In this document: positions 1 through 64,000 of the stretch, one piece after another
Numbering within the stretch: the first letter of the stretch is position 1
Layout of the letters: each line of letters begins with the position of its first letter
Assembly: GCA_964035545.1 (NCBI GenBank)
Contig: OZ037768.1
Span: 5,674,741-5,738,740 of the forward strand
Direction of reading: 5' to 3'
From: Bugula neritina
Lineage: Eukaryota; Animalia; Bryozoa
DNA: 64,000 nt
Notes under the pieces: generated by a model
The model's database searches: none
Seen by the model: only the letters and a program-made list of their open reading frames with translations
Told to the model about the DNA's origin: nothing
Translations under genes and position numbers: made by a program

Positions 1-3000
1 AAATTAAAAAAACAATATTATTTTAATGCAACAACCATCACCCTTGCTATTCCAGTTAGATTACACACTTCCACAATAGAAAAACAATTGCACTGCTCCA
101 TGGTCATAGTAGGTAACATGAAGGCTGCCTAATGCTGACTTTGCAATGAACTGACCCTGGTCATGACCTTCACCCATGACTTGTCAATGTTATTAAATCT
201 CTTGGCCTCTTTAGGTAACTGCTTGGCGATATCCCCTCCAACAAACACTGCCTCCAGATACACCCACAGGTTCTGCACCACCATCCAGTTTTCCAGAATA
301 TCTGATGTGTTGCTCAGATTGGAAACCTAGAAACATGTTAAACTGTGTAACCCAAAACCATTGGTCCTGAAATATGAACTACCAGAAATGAGTCATAGGA
401 AAATAGCGTGTGTAGTTACTGACCCACTCTTGTATCTTTCGTTTGTACGGCGCATTGTATCTGTTGCTAAGAAGGGAGCTGAGGACCATAAGGCTATCTT
501 CCAAAAGTGAAATTATTTCAGATGTTTCCTGAAAAAATACAATATGAAAATAATAAACCTTCAGAATGTACTCACAACATACTAAAGTACTATATGGAAA
601 CAGTAGACCGATAGAATGAATGCTCATATTATAGGAGCAATTAATTAGTCACTAACATAAACAATACTATATAACAAGCTGTACAACAAACAATCAACTG
701 CTGCCATTGCTGCCGAACCACACCTGTCCCTTGAGTAACAGCTCCCCGCGAGCCTTGAAGTGAGAGAAGCTGAGGTTGATGTTGCCCCAGTCAGACATCA
801 CATTTTTCAGTTTAGCCTCAATATCTTTCTCTTTCACAGCAGATATACAAATATCTTCAATATCTTCTTTATATCTCAGTAAGTCAGCCTCCATTATAGT
901 ACCTACACAATACAGATTCTACTGCAACAGTCTATACAAAATTACATCCTTTTTCACTAATGTATTCTATTTCCCTGCTTTAACTAATAAAAATTACCTG
1001 CTAAAGACGTCTGCTGCACTGACTAATTACCTGCGTAGTATATAACTTACAGGAATCTATTATCAACGAATTTTGAAAGACGCCTATACAGTGTTTATTT
1101 CAACTTTCAGAAAACAAGTCTTTCCCACTATATCTACTTCAAGTCAAGAACCCTTGCTAAGTGTTACTATGTGACCAAACCACAGTCGATTAGTTTTACT
1201 AAAAATACCCAGTGTGAACGTGTCAGATTCGATGTCAAACGTCTTCTTGGTGAGAGCTCCTATGCGCTGCCAGTGTCGCTCCAACATCGCCTTGTTACTC
1301 ATCATCTCCAACAGCGGGCACGTTTCATTGAAGTCATCAATTTTCTTTTTCAAGTCAAGGAAGGCTTGCCAGTCTTTCATACCTTTAGGCAGCTTACGGC
1401 ATCTACACAAATAAGACAGGTTATGACATGACTGTACGAGATCAGTGACATATATATAGTAAAGCACATAAATATACATAACATTCTGCGAATTGATTAC
1501 TCAAAGCTGTTATAATGCATTTAATTTATGCATTTTAATCAAGTGTTATAAAATGCCATCAAGTTTTATTATAAAATTTAGCACTATTTATGGGTCCTAA
1601 TTTTCTTATATTTTCACAAATGCTACTCCCCCAACCACAGCAGGAAAACAATTTATAAATCTTTAGTTGCCGCTTTTAATGCACAATAAACTTTTATTCA
1701 ACAAATACAGCAAGTGCTGAGATACACTCACTTGTTTTGGAACTCAAGAAGTTCAGTGTTGATCTTCTCAATATTGACATCTGTCCACACAATGTCATAA
1801 TATCCATCGACACCTCTCATAACCTGCAGTCACAGTTCAGAATACAGAAAACCTGTCTAAAATGTTATGTTATTATGAATTTCGCTAGGCATTTATACAC
1901 TTGTTTTAGATTCTAACCAAAAATTATCAGCTTAAAACTCACTTTGGAGGAGGCAATTTCCAAAAAACATCAAAAACTTAATTTTTTAACTAGAAACTAG
2001 AGATTTTATAGATCATATTGTGTGTTTACTTGGAAGACCATAACTTTATAAGAAAATGCTTAAATCAAGATAGAAAACTATCTTTCTGTTGTCAATACTA
2101 AATAGTTTCCATTATGTCACTACCTGATTGTACAGGCCATACAACTTCTGGAGAAGGTTCAGCTCTTTCTTGATTCGGTGTAGGCATGAGTAGTCAGTAA
2201 TCGGTAGACCAAACAGCTTCTCCCCTGCCGAGTACGTTTGATAGGATCTGTAGATCTCATCAAACTTCAGCTGGAATATGTTTAGCCTGTCCGAAGCCTC
2301 CCGAGGCAAAATACCGGCCACCATGGGACCCTCTGAGCCGTAACTCTTCTCAAAGTTTGACACGTTACGATGGAAGTCGCCTATACCTGTGTGTGTACCA
2401 GTGAAAACTTGTTAACATGTGGTTGGTAACACAAGTGAGGTTCTCAATTAGATTAACAGCAAAAAATAAATAAAGTTATCTTATTAGCAATGAAGATAAT
2501 AAGCAAGAAAGAAAATATTGTCATATTACACATTTTCAAAATATTTACCCATGCAATGGTCCACCACACTTTTTGGAGGTCAATAAAAGGCTTTTTACAT
2601 TATGTTATGGACTTACCATTTAGAAGTTCCTCTTTAAACGTAGGCTGTACTTGTATCAGTTCATCCTGTACAGTCACAGCTTGCGAAAGCATTTTCTCCA
2701 CAGCATACCGTAGAGAGTCCACTCTGTTCTGTTCTTCAGCAGGAACTTCCATCTATGAGCAAAAAATGGAAAACCTTGACTATTGTGTAATCCAACCATC
2801 TACTAATCTTTCTCTGCTACCATCACAGTATGGTGATTGCCCGAACAAGTTATGCCGACTCATCAGGAGAATATTTCATCTCAGGCAGATGTGGATATGA
2901 CACGGACATTGCATGACTCACCTGGAACTTCTGCAGTATGCTGTACGCCTCGTCTACAGGTCCCAGAGTCATGTCAATCTTTATCTGCTCCTGTCTAATC

Positions 3001-6000
3001 TCTGCTAGAGCCTTCATACTCAGTCTTACATCATCAAGATCCTTGATGTTGCGAGACAGGACAGCAGCCTACCAGAAATCGATAATAGAAATGTTTTGTT
3101 TTACGCTTTGCTAGTTGCATGAGTGTCAAATTCAAAATAGAAAATTTTAGAGATTTGCTAAAATTGACTATTTAAAAGACAATATTTTGCAAAATACATA
3201 GAAGTACACACACACGCTCGCTTACACATATAGGAATAGATAGTATTAAAAATATAAGAGCTTCTTCATTTATATTTCAGCTTTTATTTGGGGCCTTAAA
3301 GCCATTTTCTTGAGCAGATTATCATTCAAAAATGCTTCATTTAAATTTGCAGAAATTCATCATATTTTGAATAGTGACAAAAAAGATTTTGAAGATTTTA
3401 TTTAAACTCAACTCTTAAAATTGCCAAATCAAAGAGCTGCACAAACCTGTCGATCAGTAAACTCAAATACTTCTTCCATTTTTGCCCGGTACAAGTTGTT
3501 CAAATGTTTGCAGTACAATGCAATCCAAGACTTCAGCTCCACATTGAGTCCGAGTTTTAGTTTATGAGTCATCAGTTCCAGTGGACCAACACTCACTGAT
3601 GGCACGATTTTATCGATCAGTTCTTTGTGGTCCTGCAGCTTCTGTATCTCCGTGGTGAATTCAGATAAATTCGGATCTTCTTTTATGAAAGAGCTTACAA
3701 TCTAGAATAAGCAATGCTATATTAGAAATTGAATTGAAGTAAGTAACACCACCTTCTACTCTCTAGCTATATGAGGAATCTAAACCCCACAACTTTAAAC
3801 TGGTCAGCTAAATAATGTGATTAAAATTTTCATTCATCTGTTTTTCTGATTATAACAAATTGGTTCCTCATTTTATCATGCTGTTTGGTGAGTTATGTAA
3901 CAACTGGAAACCAAGTGGTACTCAAGTGACATAATTATTGATGAAAGAAATTAAGATCTCAAACATATTTGGAGAATGAAAGTTATATCAGCAGTCACAT
4001 AGCTGACACCAAAGACAACTACGTCAGTGTAGTGATACATTTGACACAACTCGTTGATAAACATTTCAATAATAACACAAAAAAACTCCATCAGTTACTC
4101 AGTCTTTACTTTTTCTCGGTCTTTCTCCCACAGGAAATTGAACATCTTGTATTTGGATAAAGCAACATTAATCTGATCCTTGAAAGAGTTGACACTCGAA
4201 GTTAGCATCAGAACCAACTTGGTCACGTCTTTATGATCTGATACACTTCTGAAATAGTTTCTCATCTTTTGAGGAGGCAGGAGCACAGGCTTCTGCTCCA
4301 CACTGGCTTCCTGTGGAGGCATAACCTTAGCCTTGCCTGCTCGGCCCATGTTATTGAACTTGCTGGTTTCCCTGTAGCGTTTCTGTCCCCACTACATATA
4401 GCATAACATTATTATAAAACATAAGCCACAAGTCACTGAAAGTATACTGTATAAAGTACAACGCAGTTGAAATTTCACATGTAGTTGAACAAATAAGTGT
4501 CCATAGAAGCTCCCAACATTTACAAGTTATATTTTATCTAATATTATTTCTGCTAAATGTATTCACCAATCATTAGATTTTTACGACATAGCCATATGCT
4601 TCCAGATGCAGACTAAGAATAACCATTTACATGTGTGCGCGCAATGAATAAAAGTTTGTCGACTACTTTAAGTCCCTTTTTGTTACCTGTATGGAAGGCA
4701 GCACCAGTACAGCGGTGAATAAGTAATAAGAGGAAAGTGCAAGCAGCACTTCGCCAGTTTAAACCAACCTGTGCCACACCCCTGCTGACTTCCAACACTT
4801 GATGCACCGTCTTGTTGATATTGGCTTGAATATCCTCAATAGTTGGTCTCATCACTACATTAGGTATCTCCAGTACAATGTCTAGCTGTAAGAACGCAGG
4901 TTACATCATCAGAAAATGTCACACCATAAACTTTGGTTACAACACAATAACCCATATTTACAGGCAAATCCTTTTCAGCAATAAACAACTCTTCAGCTAA
5001 CATAAACCTTAGCACATGTATATACAGTAATATGTCCAAGGGCATCAGATCAAAGTGTAAGAAACTGTCAATACCTGTAAAATACCCTGTTTATAGATAT
5101 AGTCTTTATCAGCACTTCGAGTATAGAACAGATGTTTCTTGTATAAATCTAGAGATGTCTTTGTGGCTTTCAGCAATGACTCCAATACACGGTGATTGAA
5201 GTAAAGTAACATCTCCTTGCATTCCTCTTCCAGAGTCATCTGGGCTTCATACCTTCTCTGCTTTCTAAAAACATAACATTTTATGCGGAGAAAAATTACT
5301 AACACGTGATTTCTTACATATATTTTACTGCAACTTGAAAAAATATTTAGCATAAAAAAATTAAGAAAAAGTTTTTGTGTAGGTTATGTGAAGCAGTACA
5401 TAAACTTTCTAGTTGCTTCTACTAACAGTCCTTACAATGATTCTACTTATTCAATTAATGCCTGCTAAACGAGAAAACTACCAACTGAGGCATCTCCTAC
5501 TACAAACAAACACATTTGGTATTGCTAGGCTGCACGAATGGTCAACTAACAAGACAACTTTTCAATTAGAGTAACTTTCGATGCAGCAGCTAATATAGGC
5601 TTTTGAGAAGATATTTTATCACAGCAAATACTATCTTATGTATCATAACTATGAGAAACGTAAGAAACTGATTACTTTGTTCGAACACATTCACTGATGA
5701 GCTGATCAAATGTGGCAATTTGATTCACGCTGGTCAGCGCTCGAGTAACGCCGGCAGCTAAAGACTGAGATCTAGCTGAAGGACCCTGGCTGTGGCCGTC
5801 CGGTGTTGACACCCCTGAATGTACACTACAATGAGGAAAAAAAATTGCATCTATTAAAAGTATTAATATAACTATAGTTATCAGTTACAAAGCATGGGAT
5901 ATATTACGTATTATTAAATAAACGGAAAAACATACGTGCGATTATCATCATTTTTATAGCTAACAGATCGTGGGCGTATGGTGTTGCTGCTTACAACCTC

Positions 6001-9000
6001 AGCCTCGTCTTCAAATCCGGCATCAGTGTAAAATATTCTTATCAGGTCATAGACTGCGTCCTCTATCTTAATAATTAAGCAAAATTGTAAAATAATATTA
6101 TTCACTCAACAACTGAGTGTGTAATACATACCAATCCAGAAAGTGTTTTACTTTAGTCCTCAAAATACAATATTACACCATATATACATGTAACAGAACT
6201 TTTTTTCCGTACCGATATTGACCTTAATACCTCATGAAATATACACATATACCTACACCAATGCTAATAATTTAGCTAGCAGCAGCAGCAACTATACCAG
6301 CAGCAACAGCAGCAGTAGTAGCAGCAACTATACCACCACCAGCAGCAGCAGCAACCATAAACTTACCTTTCTACTTTCAGAATCAAGTTTTAGTGCTATA
6401 GCTTCACAGTGCTCCTTGGTCTGTTTGAGGAACTCGTTAGGGGACCAGCTTTCTTCTACAGGTAAAACTGCCAACATGGCGTCTCCTATAGTATTAAGAG
6501 GCTCATCAATTCTCACTTCTTTTATATCCGTTACCTAATGGTGACAAAACGGAGTAAACTCTCAGAAGATTGTAATATTAAAATATCGTTTGTAGAGCAA
6601 GTAACAATAATAAAGTAACACAGAGAAAATTAATAGTTACTAAGATGGTTAGTAGACTTTTCCGTAAACTTGGGAGAAATAAGCTGCAAGGAAGTCCCAG
6701 ACTAGATAGTGTAGCTTTGACTTACAACTTTAGTGAGTTGTCGGAGCTGGTCGAGGGCGGCTGTGACATTGGCAAAGTAAGGCTCCACCCCCAGACATGA
6801 CCATCCAATCGTGATGAGACCAGGTCTAATGGCCAGGTCCACTCTGTCCAGCGCAGCCGTCATCACTGGGCGGAACTGGAGAGGGATATCGGCTCGAAGG
6901 GCTTCATTCTCGGTGAGTAATAACTCTAGCTTCTCCAGATAACCTGACACATACAGTACAAATAATAATAATATACTCTGACACATACAGTACAAGTAAT
7001 AATAACCTTCTCTAGATAACCTGACATATGCAGTACAAGTAATATTAATATAATACCAGTACAGCATACAAGTTTTCTTTTCATGCAACAAGCAAGCATA
7101 TTTAATATTAAAATAACAAACCAAGTTCAACTATCTAACTACTTAGTCTTAGTAGTAAACGAAGTAGGATGTACAATAATGGCTCAGATGATTTGCAACT
7201 ACCTTTCAACTTATTTCTAGCGAACAGCAAAGTCTTGCAGCTATTGGGCACTTCAAACATATTCTTCATCATGAACTCGGCTTCTTTCATGCTTGTCAGG
7301 AGTTGAGGGTCAAAGTTGATCAAGAGTTTCCTGTTGTCTGCAGTCCTAACTAGCAGCGTAACCTGAGGTGCAAGTTTAGTTTGTATAAACTCTGCATGTT
7401 GCCACATATGTATATTATATCCTATATAGTATCCTATACTGTCCTATATTTGATAGTTGTTTTCTCATATTTGAAAAACAGGCGATAACATTCACATATT
7501 CAAAGACATTAATTTTCATTGGCAAAAAATGGCTCAAGTTTTATATGAGGCTTACAACCTTGTAAAATAGGCAGAATTTCTACCCAAAAAACCACTATAA
7601 CACCAGCAGTATCCGTACAAGTAAAAAGTCAATAGAAGAATTGCGTACTTGACAGGTTTTTTAATTTTTTAAGTAAAAAAAACTATCACGCCGCTTCTTT
7701 TAATTTCTGATTGTTTCATATGATATGACTCTGCAGTCTGCATAATCTGAAATAGGATAATAAAGTATTTTTGCAAAGTGGTAAATATGTTTACCTCACC
7801 CTTTCTTTAATGAGTAAATAAAATAGTAAAAATGAAACTCATTTTAATTATGGTAGGCAGATTAAAAGTGTTTGAACTGTTTGAATAATGCCTGTTGCAA
7901 CAATAGTGAAATAAAGAAATATTACTTGGTATATAGAGACTTGGTATATATATGATATATTAAATGTATTGAATGAAATTACGTAGATATGGTTTGCTGT
8001 ATAAGTTTGAGCTGAATTTGAAAGAATAGCTAAGCATAGTGGGCTTACAATACATAAAACTTATGACTTCTTAAACCACTGAAAACCCATAACTAGGAAA
8101 CAAAGTATTTATGACCGATTAACCTAAAGACAGATCTACATTATGATAATTGAGAAAACTTACCGAGAGAGCTTCCATAATCTGGGGTAAAGTTTGTAGC
8201 CATGCACGATGATAAAGGTATTGATACTCAATCAATGCGTGTGCGATCATATTATATAGGTGAACACACTTTTTAGACTCTTCACTTCTGTAAAATAAGA
8301 TGGTGAAAAATTTATAATTTTTTAAAAAAAATCTTCCCAGACGGGGAATCGAACCCCGGCCACGGCGGTGAGAGCGCCGGATCCTAACCACTAGACCACC
8401 TGGGACAGCTGCTAACCGTAATCTACAATAGCACTTTATACAGTCAATGCACAATTGCGTCGTCGTAATAAGCTTATTGCGAAAAGAATGTTATTGTGGA
8501 GCAACCAGGACTTTTTATTTATGTTACGGCAATGTCTGTTTTTCTCCTTTTACAGCAATATAAGTAACTTTTAGGATAATAACTATTTTGTTCATGCAGA
8601 CCCACATATGAGAATGCAAAAATTGTAATTGGAACGATTGGATCGTTCTGTAGGCTCACCTGTTCCAAAAATATTATATATACATGCGTATATTACATAC
8701 TGATACTATGTTGAATATTAATAAAGGCAAGAAATAATCATATAAAAGAATACTTAAAAATAAAATTCATTATGATATGTTATAGTAACCTGAAAAGCCA
8801 AGTGTGTTTTTTAAATATCTTCATTGGCTCCTCAATCTTCTTAAATAGTTGCATGGCCCAGGCTATTCGGCCTGAGAACATAGGCATGTTTCGAGCGGTA
8901 CAGGGGTCATCTTTATCCCTCTCGTACATTGCTTTCACATGTTGAAGGTAGTGATAGTACTTGTAAAATATAAACTTCAGCTTTTCCGTAGTTTTTAAGA

Positions 9001-12000
9001 ATGGCATGTTTAGGCTGAAATATATACATTGCCACATATGCTGTGTTATACCTGTAGCTAGTATTTAATAATTAAATAATTATTTACACATTTGCACACC
9101 CTTCTACATTTATACCTAAGCTAACAAAGAGAACCTGTCTATTAAGAAATGTCTATATATACTCTAATAGTGTGCTGCTGAATAAACTCTAAAAATTTTT
9201 AAATCAAGTTTTAAAAGTAATTTACTCAGAATATGGTCTATAAAAAAACACAACAGTATTTTACTTGCTTCTTCGTGTAAATGTGTGACAAATCAGCATT
9301 ATTCAATATTTTTTAAAAACACTGAGCCATTTCTTTTTTAAAATAGGTAAATTTCACAGATATATTTAGCAGCAAAGAACTTTTTTAATAAAGTTGTAGA
9401 GACCGGTTACAAGTTGGTATATATATAATCTACTCACCTTTCAAACTTCTTAAGTACTCTAACAGCCTGCAGAGTGTTCTTCATCTTATCAAATGTTTTA
9501 TCCATAAAAACTTGTAGATTAGTCTATAAAAGGACAAAATATACTACTTTTCTCTACACATCATAAACGTATGCTAAAAGTTGTTTGTATGCACACTCCA
9601 TCTACAGAAATTAACTTTATTATCAGCTAACATTACAATGATCTCATTAGATATTCTTGTTGAAACAAAAAGAAGATAAATCCAAACTGGCTGAAAATAA
9701 TATTGCAATTATTAGAAGAATAGTCACCTGCAATTCGCTGACGACTTGCATGAATTCACCAAAATCTGCATCAAAAGTCAGATTCTTCTGATCTAATAAG
9801 TTATACGGCTTCTTCTTCAGTCCTGCAACAATCTGGGAGAACCTGGCAGCGTGGGGTTCGATGCCCTCGATCTTTGCGTCAGACAGCGGGCTGAACATCT
9901 CAAACACATCCAGCAACTGAATTATCTTCTCCAGTCGACGCTTGAATGTGTCAAACTTTCCAAAAATGTACATTTCAGAAAACCTATTGATAAAAAAATA
10001 TATATTTATTAGAAATATAATATTAAACATATTGTTTTAACAATATCATTCACTACCATTACTAACATAGATGTGTTCACTGTGATGAGTTGATACAGCC
10101 AAGGTTGTCTGTTAAAACTAATTTTCAGCTTACTTGAAAGGTTTGCACTCCAGTTTAGTCTGAGCGCTTTCTTTGGTCTTGTTGTAACATTTCTGATACT
10201 CTTGGTACAGCTGACAACACTCCTTCAGTTTAGCTATGAGTAGCACACTAGACTGTTCCCACAATCCCACAGTTCCAAACTCAGTTATATAATTCTTGCA
10301 AGATGTCACCATTTGATTAGTAACCTAGAGAGTTAAATCATTGAAAAATGCATAAGTCTAACTAGAGCATGCAGCTGTAAATTTCAATGAAAATACTTTG
10401 GTGTTGGAAAAGCAAAAATATTAGAATTTAATAAAATATATTATTTTTTTGACAAAGATCAGCTGTAAAGTTTGAAGATAAACCAAAATTCAGCATGCTA
10501 AAAATCAGCTATAATTGAAAGATGAAAATTTAACTGGAAAATCGCAAGTCTTTGCTATAACTAGTAGATTATGCCTTTCCCTGTTTATTAAACAGCTTAC
10601 AAGCTGTATTATTGCTAGTTTCTCAGACTATTTTATGTGAAAAGCTACATATAGCCAGCATTACTCATTCACAAGAAATTTTAAAAAAAGATTAAACACC
10701 TCATTTGATACTCTATACCCCTAACTATAAGGATATAAGTGACAATCTTAACTCTCAGTCTAACGCAATAAATCTGATGATAGGAATAAGTTAAAAAAAG
10801 ACCTAGGTAAGTGTTGACTAACATAATATATATTTCATAGGGGAGAAAATCAAAACTACCTTGACAAATAAGGAAGTAAGCCTCTCTGAGGTGTTGTAGT
10901 ATCTAGAAATACTATGAATCATCTGTATGGTGTTAAGTAGACTTGGCATAGACTCAAACATAGCCTTAGGATCAGCTCGATACAACGGCTCACAGAACTT
11001 TTCCATTGTGTATAAATACTACCAACACAACTTTAATTGTAAGAAAATAGCTATCAGCTATATAGTATGTCATGTAAAAAGATTTAAACTGTTGACTTTG
11101 CGAAAAGTGAGCAAGACAGGTGATAGGCTTTCTCATCACTAAAACAGTTGCAGACATGGCATAGAAATCAAAGTAGTAAAGCAGTGAATACAGTTACTGG
11201 GCATTTCTAAATCGAGATAACAAAAAGTTGACAATATCCATAATCCAAAAGCATAAGAAATAAAAGAGAATGATTTCTCTTTATATTCAGATGTGTGTGA
11301 CAACAAGGGGCAACGTGTACCTTTATATTATCTTTTGCTTCATTAGCACCATCAGTTATCCTATCATCCAAGCCTTTCCATTTCCTCAACACTTTACTCT
11401 TTACAATGTGCAAAATATTAATGGCCATCCGACATCTATTTCCTTTAACTTGTTCCACCAGTGAACTAAATCTAGACAAATTAGGCATACCATTGTCTAA
11501 CATAATTATAAATAATGTTTATTATTCTGATTCCTTGGTAGAGCACTGTGTCTTGTGCATATCAGTAAATACTGCTTTACAATGTATACATTTACTTTTA
11601 TTTATTATAAGCATTACGGTTAAAAATAAAAAGGCTTTACTCTATTTTCTAATTAAATTTATAGTGGTGTACACAAACTTGACAAGAATTTTTTTTAAAA
11701 AGTTTGTACTTCAACTATTCACTACAAATATTAAACCATGTGACATGAAGTGACATGGTGTGACATGATACCGTGAGGACATCTGTCTCCAGTGGTCTAA
11801 TTCAGCCCTGGGTCCAGTGTCATCGGCCTCCTTTCTCATTCGCTCACTTTCTGCTAGAATCTTCTCTAGCTGTTTACACCACACAGTCACCAGATTCTCT
11901 ATCTGTCATCACATAAGTTACTATAGCAACCAGATCAAGCACAGACAAAACCTTAGAAACTATCATAACTCCCATTCCAATACAAAGTTTTTAAAGGTTT

Positions 12001-14652
12001 TCAATTTATCATAATACTAATTCAAAAGAATTTTTCCAACCTCAGCAATTTCGCCATTAAAAATATTGCAATTGCTAAACTACTGAAAAATGCAAAAATT
12101 AAATGAAAGACATGATTTCAATCAAAAAGAATTAGAGTCAAGCATGTACAATAGACGTCTTTTAAATGTATATAGTTTGTTTCTTAATTTACAGGTTTAC
12201 CTCAACAACTGTGTCAGGATTAGAAGATATATATTGGCAATCAGCCATAGTATGAATGTCAGCCCAGTTGACTATTGTATCTGGGGCTAGTGTAACCGCG
12301 TGGCTGATGCTTATTTGAGCTCCTGCCAGAAACAGCATAAAGTTCTCCAAGTTTCCTAAAAAATATGTGCATGAAACATAATTGTAGTGAATAACTGGTC
12401 TGAAGAAATCTTATAACATTTCATCTCTGGTGCAAGTACTCGGTGGTACGAGAGCTCTTACCAGAAGCACACTAATTCATAGACAACAGTATATGCAGCT
12501 ACGCTAGAAAACTATATTTAGCCAATTTATGTGTTAAAAACATTTCTAATTCATATCTTTTAAAATAATAGGCAAGATTAAAAGAACTGGCAATACCATG
12601 TCACTAGCAATACCTAGCTTAAAATTATTTCTTTTACACAACATATTTTTTGTAGCTGTTGGAGTACTGGGAACAATAATTGTATTGAATTTCACATTGA
12701 GCAATTTTTAGGAAGGAGTTTTAGTTTTACATGAAAAGACAACTTCAAAATTAAATTTATGATGAATTACAGTGATTACCTAGGAAGTTAGCATGAACTT
12801 CACTGCCACCAGGCTCTTTGAGTATTAACCCCCAATCCTTAGTTGCTCGCACGGGAGGGTAGACACAAGATTGCATATACTGTTCCACAACTGAGAACAG
12901 ACCTTCTCCATTAGCAGGGTTGGTCGTGTCAAGGACACCCATGAACACTTCATTAGCAGCTATCGGGTCTTGCAGCTCAACAGTCAACTTTGATTTAATA
13001 AAATAAATCAAAGTTCCAGTCAATTTAGTAGAGCTGCAGTTGGAGATGAAGATTCGAGGTACCTGAAAATATATTCGTTATTAAAAGATTTGACTAAACC
13101 AGTGTTTTCCATTTAGTAAATTTACAATAGATTTACAAATTTCTAAAGATGTTTGCAAAGACAACAGTGAATTTCAAACACATATGCCTTATTAATTAAT
13201 GCATACAGTTTGTTGATAATAGATGAGAATAGAATTGGCAAATGAGTAAAATCTTTACCATTTGACCTTTCTGCCCATTCATATGGCGCCCGCAATCTTC
13301 CAGTGGAAGATACTCAGCGAGTTGGTAGAAGAAGGATAGTGTTTTAACTGTGGCTTTACTACTTAACCATTGATTGAAAGTAGCCACCTGCTCCGCTGTG
13401 TCAATTATCTGCTCTTCAATTTGCGCCAGCTCCATCTTCAAATGCCGGGCAATCTAAATGTACAATAACAAATTCATTCATCGCTTGTGTGTCTCGACTA
13501 GCTGCAGTGCTATTGAGCCCTATCACTATTAGTTTTTATTTTTCTTGTATTTTTCCTTTCACTTTCAACTAAATGTAACAAAACAAAGCTGAATATCTTC
13601 AAAAACTGTTCAACCATCATGAGCACTTAATAAAACAATAAGTTAGGTAAGTACATTAAAATAGGGTACCCATTGTTCAGCACAAAGAGCAACAAACATA
13701 ACCTCTAAAACATCAGCATGTCTAAATAATAAGTAAACAGCGACTTCCTTACCAAAATCAAAATATATTTGTGTTCAGGGCCAATTAGCTTCTGCCTTGC
13801 TTCCCTAGCTTCTTTGGCCTTTGTTTGTTTCTCTTTAACACTTTCCTGGAGGGCTTGCATGCCGCCAGGTGGGAGGCTGCGACGAGCTCGGGCAGAGAAG
13901 GCTGTCGCCTCCACTTTCATTGCAGCTGCCAAACTTGTCCATTTTGACCCACCTTCACTGGAGTTCTTACCAAACTTTTTAAATATCTAAAAATAAATGA
14001 AACACTGATGACAAATGATCTGACTATATTGCGTGAAATAATAAAAACTCATGTCTGTTTAAAATAGTCTGCCCTGATAGTAAGAGTTTTGTAAGCATTT
14101 AAGGACGATGCGTTTTACCATGCTGACAGTCAAGCATGCAATTATGCTCTCCCTGACACCATCAATAGCCCTGCTAAGATTCTAGCCAGTGATCTATTTG
14201 CTAGACCACAGTTGCTCTTTGTATTATGCTGCTATGTAATACTAGTTCTATCCAGCACGCTGAGCTAAGTCGTATATTTTTTCTATGTGTGTTTTATCTG
14301 ACACTTCAATATTTATTGTGTCTACTATATCATTACAGTACTCTGTTGTTTACTTTTTTGTTTACAGAATTTCATGACTCTATTTTGACACAATATTGAA
14401 TTAAAGTACTAGATTTTGAAAAAAATATTTCAGTTGAGCTAGAATGAAATTCTCGAGAAACTTAGCATGACTTTGACGTAACAAAATTAAAATATTAGGA
14501 AAACCCTATACTCTGAACAGACGATTATTTATTGTGAATAAACACATTTACTTGTAACTAGTATCTAGGTGAGAGACTACCACTGTATAACTACTCAAAT
14601 TTTATGTGTTTACTAAAAAGATACTTGGTTTACAATGTCAACTCACCGACAT
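1..14652 (-). CDS. Axonemal outer-arm dynein heavy chain, DNAH5/DNAH8 (gamma) type; multi-exon, N-terminal tail portion, continues beyond position 1
   Basis: Spliced GT-AG exons translate to conserved DNAH5/8 tail motifs: [114 protein letters not shown]. The probable start ATG TCG at 14652-14647 splices in frame to the exon starting at 13986 (IFKKFGK...). DNAH5 versus DNAH8 cannot be resolved by eye. Confidence 0.95.
6276..6355. repeat. Intronic (AGC/ACC)n trinucleotide microsatellite
   Basis: agcagcagcagcaactataccagcagcaac... immediately inside a dynein intron. Confidence 0.8.
8334..8405 (-). tRNA. tRNA-Glu (anticodon CTC), inside a dynein intron
   Basis: The reverse complement TCCCAGGTGGTCTAGTGGTTAGGATCCGGCGCTCTCACCGCCGTGGCCGGGGTTCGATTCCCCGTCTGGGAA (72 nt) closely resembles canonical eukaryotic tRNA-Glu-CTC. 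It has A and B boxes, a paired acceptor stem and a T-run Pol III terminator at 8331-8324. Confidence 0.95.
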
Positions 14653-15025
14653 TTGAGAAGTGATGAAATGAGACGTTTAACTAATGAATCATAGAATGAC
14701 CAAAGAGCAGTTAATCTTTCAGTGCATCCTGATGAAGTAGACACATCTAAATTAGACACATCTGAAATATTTCAAACAGTATTTAAAATATTCATAACCA
14801 TAACGAGAACTGGATCTTAACATATTGGTATAGGGATTTAAAAATAATATTCACAATGGCAATAAATAAAACTAACAAATTAAACAAAATTATGTTTGAA
14901 ATTTTGTAGGAATTATATCCATTAAAAGGCTCTTAACTGTATTAATAAAATAATTATTACAGTAACTGTAATACTTGAAATAGCTAGCAAATTTATCGCT
15001 ACTACCACCACTGCTACCAGTCGCA

Positions 15026-15066
15026 GAAGCAGCAGTAATAGTATTAGTAGTAGTAGCAGTGATAGT

Positions 15067-15099
<33 letters not shown>

Positions 15100-15138
15100 T
15101 GCAGTAGCAGTAGTTGCAGTAGCAGTAGTAGCAGCAGT
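15026..15138. repeat. (AGC/AGT)n microsatellite
   Basis: Long agcagcagc/agtagt run; source of the spurious poly-Leu ORF 14922-15335. Confidence 0.9.
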
Positions 15139-16189
15139 AAAATAATTATATGGTAATGGTAGAATAAATAAACCATAATGTAATAAGGCACGTAATCATA
15201 AACAGTTAAATAATATTTATGGTAATTAGAAAATTTAGTAAATAGGAAAATCATTACATAACAGAAGAGCAAGAGCACTTTTAAACATTTATTTATAGTT
15301 ACATAAAGTGTCACATCTGCTTTTTTTATATACATTTACAAAGAAGCTTTAACTATAAATGGAGCTGTAAATTTAACAAGTTATTAAAATACTACTGAAA
15401 TATTTCATACAGATAAAATCTCCTACATTTTTAAAAGTATGAAGTATTAAGAATTAAAATATAAGTAGACTCTTAGTTTAAGTAGACGTAGTAACTACTA
15501 GTACTTAGTAATACAGTAATACTAATAGCTATTACTATTAGCTTATTAGCTTGCATTCTTATTAAAAATAAATTTAGCGATTAAATTCAAATTGAATATT
15601 CAAATAATTCATATTGATATTCATCTTGTAATTTTTCTTGTTTCATAATCAACTGTACCCGCTATTAGGCATAGCATATGCATTATTATAAGTAAATTCA
15701 CAGATAAATATTTTTAGCAATCGCCATTGAGATAGCTGGAGGGTTTTTAGAGTAAGATTGTAATTAAATCATAAAATCAAGTTTCAAAAGTTACCTCGCG
15801 TTAAAACACAATGAATCACGTGCAGTTGTTTCCCACGTCGTGACGCATTTGAGACATTCTTAGATTCTTTTGGGTCGTATTTTTTAGTACTCGGTAGATG
15901 AACTAATCGTAGTATTAAGTTTACGCGCTAATGTGTTTGTAAACTTATAATGTTGGGCCTATCAGAAATGTCCTATGGCAATATTGCACTTTTCCGTTAA
16001 ATTGATATTGACTTGTGAGGTCGAAATGTTATTGGAAGGCTGGATAACTATTTATATCGGTTCTACCATTGCAGATGGAGATTGCTAATAGTAATACTAA
16101 TAGTTAAACTTATCATTGTTACAAAAGAGTTTAATGTTTATACAGTAATAATAATACTCGGTTTCTTGGTCATATTAATATTAGGTGTT

Positions 16190-16500
16190 GTATCACTATT
16201 AGTATTACTATTAGTATTACTATTACTATAACTATAAGTATAACTATACCTAAGTATAACTATTAGCATTACTTATTACTATTAGTCTTAGTCTTAGACT
16301 TAGTATTACTATTACTAATAGTAATACTAATAGTATTAGTATTACTTTTAGTTTAACTGTATTACTATTGCTATTAGTATTAAGTACTATTAGTAGTATT
16401 AGTATTACTATAGTATTACTATTAGTCAGTTAGTAGTACTAGTTAGTATAAACTATAAACCATTATGATTAAATATATTACTATTAGTATTACTTTTAGA
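16190..16500. repeat. AT-rich low-complexity (TAGTAT/TACTAT)n tract
   Basis: Degenerate agtattactatt repeats. Confidence 0.7.
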
Positions 16501-17292
16501 ATTTGAATGCTTACACTTATAAGTTATAACTATAAGTATAAGTTATGATCAATAATATCATTATGATTATCATTGTATTTATATTCATAATGATAATAAA
16601 ACTAAATAAGGTTCCAATATGATGCTGATAGGTTCAAATAATATTAATAATTTAGATTATTATTATTAACAAATAGTTTCCTTTTTTTAACTGATTTTGT
16701 TTTTAGTTCCTGAAAAAGAAAAAATATGGTAGTCATTTCAGTTTTTTTCTGATGTCATATTTTTTTTAAATCTTCTCATTTGTTAAACAAAGTCAAATGG
16801 ATTCCATATTGATATTTTACATTGATATTCATGCCGTACTGCTGCTGCTACCATAGCTATCATGTTTTTATATAAACTTGTTTCCATAATTTTCAAAAAG
16901 ATTTTGACATTTAGAACCTTAAGCTGTTATAATTGGTTATAATCAGTATGAGTTTCAGTATCAGTAGAACACCAATAGCTAGCTGTGAATTTCATGTCAC
17001 CCTGTTGGTAAAAAAGCTAATTGCTTAAATTTGCTCATTTCTTTAGCTTGAAAATGTTTGCCTAAGGTTTAACAGTAACTGTTGTAAGTGTAGCTCATAC
17101 TTATAGCCATTCATGCTTTACTTTTACGTTTATAAAGCTCATAGTATAACATTGCGAGTGTTTTTCAGATCTAACAAGTGCTTGAATATAAAGGGAAACT
17201 GATGTTGAATTAAGATAAAAGTGTATCTAATATTAGCACTGGCCACCTGCCAGTAAGCTGCTACGTTACGCTGTCAACAACAGTAAAAGATT

Positions 17293-20200
17293 ATGGCTGA
17301 GTTTTCAGGCATTGATGGTGAGTCGGAACTTTAGGTAATGGTATGATTGCTATTGGAGCTACAGTGTCCGTCTTATAAACTGTGGTTCTATTTAGAAAGC
17401 TGGTGTTGGGTTGAACAAAATAAAGTTTGCACATTTAAGAACGTCTGAATAAACAGTCAGTTTCTTAAACTAATTGGCTGAGCAGTTTGAAGATCAAATA
17501 TCTACACACAAGCAAGCAGTTCTTTTTAAAGGGCTGTTCTTAATGAATATAATGAAAAACCACCCATGCTACAAATGTCTCTATGTGTTTTTGTGATAGC
17601 TTGTTTTAATAGCTAGGTTCTTACAAAACAACTTAGTGTAAATAGATCTTTAATTTCATTTTGAAAAAAGTATTTTATTTGGTGCTACTGTATTGTCTAC
17701 TGTATTTAATAAAAACTCTCAAGAGAACGCTACAACAAGTGCATTAAATCTAAATTAATCTAATTATTACAACCACAAACAAGTTATTTACCCAGCAAAC
17801 TATAATAATATACTGTAGAGCAGTAAGCTATTATTATATAGCATCCACATTCATACTATAAAGATTCTGTAGTCCATATTATCATTTCAAGTGAGGTGGG
17901 CAACATGTTTAAATGTTCTTATAATCAACACCACAACTTCAACTATATCCAAACTGTATGTAGTTCATAATTTCAAGCATTCACTATATGTCATCCACAT
18001 TGTTTTGTTTCACTACAGATCACGGAGACATCTGCCGAGTGTGTAGAAGTGAGGGCAGTGTTGACAAGCCATTATTTTATCCGTGTGTCTGTACAGGAAG
18101 TATTAAATATATTCATCAAGATTGGTAAGTTGATTTAATTAGGTTGCTTATTTCCTGTTTGTGTCTTATAATAAAGTTTAAGTTGGTTCTTTCTTCTACC
18201 TGCAAGTAATATACAAAAACAATATATTATGATCGCAGACTCGTGTGAGTGAGAACTGCTCATGTCTATTAATTTCTGTATTGAATCAAGTTCTGATTGT
18301 GTTTGTAGTTTAGTGCAGTGGCTCAAATACAGCAAAAAGGAGTTTTGCGAGTTATGCAATCACAAATTTTCTTTCAGACCAAGTAAGTTATAGGTTACCT
18401 TATGATTATATAAATATTAACTAAATCCATTTCATAACAGTGTTTGTTTTACATATTTACTCTAATACCCTCTGTGTTTTGCTTTAATTATAACCAATAA
18501 TAACATTTGGAGTTACATCATGCATAGTTTTGATGAGTCATATTCCCTCTCACCTTTATGTCTATTTGTTAGTTTACTCTGCTGACATGCCCAAAAGGCT
18601 GCCCTTACAAGACATCATCAGTGGGTTGCTGAAGAGTGTTGGCCGAGCTCTGAAATACTGGCTACACTATACACTAGTAGCTCTAGCCTGGCTCGGCCTC
18701 GTGCCTCTCGTAGCCTGTGAGTCAACTCTCAATTCAACCTTATATCTAACTGTCTATTAGTGTGTCTTATATGAAATAGCATTAGAATTGTTGTTGAACT
18801 GTTTATTTCACTTTGTATGGTGTTTTCTGTCACTGCGTTTCCATTACTTTCAATGGGATGCTTATATGATAAATTTGTAGTTGCGTTTGCATAAAGTTAT
18901 GGTTGTGGTTTTATTCGACGCAACTGTTTCCAAACATCGAATAAAAAATCTCCATTCTGCAAACCTCGGAAACGTAGTGATAATAGCGTTATGTGATATT
19001 GCAGGTCGAATATGCCGTTCTCTCTTCACTGGCTCTGTTAGCTCTCTATTAACACTGCCATCTGATATGATATCATCGTAAGTATAATTTAAATATCATT
19101 GAGTGTGAATCATATAATACATTTTCTTTATTAGTTAACATTGCACTCTCAGATAAATTTTGTTATGTGTGTTATTATGCGGTGTGGGTATTTGGTTGCA
19201 GGTCTAATATTGTAACTGATATAATTAATGGTGGATTTGTCGTGATCTGTTCACTGTGCGTATTCATCAGTCTGGTGTGGTTGAGAGAGCAGCTGGTACA
19301 TGGTGGTGTTCCAGCGTGGATACAGAATGATGACCAACCAGCTCATCCCGCAGCACCTCCAGTTAGTCTTTATTTTAAGTAGGGGAAGCCGGGGTAATTT
19401 GAGCCGATTTTCACCTTTTTCCAGGTGTCAAACAAAATACTGTGGATTGAGCACTAACATTCGCTACACATACAAATGTACATGTTTGCTATTGTAAACA
19501 CTTAAAAAACTTTTGGTTTACAGCACGAAAAAAAATTTAAGCCCATAATAATAACACCATATTGTGCGGCTCAAATTACCCCCTATTGGGGGTAATTTGA
19601 GCCGTGGGCTATTTTGGTGCGAATAGCCAACTTAACACACACAGTTATGTTTTAATCAAGTTTTTTATTGACAATAGTAGTATTACATTTATTTCAAAGA
19701 TTAACATACATCTACTGTTGCAGATGCGACCGTAAATTAGCGTCAAATTGTGACAAATTTTCACAACAGCCAATGAGGCCAGGCCAAAGTCTACTCTCTA
19801 GTAAAACCATTAAGATTCTTTCTAACAGGAGCCTTTTTTGAAGTTTTACAACTTTGTCGCTTCTTTGAATCCAAAACTCTGATAGTCGACCATTAGTTTC
19901 TCTTCCTCAATAGTGAACACTCTCTTTGCAGCACTGGTGATTTCATATCCTAACTTCAACTTATCAAAATAACACTTCAGAGTCATTCTGTCTACTCCAT
20001 AGGTTTCTGCTGCATGTCTTATACTGCTCTCTTCCCCAGCTATCATACAAGCAGCTTTCTTTAATTTATCTCCTGTGTGTAAGCTCAATTGATTGGTTTT
20101 GGGTGTGTACTTGCGTGGCAGTTTGTATATGTATCAGCTACAACACAAAACAGGTAAGGTAGCAAACTTGCAACAACATTATATATGCACACTGAGTGTA

Positions 20201-23200
20201 GTAAACTGTTTTGTTATAGCTACAGAACTGTTTTTAACTACAAAAACTATTTATGCTGTAATAACTTAGTCATGGTGTATTTGAGTTGTGGCTCAATTTG
20301 CCCCAAACTGAATGGCTCAAATTACCCCAAGGTGCCATTCTGAAGAAAAGTCTTAATGCTGGAGTAAAAATTAAACGTAGGCTTTCCTTTTTAACATGTA
20401 ACTGTAGCTAGCATCATCCTAATAAAATGCAAAAACTTTGACGAGGTTTTCTCAATTTGGAGTAAAGCAATATAACTTGACATGCAGACTATCAAATTTA
20501 CGTTTTGTTAAACAAACAGGTAAATGTGAAATATTTTACTTACCATGCAGCTTAGAAATGATGAACAGGAAAAAATATGCCACATTTGTGAGTGTACCTG
20601 TGTACATAAAAAGACAATGCTGTATATTGAACAGTTTTTCTAAAATATGCCCTGGCTCAAATTGCCCCATGGCTCAAATTACCCCGGCTTCCCCTAATGA
20701 TTGTTAGATTTTTCATAGATTTCATTTATTAATTATGCATAGATTCATTATTGCCGATTAAATTTTATCATTTGGTTGGTGACCTTGGAGTAAAGACTAT
20801 AGGACATGTGTTACTACAAAATCTCTGAATACTGCTGATTACTAGTCAACACTGTGTATTAGTCATTGTCAGTATTGATACTGTGTAATGTAATTGTTGT
20901 TGTTGCTTACCCGCAATATTAACACATGTAGTGGTTGTATCCAGTTTGCAGGTCGTGCAGCTGATGGTGGTGCAGCTCTGCAGGTGCAGGACATGCCGCT
21001 GGATGTGATGGATGAGATGGACCCAGACGACGAGTTGGACTTAGCAGATGATGAAGACGACGAAGAATGGCACGATGAGATGGGAGACGAAGTAGGAGCC
21101 GGTGATAATCAGGGAGTTGATGGAGGCGATGCCGCAGCACAGCAAGCAGCTCAGCAGATCAACCAAGGTATCTTCTAATTCTCTTCTATATTCGTACAGT
21201 CAAAGCATTAAAATGTTCCCTTAATGTGTTTTCTTTGGTTCATGAAAATCAATGAAAGCATTTGGTGCATTTCATAAGTCATCAAACATTCGAAGTTACA
21301 CTGTTTTTGTGAATTTATTCTGGTTTAGAGAAGTGATGTTATAGACTCTGTGTTATAACCTGTCAGTTGAAGCACCTTTGGGATTAGGCCTTATCTTGTG
21401 CAATCCTTTTGGCTTAGAGCTGGTAACTGTAGTTAGTAATTTAATCTTATTTTATTAGATTTACCCATCTAAATTGATTGCAGCACATATCCTAAGGATT
21501 CTTGACACAATAAAGTTATCAAGTGTAGTAGATCTAACTGAGAAAAAAAACATTAAATAGAAGAGGTTAAAACATTAGAATAAACCTGTTTTCAGTTAAT
21601 CTACATGAAGCAAACAGCATTCTGTAAAATAATGATGGACTTATCTATTTCTATACCATTTTACTGAACTTGAAACTCTGCCCAACTGTATGAAGTCAGT
21701 TTTCTGATTTCATGGCATATGCTGCCTATGATTGGCTATACGTGTTCTATGTTGCAGCTAATTGGAATCCTATTGGCTGGGAGAGAGCGCCAGAGGAGCT
21801 GACGTGGGAACGACTCCTCGGCCTGGATGGTTCTTTAGTGTTTCTGGAGCATGTCTTCTGGGTCATCTCTCTCAACACTCTGTTTGTCCTGGTGTTTGGT
21901 AAGTAGTGATTGCAGCTTGTTTCTATGTATGCACAGTTTACCTCCCAACAACTGTGTTTCTGTATTTTCGTTTACTGGGTTTGTAGCTTTTTGTCCTTAT
22001 CACATTGGACAATGGACAGTGAGTGGACTCCGGTTGTCTAAATACGCAGAGGCATCAAAGTTTGAAGGAGTTCTCACCACCATGGTGGGCTACGTGGTGG
22101 TAGCCATGTGTCTCATGATACTCTACACTATAATGGCACTGGCCAGACTACACAAGTAAGTGTCCCTCTGCTTGCTGCTTTTATTATACTTGAAGTATTG
22201 AGCTAAGTTTGAGTGTTAATATGTTATTTTTTGGCATAATTAGACACTGTATGTTTTCAGACTTGCCTGTTATACGGTTACATTATACATCAGATGATGC
22301 TATGCTATCGTGTGATGTCATACTAACTTTCTGATTTCAGAGTACGAGTGTTCGTTGGTTTATCATACATTGTTGTGAAAGTCACCATACTGATTGTCGG
22401 AGAGATTGGACTGTTTCCTCTCGTGTGTGGCTGGTGGCTGGATCTCTGCAGCTTGGTAAACATACCTACTCTTGCCTTTTTCTTGCCTGCTAAAAACATC
22501 ATTAAAATAATTATTCACATTTTTTACTACGTAAAGTTGGATTGCTATATAGTACATTTGCACTTTCTCTAAATAGACTGTGCTACATTATGGTTTGTAT
22601 GATTTTAGCCGATGTTTAACGCCACTATACACACCAGAGGGGAAAGTTTCAACAAAGCACCTGGCACAGCCATGTTTGTTCATTGGCTCATAGGAATGGT
22701 TTACGTCTTCTACTTTGCCTCCTTCATTCTCTTACTTAGAGAGATATTCAGGCCTGGTGTACTCTGGTTCCTGAGGAATGTAAATGACCCAGAGTTTAAT
22801 CCTATACAAGAGGTAGTGTAGTCACTGCACAATATTTCCCACTAAAGTAAACTAAACTTCTTTTAATTGTATAATCTGTCAAAATCTCTTCTGTAGATGC
22901 GTATGGATATTATATATTAATAGTGTCACACATGGTGTTGTAGATGGTGCATATCGGTGTATACAGACATAGTCGTAGATTTATTCTCTCTATGCTAATA
23001 TTTGGCTCAACTGTAATGCTGATGCTATGGCTGCCTATTCGATTCATCAAGTACATGTTCCCAGGCTTCTTGCCATACCATGTGGCTTTGTCAAAGTGAG
23101 TCGCTGTTACATTGGACATAATCTAAAAGACATTTCAACAGTTTTAAACTCAAAAGTTTTTATCAATGACTGCAATTGAAGCCCCTCTGTTCCTTCTTAT

Positions 23201-26200
23201 TTTACCTTCTGTTTTGTTTAGAGTTAAATATTCAAATAAGATAACAGTAAGCTTCCCATACTGTATGTTACTATCAAACTCTTACAGCGATGCCCCAATC
23301 AGTGAGCTGTCGCTGGAACTACTGCTACTCCAAGTAGTGCTACCTTCACTCCTAGATCAAGGACACACAAGGACATGGTTTAAAAGTCTGGTGGTTTGTT
23401 GGACTCGTTGTGTTGCTAATCTATTGAACCTGAATTCTTACCTTCTGGGAAATGAAGATCTTGAAGATAAGGTTTGTGTGACGCTCCCATTTATTTTAAT
23501 TTAGTTTCCAACATTTTTAAACTTTGCTACAACCCCAAAGGCGCTTGAAATAAAAGCATAAATATATAAACAATGCTGTTTGTTTTTTTCCAGTGGAATT
23601 AATTTTAGTCTAAAGGAAAAAAAATTAAAATTTATCTCGAATGTGTTTGGAAATAGTCCAAAAATTTGGGCACCTGCTTTTCTACATTCAAATATTGTTC
23701 ATCATTTGTAACGAGCTCGTTATCAACCACACTACTTTCCATGTCACTGAATTTATGTTGTAAAGTGTTTCAATAAATTTGCATAAGTTTGATTTATATT
23801 TTGGCTTTCAAAATCTGTTATTTCAGCATCGGAATGAGACTATATCAATAATGTTTTAATTAAATTGATGATAGTCTGTAGTATATAACACTTTGTCATG
23901 TTCATTGTATTGAATCACTCTAGGAGAATATTATAAGAGTCGATAACGACCCAGTTCGAGTTGGGGTGCCGGCAGCTGCTGTTAATCCTGGGGGTCCTGT
24001 GGGAGAGGCACACCAGGCCTTGCTGAATATGCACGGATCTTCGGGCTTCAAGCCATACTATAGGCCAAAGTATTTTCATCTTCGTGTAAGTGTGAAACTC
24101 AGTAGTTTATTCATAGTTTGAAAGCCTTACCTGTGACTCCCAGGCTAAGCATCTCCAGTATTTGCTTACTTTACTATTACTCAATATGATATTTTTTCAC
24201 CTTGGACAGGTTTTAGCAGTCAAGTTTTGTAGTAGGAAATAATGAAAATGCTAAAAGTCCTGCCACAATAAGTTGTAATTTTGAAGCCATAGAAACCTAG
24301 ACTAGTGATGATGATTTCACATAAACATATTACATAATGTCAAGGTCGATCTAGAACAAAACCACAGTTATGCTTGAATTTCTCCAAGACAGCAACATTG
24401 ACTGGAATAGGCTTAAAGATGTTGCAGGTGACATCTTAGGTTTCCAGGTGATACCACACGTCCTCTCTCTCACTGTCAACTTTCTCATAGAAAAAGAACA
24501 ATATGACTGGTACAGTGATAATGTGAGAATCCCCTTTTGGGGTGTGTTATTCAAACGAATCAACACAGTGTTTGCGGTGCTCCACACTGGTATGGGATTA
24601 GCCTCATTTCTTGTATTCCAAAAGAACATTGGCTGGGTCAGTCCTGCGGTTCCCCTAGTACTGTGTGGAGTACAGGTCATTGCTGACTTTACATGGAGAC
24701 CTCTGTTTTTCAATCAGAAGAATTGGGATAGAGCGTTTCGTCACGGCACAGCTTGCACCCTGCTGTCCTCCGCACTCTGCTATCTCTATTACAAGATAGA
24801 CTGGTCAGCGGGGGTGTTGATGGTGCCATACTCGCTGTGGTGGTTTTACCTCACGTCTGTTGTCTGGTACATCAGACTGGCTAACGAACCACCCGAGCCA
24901 TGGAGAAGGTTGTCTTTTGGAGGGTTTGAAAGGGTTCGGCGCCCCACCGTGCCCACGGGTAGCGTCAGTGACTGACTAGGCTGGTATATTAATGAGCTGC
25001 CATATTACGCTCGCAGGGTCAGCCGTATTAGACGCTCTGTCGTGGACTCTGTTTATTCAGCATTAGAAGATGAAGATAACATAACGTGATGCAATACTCT
25101 GCGTATCCTGTGTGAACTGTTTTAGTTTTCTTGTAATTGAATAATAATAAAGCAAGTATAAACTTTTAGCGAGTGTCTATTGTTTACCTTCAGTAGTCTA
25201 CTGGTATATTTTACCTGATTAGTTGTGGTGCCGTCACTATACTGTAACAGTGTAACTTTGTTGCTGATATTTACTATATCTGCGTTGAGCCATGTTATGA
25301 TTGCTGAACAGCCGTATGACTGACATGTACTTCTTGTAGGTGTTCATCTTGTTGATGCTAATGTTCATAAGTCTATTCACTGCCAGCGTGATATCTCTAA
25401 TATTACCAGGTGAGCTTTACCTTACAGGTTAAAACTAATCCTGCGAGGTATTTTCTCCACCCTGAAACTTGCACCAATAGAGAAAATACTCGATAAACTT
25501 ATTGATTTTTTTCTGCTTTAGCTATGAAAGTGAAAATTATGTAACATTTCTATGTCACTGGAAATATGGAATAACAAATTACTATGAATATTTTAGTATT
25601 CATCGGCCGTAAGCTAATGGAGATTTGGATGCCCAAGACAAAGGTGCACGAGTTATACACTGCAGCTTCTGGACTTTATGTTTGCTGGCTGGCATTGAGA
25701 TCCATTGTAATTCTCTCCTCCTGGGTTACTTTGGGTTGGAACAGCCTCATGACCAAGTTTAAGAAGTGGGCTGTTATTGTAAGTACATCTGAATAATAAG
25801 TTGTAAGTACATCTGAATAATAAGTTGTAAGTACATCTGAATAATAAGTTGTAAGTACATCTGAATAATAAGTTGTAAGTACATCTGAATAATAAGTTGT
25901 AAGTACATCTGAATAATAAGTTGTAAGTACATCTGAATAATAAGTTGTAAGTACATCTGAATAATAAGTTGTAAGTACATCTGAATAATAAGTTGTAAGT
26001 ACATCTGAATAATAAGTTGTAAGTACATCTGAATAATAAGTTGTAAACTTGTACATCTGAATAATAAGTTGTAAGTACATCTGAATAATAAGTTGTAAGT
26101 ACATCTGAATAATAAGTTGTAAGTACATCTGAATAATAAGTTGTAAGTACATCTGAATAATAAGTTGTAAGTACATCTGAATAATAAGTTGTAAGTACAT

Positions 26201-29200
26201 CTGAATAATAAGTTGTAAACTTGTACATCTGAATAATAAGTTGTAAGTACATCTGAATAATAAGTTGTAAGTACATCTGAATAATAAGTTGTAAGTACAT
26301 CTGAATAATAAGTTGTAAGTACATCTGAATAATAAGTTGTAAACTTGTACATCTGAATAATAAGTTGTAAGTACATCTGAATAATAAGTTGTAAGTACAT
26401 CTGAATAATAAGTTGTAAACTTGTACATCTGAATAATAAGTTGTAAGTACATCTGAATAATAAGTTGTAAGTACATCTGAATAATAAGTTGTAAGTACAT
26501 CTGAATAATAAGTTGTAAGTACATCTGAATAATAAGTTGTAAGTACATCTGAATAATAAGTTGTAAGTACATCTGAATAATAAGTTGTAAACTTGTACAT
26601 CTGAATAATAAGTTGTAAGTACATCTGAATAATAAGTTGTAAGTACATCTGAATAATAAGTTGTAAGTACATCTGAATAATAAGTTGTAAGTACATCTGA
26701 ATAATAAGTTGTAAACTTGTACATCTGAATAATAAGTTGTAAGTACATCTGAATAATAAGTTGTAAGTACATCTGAATAATAAGTTGTAAGTACATCTGA
26801 ATAATAAGTTGTAAGTACGTCTGAATAATAAGTTGTAAGTACATCTGAATAATAAGTTGTAAGTACATCTGAATAATAAGTTGTAAGTACATCTGAATAA
26901 TAAGTTGTAAGTACATCTGAATAATAAGTTGTAAGTATGTCTGAATAATAAGTTGTAAGTACGTCTGAATAATAAGTTGTAAGTATGTCTGAATAATAAG
27001 TTGTAAGTACATCTGAATAATAAGTTGTAAGTACATCTGAATAATAAGTTGTAAGTACATCTGAATAATAAGTTGTAAGTACATCTGAATAATAAGTTGT
27101 AAGTACATCTGAATAATAAGTTGTAAGTACATCTGAATAATAAGTTGTAAGTACATCTGAATAATAAGTTGTAAGTACATCTGAATAATAAGTTGTAAGT
27201 ACATCTGAATAATAAGTTGTAAGTACATCTGAATAATAAGTTGTAAACTTGTACATCTGAATAATAAGTTGTAAACTTGTACATCTGAATAATAAGTTGT
27301 AAGTACATCTGAATAATAAGTTGTAAGTACATCTGAATAATAAGTTGTAAGTACATCTGAATAATAAGTTGTAAGTACATCTGAATAATAAGTTGTAAGT
27401 ACATCTGAATAATAAGTTGTAAGTACGTCTGAATAATAAGTTGTAAGTATGTCTGAATAATAAGTTGTAAGTACATCTGAATAATAAGTTGTAAGTACAT
27501 CTGAATAATAAGTTGTAAGTACATCTGAATAATAAGTTGTAAGTATGTAGGACTTACTGTGTCATATTAAATTGCTCAAATTGAACAGTGTCAAATATCT
27601 GAAAACTCACACTAACTCTATTAGATATATGTTCATATAATATTAATGCATTATATTATGTCGCATTCTGTTGCTATAACTTGCCTGTATCGACACAGTG
27701 GGCCAAGGTAGTTGTTGTGACTTTCCTACTGGTTGGAGTTGTGCCCCTACTTATCGGACTTCTCTTTGAGCAAATAGTAGTTGTGCCGTTGAGGGTGCCT
27801 TTACACCAGTCCCCTGTATTCTTTCCCTGGCAGGTAGGCCTAAGTCTTTGTTTCTTGATTTATATAATATCTATTAATAGCTTTATATTGCTAAACTCAG
27901 CATTTAGCACACGGAACATCCATTGCCATATTAGACTCTATATACTATGTTATGTAGCCTGTTGGCATTCTCATTTATATTTGAGTAAATTTCATTTTAT
28001 TTTTAATAAATTTACCATCAATATGTTGTTATCCCCCCATGACGTGATAGCTCGGCGTTGTAAAATGCCCTCACAATACTGCTTTGCTGTAGGACTGGGC
28101 TCTGGGCGTGCTGCACACTAAAATCCTCTGTGGTTTGACTATGATAGGACCTCAATGGTGGCTGAGGAGATACGTGGAGCGGGTGAGTCATACACTTACT
28201 CACCCTACGCAGTGTTTCAGTTTGGCTAAGTCTCCATTGTAGTTTAAATCTTTTGACTGTAACAATACATTAATCAAATCTTCATAACTTCCCAGTTTCA
28301 TGAATAAAAGAAGGAAGGCCACTTGAGCTGTCGGCTAGTGACACCTTCAGACACCTATGGCTGACAGATCATAATTTTTTGTCTCATTTTTGACAAGTAG
28401 TCTGTTTAGTTTTCACGTATAGTTATTATTTTAAGATTTATGTTCTCTCGTACAGTTGTATGAAAATGGAGTATGGAATCTGAATCTGAAGGAGGTGCTA
28501 ACCAATCTCTGTCTGCCTGTAATCCTTGTGCTCAGTCTAAATCTGGCTGTACCTTATGTGATAGCCATGTCTCTTGCCCCACTCTGTGGTAAGCCTCATT
28601 CTTCTGAATACTTATTTATGAAATAGTTAGGAATTTGGGTTCGGTGTGGATACGTCTTTGTTATCCTAAAAACTACACAGCTTTGCTTCTTGTCTTGCAA
28701 AATTTTTTTTTATACAAATCTGTAACCTTGCTAATGGTCTAGTTCGTACGTCTGTTGCTGCCGAATTTACACTCGTAGATGTGTATGTTTTAGGAGCTTC
28801 TCTGGAAACTCAGAATCTGATATATCGAAGAATCTATCCATCCGTATTCGCTTTCTTCTGCTTGCTTACTGGATTCCTTTTTAACTTCAAGCAGTTTAAA
28901 AAACTCTATGAACATATAAAAAATGACAAGTAAGTGGTTTGCCATTTACTCTTGATCAGTTCTACTGAATATTAAATTGTTTATTGAATATTTATCTGCA
29001 CTAGACATGGTAAACTTTAAAAATTTTAATTTAATCAGAGTAAACAGTGAGCTTCAAACTAGGAATTGGAATTTGAAATGTAAAAAACTGGTTGTGTGAT
29101 TACAATCTTAATTTATGTTTCCTTAAGACTTGAAGTTGGAATTTCAATTTGAATTTCTTTCGGCAATGTAGCTTAAGTGTAAATAATTTAAAGATTTTGT

Positions 29201-29634
29201 ATTTAACATAGGGAACAGAAATTAAATATAAAAACTTGTTGAAGAATTTGTAAATTAGTATAGATGTTATCATCTGTGAATCAAAATTGGAATTATTTAT
29301 TATCTAATCTATGAATTAATATTCTTATTAAACTTATTCATGAATTGGTTCATCAGCTAGAAATAAGCTTGTATCTATTGCAAATTTAAACTAAAATAAG
29401 GATTAACTATAAATTTATGAATTAAAATTAGACTGAGCTTGTTTTCATTCCTGAATTAGAATTATGATATAAAATATTGCCACAATTTAGTAGAATTAAG
29501 AACACTGAAAGCTTGTTTCTGCAGTATCAGCAGCTAAATCTGTATATCATTGCTATAGGTACCTTGTTGGGAAACAGCTGGTCAATTATGACCAACCAAA
29601 GACAAATACAGGTACGGCTTCTCAAGATGGCTGA
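17293..29634 (+). CDS. MARCHF6: E3 ubiquitin-protein ligase MARCHF6 (TEB4/Doa10 family), complete multi-exon gene
   Basis: ATG at 17293 (MAEFSGID). Spliced RING-CH domain [45 protein letters not shown]; [29 protein letters not shown]; GWWLDLCSL; [21 protein letters not shown]; C-terminus [15 protein letters not shown]...TGA at 29632-29634. AATAAA at 29651. Confidence 0.97.
19382..20694 (-). mobile_element. Internally deleted pogo/Tigger-like (Tc1/mariner superfamily) DNA transposon in a MARCHF6 intron
   Basis: Perfect 24-bp TIR GGGGAAGCCGGGGTAATTTGAGCC (19382-19405 and 20671-20694), flanked by TA on both sides. Minus-strand remnant PRKYTPK...[16 protein letters not shown]...[14 protein letters not shown] resembles a Psq/CENP-B helix-turn-helix. 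No DDE domain seen. Confidence 0.88.
24370..24975 (+). CDS. Divergent TspO/MBR (translocator protein TSPO-like) membrane protein; intronless, nested in MARCHF6 intron 24086-25339
   Basis: 201-aa ORF with TSPO-like motifs in the right order: [20 protein letters not shown] (cf. LYSAMGYGSYLVW), [21 protein letters not shown] (cf. VPLGLYTGQLALNWAWPPIFF), [12 protein letters not shown] and a CRAC-like VVWYIR. It has its own AATAAA at 25146. Confidence 0.85.
   Translation: MLEFLQDSNIDWNRLKDVAGDILGFQVIPHVLSLTVNFLIEKEQYDWYSDNVRIPFWGVLFKRINTVFAVLHTGMGLASFLVFQKNIGWVSPAVPLVLCGVQVIADFTWRPLFFNQKNWDRAFRHGTACTLLSSALCYLYYKIDWSAGVLMVPYSLWWFYLTSVVWYIRLANEPPEPWRRLSFGGFERVRRPTVPTGSVSD
25779..27548. repeat. 24-bp minisatellite GTAAGTACATCTGAATAATAAGTT, 72 units (64 of 24 bp, 8 of 28 bp) plus a partial unit
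   Basis: Directly visible tandem array; the 28-bp variants (GTAAACTTGTAC...) start at 26043, 26215, 26339, 26415, 26587, 26711, 27243 and 27271. Confidence 0.98.
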
Positions 29635-30462
29635 ATGTCTTTTACAGCCAAATAAAAGAAGTTTTGTTAATTTTGAAGTTGTCAAGTTTACTCAATGTTA
29701 AATATATATTTTCAGAGCAATATAATATGTATTTATTGTAAAGCTACAGAATTACGTCCTCTAAACTAATAAATTCGCTTATATAGAAGATTTAAATGCA
29801 AACGGTTGTGGTTACACTTTCAAGTCCTATTAAAATGTATGCCAGTATCTCATGGACTTAGTTCCACAAACTGTTGGAGTAGAACTACACATTTACTTGA
29901 CACATTCACTGATTGGTTACGTACAATGACTCTTTTTAGATTCATTTGAATCAAAATGTCAGGATGCAATCTTGAAAAGACTTAATCATATTTTAAATCT
30001 GAGTAGATCAGGACAGACATTATTTTTTGACATTTTTGGTGATATTGTGGAAAATCTTAGTGTAGATGGGGAAAGAAGAGTTACCAGGCGCTTTGTAGGA
30101 CAGAATGCACACATTATCTGAATGGAATGTGTCATTAGTGGAAATGGTGTCATTTCAGATAACGCTTCCCTGTTAGACGCTAGTAGCGTAATCAGGACAT
30201 CATTACAAATACCAAAAATAAAGTAACTATAAGCTACAAACATATTATACAAAATAGTTTTTTTCATTAAGAGCAAGTTCATGTTGTTTTAAATGTAGGG
30301 AGTACATAAAGTTGTGCAATTCATGATAATATAGGCAGATTATTACTGGACTTTCAAACCTCTTTCACCATTCAACATGTCTGAGTGCTATCTATCTTCT
30401 AGATGAACCCAACAACTACGTCACTGAGTAAATATTGGTCTACTTGACAGCTAATGTCATAC

Positions 30463-30767
30463 TGTTATAGTTTTCAGATTTAGGGTTGATGTGTCACCAA
30501 GAGAGTCTATTTAACACTAGAGAAACTTCACCAGTTAAGTCGAGTAGATATCGTTATATTTAATGCAAGAATACATAATAAAAATCCAATGTACAACAGT
30601 AATGATACACACGTCTATTTAGTTTACAGCACTATCCTCAACTGAGCTAGTAGCGCGAAGCGGCTACTATTACTTATAAAACAGCCTAGCTAATTGGCTA
30701 ATACATTGTTCCGGGTCAATACGCAACCTTGCGTATTGTGTTGCTGGTAGCTCCACGAGCCACCACA
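30463..30767 (-). repeat. 3' LTR
   Basis: Direct repeat of 37605-37909; no mismatch found on reading. Confidence 0.97.
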
Positions 30768-30778
30768 CTGCCCCCTCC
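30768..30778 (-). other. Polypurine tract
   Basis: GGAGGGGGCAG on the minus strand, abutting the 3' LTR. Confidence 0.85.
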
Positions 30779-31034
30779 AGCAGAAAGCCCACTTTCTGAT
30801 AAAATAAACTCACATAAAAAAAACGTATACTTCGGGGGGGTAAGAGAACAGTATAAAAGTATATACAAAAAAACAACAACTGATAAAAAAAATATACAGG
30901 TATATATAACGTGCACACTAAGTAATAAGCAAGAGAGGGTCCTATCTACATGTAGAGTACGTGCCACCATTACGGTAGGGAATGCCACAGAGAGGTAGGG
31001 GAATGAGTAGTATGGAGTTGTAGGTAGATTCGAG

Positions 31035-32108
31035 TTAACTGCGGGCCGCACGCTTCATGCGTTTAATAGACTCCTGTAAGTATTTGAGTTCACTGGATGC
31101 TGCCTGTACCCGTGGGGCCAGCCTGTACACTTCTTGCTCCAAGTCATGCGCCCTAGCTTCTACCTCACGTAGGTTACGGGCCCAGGGGGACGAGCGAGAG
31201 GAAGTTGGTTGCCTGTGTCGTTTCCGCTCTGAGGATGGAAGAGGAGGAGGGAGTGTATACGCATTTGTGTCTACTCTCTGTAGTACGACACGAGGAAAGG
31301 TATGCGGCATGCGTATAGGACTGTGAGGTGGAGAGTTAGCAGACTGTGTAGGTTTATCTGCGGCTCCAGAGATGATGGGTCGCGGGGAAGGGAAGCCTTG
31401 CTCCAGGCGAGATAGCCGAGCTGAGTCAGTGATGAGTGGTTTGATGGCGTTGAGAAAAGCAGGATAGGATGATTCGTCTACTTCATAGACATGCCCTTGA
31501 TAACACTGCATAGTACGTTGGTGCCGCAACAGGTAGTCACGATTGTAGCTATATTCTCCGCAAGGGCAGAAAGTGGTGATGTAGTGTTGCGGCAAGTGTA
31601 CTTTTAGTCTGCGGTGGGTCGTGAATCGCTGTTGGCAGAGGTTGCATTCACGATTACCCTCACCTCCTTGATGGGTCCTGATCTCTCTCTCTGTGGCAGG
31701 GGTAATCCAGTTGGAGGTTGCTTCCAACTGGGGTGGCAGTTTCCTGGTGGTAGAAGTTGTTGGGGCCGGCTCTGAGTCCCACGCCATCTCTAGAGAAGGC
31801 ATGCCCGGAGAGACGGGCGCGAGTGTGTCTACAAAAGTAGAATTAGTGTTAGATCGCGGTGGATCTTTACAACCTAATTCTAGTGACTGTCGACCGTTGC
31901 TAGTCTGAGAGTCACTGCTTTTGGAATGCACTCGAGGAACTGATGAATCATGTGTGGACTGACCAAGAACAGTGTCTAGCTCCAGGTCTAACAGACCATC
32001 GGCCATTACAGTGTCTTCATCGTCATTCACATGAAACGTGGTTCCCAGTAATTCTGATTCAATCTGCTGAATTAGTTCAGAATCTACTGGCATCGAGCCC
32101 GTTTCCAT
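31035..32108 (-). CDS. Retrotransposon extra ORF (ORF3): 357-aa protein with C2H2 and C2HC zinc fingers and a C-terminal coiled coil
   Basis: Uninterrupted ATG-initiated ORF between pol and the PPT. CNLC-x12-H-x3-H is followed by CPC-x12-H-x5-C and a heptad pattern near the C-terminus. No signal peptide or TM segment visible. Confidence 0.85.
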   Translation of the reverse strand: METGSMPVDSELIQQIESELLGTTFHVNDDEDTVMADGLLDLELDTVLGQSTHDSSVPRVHSKSSDSQTSNGRQSLELGCKDPPRSNTNSTFVDTLAPVSPGMPSLEMAWDSEPAPTTSTTRKLPPQLEATSNWITPATEREIRTHQGGEGNRECNLCQQRFTTHRRLKVHLPQHYITTFCPCGEYSYNRDYLLRHQRTMQCYQGHVYEVDESSYPAFLNAIKPLITDSARLSRLEQGFPSPRPIISGAADKPTQSANSPPHSPIRMPHTFPRVVLQRVDTNAYTLPPPLPSSERKRHRQPTSSRSSPWARNLREVEARAHDLEQEVYRLAPRVQAASSELKYLQESIKRMKRAARS

Positions 32109-32125
32109 GAATAGGAATACAAGAC

Positions 32126-35100
32126 TTATACTGGCTTACCTGGGAACTCGGTATTAATGTCCATACTCAACGTTCTTGGTAAGGTTGGAGCTGGTTGTGA
32201 GATACGTCTGCCTTTGGCGATGTCAGCATAAGAAAAGGCTGAGCATCGTTTCTGAGGCACGAGGTCGGAACTATTTGCTTTACGCGCATTAATTCCTCCC
32301 ACTATTCCGCCCTCGCAAAAGTTGATATTTGCGTGGGGTTCACAACTCCAACATTTTTCCGTACGGTTTTCCCCTAGACTTTCATATGCGCCGCTTCTAA
32401 TGCAGTCACATACGAAGTCTTTCAAATACGGTGGGGGTTTCCTCGTACGCTGTCCCCTCTCTCGGGGGGTGACACACTTGCCGGTTCGTTAGTAGGGGCC
32501 TCTAATGGCGTCTCTACTTCACCGTTAGTGGTCACCTCTTCTTGTTCTCCGGATGGAGCCCCTCCCTCCGTGGGGGTTTGCACTTCCGGAACCGGCTCGG
32601 TTTCTGGAAGTGATGGAATTAGACTTGGCGGTGGCGGACACGCTTCTGTTGACAAAAGCTGCCGCTCCTCTCTCACCAAGTTTTCCTCCCGCGGTATGAC
32701 CACTTCGTATTCAGGTCCATGCCGCCGTCGCCCGCGCGTCGTTGTCTGCCTCCTGGGCTCTAACAACGGGGGGGGCTTCTCCCACTCCGTCAGGGCTAGC
32801 CCAATACGGTTTCAAGCGAGACTCATTTTGGATAGACACCTGTCCTGAGCGCTCAATCTTGTACGTATGATTGGGCATAGCCTCGACGACCACGTAGGGG
32901 CCTACGAACTTAGGCTTCAGCTTATCAGCCTGTCCGCGGCGCCTACGGTAATTGACCATCCACACCTTATCTCCTCTTTGATAGAGGGGTGGTTCATCGG
33001 AATCTTCGTGCCGCACCTTCCACTGCTGTTGGCGCAGTATCTCGTGTGCGGCCTTCATCCGTTCCACTAGTTCACTGGCATACTCATGGACTGAGTTATC
33101 CTGCTCTGGAACGTGATAGGTGAGATGGTCAGGGACACGAGTCTCTCTCCCGAGCATCAAGAGGTTTGGGGTCTCACCAGTACTGGTGTGTGGGGTGCTA
33201 CGGTATGCACGCATGACTTGCGGCAACACCGTATCCCATTCCTCTTGACCTCGTCCAAGGAGGAGACTCCGGAGCGCATCACCTAGCATCCGGTTGTTGC
33301 GCTCCACCACCCCGTTACCTTGAGGGTGGTAGGGGGTGGTCCTGCTCTGATTTACTCCCCAGAGGTGGCAAAGGTCGCTCATCAGTTGAGACTGGAATTG
33401 AGCGCCTTGATCAGAGTGTATCTGTTCGGGAAGGCCAAAATAACAGAATACATGTTGGTCTAGTGCCCTGGCCACTGTTGGGGCTGATGCATCTGGGATA
33501 GCCAGAGCATCCGCCCACCTAGTAAAGTGGTCGGTTAGTACTAAGATCCAATTATTGCCTCTGGGGGTCAGGGGCATGGGTCCGACCAGGTCTACAGCGA
33601 CCACTTGCCAGGGCCTACCAGCATATAGCCTCCGCCGTCCTGCTTCACCAGGGGGGCGGCTATGCTTACTGGCCTGGCAGATCTCACACTGTTTGACTCT
33701 GAGCCGGACGTCACGCTCCATCTGCGGCCAATACCACCGGAGTCGTAATTTAGATATCACTCGCTTGACCCCTGCGTGAGCCTGCTTGTGAGTATCCCAA
33801 ATCAACTCACGGCGGATGGCTGTGGGGCAGACTACCCTCTTCCTTTCCGGGTGTCTGCCGCTGGCAGCTAGCGAGATGGTTAGCAACCCATCCTGCCCGA
33901 TCCGCAGCGAGTCCCAACGCTGACAGTATAGCCGGAACTCGGCGCATCCCTGTCGTATGCGTTCCTCGCTGGGTCGTCGCCCTTCCCTTTTGGCCCGGTA
34001 GATGTCTGCCACGACTCCCGGCAGCTCTTCTTGGAGCTTCTTCAGCTCTCGAACATTACCGGCCAGTACAGGGTTGGCGCGGAGGTTTTGTACATCCTCC
34101 GGGGACTCATCAACTCTTTGCCTGAGTTGACCTTGATCCCAGTCAAATGGTGCTCCGTGATGAGCCAGCGTCTCCAACTCGCATCATGGGGGACCTCCAT
34201 CCCTCCTCTCGATGTTGAGACACTGTTTGCAACCTCCGTCAGGTCGGCGACTCAACCCATCCGCATTGCTGTGTCTCTTGCCCGGTCGGTGTTCGATCCG
34301 GTACGAGAATTCAGCTAGGATTTCGAGCCACCGGGCGACCTGACTGGAGGGCTCTGCTCTCCTGCACAACCAGATCAGCGAGGCATGATCCGTACGCAGC
34401 CGGAACTTCCTGCCATATAGGTATGGTCGGAAGTGCTTCACTGACTTGATTACTGCCAGCAGCTCCTTGCGGGTAGTGCAGTAATTCCGTTCAGCGGGAG
34501 AGAGAGACTTGCTGTAGTAGGCTACTACTACTTCTCGGCCTTCCTGCACTTGCGACAGCACAGCGCCAACATTCTGGTCACTGGCGTCTGTGTCTAGGAT
34601 GTACTCCAGAGTGGGGTCTGGGTAGGCCAAGATGGGCGCCGTTAGGAGGCAGCCCTTGAGGCGGTCGAACGCTTCTTGTTCGACTGGAGTCCACTGCCAC
34701 GTCACTCCCTTTGCGGTAAGCCGGTTTAACGGCTGGGCTATGCCCGCAAAGTCTGGTATGTATTGCCTGTAATACCCTACCAGCCCCAAGAAAGCCCGGA
34801 GTCCGGTCAAGTCTTGGGGGGTGACCCAGTCTTCTACTGCCCGTACCTTTTCGGGATCCGTTGCCACGCCGTTTCGACCGACAACGTGCCCCAGGTACTT
34901 GACCTCCGGCTGCAACAGAGCGCACTTGGAAGGTTTGAGCTTAAGACCGGCACCTCGGAGTCTCTCGAAAACCTCCTGCAGACGACTGACATGTGTCTCG
35001 AAGTCTGGAGAGATTACGATGACATCATCGAGGTAGACCAGCAGTGTCTTCCAATGGAGTCCGCTAAGGACTTGTTCCATCAGCCTCTGGAAGGTGGCTG

Positions 35101-36755
35101 GGGCGGAGGTTAACCCGAAGGGCAGCACCTTCCACTTCCACAAACCGTCCCGTGTGATAAACGCCGCTTTCTCCTGGGCGTCGGGACTCAGAGGAACCTG
35201 CCAATAGCCGCTTAGCAAGTCTAACGTACTGAAGTACTTGCTGCCGGCTAGGGCGTCCAATGACTCGTCAATACGAGGTAGAGGGTAGGCGTCCTGTATG
35301 GTTACGCTATTGAGTTTGCGGTAGTCCACACAGAACCGCCAACTGCCGTCTTTCTTCCGGACCAGTACGACTGGCGAGCTCCACGCACTATGGGCGGGCT
35401 CTATCAGTCCCCGGTCCAGAAGATCCCGTACTTGTCGGCTAACCTCCTTCTCTTTCTCCGGCCCCAGCCTGCGCGTGGGCTGCCGGACAGGGGCTGTCCC
35501 TGCAGTCAGCGGTATTTCGTGTCTGACAATTCCAGTCAGTCCCACGTCATTCTCCCCGCTGCTGAACACATCACCGTAGTCGCGTAGTAACTTGGCCATA
35601 GCTTGGCGTTCTCTGTTACTCGCGCAGCCGCCACTGGCTGTTTCGTATAACTCCCGGAGATGTGTCGGGACTGCCCCTCGTCCCTGAATAGGGTGTCGAG
35701 GGGGTGCCTCCGTCGCGTCACCCAGCGACGGGCCCACGTCCTCTTCCTGGACGGAATGGAACCGGCCCAGCATTGACCCAGCTGGGAGCTCAATGGGCTC
35801 GGTAAAGGGGTTGACGCACTGCACTAAGACCTCCCCTCGCTCAGTTAGTCGGTTTAAACTACTGGCGAGTTGGATCTTTTCATGTGCGCTTTCAACGACC
35901 CCGAGCCTGGCTATCCGGTTGCTGTTCACTCGGCAGTGGATAGTAGCTCTGGAGCGTCCGGGTACGGTGCAGTTCCGAACTACCTGAACACCGCCCACCA
36001 GAGGACGCCCAAACTTATCCACACAGGCGAGTTCTCGCCCGCCCATCAGCACCACCGACTTACTAAAATCTATTCGGCACTGGTGTTGCTTCAAGAAGGG
36101 CATGCCGAGGATAGCATCTTCCTCCAGTTGACCTATGATAAAGGTCTCCTGTACAGCCTGATCTCGGACACGCCCAGGGAGCTCGATAATACCATAAAAG
36201 GGGATACATGACCCGTCTGCCAGGGTGCCATGTTCTCCAGTATACGGTCGTACTCTATCCCTGTCCCGGCGGGGCAGTGCCTCAAAGACCCTACGGCTGA
36301 GAAGGTTGGTAGTACAACCGGAGTCGAGCAGGAAAGTGACGGCGTTGCCGGCCACCTTTCCAGGTAGGAAGTAGCTCTCTCCATGTGGTTGTACTTTCAC
36401 CCCCCCCCCCCGCATGTGCTGTCCTGGTTGGACAGGACGGCGGGGGTTCCACCCGTGGTTTACGGGGCTTCCGGCGGCGAGGTTGGTGCCGGCGGGGTTT
36501 GGGCCTCTCCACTGGGCCTTCTGGCTCCATTTCAGTGGCGGGCTCCTCCTCCCGAGGTAACCGGTGAAACCGGTTAGCGAGTGGCAGGGAAAAGGTACTG
36601 GGCCGTTGTGCGGGCCTACTAGTCCTGCGTGGTACCTGCCACTCGGGTAGAATGTTCCGCCGGGTCCGTACGGACAGACGACGGCGTGTTCCACCATACT
36701 CCTTTAGTTGCGGCCCGCGGGGAGGGAGAGCGTCCGCGGGCCGTGACAGTTTAAC
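32126..36755 (-). pseudogene. Gypsy pol (protease, RT, RNase H, integrase), interrupted in this sequence
   Basis: FLLDSGC protease; WRFCVDYRKLN and YLDD RT; DTDAS and TDHASL RNase H; H-x4-H...C-x2-C, VDLVGP, SDQGAQF and GVVERNNR integrase; KPKFVGPY; terminal QRTRKPPPYLKDFV. There is an in-frame TGA at 34184-34186 and there are frame changes at homopolymers 36400-36411, 32768-32775 and 32464-32469. Confidence 0.9.
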
Positions 36756-37570
36756 GCCCCCTGGTATTGGGGTCGTCCTTTCTGTCCCTGGTCCTGATCA
36801 GCGCTACTCCAGCCTTGCCCCACAGGTGTTGGGGGCATCCGCAAGGCCTGACCGGGGCCAGCACCGGCCAGAATGGTCACCAATTGTCCCAGCATCTCTA
36901 CCATACGGTCCACTTCGGCTTCCAGCGGGAGGGCTTCGGAGCTTGTCGTAGCCCGAGCAGCGCTGACTCCAACTACTGGTGGGTTCCGTTGTGCTCGATG
37001 CATTTGGGTAGCCAACAGGTAAGCTTCTCCAGCCTCCAGGGCATCCTCTATTCTGGTTATCCCTTTAGCTCGTAGGTGATGGTCTAGGCCCAGGTCGTTT
37101 AGGGACTGGACAAAGGCGTCATAGGTGTAACGCTCTTGGTGTTGTGCTGGCAGATCGCTATATGCAATCTGCGCCAGCTTCTTCACCGTCGCGGCATGTT
37201 CTTGTAGCGAGGTCCGCGGGGTGCGGCACAATCTCTCCAGCTTGGTCCTGGCGTCTATGACGGAGGTGCCAAAACGGGCCCGCAGCGCAGCCAGTATGCC
37301 GTCTACGTCCGTTCCCACTCCGTACGGCTTGGCTTGCTCCGTCACCGCCCTCCGCAATTTGATAAGGGCCACTCTATGCGGCCATTGAGCAACTTCCATT
37401 ACCTCTCTAAATTCTTGTATAAATTGTTCGACATCTTCCGACCCAGTAAAGGTGGGAGCTTTCAAGCAATGTCTATAAGCTTCTTCTCCTTCACGATTCA
37501 CAGGATTAACAGCATTTCTACGCTCACCTTCTACTGGGGGTGGTTGCATTCTAGCATGTTCGGTCTCCAT
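36704..37570 (-). CDS. Gypsy gag
   Basis: ORF directly after the PBS with capsid-like LKAPTFTGSEDVEQFIQEF...LRARFG...SLQEHA...LAQIAY; no CCHC knuckle seen. Confidence 0.88.
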   Translation of the reverse strand: METEHARMQPPPVEGERRNAVNPVNREGEEAYRHCLKAPTFTGSEDVEQFIQEFREVMEVAQWPHRVALIKLRRAVTEQAKPYGVGTDVDGILAALRARFGTSVIDARTKLERLCRTPRTSLQEHAATVKKLAQIAYSDLPAQHQERYTYDAFVQSLNDLGLDHHLRAKGITRIEDALEAGEAYLLATQMHRAQRNPPVVGVSAARATTSSEALPLEAEVDRMVEMLGQLVTILAGAGPGQALRMPPTPVGQGWSSADQDQGQKGRPQYQGALNCHGPRTLSLPAGRN

Positions 37571-37585
37571 CTTTGATATACACAA

Positions 37586-37603
37586 ATCCCACCGCTGCCA
37601 CCA
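37586..37603 (-). other. Primer binding site complementary to tRNA-Leu
   Basis: TGGTGGCAGCGGTGGGAT, 1 nt after the 5' LTR; complementary to the 3' end ATCCCACCGCTGCCA-CCA of tRNA-Leu(AAG/TAG type). Confidence 0.9.
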
Positions 37604-37604
37604 C

Positions 37605-37909
37605 TGTTATAGTTTTCAGATTTAGGGTTGATGTGTCACCAAGAGAGTCTATTTAACACTAGAGAAACTTCACCAGTTAAGTCGAGTAGATATCGTTATA
37701 TTTAATGCAAGAATACATAATAAAAATCCAATGTACAACAGTAATGATACACACGTCTATTTAGTTTACAGCACTATCCTCAACTGAGCTAGTAGCGCGA
37801 AGCGGCTACTATTACTTATAAAACAGCCTAGCTAATTGGCTAATACATTGTTCCGGGTCAATACGCAACCTTGCGTATTGTGTTGCTGGTAGCTCCACGA
37901 GCCACCACA
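37605..37909 (-). repeat. 5' LTR
   Basis: Direct repeat of 30463-30767; minus-strand TTATAAG (TATA-like) and ATTAAA (polyA-like) inside. Confidence 0.97.
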
Positions 37910-39174
37910 ATACAATGTTATTCTCATCTATCTCCACTTTGTCCTGTTTGGGTAGCGGGATGTTTTACAGTGTTATGAACAAAGTTTAATCATTTCAGAT
38001 ACAGCCTGCAGAAATAATCTTTCATATAATTTTTTTTATCCAATTCAAACAATAATAAGCAAGATAAATGGTGAAATCTACACACAGATATAAAATAATA
38101 ATGTAAACTTTGATCAACCTTTAACCGACTTCTAACTGGGGGTCGTCTAACTGAAATTTGGTCGCCTGACTGAAAGTCGTCTATCTGGAATGACACCCAC
38201 CATATAAGTACTCCGCTACAAGTGCAGTATAGGATATCACTAGACTATCAGCATGCTTGCCTTAATTCATTAGTGTCAAAAATATACACTGTTTCTTATC
38301 TTGATGCTCATGGGTTAGCGGTTAAAGAACATCCTGGCATATACATGCATAATTTAGTTATCAAGCATTAGTGAAGTCAAAAAATTTGTTGACAAAAATA
38401 ATTGAATTTGCAATTAAAGTAAGGATGATTAACATGTTAACAGCATAGCTTGAGGTGAAGTCTAAAACCCACCTACTTGCACTTGCGATAGTTGCCAAGT
38501 TTCTACCTATACTAATGCCACACAAGCTGTTGGGCAGGCAAGATGTGTGTGTGTAAGTGCGTGTGTGTGTTTATTTCATCATAGACATTTACACTGATTA
38601 TAAAATAGATGAAAAAAGAAACGACAATAATTATCAAAAGAAAGTGTAGGTAACAAGGAAAAAAATTATTTTGAAGATGATGATGGGGCCCATTGCGAAA
38701 AAGGCAAAGCCAGCAAGAACGCGAGCCCGAGTCAATAGTGCATCATACAAATTAATGAACAAATCAAATGTTCACTCTGTAGAGATGAGGTGCTGTCTCA
38801 GCTCTCCCTTAAAATTACCTAAACAGGGTATCATTCTCATGTTAATTGTTTGTTACTAAAATTTGAATTGAAAAAAGTAAAATAGCTGCAAATAATTGCT
38901 GTTGTTGTTTGTAACTGGCATTACATCCTTGCTATCAGAGTTTTTGCACAATGATGACAATAAAAACTAGTTATATACTTTCTAAAGTTATCTGTACTGT
39001 TTTCAGTTAGGCTTGTTGCTTTATTGATAAAATTAATTTATCTGTTTGGTACTAATATAAAATTATGATTCAAAAGGAATATCATAGAAAAATTTCAAAA
39101 CAAAATATACCAAAGCAGTGACATCATAATAATCAAACTGGCAAAGTGTGAGAATTAATTTCAAGTCTTCAGCA

Positions 39175-42100
39175 TCAGACTGTAGTTGTTGCGGCACATT
39201 CAGCAGTGATGTCATTTCCTTTAGATGGCTTAGAAGCATCTGTTGGCGGGAAATAACGAGTCTCGAGATGCTGTAAACGCAGATTAATGTTTTGGGTTAA
39301 TAGACATCGCACCAACATTATGAGGAGCATTGAAAAACTGCAATATAATTTATCAGAAGTTATGCTTGTAATATTTACATTTGCAGCAGAGAAAAAAATG
39401 TGATCTGATGTGTCAAAAAACTATAATTATATTCAGTGAGCTGCTTTGTTGGTTCAATTGCTTACAGGATCCTTAGCTAGCAAACTATCTTCAGCTGAAT
39501 CTTTACACACTCAGCATAAAACTCTCTTGTTAACTATTTATTTTAAAGAGTGTCTTTGTTGTAACAGCACTCACCCCATTGACCTTCTCTCCAGCCATGT
39601 TTTCACAACTATCAAACTGCATGTAACTGTGATAAGATTTCTCCAATTCTCTAATTCGTTCTTCAGTCCATTGACCAGTTGATGTTATATTTTCAAAGTC
39701 CTCATTAATGTTTCCACTTTCAACAGCAGAGAAAAATTATTGGAAATACATAACAAGAAAGAAGTGAAATTAAACACAATTTACTAAAGCTAATTGTGTT
39801 GAGTTGAAGCAATTAAAGTGATGCTCGCTTTGCTTTATTTAGAAAAATAGAAAAGTAATTATGCAATTTAGAGAAGTTTGAATTTATAAAACACCTCACT
39901 GTTTTATAAAATTATCATATTAGTTTACAAGTAAAATTAGCAGCTATATTGATATTATAGGGAGATATACAATGAACACCAGTGTACGTTACTGCTGGGC
40001 AGAAGAGATGAAAAATTTAAGTGCTTGATATGCTTGAATTTGGACTCAAAATATCTTTTGAGAATACTTTCCTGCCAACTTCTCATTATCTAATCTAAAT
40101 AGTATGAGTATTTGAAACAAACTTAACATCACACATATGCTCATTTCAAATTTTATCTAACAAAATAACAAATTCTTGAAATCCCAATCAGTAGTCCTTG
40201 GAAATATTTAAAACTAAATGATCATGCATTTCCACATATGTGATTAAATTGTTATAAAATTTAAGCATAAAATTTTAATGAATACAATGAAACTCTAATA
40301 CGCTATCATTATAAGCTACAACTCTGACTCAATTTCTACTAACTTACTTAATCATTAAACATACTGGGACTTACTCAGGGATTGTAGTTGGGTATTTCAA
40401 ATTCTCATTAAAGAATTGTCGGGATATTTTAGGGTCTGCCCAGGCTGGTGCTGTGAAGCATTCAGCTATTTCTTGAGCAGGATAGTAGAACAAGAAATTG
40501 ATGCACATCTCGAAACTAGATGGCGAACCACCCTAAAATAAATATTCAAACAACATGATAAAACTATTTTTAAACCAATAGTTAATATTCAAATAACTGT
40601 CCATCACCCTCAGTCTTTAACACAGAATTGCGCTAAGTGAAACACTGCAAGCTACAACAAAATAGGTATATAAATGCAGAGAGAACTTATGGCTGAAAAG
40701 ATAGCGGTGTTTCAACTTTTACATACTAATTATTTAAATTGATGCTCCCCACCCATCGCCCTTTGTAAAACCCCTTTTGTGATATTGAAGAAATTTTATG
40801 GTGCCGGCTGCAGATGAGAATTGTATCATAGCATAGCCTTTGTTACAACTAAGAGATCAATGAACATAGTTACTTACATAAGTCATACCAGTTCTTCCTT
40901 CAGTATTATAATTACATGTAACCATGAAGTCATCTCCCTACAAGGTATAGTGAATATGCATATTTTCATGTAGCATTTCAATGTGCATTGCATAGCAAGC
41001 TTTATATGCACCTTTATTAGGTTGGCAAATTGATAATAAACCTACAATCACTCTTACTACTCTGTAGTGTACTGGCACTTACTGGAAGCACCTCAATAGG
41101 TTTTTCGAACATCTTCACTTGTTGATAGTTGAAGTCATAGTGTCCATCTCTATCTATGATTCCTATCTCTGTACCATTTCGAAAATGTCTGGCAGTAATT
41201 TGTCGTGCAGCAAAATGTCCATGTCAAGAACTACCAAATATTTTTATTTTTTCTTTCAGCAACTGTTTGAAAATATCAAAACGAGGCTCAGCACAAATTA
41301 TACATGTTTGTAATAGTTGATGAGATGGACAATTTTATTACATGGGATTTATTAGTTATATTTATTATATGTACAACATACACTATTAGTACAGCTTCCA
41401 GCACAATAGCCTGTGTAATCAAAGCTCTTGAGTTGGGGTGGAACAGCAATACCTGGTATTCCTCCTGCACTAATAATTCCAGCATCATACTTTCTCAGAG
41501 TTTTGGTGAGAGTCAACCTTAACCCTGACATCATAAACATATTTTTCATCACAAGACAGCGAACATGATATTGCAAGTCATTGTTGAGCAGTTGCAATAG
41601 AGATTTTAAAGTTTTAAGACTAGTTAAAAATCACCAATATAGTGTGATAGATGTACCAGAGCTGTCTACTTTTCCAGCAACAAGCTGTTGGTTGTCATAA
41701 TGAATTTCTAATAAATAGTAGTCTGCAGGAGCATCGGCGTGTCCTAGAGGATATCCAGCTTCCGCAGGATAATAAGTAGTCTAAAACAACCCGCACACAG
41801 GTCTATGTTTTAAAGAGTATGGGTAATAATAACAAGAGACTCATACATGCCTATGTAGTGAGTGCACAAGGGTATGACAAGTCTATTTTTATAACTGTGT
41901 GCGATATGTAAATAACAGTATAAAGAAGTTCGTACCCCACCACCAATGGACCAGACATTAATTAGAGCTTTGCATGTCTCCAAGTCCTGAGGCATGTTAG
42001 CATTGTAACACTCAAAGGAAGTGTTTCTGGTTTCAAAGTAGTGACTTCTGTTCACGTTGTCGAAACATCCATAAAGATCCATGTGGTGCACAGTTCCAAG

Positions 42101-43379
42101 GTTTTCCTTTTGAATCAGTGGTTCAACCTATAAATATTTAACGGAATCCAGGTTTGACTAAAGTTATAAAAATATAAAATATAAAACAGTAAAAACAACA
42201 ATCATTTTCATCAATTTATATTAGGATGTTTCTGTATAAAACGGTTTCTTAATAGCATTGAAGGAAAGTATCAATAATACATTTTTGAATATTGATCTTT
42301 TATAATATAATATAATTTCTAATAAAAGAAAATCATATGTTTTATATTGATTTTCTGATCGTACTTTTATCAAGTGATGTTTCCCATTCAACTTGGGAGC
42401 CCTTTTTATCTCACACAAATACCGGGTGTGGAATGCGGGAATCTGGGCCTGCAATCAAAAAATTGATTATTAAAACAATATGCCATAAAATATATACCAA
42501 CAATAATAAATTTCAACATTGACTATATTTTAGAATTATATATTCCATTATAATTCGTTATATATTATATTATATTATAGAATGATACTTTATCAACTGT
42601 GATGTCAAAAGTAAAAGCGTCATCTGGTATGTCATGTTCTACAGAGATTTTCCTTCTCAGGTAAATACTTCTGGTACCTCTGTTGGATGCAGTATGATAT
42701 GATACTGTATCACTACCGTCTGCTGAGATGGCATAAATTACTCTCAGTGTGTCCGTCTGAAAACCAAACATAGCTTTATAAATATTGTTGCTTCTTATTT
42801 TCAACTTGTAGGCATAAAGTGTCCTGTTTATCACTAAATGATTTGTGAAAACAAAATGTCAAAAATTACCCCAATAGACATGTCCTTCTCATCACATGTA
42901 TTGTGCTTTCTGGTGAACTTTATTGTTGTTACTCCATTTTCTTGAGATCCTTCCAGAAGTTCTACATCCTGAGAATCGTCCATTTTAGGATATCCGTTTC
43001 TCTCTGCATATCTATCCTGTAATACACCAAACCATAGCTCATTATATAAAAGAGTTGAATTATATAATGTTAATTACACGTGATGTTATTGCAAATGTTA
43101 TATTACAACACTACCCACCTGTAAATATGGTTTACCATCAGCAAACCCTGCAGTAATGATATCAGCTCCAGCCATTCCACCATTAGGACTGAATCCTATT
43201 CCAAACCATCCTGTAGTTTTAACTTTAGCAGTGATAGTTATGTTGGTGTCAGAATACTGCCACTCTATATGGAATCTCTCCTTTGGATCTAAATATGCTG
43301 ACTGTGATAAGTCAGTGTCAGCAGAGAGGGCACAACCCCATATGGAGAGTAACACTAGTGTTAGTGTAGCAGGCGACAT
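39175..43379 (-). pseudogene. MOXD1/DBH-like copper type II monooxygenase copy A; intact except for one in-frame TGA
   Basis: Signal peptide MSPATLTLVLLSIWGCALS, DOMON (GWFGIGFSPNGGMAGAD), VHHM, EIHYDN, HGH and EMC copper ligands, with canonical splice sites. TGA at 41224-41226 where copy B has TTA. Confidence 0.8.
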
Positions 43380-43569
43380 TATGCTTCCTAAAAAAAGTCA
43401 TTCTTTTATATTCTAAAAACATCATCAGCTTAAACATTTAAATTAAGTGTAAATTATAATAATTAGTGCCAATCACAAACGAAATAAATGAAGCATTCTA
43501 AATACTAAACTTGTATAGCTAAATTATGATGTGCTTTCATCAGGTGCGAATTCTGTTTTAAAGGAACAT

Positions 43570-43728
43570 AATAAGTATTGAAATATTTTATGTTGTTCAT
43601 TTGTTGGCAAATACCTAAATTTTAGATAAAATTTACAGGATTGCAAATTTACAAAATAAGTATTGAAATATTTTATGTTGTTCATTTGTTGGCAAATACT
43701 TAAATTTTAGATAAAATTTACAGGATTA
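43570..43728. repeat. Local tandem duplication, period about 86 bp
   Basis: ataagtattgaaatattttatgttgttcatttgttggcaaatac...ttacaggatt occurs twice. Confidence 0.85.
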
Positions 43729-45529
43729 TAGATAGTCAAATCTTAAAACACAAGTTATAGAGTAAGAATGATAATACTCACTTTTGTAGGGAGAAATGGT
43801 CTAATACTACATGATCATTTTCTGAGGTACCAGTACTTATATATGTCTTTTGTCAACGCCTATCTTTCTCTCTGCATCATATCATTATTTTATCTGCTAT
43901 CACAAGATTATATATTTTACTATACAAATAACATGGCAAAGTAAGGTAAATACTCTTATATTGAATATTAGCTGTCTGCCTATTGCTATCAGTATTGTGT
44001 CCAAGTCTAAGTCATTATCCTACACAGCAAACAGCCAATATATATTATATGCACAACAGTTGGACCTTATCACGAGGAGTAGTTACATAATTGATGGACA
44101 TTACTGATTAAGTTCACGAATACTTTCAATTCTTATCTTTGCTGTCTACGCAGCAGAGTTCAACAATCTGCAGCATTAAAGTAATATAGTTACATTGGTG
44201 TGAGTGTGGTATAGGTGTGGCGTGAATGAAAGCGGAAAGTATAAAAGGGAGTGTGAGAGAGAGAATAAGAGAGTGAGAGATTTGAGTATATTTGAATGCG
44301 CAAAATAAAATAGGTTAGGGTGTGTTAGTGAGTGCCAGCAGCAGAATCTGGACTGCAGAGCACCACCAGACAAACACCCTACCCCGGGGTCCTAATTCTA
44401 CCCCTACAGATTGACATTACTGGGGCAACCTCGCAAGGCACCCATACCAATATACCAACCTGAGCTAACCCGAAGGTCACAACAAATATATTATCTGGTG
44501 AGTTTGCAGTAACTCTAAACTGTAAAATTCCAACACAACAATACTAAGTATGATTAGCATGGCTATTTCTCCTTCTCATTTTGTATTTTATATGTTACTT
44601 GTTTTCGGCATTATTTGTAAAATTTAAAAGATAGAGTATCTTCTATATCTTGACAAACTAAGTTCTAGTGATCTGATTAATTACTAAAAGTACATGTCTG
44701 AGTAACATGCACAAAGCAGATGTAAAAATACTTCTAAGCTAGTAACAACTTTTAAGTTTTTTTAGAGGTTTAAACAGTAAGAGGTTGAATTTTTGTTAAA
44801 TTTAAAATGAGAGTTGTGTTTGATGAGTGATACATGGTGCATATAATCAGACTTTCATTCTTAGCACACAGGTAAACACGTAATATAAATGAAGGCTATC
44901 TGGTGATGCTTGATAATAGCCTGATACGCAAATGCAAAATATTTATCCATTTAAAGCTTTTGTGCATAGCAAAATTATCTTTAGTGGTAATATCAAATAT
45001 TCTGTCTGTGTGTCGTTAGACCTCAACCTACGGAAAATCTTAAATTTCTTGTACAGCCAAAGATAAATATCTTGACGTAGAATTGGTTTCACATCATTTG
45101 TGCTGATTCCATGCAATGACTTGTGTTGGTGTTTCAATAATTATTGTTAATAACTGTTTATTTTTTGCTTATATCCATTAAATAAAGACTAGTGTAGACT
45201 GAAAAACTTGAACTATAGAGAAATCGAAGTAATTTAATTAATTAATTGACCATGTGCCATTTGTTCATTCAGTTTTAAATTATTATTTCAATGTGTGATT
45301 TTTTCACAGCAGAAGGCATGGCACCAAAAAATGCTTATGTTGTATGCCGCCCATGTTTTCAATTAGAAGTGTTAATTTATTGATAGAATTAATTTTTCTG
45401 TTTGATGGCAACAGAAACACTATGATTTAAAAGAAATATCAAGAGTAAATTTCAAAACAAATACAAATTAAAGCAGTGACATCATAATCAAACTGGCAAA
45501 GTGTCAGAATTTATTTCAAGTCTCCAGCA

Positions 45530-48500
45530 TCAGACTGTAGTTGTTGCGGCACATTCAGCAGCGATGTCATTTCCTTTAGATGGCTTAGAAGCATCTGTTG
45601 GCGGGTAATAAGGAGTCTTGAGATACTGTAAACGCAAACCAGTGTTTTAACTTAATAAACATTATACCAACATTTTTATAAACATTTGCAAGTTACAATA
45701 CAATTTTTTAGCATAAAAACCTTTGATAAACAATTTTAAACAATGTCTTTGTTGTAATAACACTTACCCCGTTGATCTTCTCTCTAGCTATGTTGCTGCA
45801 ATCATCAACCTGCATGTAGCTGTGATAAGATTTCTCCAATTCTCTAATTCGTTCTTCAGTCCATTGGCCAGTAGATGTTATCTTTTCAAAGTCCTCCACA
45901 ATGTTTCCACTTTCAACAGCAAAGAAAATTATCAAACATATATATAACATCTACGCTAATGCTGTAAACACATAGCTAAAATGAAGTGGAGATCAAGCGA
46001 AATTTCCTAAAGCTGAGTTAAAGCAAGCAAGGTAAGCCTGGTTTTATTTTATTTAAAAACTTTTGTTCTTTTCTAGAAAACGTGTATGTATTTTAATAAG
46101 CAAAGCTTGAATTTACAAAGCATTTTAAGGTAGGTATATTTTTCAAGCTTGCATAAAACCATCACATTAGAATAGGTTAAGCTAGCAGCTGCTTATGTGC
46201 TAGTCAGTTGCTGATCATTCTAGCACAAGCTACTGCTTGAAGAAACAAGAAACTTGATTTCCTGTTGGATTCACTACAACAGCCTATTGAGAATCTCTTC
46301 CTCTTCAGATGCACAGACACATGAGTTTATTTGAAAAGAATATACCATTACATGCTGACAACATGCGTATACTCATTAATTTTTAATTTGAGTTTACAAA
46401 ATGAGAGATTATTCTCTGTTGGTAGTTGTCAAAAATACCCAGTGCTGACTTATCTTTCATTTCTGAATCTACTATGGAACTGCTAAACAACAAAAGCTTT
46501 AGATTTGTATCGTTAATTATTAAAAATTTAACATACTATCATCATAATCTACAACTCTGACCCAGTTTCTACTAACTTACTTAGTCATTAAACACATTGG
46601 GACTTACGCAGGGACTGTAGTTGGGTATTTCAAATTTTCATTAAGGAATTGTCGGGATATCTTGGGGTCTGCCCAAACTGGTACTGTGAAGCATTCGGAT
46701 AGCTCTTGAGCAGGATAGTAGAATAAGAAACCGATGCACATCTCGGAACTGGATGGAAAGCCACCCTGAAATAATAATATAAGCAATGTAATAGAATAGT
46801 TTCAAACACTAATTATTTAAATTATTGTGTCTCCCTACCCATTATCCTTTGTAAACCCCCTCCCCCCTGTGATACAGAATTGAGCTATATAAAAAACTCT
46901 CATGAATTAGACAGCTGCAGAAGAGGTTTGTATCATGACATAGCCTGGCAGCACGGAGATGTCTTTGTTACAACTAAGAGATCAGTGAGCAGGTTACTTA
47001 CATAAGTCATACCAGTTCTGCCTTCAGTGTTATAATTACATGTAACCATTATGTCATCTCCCTGCAAAGTATAGTGAATATGTAATATCTCAATCACAGA
47101 AGAAGTGTTTTATATACATTCTCTATAAGCATACAAAAGCAAAATACACATATATGAACATATAACTAAAACTATATAAGCCTATTATAGATTATATACA
47201 TATTATATGCCTATTTGGTACACAAGAGTTCCATATATTATACTATATTCAACACTATTGAAATAGCTACAACGCATTGTACCTTCTATATGAATTTAAT
47301 AAACCTACAATCACTCTTGCTACTCTGTAGTGTACTGGCACTTACTGGAAGCACCTCAATAGGTTTTTCAAACATCTTCACTTGTTGATAGTTGAAGTCA
47401 TAGTGTCCATCTCTATCTATGATTCCTATCTCTGTACCATTTCGAAAATGTCTGGCAGTAATTTGTCGTGCAGCTAAATGTCCATGTAAAGCACCACCAA
47501 ATATTTTTATTTCTTCTTTCAGCAACTGTTTGAAAATATCAGAAGGAGGCTCAGCACAAATTATAATACATACCTGTAATAGTTGATTTGATAAACATTT
47601 TTTATTTATTAGCTATAAATATTATATGTAAAACATACACTGTTAGTACAGCTTCTAGCACAATAGCCTGTGTAATCAAAGCTCTTGACTTGGGGTGGGA
47701 CAGCAATACCCATTATTCCTCCTGCACTAATAATTCCAGCATCATACTTCCTCAGTGTTTTAGTGAGAGTTAACCGTAGCCCTAGCGTCATAAAAAGTTC
47801 TTTATTACAAAACAACAAACATGATACTGCAAGTCATTGTTGAGCAGTTCTAAACATTGAACTCAAACTATATAGTTATAGTTCAATGGTTCTAAATATC
47901 TGAGGAATAGTCCAAAATCTCAACACAAATATAATGTGATAGATATACCAGAGCTGTCCACTTTTCCAGCAACAAGCTGTTGGTTGTCATAATGAACTTC
48001 TAATAAATAGTAGTCAGGAGCTTCGGCGTGTCCCAGAGGATATCCAGCTTCCTCGGGGTAATAAGTTGTCTAAAACAACCGACACACAGGTCTATGTTTT
48101 AAAGAGTATGGGTAATAATAACGAGGGCTTCATACATGCCTATGCAGTTCACAAGAGTATGAAATCATTCAATAAGCAGCTCCGAGTTGGGGTGACTGAG
48201 TGCAAGAGGTAGGTGCAGTAATGGAGAAATTAAGAAAAGCCTGTGTTCTTGATTAAAAATGTAGCATAAGAAGTCATGTTCTCGCGAGAATTTCAACCTT
48301 CGCCACAAACCAAAGTTTGATAATAAAATTAAAGAACTTAAGTTATCTCAATTTCTCCACTACTGCTCTTAAATGAAGTGCAACAGCTTAGGATTCTGAA
48401 GTTTAAAGTTGAGAGTTCCTAGTTCCAACTTTAAACCCCTAACTCTAAACTCGCGAATCCTAAACTACTGCACTCATTCACCCCTAACTCAGAGCTGCTT

Positions 48501-50023
48501 ATAGTATCATTAGGTATAACAAGTCTACTTTATAGTTATGTGTGATTATATATAAATAAAAGTGTACAGAAGTTCGTACCCCACCACCAATGGCCCACAC
48601 GATAACTGGAGCTTTGCATGTCTCCAAGTCTTGAGGCATGTTAGCATTGTAACACTCAAAGGAAGTGTTGTTGGTTGTAAAGTAGTGACTTCTATCCACT
48701 TTATCAAAGCATCCATAAAGTAACATGTGGTGCACAAACCCAAGGTTTTCCTTTTGAATCAGTGGTTCAACCTATAAAAATTTAATGGAATCCAGGTTTT
48801 ATAAAAACTACAGAAATGTAAACCATTAATTACTAACAACAATTATTTTCAATTTAGTACTTGAATGTTGCAAACATATAGCATGTATATTAGGATGTTC
48901 CAATATAATTTTTTTTCGTATGGCATTGAAGGAAAGTATCAATAATAAATTTTTGAGTATTGATATTTTATAATATAATTTTTAATAATAGAAAATCATA
49001 TGTTCTATATTGATTTTCATGTCATACTTTTATCAAATGGTGTTTCTCGTTCAATTTGGGAGCTCTTTTCACCTCACACAAATACCGGGTGTGGAATGCG
49101 GGAATCTGGGCCTGCAATAAGAAAATTGATTATTAAAACAATTTATGCCATAAAATATATACCAGATTTCAACATTTTTTAGCATGTTTTAGAATTATAT
49201 ATTCAATCATAACTTAATATATATTATATGATAGAAATATACTTTATCAACTGTGATGTCAAAAGTAAAAGCATCATCTGGTGTATTGTGTTCTACAGAG
49301 ATCTTCCTTCTCAGGTAAATACTTCTGGTACCTCTGTTAGATGCAGTATGATATGACACTGTATCACTACCGTCTGCTGAGATGGCATAAATTATTCTCA
49401 TTGTGTCCGTCTGAAAATCAAACATAGATTTATAGAAATTGTTACTTCTTCATTTCAGCCAGTAGACATAAAGCATTCTGTTTATCTCTGAATGATATTT
49501 AACAAAAACAAATTAAATACCCTAATAGGCATGTCCTTGTCATCACATGTATTGTGTTTTCTGGTGAACTTTATTGTTGTTACTCCATTTTCTTGAGATC
49601 CTTCCAGAAGTTCTACATCCTGAGAATCATCCATTTTAGGATATCCGTTTCTCTCTGCATATCTATCCTGTAACACACCGTAGCCTTTTACATAAAATAT
49701 AAATTTATGAGGTTGAATATGTTCCATGTTAATGGAACAAGTTATATTACAACACTACCTACCTGTAAATATGGTTTACCATCAGCAAACCCTGCAGTAA
49801 TTATATCAGCTCCAGCCATTCCACCATTAGGACTGAATCCTATTCCAAACCATCCTGTAGTTTTAACTTTAGCAGTGATAGTTATGTTGGTGTCAGAATA
49901 CTGCCACTCTATATGGAATCTCTCCTTTGGATCTAAATATGCTGACTGTGAAAGGTCAGTGTCAGCAGAGAGGGCACAACCCCATATGGAGAGTAACACT
50001 AGTGTTAGGGTAGCAGGCGACAT
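45530..50023 (-). CDS. MOXD1/DBH-like monooxygenase copy B
   Basis: Same exon structure as copy A; VHHMLLYGC, WAIGG, EVHYDN, GALHGHLAAR, YDFNYQ, SEMCIGFLFYYP; stop at 45530-45532. Confidence 0.92.
48175..48499. mobile_element. MITE-like foldback element in an intron of copy B
   Basis: Imperfect TIR of about 30 bp (AGCAGCTCCGAGTTGGGGTGACTGAGTGCA / TGCACTCATTCACCCCTAACTCAGAGCTGCT) with TA on both flanks; absent from the homologous intron of copy A. Confidence 0.8.
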
Positions 50024-52057
50024 TATGCTTCCTAAAAAAAGACCTCAAATTAGCAGTGAATTACAATGAATGATAATAAAAGTAAAACAATTCAAATGTC
50101 ACAATTATAAACTTATAAAGGCCAGTTTGCACTGATAAATTGTGTGGTTATAGTGAAGTATTTTCTATCGAAGTTGAAAATAATAAAACAAATTATGTGG
50201 TGCTATGTCTTGTTAGAACATACTTAGTTAGAGAAAATTTGTAGAAATTTCAACGATCAAATTTAAAGTAGTAATTTTAGAAGAATATGAACTCAACTCA
50301 CGTTTTTAAGAGGAGAAACTGACTATTACTGTCTGATATCTTTGTGCCAACATTTATATTTGTCTCCAGTCAACATTTATCTCTTGCTATGTCATGTGAT
50401 CATTTTATCTGTTATCACACGTGCACAGTGTGCAAGAGTTTATGAATATCGCTATACAAATGACATTAAATAAGAATATTCGAAGTAATGTAGGTAAAGT
50501 GTGGTAGAAAGAATATGACTAGGTTCTCTATTTCTCCACCTCACTTTTTACTTTAATTAATTATAAATGTAATTTGTTTTTTAAAATTATGTGCAAAGTT
50601 ATTAAAATTCAACTTTAAGAATGAAATGTGTTTTATGAACTTTGATGAATTATTTAGTTTTTATTATGCACTTGTTTATTAATAAAGCATTAGTTTATGT
50701 AATTGTCATAAGCTGTACGTTGGCAAGCCAAATATACAGTGTGAAAACAAAATTCTCCATAGTTGGCTCTTAAAAGGGTGAATATTTGCTAAGTTAAAAT
50801 GTGGGTTATATTTGTTTTAGCATTAGATAACCTGTACACATAGCACAATATGTACGCTCACATTTTTGTTCACAGGACAGTCATAAACACGTGATGAATG
50901 AAGCCATCTCATGCGATGCTGGATAAAAGACTGATTCGCCTACGCAATACTGACACCAACGCAATACATTTATCTATTTAAGCTATTGCACATGTTGAAT
51001 ATAATAAGTTAAAATATATGTTGCAACTTGCCCACAAAAGATAACTTTCTCAAAGGTTGGGCTAAATATAATAAAACAACGCAATGCCTAAAGGAGTCAA
51101 ATATTTGTTGCTATATGTGTATGCATGTTTCTGATTCCAATGTCAAGGACTAATAAGTTTATCGCTTACCTAATAACTCATTGATATTTGGGGGGGGGGG
51201 GTAAACAAAGCAAGCTGCTCTTTGTAACCAACAGTGAACAGTAGGCTACGTATTATGATGTGCACTGTGACAGTAATTAACCTGTACTGTGTTATATTCC
51301 AATAGGAATCTACCCAGTCACGTGATATTAGTGTTAAATCAAAGCTCTTTTTCCAACTTTTAGCAATTAATGAAACAGAAATCTGAAGTATGTGTTTGAT
51401 TATCAACTCTAAGTTAAAAATTTAATGCAGTCAGTTAAATGCACTTTTCTGCTATTCAAGTTATCATAAAAACAACTTTTAGAACAATGTGATATGTTTC
51501 CATGCACATCTAGCTTCTTGTAATGTAAGCAGCATATCATTCTATGTGTTATGTATTGTGGTTTCATTGTGTCTCTTGATTTGCATCTCTCCCACAAGTC
51601 ACTAAGGCACTCATTCAGTTATGTTTCTTAAAACGTGGTTACTAGTACAGTGAACTATTATCATTCAGAAGTAATGCCAACAGCGGCTGGTGCGATATAC
51701 CTAGAGGTTTATGTCAACATTATCATGCGAACCAAAGGGTGTGTCTGTCTTAAAACCATTAGCTGGAGACATTTTTTAAAAATATGTCATTTGTGTAACA
51801 TTGTAGGAGAGACTATATTAAAAAAACAGTCACACTACGACAGATTTGTGTCTTAAAATAACTGAGTTAGCAAGTTAAGTTCACTCTATCTAAAAATGCT
51901 ATACAGAGAGATGTGGTGTCTTTTGTGTGTGCTAAGCATTAAATCATAGGCCTACACCCACTTAAAGTGTTTCATCATAATTTATCAAAAAAAGCTTTTT
52001 GTTAAAACAATGCAATGTTGCATTTATTTATTGGAAGAATGTTGTAATGATAAAACA

Positions 52058-54885
52058 TCATCCAAAAATGGTTTTTAACGCATTTAAAAGTTTATTGAAA
52101 GAAGATTTTGAAGGCTTTTTGGTAGGTTTAGCTTCTTTGGTGGGCTGAGCACGTTGAGTATCGGCTGTTGTGATTGGCTTAACAGAAGCCTGTGGACCAC
52201 ACATAGCAGAATCTGTTGAGTTGGAGAGCTGAGCTAGATTTGAAACAGGAGGAGTGAATCTAGCTTTACTACCCTGAAACAGGCAGTGTGTACATATTAA
52301 GCATGTTAAATATTATAACATATAAGATAATATAATATAATAATATAATATAATAATGCAACATACCATAATATAGTGTAATATGATGTAATACAACGTA
52401 ATATAATATCATATAATATAATAAGATACACAATGATGATTATAGTATCCATTTGTAGCACAGTACATAGAATAACAATATGAAGCAGTAGTATGTTGAA
52501 TATATATGTTGAGTGACTCACAGTAATAACGCTCTGTTGAGCGCGGTTCTGACATCTATTTTGCTGAGGGAAGGTGAGGTACCCATCCTCTAAAGCCTGG
52601 ATATTTTTATCACTCCACAGGTTACGCGATGTTATTGTATTAAATAAACTTCTATAATAGTTGCTGAAACTAAAATGACGTGGAATAATAAAATCAGTTC
52701 CAAGAAATTCGGTGGTTAACAATTCAGCATGACTAATAAGCATATAGTTTGAAATGATAAGCATAAATTGTGTGAAATAGTACGATACTAAGTTGGCTAT
52801 CGAGATATTTAGATTAATGCTTTAGCAATGAGGAAAAGGGAGCAGTCATGGTCTAGGGGTTAGAGCGCTCGCTTAGTAAACACGAAGCCATGGGTTCGAA
52901 CCCCGACAAAGGCCAGTGATTATGTTTGGAAGAGCATCCAGTCATAATTGCTCCTGTGCCACATCTAAATAACTCCTTAGCCCAATTTAACAAAAAACTT
53001 TTTATTAGGGGTTTCTCACAGGGATGGCGACTATAAACTTGCGTGAGTTCACTTAGCAATTAAAAACATGCGTACCTACAGCTCTCTTCGTTATACAAGA
53101 TTAAAACAATGCCAAAGCAATATATAAACAAATTTCAACTTTCAAAAACATAGCCTGTGTATCCATGCATTTACCTGTTTAGAGATGTAAGACCCATAGA
53201 CTTGGAGAGGAACTCTCTAGTCCGAGCTGCACTGCCATGCCAACCTGGAGCTGAAAAGCAGTCGGAGACATCTTGTGCTGGATAATAGTAGAGGTAGGAG
53301 ATACACATCTCAGAAGTGGTGGGAACCCCTCCCTATCAATAAAGTATTTTTTGAGTGAATCTGAGTCTAAGACAAGACAGCAGTATACATTGTGTGATAG
53401 AATATGAATCATAACAACAGTGGCTTGAATCAAAAGCATACACAGTTCTAGTTAAAATGCAATGTCCAATGATTGAAAACAGGTTACTTAATTTAAAAAT
53501 TTTCAGCTCACAATGTTTCAATACAAATACATGTATGCTATGTTATAATTGCAATTCCTAATATCATATATGAGTTATAATTCCACAATATTACCACCAA
53601 GAACACTAAACTTGGTAAATAACAAACACCCAAACATATTATAGCAGTAATTATTGTGCAAAGTAATGTGCAGATTTTACTACCAAATTGTTCAACAACT
53701 AAGTGTAATAACTTACACAAGACACAGTAAGTGTTATCACAAACTTACATATGTCATTCCTTTACGCCCTTTAGTGTTATAATGGCAAGTAACCATCACA
53801 GAGTCGCCCTGCAAAGAACAAAATCAACATAAATAAGAGAGCCTGTGGTGAGAAATACCGTTAGTAAAACATTAGTTTGTTATTGTTATATTGTACAGTG
53901 TATACTGTAGTTACTCTGCTTTAGAGGTGAAGTTGAATCAAGTTAATCTCAGAAATATAGAAATTCTATTTTATCAACAACGAATCAACCTGAAAAACAT
54001 TCTGAAAAGAATTTTAAAAAGTTAAAAAGCTATTGGCGTGGGCAAGGAGCTAGAGAGCTGAAATGCTACTACAAAAAGGAATGGTATAAGATAAGAATTG
54101 AAGTCGAATCAAATAATATAAGATAAGAATACTAACTGGCATAAACTCAATGGGTTTCTCAAGGATTTTGTACTGCTGATAGTTGAAATCATATCTCTTA
54201 TCTTCATCTATAATCTTCAGTTCTTTACCATCTCTGAACTGCCTAGCAATGACCTGCGTAGCTGCCAGATGCCCATGCAGGTATGCACCAAACACCGATA
54301 CTTTATTCTTCAACAGCTGTATGAGAGAATATCAACATAGCTTATAACTCGTATTTTATAAAATGCTAAAAGCAAAAACTGCAAACTCAAACACTGTGAA
54401 ATAGACATTGTATATACAGTAAACTGTGATTAGAAAAGTAGATGCATACCTTACTAGTACAACTATCGGTACAAAAGAAAGAACTTTTAAAGTCCTTAAC
54501 CCCCGGTGGGACAGTGATGCCAGCAACAGTGCCTGTACCCATAATTCCTGCATCATACTTCCTGAGCTGCTTGGTTAATGTTATACGCAAACCTGCATAA
54601 ACCAGTATTACAATGTTCCATTGGGTTAATCAATAGAGTGAGACGATATTTACACCAAATTATGAGCTATAAAACTAATATTGTAAACATAGGTTGTAAA
54701 TAAGTACTATATTATGTATTGCGTGCTATTTATAACTATGCTATAAATAGTGGTCTATACCAGAATTATCTGTTTTCCCTGACAAAAGTTGTGGGTTGTC
54801 ATAGTGCACTTCTATCATATAATACTTGGGTGACTTTCCATCCTCTAGAGGGAACCCTGCGTCATCCGGATAGTACACAGTCTAA

Positions 54886-54944
<59 letters not shown>

Positions 54945-57419
54945 ATATTATATATTGTATATAATACATAATAAATTGTATATTATATATAATATATATT
55001 ATATACAATACTTGAATACATGGGCACCTGTAGGTTTTACCCATGTGCAAGTAGAGGACACTGTATGTGGAAGAAGAGGACATTGTATGTGCAAGTAGAC
55101 GTCATTGTATATGCAAGTAGATGTCATTGTAAGTGTGAGTAGAGGAATAAGGCAGTGAAAGGTGAACAGTGTATGAAATTCAAAGTACAGATTAGTGTAA
55201 GAAAGTAGTCATGGCCTATTGATAACTTAACTCTCACATATTTAACATTCTAGTTACCATTTCAATATTATTCAGACTCAGTTGATAAGACAAGAGTCAA
55301 CCTATACACTATTGCACAACATAGATTTGATGTGTATATGAAAATATGTATATAATGCAATACTACAACCAGTTATGAGTAAAGATATAAAATTACCCCT
55401 CCACCAACAGCCCACACGGCCACAGTGCCCCTACAATCACTCATATCATCGGGCATGTTGGCACCGAAGCAGTCGTGACCAACTCCCACCAAGTGGTCCA
55501 TGTTGGCGCCAGTAGAATAACAGCCATAAACAAGAATGTGATGTACAATACCCAGGTTCGCTTCCTGGATTAGGGGCTCAACCTAAAACAAACACACATT
55601 CTAATTCATTCAAGCCATCGTGAAGTATGGTCAATTGAAACCAACGACAGGGTGAAGGAATATGGCAGAGAGTAAGTGTATACCTTGATCATGTGATGCT
55701 TAGTGGTGTACCTGGGAGATTTCTTCAGCTCACAATGATATCTAGTCCTTACCGCAGGAATAACAGCCTGAAACAGAAGGCTTTCAATGCAGAAGTCAAT
55801 AATGGAAAACACAAAAAAGTTTTTCAAAGTGAATTACCCTACAGGTATACAAAGTATACAAGTATAATATCCTATGAGTATATCCTCTACAGGTATACAA
55901 AGTATACAAGTATAATATTCTATGAGTATATCTCCTACAGGTATACAAAGTATACAAGTATAATATTCTATGAGTATATCTCCTACAGGTATACAAAGTA
56001 TACAAGTATAATATTCTATGAGTATATCTCCTACAGCTATACAAAGTATACAAGTATAATATTCTATGAGTATATCTCCTACAGCTATACAAAGTATACA
56101 AGTATAATATTCTATGAGTATATCTCCTACAGGTATACAAAGTATACAAGTATAATATCCTATGAGTATATCTACTACAGGTATACAAAGTATACAAGTA
56201 TAATATCCTATGAGTATATCTCCTACAGGTATACAAAGTATACAAGTATAATATCCTATGAGTATATCTACTACAGCTATACAAAGTATACAAGTATAAT
56301 ATCCTATGAGTATATCTCCTACAGGTATACAAAGTATACAAGTATAATATCCTATGAGTATATCTACTACAGCTATACAAAGTATACAAGTATAATATCC
56401 TATGAGTATATCTCCTACAGGTATACAAGTATAGCTGTCTGGCTAGGCAGAATAAGTTTCTAAATTTTAAATAACATGCACTACTTGCAAGCATTACAAC
56501 TTTAACTACATTTAAAATTATCGCACACACGCAAGCAGATACATCATCAATTTGCTAGGAATAATATTTCTTTTCATTTTTTGCCTATCAAGCTACTAGC
56601 ACAAAAAAAATATATATAGACATTTACATACATTTGTGACAGTGACATCCACAGTGAAGGCATCATCTGGTATGTCATGTTCTACAGAGATTCTCCTTCT
56701 CAGGTAAATACTTCTGGTACCTCTGTTGGATGCAGTATGATATGATACTGTATCACTACCGTCTGCTGAGATGGCATAAATTACTCTCATTGTGTCCGTC
56801 TGCAAATGTTACAATATATTTTATGCTTTACAATTATATAGAGTAGACAAGAAGCATACTGTTCATTGAATAATACCAACACAATGCCTGAATAATTATA
56901 AGCAAGAATAAAATACCCCAATAGGCATGTCCTTGTCATCACATGTATTGTGTTTTCTGGTGAACTTTATGGTTGTTACTCCATTTTCTTGAGATCCTTC
57001 CAGAAGTTCTACATCCTGAGAATCGTCTATTTTAGGATATCCGTTTCTCTCTGCATATCTATCCTGTAACACATCGTAGCCTTTTACATAAAATATAAAT
57101 TTATGAGGTTGAATATGTTCCATGTTAATGCAACAAGTTATATTACAACACTACCTACCTGTAAATATGGTTTACCATCAGCAAACCCTGCAGTAATGAT
57201 ATCAGCTCCAGCCATTCCACCATTAGGACTGAATCCTATTCCAAACCATCCTGTAGTTTTGACTTTAGCAGTGATAGTTATGTTGGTGTCAGAATACTGC
57301 CACTCTATATGGAATCTCTCCTTTGGATCTAAATATGCTGACTGTGATAGGTCAGTGTCAGCAGAGAGGACACAACCCCATATAGAGAGTAACACTAGTG
57401 TTAGCGTAGCAGGCGACAT
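52058..57419 (-). CDS. MOXD1/DBH-like monooxygenase copy C (divergent catalytic part)
   Basis: DOMON exons near-identical to A and B; VHHILVYGC, WAVGGG, EVHYDNP, GAYLHGHLAA, YDFNYQ, SEMCISYLYYYP; last exon ends ...FNKLLNALKTIFG-TGA at 52058. Confidence 0.9.
52830..53052 (+). mobile_element. tRNA-derived SINE in an intron of copy C
   Basis: A box TGGTCTAGGGG (about 52849) and B box GGTTCGAACCC (52893-52903) without a proper cloverleaf; flanked by the 8-bp direct repeat TTAGCAAT (52822-52829 and 53053-53060). Confidence 0.75.
54886..54940. repeat. (TA)n microsatellite abutting a splice acceptor of copy C
   Basis: Direct reading. Confidence 0.95.
55839..56431. repeat. 48-bp minisatellite, 12 units plus a partial unit
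   Basis: CTACAGGTATACAAAGTATACAAGTATAATATCCTATGAGTATATCTC repeated; source of spurious ORFs 55693-56463 and 55796-56530. Confidence 0.97.
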
Positions 57420-58157
57420 CTTCTGCCAGCTGCATAAAATATTTGATATGGTTAACACACACATGCGCTAGCGCGTGTGTGTATAGCTGTGGTGTCACAA
57501 GTAATGAAAACCTTTCAACACTTGAATCAGTTACACAAACAACAACAGCAAACAACTCTACTTGCTTGAATCAAACAGGATTTATCAAACTTTGATATCA
57601 ATTGTTAGTAAAACTCCACACAGCTTACCTTTCTAGTGAGCGATATTCACTGAGAGCTGAGCTAAAACACATGCAGTGAGTGGCATACGAGTGACTAGGT
57701 AGTATTAAGTTATGACCATCAGGTGGTTAAGTTCACATGATTCTGCAGAGTCACAACATTCGGTTAGTTTCCCAAACTTTGACGATGTAACAATTATAAT
57801 CACAGTTTGACTAAAAAATTTTATTAAAAGTATTAGGATCACTATACATTTTAAGCTCTAAACTACAAATTTCTAATTTTACACCTAACAAGTAACATTA
57901 TTTACATATGAAATACCAAAAATTGAAAATATAAAATAAATAACTAGTAAGCAGTACACTGTAAAAATACTTGAAAAACAAGTTTGTCATTATCATAGTT
58001 TCACTTTAAAATCTTGGTGATGGTTGGAATTGAGCAGGACTTGACTATCCAATGACCTGTAGACTCTATACTACTGACAGCATGTAACTGGCTCTTATAG
58101 ATGTCCAGCACCAACTCTGCCTCATGGGAAGGACGTATTCAGAATAATGACATTGCA

Positions 58158-59847
58158 TCATTCATCACCAAGTTTCTGATTTCTGTAGAATGTCCACTCT
58201 TTCTGTGCATTTCTCAATTTAATGTCCATTTGATCCACAACCCATCTACAAAACATACATTATTAGTGAATGGCTGTTTATGATTTGCAACTGCTTAAAT
58301 CTGATGCACATTAATTTATAATAATATAACAGTGTACTGAACACCCCATTGCTTTTATTAAAGATTCTGAGACTACAATTCACAGAGCAACATCTTAGTT
58401 AAATGATAAATTTACAATTTCAGTAATTCCAGTATTCAATTAACTAGGTACTAAAATCGTTACATGAATGACAGCCATTTTTGCTTATGCCTATCAACAG
58501 TGAAACCAATTTTTTTTACAAACAAACCAGGAAAATATTCAATCAACTAAGAATAGAAAATGAATGTAGCCAATTTTCAAAGAATAGATGTGATATCATC
58601 AAACTCATATAATGGCTACATAAAAACTTTGCTTGAAAATTTACCACCCGACAGTTTAGCAACATAAATATATTGCAGTACTGCAAAATAGGCCAGCCTA
58701 GCACAGAGCTTAATCCAGCGAAATAGTTTGATCTTTAAAAAAAATTTCAACATAAGTTAAACTTTGATTAAAAATGTGTATATTGGATAGCAGTTGGTAA
58801 TGCTCTTTTTAAGCTACTCTGTTTATGGCAGTAAGATCTACACATTACAAACACCAATCTTTAAAAACTAGAGTTTACAGCTTGCAGACTAAAACATAGA
58901 ATTGTCTCTCCTTACAACTTACACTTTTATTTGTTCAAAATTAATTAGCAACATGACATGCAAATGATTCCGCCACCATTAATTTCCTAACACTTGCCTA
59001 AAAAGAATTTTTTTATCTAAACTTTTGTCGCAATTGTGTCAAAGCTACATGTAAATAGTGACCAACATGTACACCCTATAACCAAAAGATTGACCAATCA
59101 AAGCACCTTTTTTTCAAAGACTAGTCCAATCATAGCCAAGAAATATGAATGAAGTTTATAATATTATGTATAAAATAGAATTTATAAAATAAAATATATA
59201 ATAGATATAAAATAAAATTCTTGTAAACATAAAGCCAGCTAATAAACTAAGAATATAACTTAAGTTTACCCATTTGAATGATAAGAAGCTTGGATATGGA
59301 TAACTCCTCTATCTTTAGGTCCCTGAACAGGTATATCTAGAGAAACAAACTCTTTACCTATTCTAGTATTAGATGATGCACCTCTACTGATTCTTTTGAT
59401 AGTATAGGATTTTCCTAAATACTCTTCCAAGACTGGATAACCAGAAATCAGCTTCATAGAATCCACATAATAAGGTTGCTTTTTCAAGTCAACTAAAAAA
59501 CCAAGAGGTTCCATCACTGTAATTTATTGAAAACTAGAAAATGCATATTAATTGCTATTTCACTAATTGGAAGGATTGTAGCAAAACAATTAGTGTGTAA
59601 GTAGAGGCTTCTGATATGGTTGATAAAACAGCATTTCATATTCATACAGTTAAAACATCATTTGCTGAAAATGAAGAATCTATGATAGTAAGCGTGGTTA
59701 CTGAACATCTAAGTTTAGAATGGTGAACCATTTAGTACCTTGTATTTTCTCGTTATATAACGCTGCAGAAAGTGGAATTAAAGCACCAGCAGCACAAAAC
59801 TTCCAGACAGAATTAGCAGCTATCAGCTTTTTAAATGATTGATACAT
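58158..59847 (-). CDS. COA1: Cytochrome c oxidase assembly factor 1 (COA1)-like, 3 coding exons
   Basis: Spliced MYQSFKKLIAANSVWKFCAAGALIPLSAALYNEKIQ-VDLKKQPYYVDSMKLISGYPVLEEYLG...LDIPVQGPKDRGVIHIQAS...G-WVVDQMDIKL. This resembles the COA1 pattern YY..A...L....LG...IPVSGSKSEGLLY...W.LD. Confidence 0.75.
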
Positions 59848-61636
59848 CACCCTGCTAAAAGCATAATAATTGCTGATATATATTCATTCAATACAGACAA
59901 GATATATTTTTCCAGTTGATTTAAACCATAGCAGTTGACAGTGAAAAATGATAAAACCAACTATATAAGATATAGTCTTGTATAATTCATTAGGAGCATT
60001 CAATTTTGATAAAATAACATGTTGTATTTCTGTATTCGAAGAAAGTAAGTATTTCATTTCACAAATACATATAAATGTATGTAAAATAAACAATGGCCAG
60101 CTGAAATAGTTAGCAATAAATATAACTTTATAACCACTTTAATGCTTTTGCTATAAATTAATTTCCCTATATTTCTAAGACTTAAATATCAAGTCAAGAA
60201 ATCAATCAAACATTGAGGAATTTTAATCAGATACGGAAATCATGGAATGATAAATGTCCTGAAAAGAACTATTTTATACAATAATTATAAGTTTATTTAA
60301 TGTATAATAACATTTTAAATAACTAAAAAAGTTAGATTGAATTACTTCTTATACTATAAGTCATATAATCAAGACAGATGGCTTAGACTATCTATAATAA
60401 TGATACTCATAATCTAACACTGACCAACTATCACGATGATTGTGATATTAGACCCAGTAATTAAATCTTTTACTTTGAATACTGGCCAAAGAACACCAGT
60501 CTTCTTAAGTCATACCAGCCAGACCAGTTACCACCAAAGTGGACTACCCTTGACTTTGAGAGCAAATACTTCCCTATTTCACAACAGCTTTTTACCAAAA
60601 ACAATGCGAGACATGAAAAACATTAAAATATCATTCCATGTAACTCACAGCCAGGTTTATGAAAACCTATGCTAAAATCAAACATTACTATGCTATCACT
60701 ATGCCCATCTCGGTATCTGAATAAATTGTAAACTTTAGGCTTACCTGTACACTGATCTACTTCTAGTGTCCTATCGGACTAACGCGAATTCATGCTTTGA
60801 TATTGATACTATAATAGAGTGACTGCAGAAGTCATAGTCATCAAGATAGTTCAACTTAATGTTATACAAATACTGATATTTATATTGATATTATTAGTTC
60901 TATTAAATTTAATACGGATACTCATACTGAGTCTGATACTTATATACTCATACTATATTAAATTTAATATAGTTACTTTCATATTCATATTGATTATTCT
61001 TATTTAGAATCATCATCATGGCCATGAGATTGAGATTTACTTTTCAGTTTGAAGTTTTTTCCAAATATCAAATTTAAGAATAGATAAAATGAATATTAAT
61101 AATTATCATAATGATGATCATCATTTACCTGGCTCTGCAGCTAATAGTAATTCAAATTGAAATTGTATAGCATTTTTCATTAAGCTTAGGACTAGGCTAT
61201 TCATAATTCAGTTTCACTATCACTATGGCTGAGTATGAGTATCAGTATGACTATGACTATCAGTATCAGTATCAGTATGAGTATCAATCGGACTCAGCAT
61301 GAGCATCAGAGCTCGAGTAGAAATGTGAGATTTTACGAAATGCATTATTTACATGATGGTAATAATTAATGAGAGGTAAAAATCAGGGTTATGTGATAAT
61401 TCCATAGCAAAATCACTATATCAATATGAATAGTTATAAAAAAAACTGCCAGCATGAACATCAACGTGCAGATATTATTTTTCATGCTCTGTTTTAGAAG
61501 CCTATGTTCTCATTCAGTCGCGCAAGAGGTTTCGTTTTGCGAACACACGCAGAAAATCCTTACAAACTAGTTTCAGATTACTAGTGTATATTAGCGACTC
61601 CATGTTTCTTTCTTGTGGTTTGCTGCGGTCGTTTGT

Positions 61637-61649
61637 GTTTCCTGGCAAC
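61637..61649 (+). promoter_or_regulatory. RFX X-box upstream of calaxin
   Basis: GTTTCCTGGCAAC fits the X-box pattern (GTTTCC-N-GGCAAC) about 75 bp upstream of the ATG of a motile-cilia gene; forkhead core TAAACA at 61652. Confidence 0.7.
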
Positions 61650-61723
61650 ATTAAACATATTACACCTGAAATCAGTCTGAAATTTCACAACGGTCTGAAC
61701 AGAGCTCATTATTCATAATAAAC

Positions 61724-64000
61724 ATGGCTCACATAACTGCGAAAAAACATCAAGCCAAGCTAGCTGATGAGCTTTGTAAGAAAACACACTGTAAGTTCAT
61801 TTGGTTAAAAGTAATACATTTAATATGACTATTATTTGAAATAAACTTATTGCTATTAGTAAAAGTAAGCGTCGTATAACTCTAACTGGAACTTTAACTA
61901 TTACTATAGCCATAGAGCATAGGCGTTCACTGTAATTGTTATATTGATAGTCTGCTTTAATTACAGTACACTTAAATTTATAATAAATTAACAAAGTTTT
62001 ATTAAATGTCACATTTGCAGCCGTAATATTGCTCGTAATAATTGACCCAATCACCTGAAATTTAAATAGTAGATATTTTATAATAGGCCTATTTGTTTTT
62101 AGAATTGATTCTGTCCTTTACAATCTTATTTTTTATTAACTCTAAACCTTTGCAATCTGTTTTTACATTATTGTTTTACAAAAAACTAGTTTTGTATAAC
62201 CACTAAAGTGTTTAAAAAACTAGAAACAATCTACAAATGTTTTACTTGATGCAACATAACAATAACATGGAGATGCAAAATGAAGCTGTGCATAGTATAA
62301 TAAATATATTTTTTGTGTAGAACTATATACTGTAGCTTTACCATGTATTAGAGTGAGATTCTAAACATTTAATAAATATTCATTACCAAGTTCTGTACAA
62401 TTTAGTAATATTAAGTTTTTGTGATCTATAAGATTGTACAAGTTTATATATTAAACTAGCAGGTTGTAACTATTTGTTGTTAAAATGATGCACTTATTTT
62501 TAGTTACAAAGCCTGAAGTTGAATCTCTACTGAGGATGTTTAAAAAATATGTTCCCAACAGTGCCAACTTGGGTCACACACATCACAGTTCACGAATGGA
62601 CAGAACAAAGTTTAGAGATGTATTGCACAACAGTTTTGACATGACTGATGACATGCTTATGGATCGGAGTGAGTTACTGCAATTAATAATAAAATATGCA
62701 TTTATGTTCAGAATTTTAAATTCAATGTTGATGGTAATTCCAACACAAACAGCTATGTTTTTTAGAGCAAAGTATCTTTTACTTTTTTAACTTCTTCAAA
62801 TTATGAATGGAAGTTTGCGTTTTAATTATGTATAACAGTGTTTTTGTTAAAATTTCTCAAATAACATTAAAATTTTATGCTAATATAAAAAGTGCTTCTC
62901 CTTCTATTTTAAACTTTTTAGTGTAAAAGATTATACGCATTACTAAAAAGAATTTTATAACTATAGTGTAGAATGTCATTATTTACAATGGTTGTCTCAA
63001 AAAAAATGTTTTACATTACATGCATTTTGTATGACTTTGCTTTAGTTGAGTTAACTCTGTATCAACTAAATCATTTGATTTTACACTTTGTTGTATTTAT
63101 TTTAGTATACAGAGCATTTGATACTGATAGTGATGGGTTTGTAAACATGGAAGAGTGGGTACACGGGCTTTCTGTCTTCCTCCGTGGAACTCTTGACCAA
63201 CAAACACAATGTAAGCACCAAATCTATTGAAAATAGCTGCTTGGGTTTTTATTAAAAAAAATTTAGTATAAAATTGAAACTTCAGTATAATAAATTGTTG
63301 ACAAACTATATAAGAGTACAAGTCTTTCTGCTGCATGGCAAGAGCGCCTTTAACATGTGATTATTACATATATAACGCTTTAGCCATCGGATAATTTAAG
63401 TTTGAAATGAAACATCAATGGAGTTCTTGCTCTATGTCTTTTGTAACAATTTGTTAAGAATGATAAGAATTTTCTCATGTCACAATATAGAAATTTTTCT
63501 TAATATTCATTTAATTGTAGTTTGCTTTACCGTATTTGACCTAAATCAAGATGCATTTATTTCAAGAGATGAAATGTTTCAACTTTTGAAAAACTCTCTA
63601 ATAAAGGTTTGTTATTAGTCTTTATTTCTAATATGAATGCGTGCTTGTTTAAAAGTTGACTCAATATTTACTTTTTGGCATTATGTAACCCATACTTGCA
63701 CAAAGTTTGATGTATATATGTAAACTATTGTAGTCAATATAGCAAATATACAACATGGGTTGTTAAGTTATTGTGGATGCCCATCAAACACATTTTATTC
63801 TCTGTCATAGAACTATAACACAGCTCTAATTGTTTAATTTAGATTGAGATCTTTAAATTCTGGAAATAATGTTACTTTGTACATTTAATTCTTAGCAACC
63901 AACAGAAGAGGATCCAGATGAAGGCATTAAAGATTTAGTGGAGATAACTCTAAAAAAGATGGTAATAATTTATACAGTGTATGCATTCAGCTCAAGCTGT
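61724..64000 (+). CDS. EFCAB1: Calaxin (EF-hand calcium-binding domain protein 1, outer-arm dynein docking subunit); 3' end beyond the window
   Basis: Spliced [32 protein letters not shown]...[104 protein letters not shown], closely matching EFCAB1/CLXN. Confidence 0.95.

Follow-up and report, generated by a model that had tools for sequence, protein, structure and literature searches.

Candidate programmed UGA-CUAG stop-codon readthrough in an intron-nested TSPO gene of the bryozoan Bugula neritina

In all likelihood, a TSPO gene nested in a MARCH6 intron of the bryozoan Bugula neritina has a UGA-CUA(G) stop that is read through in a programmed and functional way, as judged by comparison of sequences among relatives, and the gene very probably makes both a short and a long form. 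Candidate programmed readthrough with two isoforms had been proposed in a first-pass annotation of the window, which is the whole 64,000-nt stretch of DNA analyzed here. The proposal is now supported by comparative evidence, namely the motif, the frame and a synonymous bias in orthologues. The features of the locus are as follows.

23924-24085, + strand: host exon (MARCH6/Doa10-like E3 ligase) preceding the nested gene (spliced joints in 4 RNA runs)
24086-25339, + strand: host intron (GT..AG) holding the nested gene (joint 24085-25340 in 4 RNA runs; same flanking exons at orthologous loci)
24340-24348, + strand: candidate promoter element of the TCAAGGTC type, ~30 nt before the ATG (similar elements in other lineages)
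24370-24975, + strand: single-exon TSPO/MBR ORF of 201 aa (Pfam PF03073, 68.5 bits, cut-off 24)
24973-24979, + strand: predicted leaky stop context TGA-CTAG, continuing GC as in OPRL1 (TGA in 12/12, CTA in 10/12, CTAG in 8/12 lineages)
24976-25086, + strand: putative 37-codon readthrough extension (similarity in frame 0 only; pN < pS; alignment A2; AlphaFold helix 2-36, pLDDT 79)
25087-25089, + strand: second in-frame stop, read from the sequence (here TGA; TAA, TAG or TGA in relatives)
25146-25151, + strand: first AATAAA, a candidate poly(A) signal (in each locus with a hexamer, the first one lies past the second stop)
25340-25409, + strand: host exon downstream of the nested gene (RNA joints; homologous exon in orthologous loci)

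The nested TSPO gene and its host

The TspO_MBR domain occupies residues 27-169 of the ORF and is followed by a conserved basic tail containing RRLS and RRPT. Sequence searches and structure prediction took the ORF and the extension one at a time, and the host gene was handled by single exons. The model of the ORF adopts the TSPO helical-bundle fold, with a Foldseek probability of 1.0 against Rhodobacter, Bacillus and mouse TSPO; the match to RsTSPO has a TM of 0.77 by target, mouse TSPO is the nearest solved sequence, and residues 1-39 are modeled with low confidence. Domain and fold are common to the bryozoan gene, the animal TSPO (mouse 2MGY/2N02) and the bacterial TspO, but the bryozoan gene differs in being long-branched, intronless and MARCH6-nested, with a conserved basic tail and the proposed readthrough extension. 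Residue T162 of the ORF is an invariant Thr and aligns with position 147 of mammalian TSPO, where 2MGY and 2N02 differ (Ala/Thr). A second TSPO was not found in the 216-Mb genome with the Pfam model and a canonical-TSPO profile, a search that works exon-wise and can miss genes. Outside this group, close relatives of the ORF were absent among 1.8 billion representatives, the next matches reaching at most 80 bits versus 351-357; these distant matches are labeled centipede, fungi, insect, fish and algae, and neither the labels nor the tree resolve the origin of the TSPO gene.

The TSPO gene has no introns and shares the strand of its MARCH6/Doa10-like host, a different exon of which matches yeast DOA10 (E 1.4e-7). 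Wherever the contigs extend far enough, orthologous loci have the same flanking MARCH6 exons, and a homologue of the downstream exon is present in L002/3, L006, L009, L012, L013/14, L019 and L021. The ORF is covered by contigs of the 4 RNA runs that hold spliced host transcripts, at a depth of 3-8 except in one run, where it is 137. The nested gene appears to be transcribed, these contigs carrying no strand or transcript ends. Past the stop, coverage is thin and comes from 2 of the 4 runs. An RNA-run contig (L007) runs unspliced across the stop and reads TGA, with the limits that such contigs have neither strand nor ends and drop minor variants. In RNA run X3 (L007), a single contig at depth 137 covers the entire host intron from exon to exon (window 24059-25369), and contigs are absent from the other introns. 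Slow splicing or retention of the intron could account for this, as could pre-mRNA that bridges the nested transcript. In two independent runs (X9 and X11; window 24752-24972), contigs of low depth share near-identical starts and ends, the latter within 3 nt of the UGA, which may be a coverage effect or a branch in the assembly graph.

Upstream of the start, a TGTCAAGG element (window 24337-24348) recurs at 20-35 nt in several lineages (L002, L004 and L019, with half-sites in L009 and L013); in L019 it is an exact TCAAGGTCA without an ATG in it. The element resembles an ERR/NR5A nuclear-receptor site more than a uORF, and it is a possible promoter of the nested gene's own. In L013, a lineage without the proposed readthrough, the first in-frame ATG lies just 35 nt past the host exon donor (L013:564-600), so that any promoter there must overlap the host exon or transcript. 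Further along the host gene, a 24-nt AT-rich minisatellite (window 25779-27548) begins at the next host splice donor and contains the donor sequence repeatedly.

Conservation of the stop context and of the extension

The stop was described in the first-pass annotation as GAC TGA CTA G, followed by 37 further open codons up to the TGA at 25087-25089, with isoforms of 201 and 239 aa, the first AATAAA only beyond the second stop (at 25146) and a coding-like GC content. Each of these points holds: the motif was found at 24970-24979 with TGA at 24973-24975, the lengths check out (201+1+37 = 239), and the GC content of the ORF (0.48) and the extension (0.44) compares with 0.32 in the next 111 nt and 0.34 in the 5' part of the intron. 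The accompanying caution that 37 open codons alone could be chance was also sound (P about 0.04-0.11). The TGACTAG 7-mer occurs 5 times in the window versus 9.3 expected, and only because of the orthologues does the readthrough signal here stand far above chance. The bases before the stop are themselves conserved (window 24963-24979; Ser always AGT, Asp GAC in six lineages and GAT in L019). They make up an inverted repeat of 5 bp that spans the stop, and stops in all three frames lie within 11 nt.

Protein and DNA searches yielded 11 further lineages at about 52-60% identity, giving 12 with the window; these are presumably other bryozoans. Their 4-fold degenerate sites are saturated (mean identity 0.30 in the first ten lineages), and the tree is mostly star-like with three small clades, the 12 lineages being not fully independent of each other. 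The expected conservation of TGACTAG was borne out: the first stop is TGA in all 12 lineages and CTA follows in 10, as CTAG in 8, CTAA in L019 and CTAC in L012, with unrelated bases in the remaining two (L013/14 and L021). Against a CTAG background of 0.27%, finding the motif in 7 of the 11 has P about 5e-15, or about 2e-11 with the clades collapsed. Where a Leu codon follows the stop it is always CTA, which makes up 17% of Leu codons (P 3e-6). This invariance of the first extension codon points to a constraint at the nucleotide level. TAA, TAG and TGA all occur at the second stop, which varies freely.

Loss of the motif matches loss of the extension, as seen in L013/14 (TGA-ACAT) and L021 (TGA-TCGG, 6 codons), and the extension was lost at least twice; between L013 and L014 a 2-nt indel directly follows the stop, as in a UTR. 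Both L019 and L021 turned up after the prediction had been made. In the former, UGA-CUA is retained along with a homologous extension of 40 codons; the latter has neither.

The reading frame of the extension is conserved as well, another check that had been proposed in advance. In the nine CTAG/CTAA lineages the frame stays open for 32-73 codons, versus 4-18 in the following ORF (paired Wilcoxon test, p 0.004; with the window left out, Fisher's combined p is 6e-5). The translations are alike in frame 0 only, with a mean z of 2.8 versus -0.03 and -0.2 in the other frames. Ten of 28 frame-0 pairs reach p<0.01 and none does in the other two, where stops are numerous; the similarity between the window and L008 reaches z 14. 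Substitution in the extension also proved to be synonymous-biased, with pN 0.39-0.56 versus pS 0.74-0.83. When the near-conspecific L005/L007 are compared with the window, the first 34 codons contain 4 synonymous and 0 non-synonymous changes (p 0.002), an amino-acid difference appears at the last codon only, and both indels seen among near-conspecifics (+6 and -21 nt) are in frame. The extension evolves far faster than the domain (pN 0.42-0.46 versus 0.09 for L002/L019), and L006 is without 7 codons of the conserved core, as an allele or an assembly error.

Common to the extensions is an R-x-S-hydrophobic motif with an invariant Ser (25036-25038 in the window), present in three copies in L004 and often followed by acidic residues. 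The motif lies within a predicted amphipathic helix, which has an acidic end, and single sequences give a weak helical-moment signal (p 0.02-0.33). The phosphorylatable RRxS/T tail proposed earlier stands in part: RRx[ST] occurs in four of the eight CTAG extensions scanned but is absent from L019, and the conserved element is R-x-S-hydrophobic instead. No Pfam family was found in the extension. The peroxisomal PTS1 signal is not conserved, the C-termini being different and an SHL end occurring in only one of nine extensions. A stimulatory 3' stem was not apparent, folding z-scores lying between -2.1 and +1.9 without a shared pattern; RNAalifold gave only a 5-bp hairpin over the stop itself, without covariation, and Rfam on 12 loci returned chance matches only. 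The L008 extension (L008:1111-1317) ends in a hydrophobic, membrane-like stretch. Together with L015 (1154-1363) it contains an H-F-x-D motif among acidic residues, which may resemble an FFAT motif.

Proposed mechanism and competing explanations

In the proposed mechanism, the CUAG context would weaken termination by release factor, and a near-cognate tRNA would sometimes be inserted at the UGA; near-cognate insertion at UGA gives Trp, Cys or Arg. Ribosomes going on to the second stop would be a minority (in mammals, examples range from a few to about 30%), and the products would be TSPO proteins of 201 and 239 aa. Given the topology of TSPO, the tail would lie in the cytosol. A model with about an even chance of being right holds that the extra tail on the cytosolic side of the membrane forms an amphipathic helix, with a Ser that can be phosphorylated and an end that is acidic, and acts as a docking or regulatory arm. 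A broader idea is that TSPO is the visible tip of a widespread bryozoan UGA-CUAG readthrough, in which the tail switches the sole TSPO of the animal in a regulated and tissue-specific manner. It is rather unlikely; the abundance of bryozoan readthrough cannot be read from the one gene studied here, and reports of abundant readthrough are confined to Pancrustacea (PMC5100048).

Selenocysteine inserted at the TSPO UGA would fit the invariance of the in-frame TGA. Moreover, Sec is probably in use in this genome, as judged by a glutathione peroxidase gene that has a TGA in frame together with a SECIS-like hairpin. The exclusion check suggested in the first-pass annotation nevertheless came out clean, with no SECIS-like element after the stop in 10 lineages (300-600 nt available), whereas the same scanner does detect the element behind the GPx control (L017, G000:C1:8340584-8341576; canonical SECIS-like hairpin at L017:3199). 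Rfam also found no SECIS at the TSPO loci, its SECIS model being insensitive, with nothing over cut-off in the whole genome. Furthermore, Cys occupies the site in no relative, all 12 lineages having TGA; there is no redox motif and no CxxU, the UGA follows a disordered tail, and conservation of CTA is unexpected under Sec, which makes selenocysteine a very improbable reading. The extension might instead be used through splicing, with CTAG as a 3' acceptor, or through UGA-to-UGG RNA editing, rather than by ribosomal readthrough. CTAG does end in YAG, TGAC-TGAC resembles a branch point, and the locus lies within a transcribed intron. Against this, L019 has a conserved extension with CTAA and no AG there, the phase-0 host exon would be joined to frame +1, an unconserved frame with many stops, and the ORF tail lacks a conserved phase-1 donor at a usable distance. 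The splice joint is likewise absent from the RNA contigs and the L007 contig reads TGA at the site, such contigs dropping minor variants. Splicing or editing is thus highly unlikely.

A last group of alternatives comprises chance, an assembly error, a nonsense allele private to one sample, and the decaying remainder of a once longer protein with basal leakage only. In their favor are the P of about 0.1 for 37 open codons alone, the fast evolution of the extension and its loss in some lineages. In addition, most of the human UGA-CUAG genes (23 in all) are without a coding signature (PMC4132726). Yet a sense codon, which would have marked the window's stop as a nonsense allele, was found at this position in no individual or relative, and three further near-conspecific samples all read TGA. 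Since synonymous sites are saturated, a neutral remnant would have been erased, yet motif, frame and residues persist. An origin by chance, error or decay is therefore extremely unlikely, and programmed readthrough remains the preferred reading. Two other candidates were tried and rejected. An independent AUG start of the extension finds no Met in the extensions of the window, L002, L009 and L019; a nuclear code with TGA=Trp is at odds with TGA serving also as second stop and with the loss of the tail in some lineages.

Relation to known readthrough genes

The same stop and 3' context, with UGA-CUA invariant and the G nearly so, is found in AQP4, OPRL1, OPRK1 and MAPK10 (Loughran 2014, PMC4132726). 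Across vertebrates, none of the first six nucleotides varies; OPRL1 has the context UGA-CUAGGC, and about 12 nucleotides past the stop are enough (PMC4132726). UGA-CUAG in four mammalian genes gave 7-31% readthrough, which was nearly abolished on deleting it (PMC4615788). TSPO and the vertebrate UGA-CUAG genes are alike in a conserved in-frame extension, in needing no 3' RNA structure, and in a C-terminal tail on a membrane protein (PMC4132726). In contrast, the bryozoan case concerns another protein family (TSPO) and another phylum (Bryozoa, within Lophotrochozoa), and its extension is far more variable in length. At the level of sequence, each feature of the UGA-CUAG class that could be settled is present in TSPO, and the bryozoan readthrough probably had an origin independent of the vertebrate genes.

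In the cryptic peroxisomal isoforms MDH1x and LDHBx, UGA-CUAG readthrough adds a C-terminal piece, as proposed here; these have PTS1, whereas the TSPO extensions have no conserved PTS1. The sole lophotrochozoan precedent for readthrough found in a literature search is the Platynereis FVa/EFLGa neuropeptide precursor (PMC3890597), and the search found no report of readthrough in TSPO or in bryozoans. The Platynereis readthrough is a proposed one, confined to some neurons, and concerns a secreted peptide precursor, unlike TSPO (PMC3890597).

If true, the readthrough described here means that the UGA-CUAG signal, defined in vertebrates and alphaviruses, reaches a lophotrochozoan phylum. It would also be the first readthrough isoform found for the TSPO family and points to a putative cytosolic tail. 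The function of TSPO is itself debated. The natural variants of the motif (CTAG, CTAA, CTAC and lost) map onto extensions kept or lost and thereby provide a ready series for context rules. Gene callers mis-annotate such loci, either by truncation or by reading the TGA as Trp. Four database proteins (P0002/3/5/7), included in alignment A1, have a W at the stop as an artefact of a gene caller that used another code, and their DNA reads TGA.

Follow-up and report, generated by a model that had tools for sequence, protein, structure and literature searches.

In the bryozoan Bugula neritina, a Ty3/Gypsy retrotransposon carries a third open reading frame (ORF3; 357 aa; positions 31035-32108, minus strand) between its integrase and its 3' LTR, and we consider it very probable (about 0.9) that this frame is a conserved accessory gene, distinct from env, that is carried as cargo by a Gypsy lineage. 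All positions refer to the window, the whole 64,000-nucleotide stretch of contig OZ037768.1 that was analysed. The cargo status of ORF3 rests on three independent lines, namely contigs that bridge the junction between pol and ORF3, the 3' position of a distant homolog in a related element (contig L015), and pol-tail motifs found in frame with the conserved core. The original prediction of a non-env, conserved and element-borne ORF is upheld by these lines, together with the retention of the zinc ligands among homologs.

The element is 7.45 kb long and lies on the minus strand (30463-37909). Its two LTRs (5' LTR, 37605-37909; 3' LTR, 30463-30767) are identical, each 305 bp long with TG...CA ends, and a 4-bp target-site duplication, ATAC, flanks them (30459-30462 on the plus strand, with the second copy at 37910-37913). 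The primer-binding site (37586-37603, minus strand), which we take to be of the tRNA-Leu type, is an 18-mer identical to that of contig L015, and a purine-rich tract (30768-30780, minus strand) adjoins the 3' LTR. The gag-like ORF (36704-37570, minus strand) has no Pfam match; compared with the gag of L015, which bears a CCHC motif, it is 41% identical across 149 aa. The pol gene (32126-36797, minus strand) is in pieces and comprises protease, reverse transcriptase (RT), RNase H, integrase, an SH3-like domain and a tail motif; its Pfam domain order, protease-RT-RNase H-integrase, is that of Ty3/Gypsy, and among solved structures the RT is closest to Ty3 (E 1e-99 vs 1e-36 to 1e-38 for MLV and foamy virus). 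The element is young and multi-copy.

Breaks in pol near 36400, 32768 and 32460 coincide with C12, G8 and G6 runs, two of which vary in length among contigs of other copies, and a stop at 34184-34186 interrupts the gene further. The contrast between an intact ORF3 and a broken pol, which had been noted previously, is real but weak as an argument for selection, given that three breaks coincide with G/C homopolymer runs of a type absent from ORF3 and that the LTRs are identical. The ORF3 ATG lies 17 nt past a stop codon (32126-32128) and in a different frame from it. This spacing and frame agree with the original prediction, but that codon can be called the end of pol only if the breaks are read through. 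Further, the frame of the roughly 100 codons past the RxRKPPxYLKDF motif is not constant relative to ORF3 in the relatives P0064, P0117 and P0121. For both reasons, the apparent pol end should be regarded as uncertain.

The element inserted about 830 nt past the stop codon of a MARCHF6-like gene. In run X5, two contigs read from one flank into the other through an empty site (30459/37911), which shows that organism A of the run table does not carry the insertion in fixed form. Run X1 covers the entire element; in X5, part of ORF3 and part of gag have no coverage, a hole that in itself proves nothing; a presence/absence difference between samples X5 and X1 is possible. The last exons of the MARCHF6-like E3 ligase gene span about 22300-29637 (plus strand), and an uninterrupted TspO/MBR (TSPO-like) frame is nested between them on the same strand (24355-24975). 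Within an intron of the same gene (about 25790-27545), a satellite of 24-nt units, with 28-nt variants scattered among them, fills about 1.75 kb. On the other side of the element, tandem copies of a gene with DOMON and copper monooxygenase domains (MOXD1/DBH-like) occupy about 39000-57500 (minus strand), spaced 6.2-7.4 kb from one another and with 85-97% similarity across the blocks that match, and a 48-nt tandem repeat with at least about 13 overlapping copies lies at 55694-56557.

Contigs from other data sets place ORF3 beside pol repeatedly. In run X1, 757 contigs map to 30930-32560 and span four identity bands, and the junction between the pol tail and ORF3 is bridged by at least four contigs from X1, X4 and X6 (two studies) at about 84-92% identity. 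When summed, contig depth across ORF3 exceeds flank depth by a factor in the hundreds, a figure that is not a copy number. A search with the finger-motif pattern returned 50 loci, 49 of which were judged by HMM to be chance matches; the single true homolog, on contig L015 (HMM E 1e-27), is 35% identical to ORF3 over 94 aa of the core and belongs to an ORF of 726 codons whose 5' end lies off the contig. The stop of this ORF precedes a purine tract by about 30 nt, and a 719-bp LTR-like stretch with TG...CA ends follows. Beyond it are the same 18-base primer site, a CCHC gag (41% identity) and a protease (65% over 40 aa). Whether these parts come from elements in tandem array or from a collapsed repeat, the homolog occupies the 3'-terminal position of a related element, although the contig stops short of pol upstream of the ORF. 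The junction-bridging contigs from three runs and the L015 homolog show that ORF3 is not confined to this copy, and its membership of a conserved family with the same 3' position in L015 speaks against a recently captured host exon; these were two of the outcomes that would have counted against the original prediction. In L015 the gag and pol frames overlap (600-678, minus strand), with a GGGAAAC-type heptamer near the end of gag, presumably a slippery-site pattern, which suggests that this element may use a -1 frameshift between gag and pol.

A pol-tail-like motif lies upstream and in frame in three of 186 core-bearing proteins (shuffle mean 0.05; none of 300 shuffles reached three), a motif that was picked post hoc, after those proteins had been seen, and the gene calls concerned derive from fragments short of the integrase core. 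The pol-tail frame of the window itself is matched by P0184 (E 9e-4), P0091 (E 1e-7) and P0121 (E 5e-4). When the 1.36-kb stretch from pol to the LTR was shuffled 5000 times with its dinucleotide composition preserved, no reading frame of 357 codons or more arose (maximum 240). Sequence variants in ORF3 were synonymous in nine of 20 cases vs 5.8 expected, an excess that is not significant (P 0.09); the comparison is blind to double-hit codons and uses 20 variants from the 40 listed among 177 over the mapped stretch. At the RNA level, the evidence is confined to four low-depth contigs in a single metatranscriptome that also covers gag and pol. No convincing splice acceptor for ORF3 expression was found in the element.

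Translation of 31035-32108 (minus strand) recovers the intact 357-aa frame with every motif that had been quoted for it. Residues 1-50 (31959-32108, minus strand) are acidic, with 13 D/E and no K/R; this segment is 62% identical to those of eight full-length homologs and cannot be aligned with distant ones. The conserved core (residues 121-245; 31374-31748, minus strand) contains a C2H2 finger and a C-x-C-x12-H-x5-C finger. A basic patch, ERKRHR, precedes a C-terminal heptad helix (residues 308-357; 31038-31187, minus strand) in which all 13 a/d positions are hydrophobic. The claim that ORF3 has neither a signal peptide nor a transmembrane (TM) helix is borne out: no TM helix or signal-peptide-like core is present, with hydropathy maxima of 0.58 (19 residues) and 0.68 (nine residues, at the N-terminus), and 16 homologs likewise have no hydrophobic segment (hydropathy at most 0.96).

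Finger 1 (residues 155-175) has the pattern C-x2-C-x12-H-x3-H with the F and L of the finger core, and a hydrophobic residue occupies helix position +6 in the finger geometry. Classical tandem C2H2 proteins connect their first finger to a second C2H2 finger through a TGEKP-type linker of seven residues. In ORF3 the linker is YITTF, five residues long, the second finger begins with C-x-C and the last ligand is variable, which rules out a classical tandem pair; both finger motifs are present, but not as a pair of that kind. Pfam returned only a sub-threshold zf-C2H2 match for ORF3 (15.6 bits vs a cut-off of 25.2). A BED-finger reading was dropped because zf-BED matched neither ORF3 nor 50 homologs, whose cores also fitted no other Pfam family beyond weak or generic zinc-finger matches.

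The homolog family is broad. Among 2113 candidates, 57 are homologs at 35-73% identity, and nine of these cover at least 98% of the query; a search of cluster representatives gave 217 at E up to 0.001 (the best 150 of which were listed), and the poly-zinc-finger matches P0135, P0142, P0156 and P0186 were left out of the family evidence as generic. The zinc ligands C155, C158, H171, H175, C181, C183 and H196 are each kept in 58-62 of 62 hand-picked homologs, whereas the eighth, C202, is a cysteine in 32 of 62. Basic residues are also retained, R/K at two positions of the finger-1 helix (53/62 and 40/62) and R190 in 47/62. The eight full-length homologs are most alike in the fingers (81% identity); the acidic start follows at 62%, the heptad at 51% and a linker region at 24%. 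The acidic N-terminus is not conserved among distant homologs; the C-terminal heptad occurs in 29 of 43 longer homologs vs 7.6 in shuffles, and 34 of 41 N-terminally aligned homologs share the start Met. A search for homologs of 451-2000 aa returned none, which says little, as homologs of such length are otherwise known. In the ESM Atlas, ORF3 matched unnamed clusters and C2H2 clusters at 0.91-0.95, and the sole match of the L015 core was DUF3435 at 0.78, within chance. Scans of viral and metagenome contigs with ORF3 alignments revealed no relative, and integrase patterns were absent from the viral contigs.

Species names were available for four of 30 clusters looked up, all of them bryozoan gene models. 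Homologs of the core include XP_067940963/4 and XP_067944745 in Watersipora subatra and KAF6040922 and KAF6040923 in B. neritina, where two genes of the family bear consecutive locus tags. P0200, P0208 and P0088, which comprise bryozoan gene models and a single unnamed protein, each carry the core domain twice, and the two-copy bryozoan gene models are possibly a domesticated family. The deepest split of the core tree has element-linked sequences on both sides and bryozoan gene models between them; a tree holding the element-linked homologs together against the gene-annotated ones was not rejected (AU test, p-AU 0.15), so that the tree is compatible with capture as well as with domestication.

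In the AlphaFold prediction, residues 121-240 form a single compact domain, about 120 residues long, that encloses both fingers (pLDDT 95.5, pTM 0.86), and residues 308-356 form one long helix. Among solved structures, the finger pair is closest to the DNA-bound pairs of Kaiso, ZBTB38 and SALL4 (Z 3.3-3.5, rmsd 2.7-3.0, 51-57 residues). These proteins share the C2H2 pattern of finger 1, and the predicted pair superimposes on theirs at about 3 A; unlike theirs, it forms part of a larger domain that has additional helices and a strand. Foldseek with the core found nothing at E 0.001, all structural Z values were under 4, and the full model retrieved generic coiled coils only, a missing fold match that is no proof of a new fold. 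From profiles and the predicted model, the core is best described as an unnamed zinc-finger domain family with neither a Pfam family nor a fold match.

The LTR contains a candidate binding site, a perfect U3 palindrome of 10+10 bp with a 2-nt spacer (30717-30738; 5' LTR copy, 37859-37880) upstream of a TATA-like site (P 0.002). Similarly, the L015 LTR has four palindromes of 7-10 bp upstream of its TATA-like site, a number reached in none of 500 shuffles. The palindromes were searched for after the fact, they differ in sequence between the two LTRs, and the flanks hold five palindromes with arms of at least 10 bp in 45 kb; they could instead serve host factors or form hairpins in RNA. An RNA structure ahead of ORF3 was also considered (z -4.7) and rejected as not distinctive, since overlapping 200-nt windows gave just -1.2 and -1.0 and 10 of 59 windows across the element fall below z -3. 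The pol region (33000-36000, minus strand) folds more stably than shuffles in many windows, and the mean z of the element is -1.5.

From its sequence features, ORF3 is likely to be a nuclear nucleic-acid-binding regulator of the element. The specific mechanism that we put forward, with rather less than even confidence, is that an ORF3 dimer binds the DNA of its own LTR and activates transcription. ORF3 would be translated separately from its own conserved Met, via a spliced or internally started RNA; the basic patch would bring it into the nucleus, the heptad would mediate dimerization, the two-zinc-finger domain would bind the U3 palindromes, and the acidic N-terminus would switch on LTR transcription. 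LTR DNA is favoured as the target because the acidic start, basic finger helices and dimerizing heptad fit an activator, and because the LTRs contain palindromes. Weak structural scores, non-classical fingers and an acidic start limited to near homologs count against a DNA-binding activator, as do the non-significant synonymous excess among variants and the sparse RNA contigs.

Non-classical zinc fingers often bind RNA, a property that would suit a different role, in which ORF3 oligomerizes on unspliced genomic RNA and aids its nuclear export or stability as Rev and the CERV protein of Cer1 do. We consider this role improbable, though still the strongest of the competing explanations. CERV is the sole experimentally studied Gypsy ORF at this position, and it serves genomic RNA export rather than transcription (PMC10309623); the same export problem would arise if ORF3 came from a spliced RNA. 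No link to CERV in sequence or family emerged among the matches of ORF3, CERV is reported to have no homologs beyond nematodes, and the RNA structure upstream of ORF3 did not stand out from other element windows. A somewhat less probable role is that of an integration tether, a chromodomain-like module steering integrase that is fused to pol in some elements and separate in others. The core lies in frame behind a pol-tail motif in three distant homologs and three closer ones have upstream extensions like the pol-tail frame, but the in-frame gene calls derive from fragments that end short of the integrase core, 34 of 41 close homologs have their own Met, and a stop and a frame change part ORF3 from pol here, so that in this element no reader domain continues the integrase C-terminus in frame. 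A free oligomer would also agree better with the coiled coil at the C-terminus and with the long disordered arms.

Comparably improbable is an anti-silencing or host-manipulating factor that acts through protein contacts, as a dominant-negative coiled coil or a decoy for a host zinc-finger repressor. The W. subatra and B. neritina gene models with one or two domain copies, some with a C-terminal heptad, make hetero-oligomers with ORF3 conceivable, but these candidate partners may be host genes, domesticated copies or annotated elements. Passive cargo, in which host exons were captured once or repeatedly and are of no use to the element, is quite unlikely. The interleaving of annotated bryozoan genes with element-linked sequences in the core tree and the site-level variant test (P 0.09) would be compatible with it, whereas neutral cargo would not be expected to keep full-length frames open at 49-73% identity, with conservation that differs by region, or to hold its 3' position in L015 at 35% core identity. 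Position alone would suggest a divergent envelope or fusion protein, which is hardly credible given the missing hydrophobic segment in ORF3 and 16 homologs and the lack of any Pfam env family or viral fold match; no F-type or gB-type fusion family or fold is among the matches listed (Pfam, BFVD and PDB).

Other LTR retrotransposons carry third ORFs that are not env. The original prediction treated ORF3 as unusual Gypsy cargo and overlooked these precedents, above all Cer1 CERV of Caenorhabditis elegans, which PMC10309623 describes as a 517-aa spliced product that shares exons with gag, has a C4-type Cys finger, a leucine zipper, a basic NLS and a G-protein-like domain, is required for genomic RNA export but not for transcription, and is limited to nematodes. 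CERV and ORF3 are alike in layout, by analogy only, as non-env ORFs at the env position with a finger, a zipper and a basic patch; they differ in that ORF3 pairs a C2H2 with a C2HC finger, starts at a conserved Met of its own and ends in a heptad repeat, and no G-protein-like fold is among its fold matches listed. In bdelloid LTR retrotransposons, third ORFs after pol are likewise family-specific and non-env, and encode GDSL esterases, DEDDy exonucleases, and proteins with TM segments or coiled coils; zinc is nowhere mentioned in the main text of that report (PMC5408684). The plant aORF-3S/3R are conserved, lie between pol and the 3' LTR, are in some cases nuclear and have been proposed as regulatory, but, as far as that main text goes, the sense ones are env-like with TM segments, the nuclear ones are antisense, and the word finger is absent (PMC7264820). 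Bryozoan errantiviruses have a gB-type env in gag-env-pol order, and insect errantiviruses place env after pol (PMC13524379), the position that ORF3 takes here; ORF3 in contrast lacks a signal peptide and TM segment, and no fusion fold is among its matches listed. With respect to these precedents (CERV, bdelloids and plants), ORF3 adds a further type to the known non-env third ORFs.

Foamy virus Tas/Bel1 and HTLV-1 HBZ are 3'-encoded nuclear LTR regulators with acidic, basic and coiled-coil parts. Both belong to Retroviridae, lack C2H2 fingers and have no homology to ORF3 that was found; the comparison is one of analogy. The available portions of PMC6238403, PMC13326412, PMC8220671 and PMC2774666 describe no zinc-finger ORF3, and the bryozoan paper among them reports that repeat libraries are scarce for bryozoans. 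Full-text literature searches turned up no description of the ORF3 family, and prior annotation in Repbase, GyDB or supplements is possible.

LTR retrotransposons are generally thought to depend on host transcription factors, and the few accessory genes that have been studied act in RNA export, at membranes or in nucleic-acid processing. The fullest scenario, in which an old animal Gypsy lineage has its own sequence-specific, dimeric zinc-finger transcription factor of an undescribed family, binds it to LTR palindromes as a retrotransposon analog of foamy virus Tas and has seeded domesticated bryozoan genes, is a speculative one that we judge unlikely as a whole. If a self-encoded LTR-binding factor is indeed present, it would provide a retrotransposon with a feedback switch as in complex retroviruses. 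The ORF3 core would be a new zinc-binding domain common to elements and bryozoan gene models, and it may represent a possible route by which zinc-finger regulators move between transposons and their hosts.
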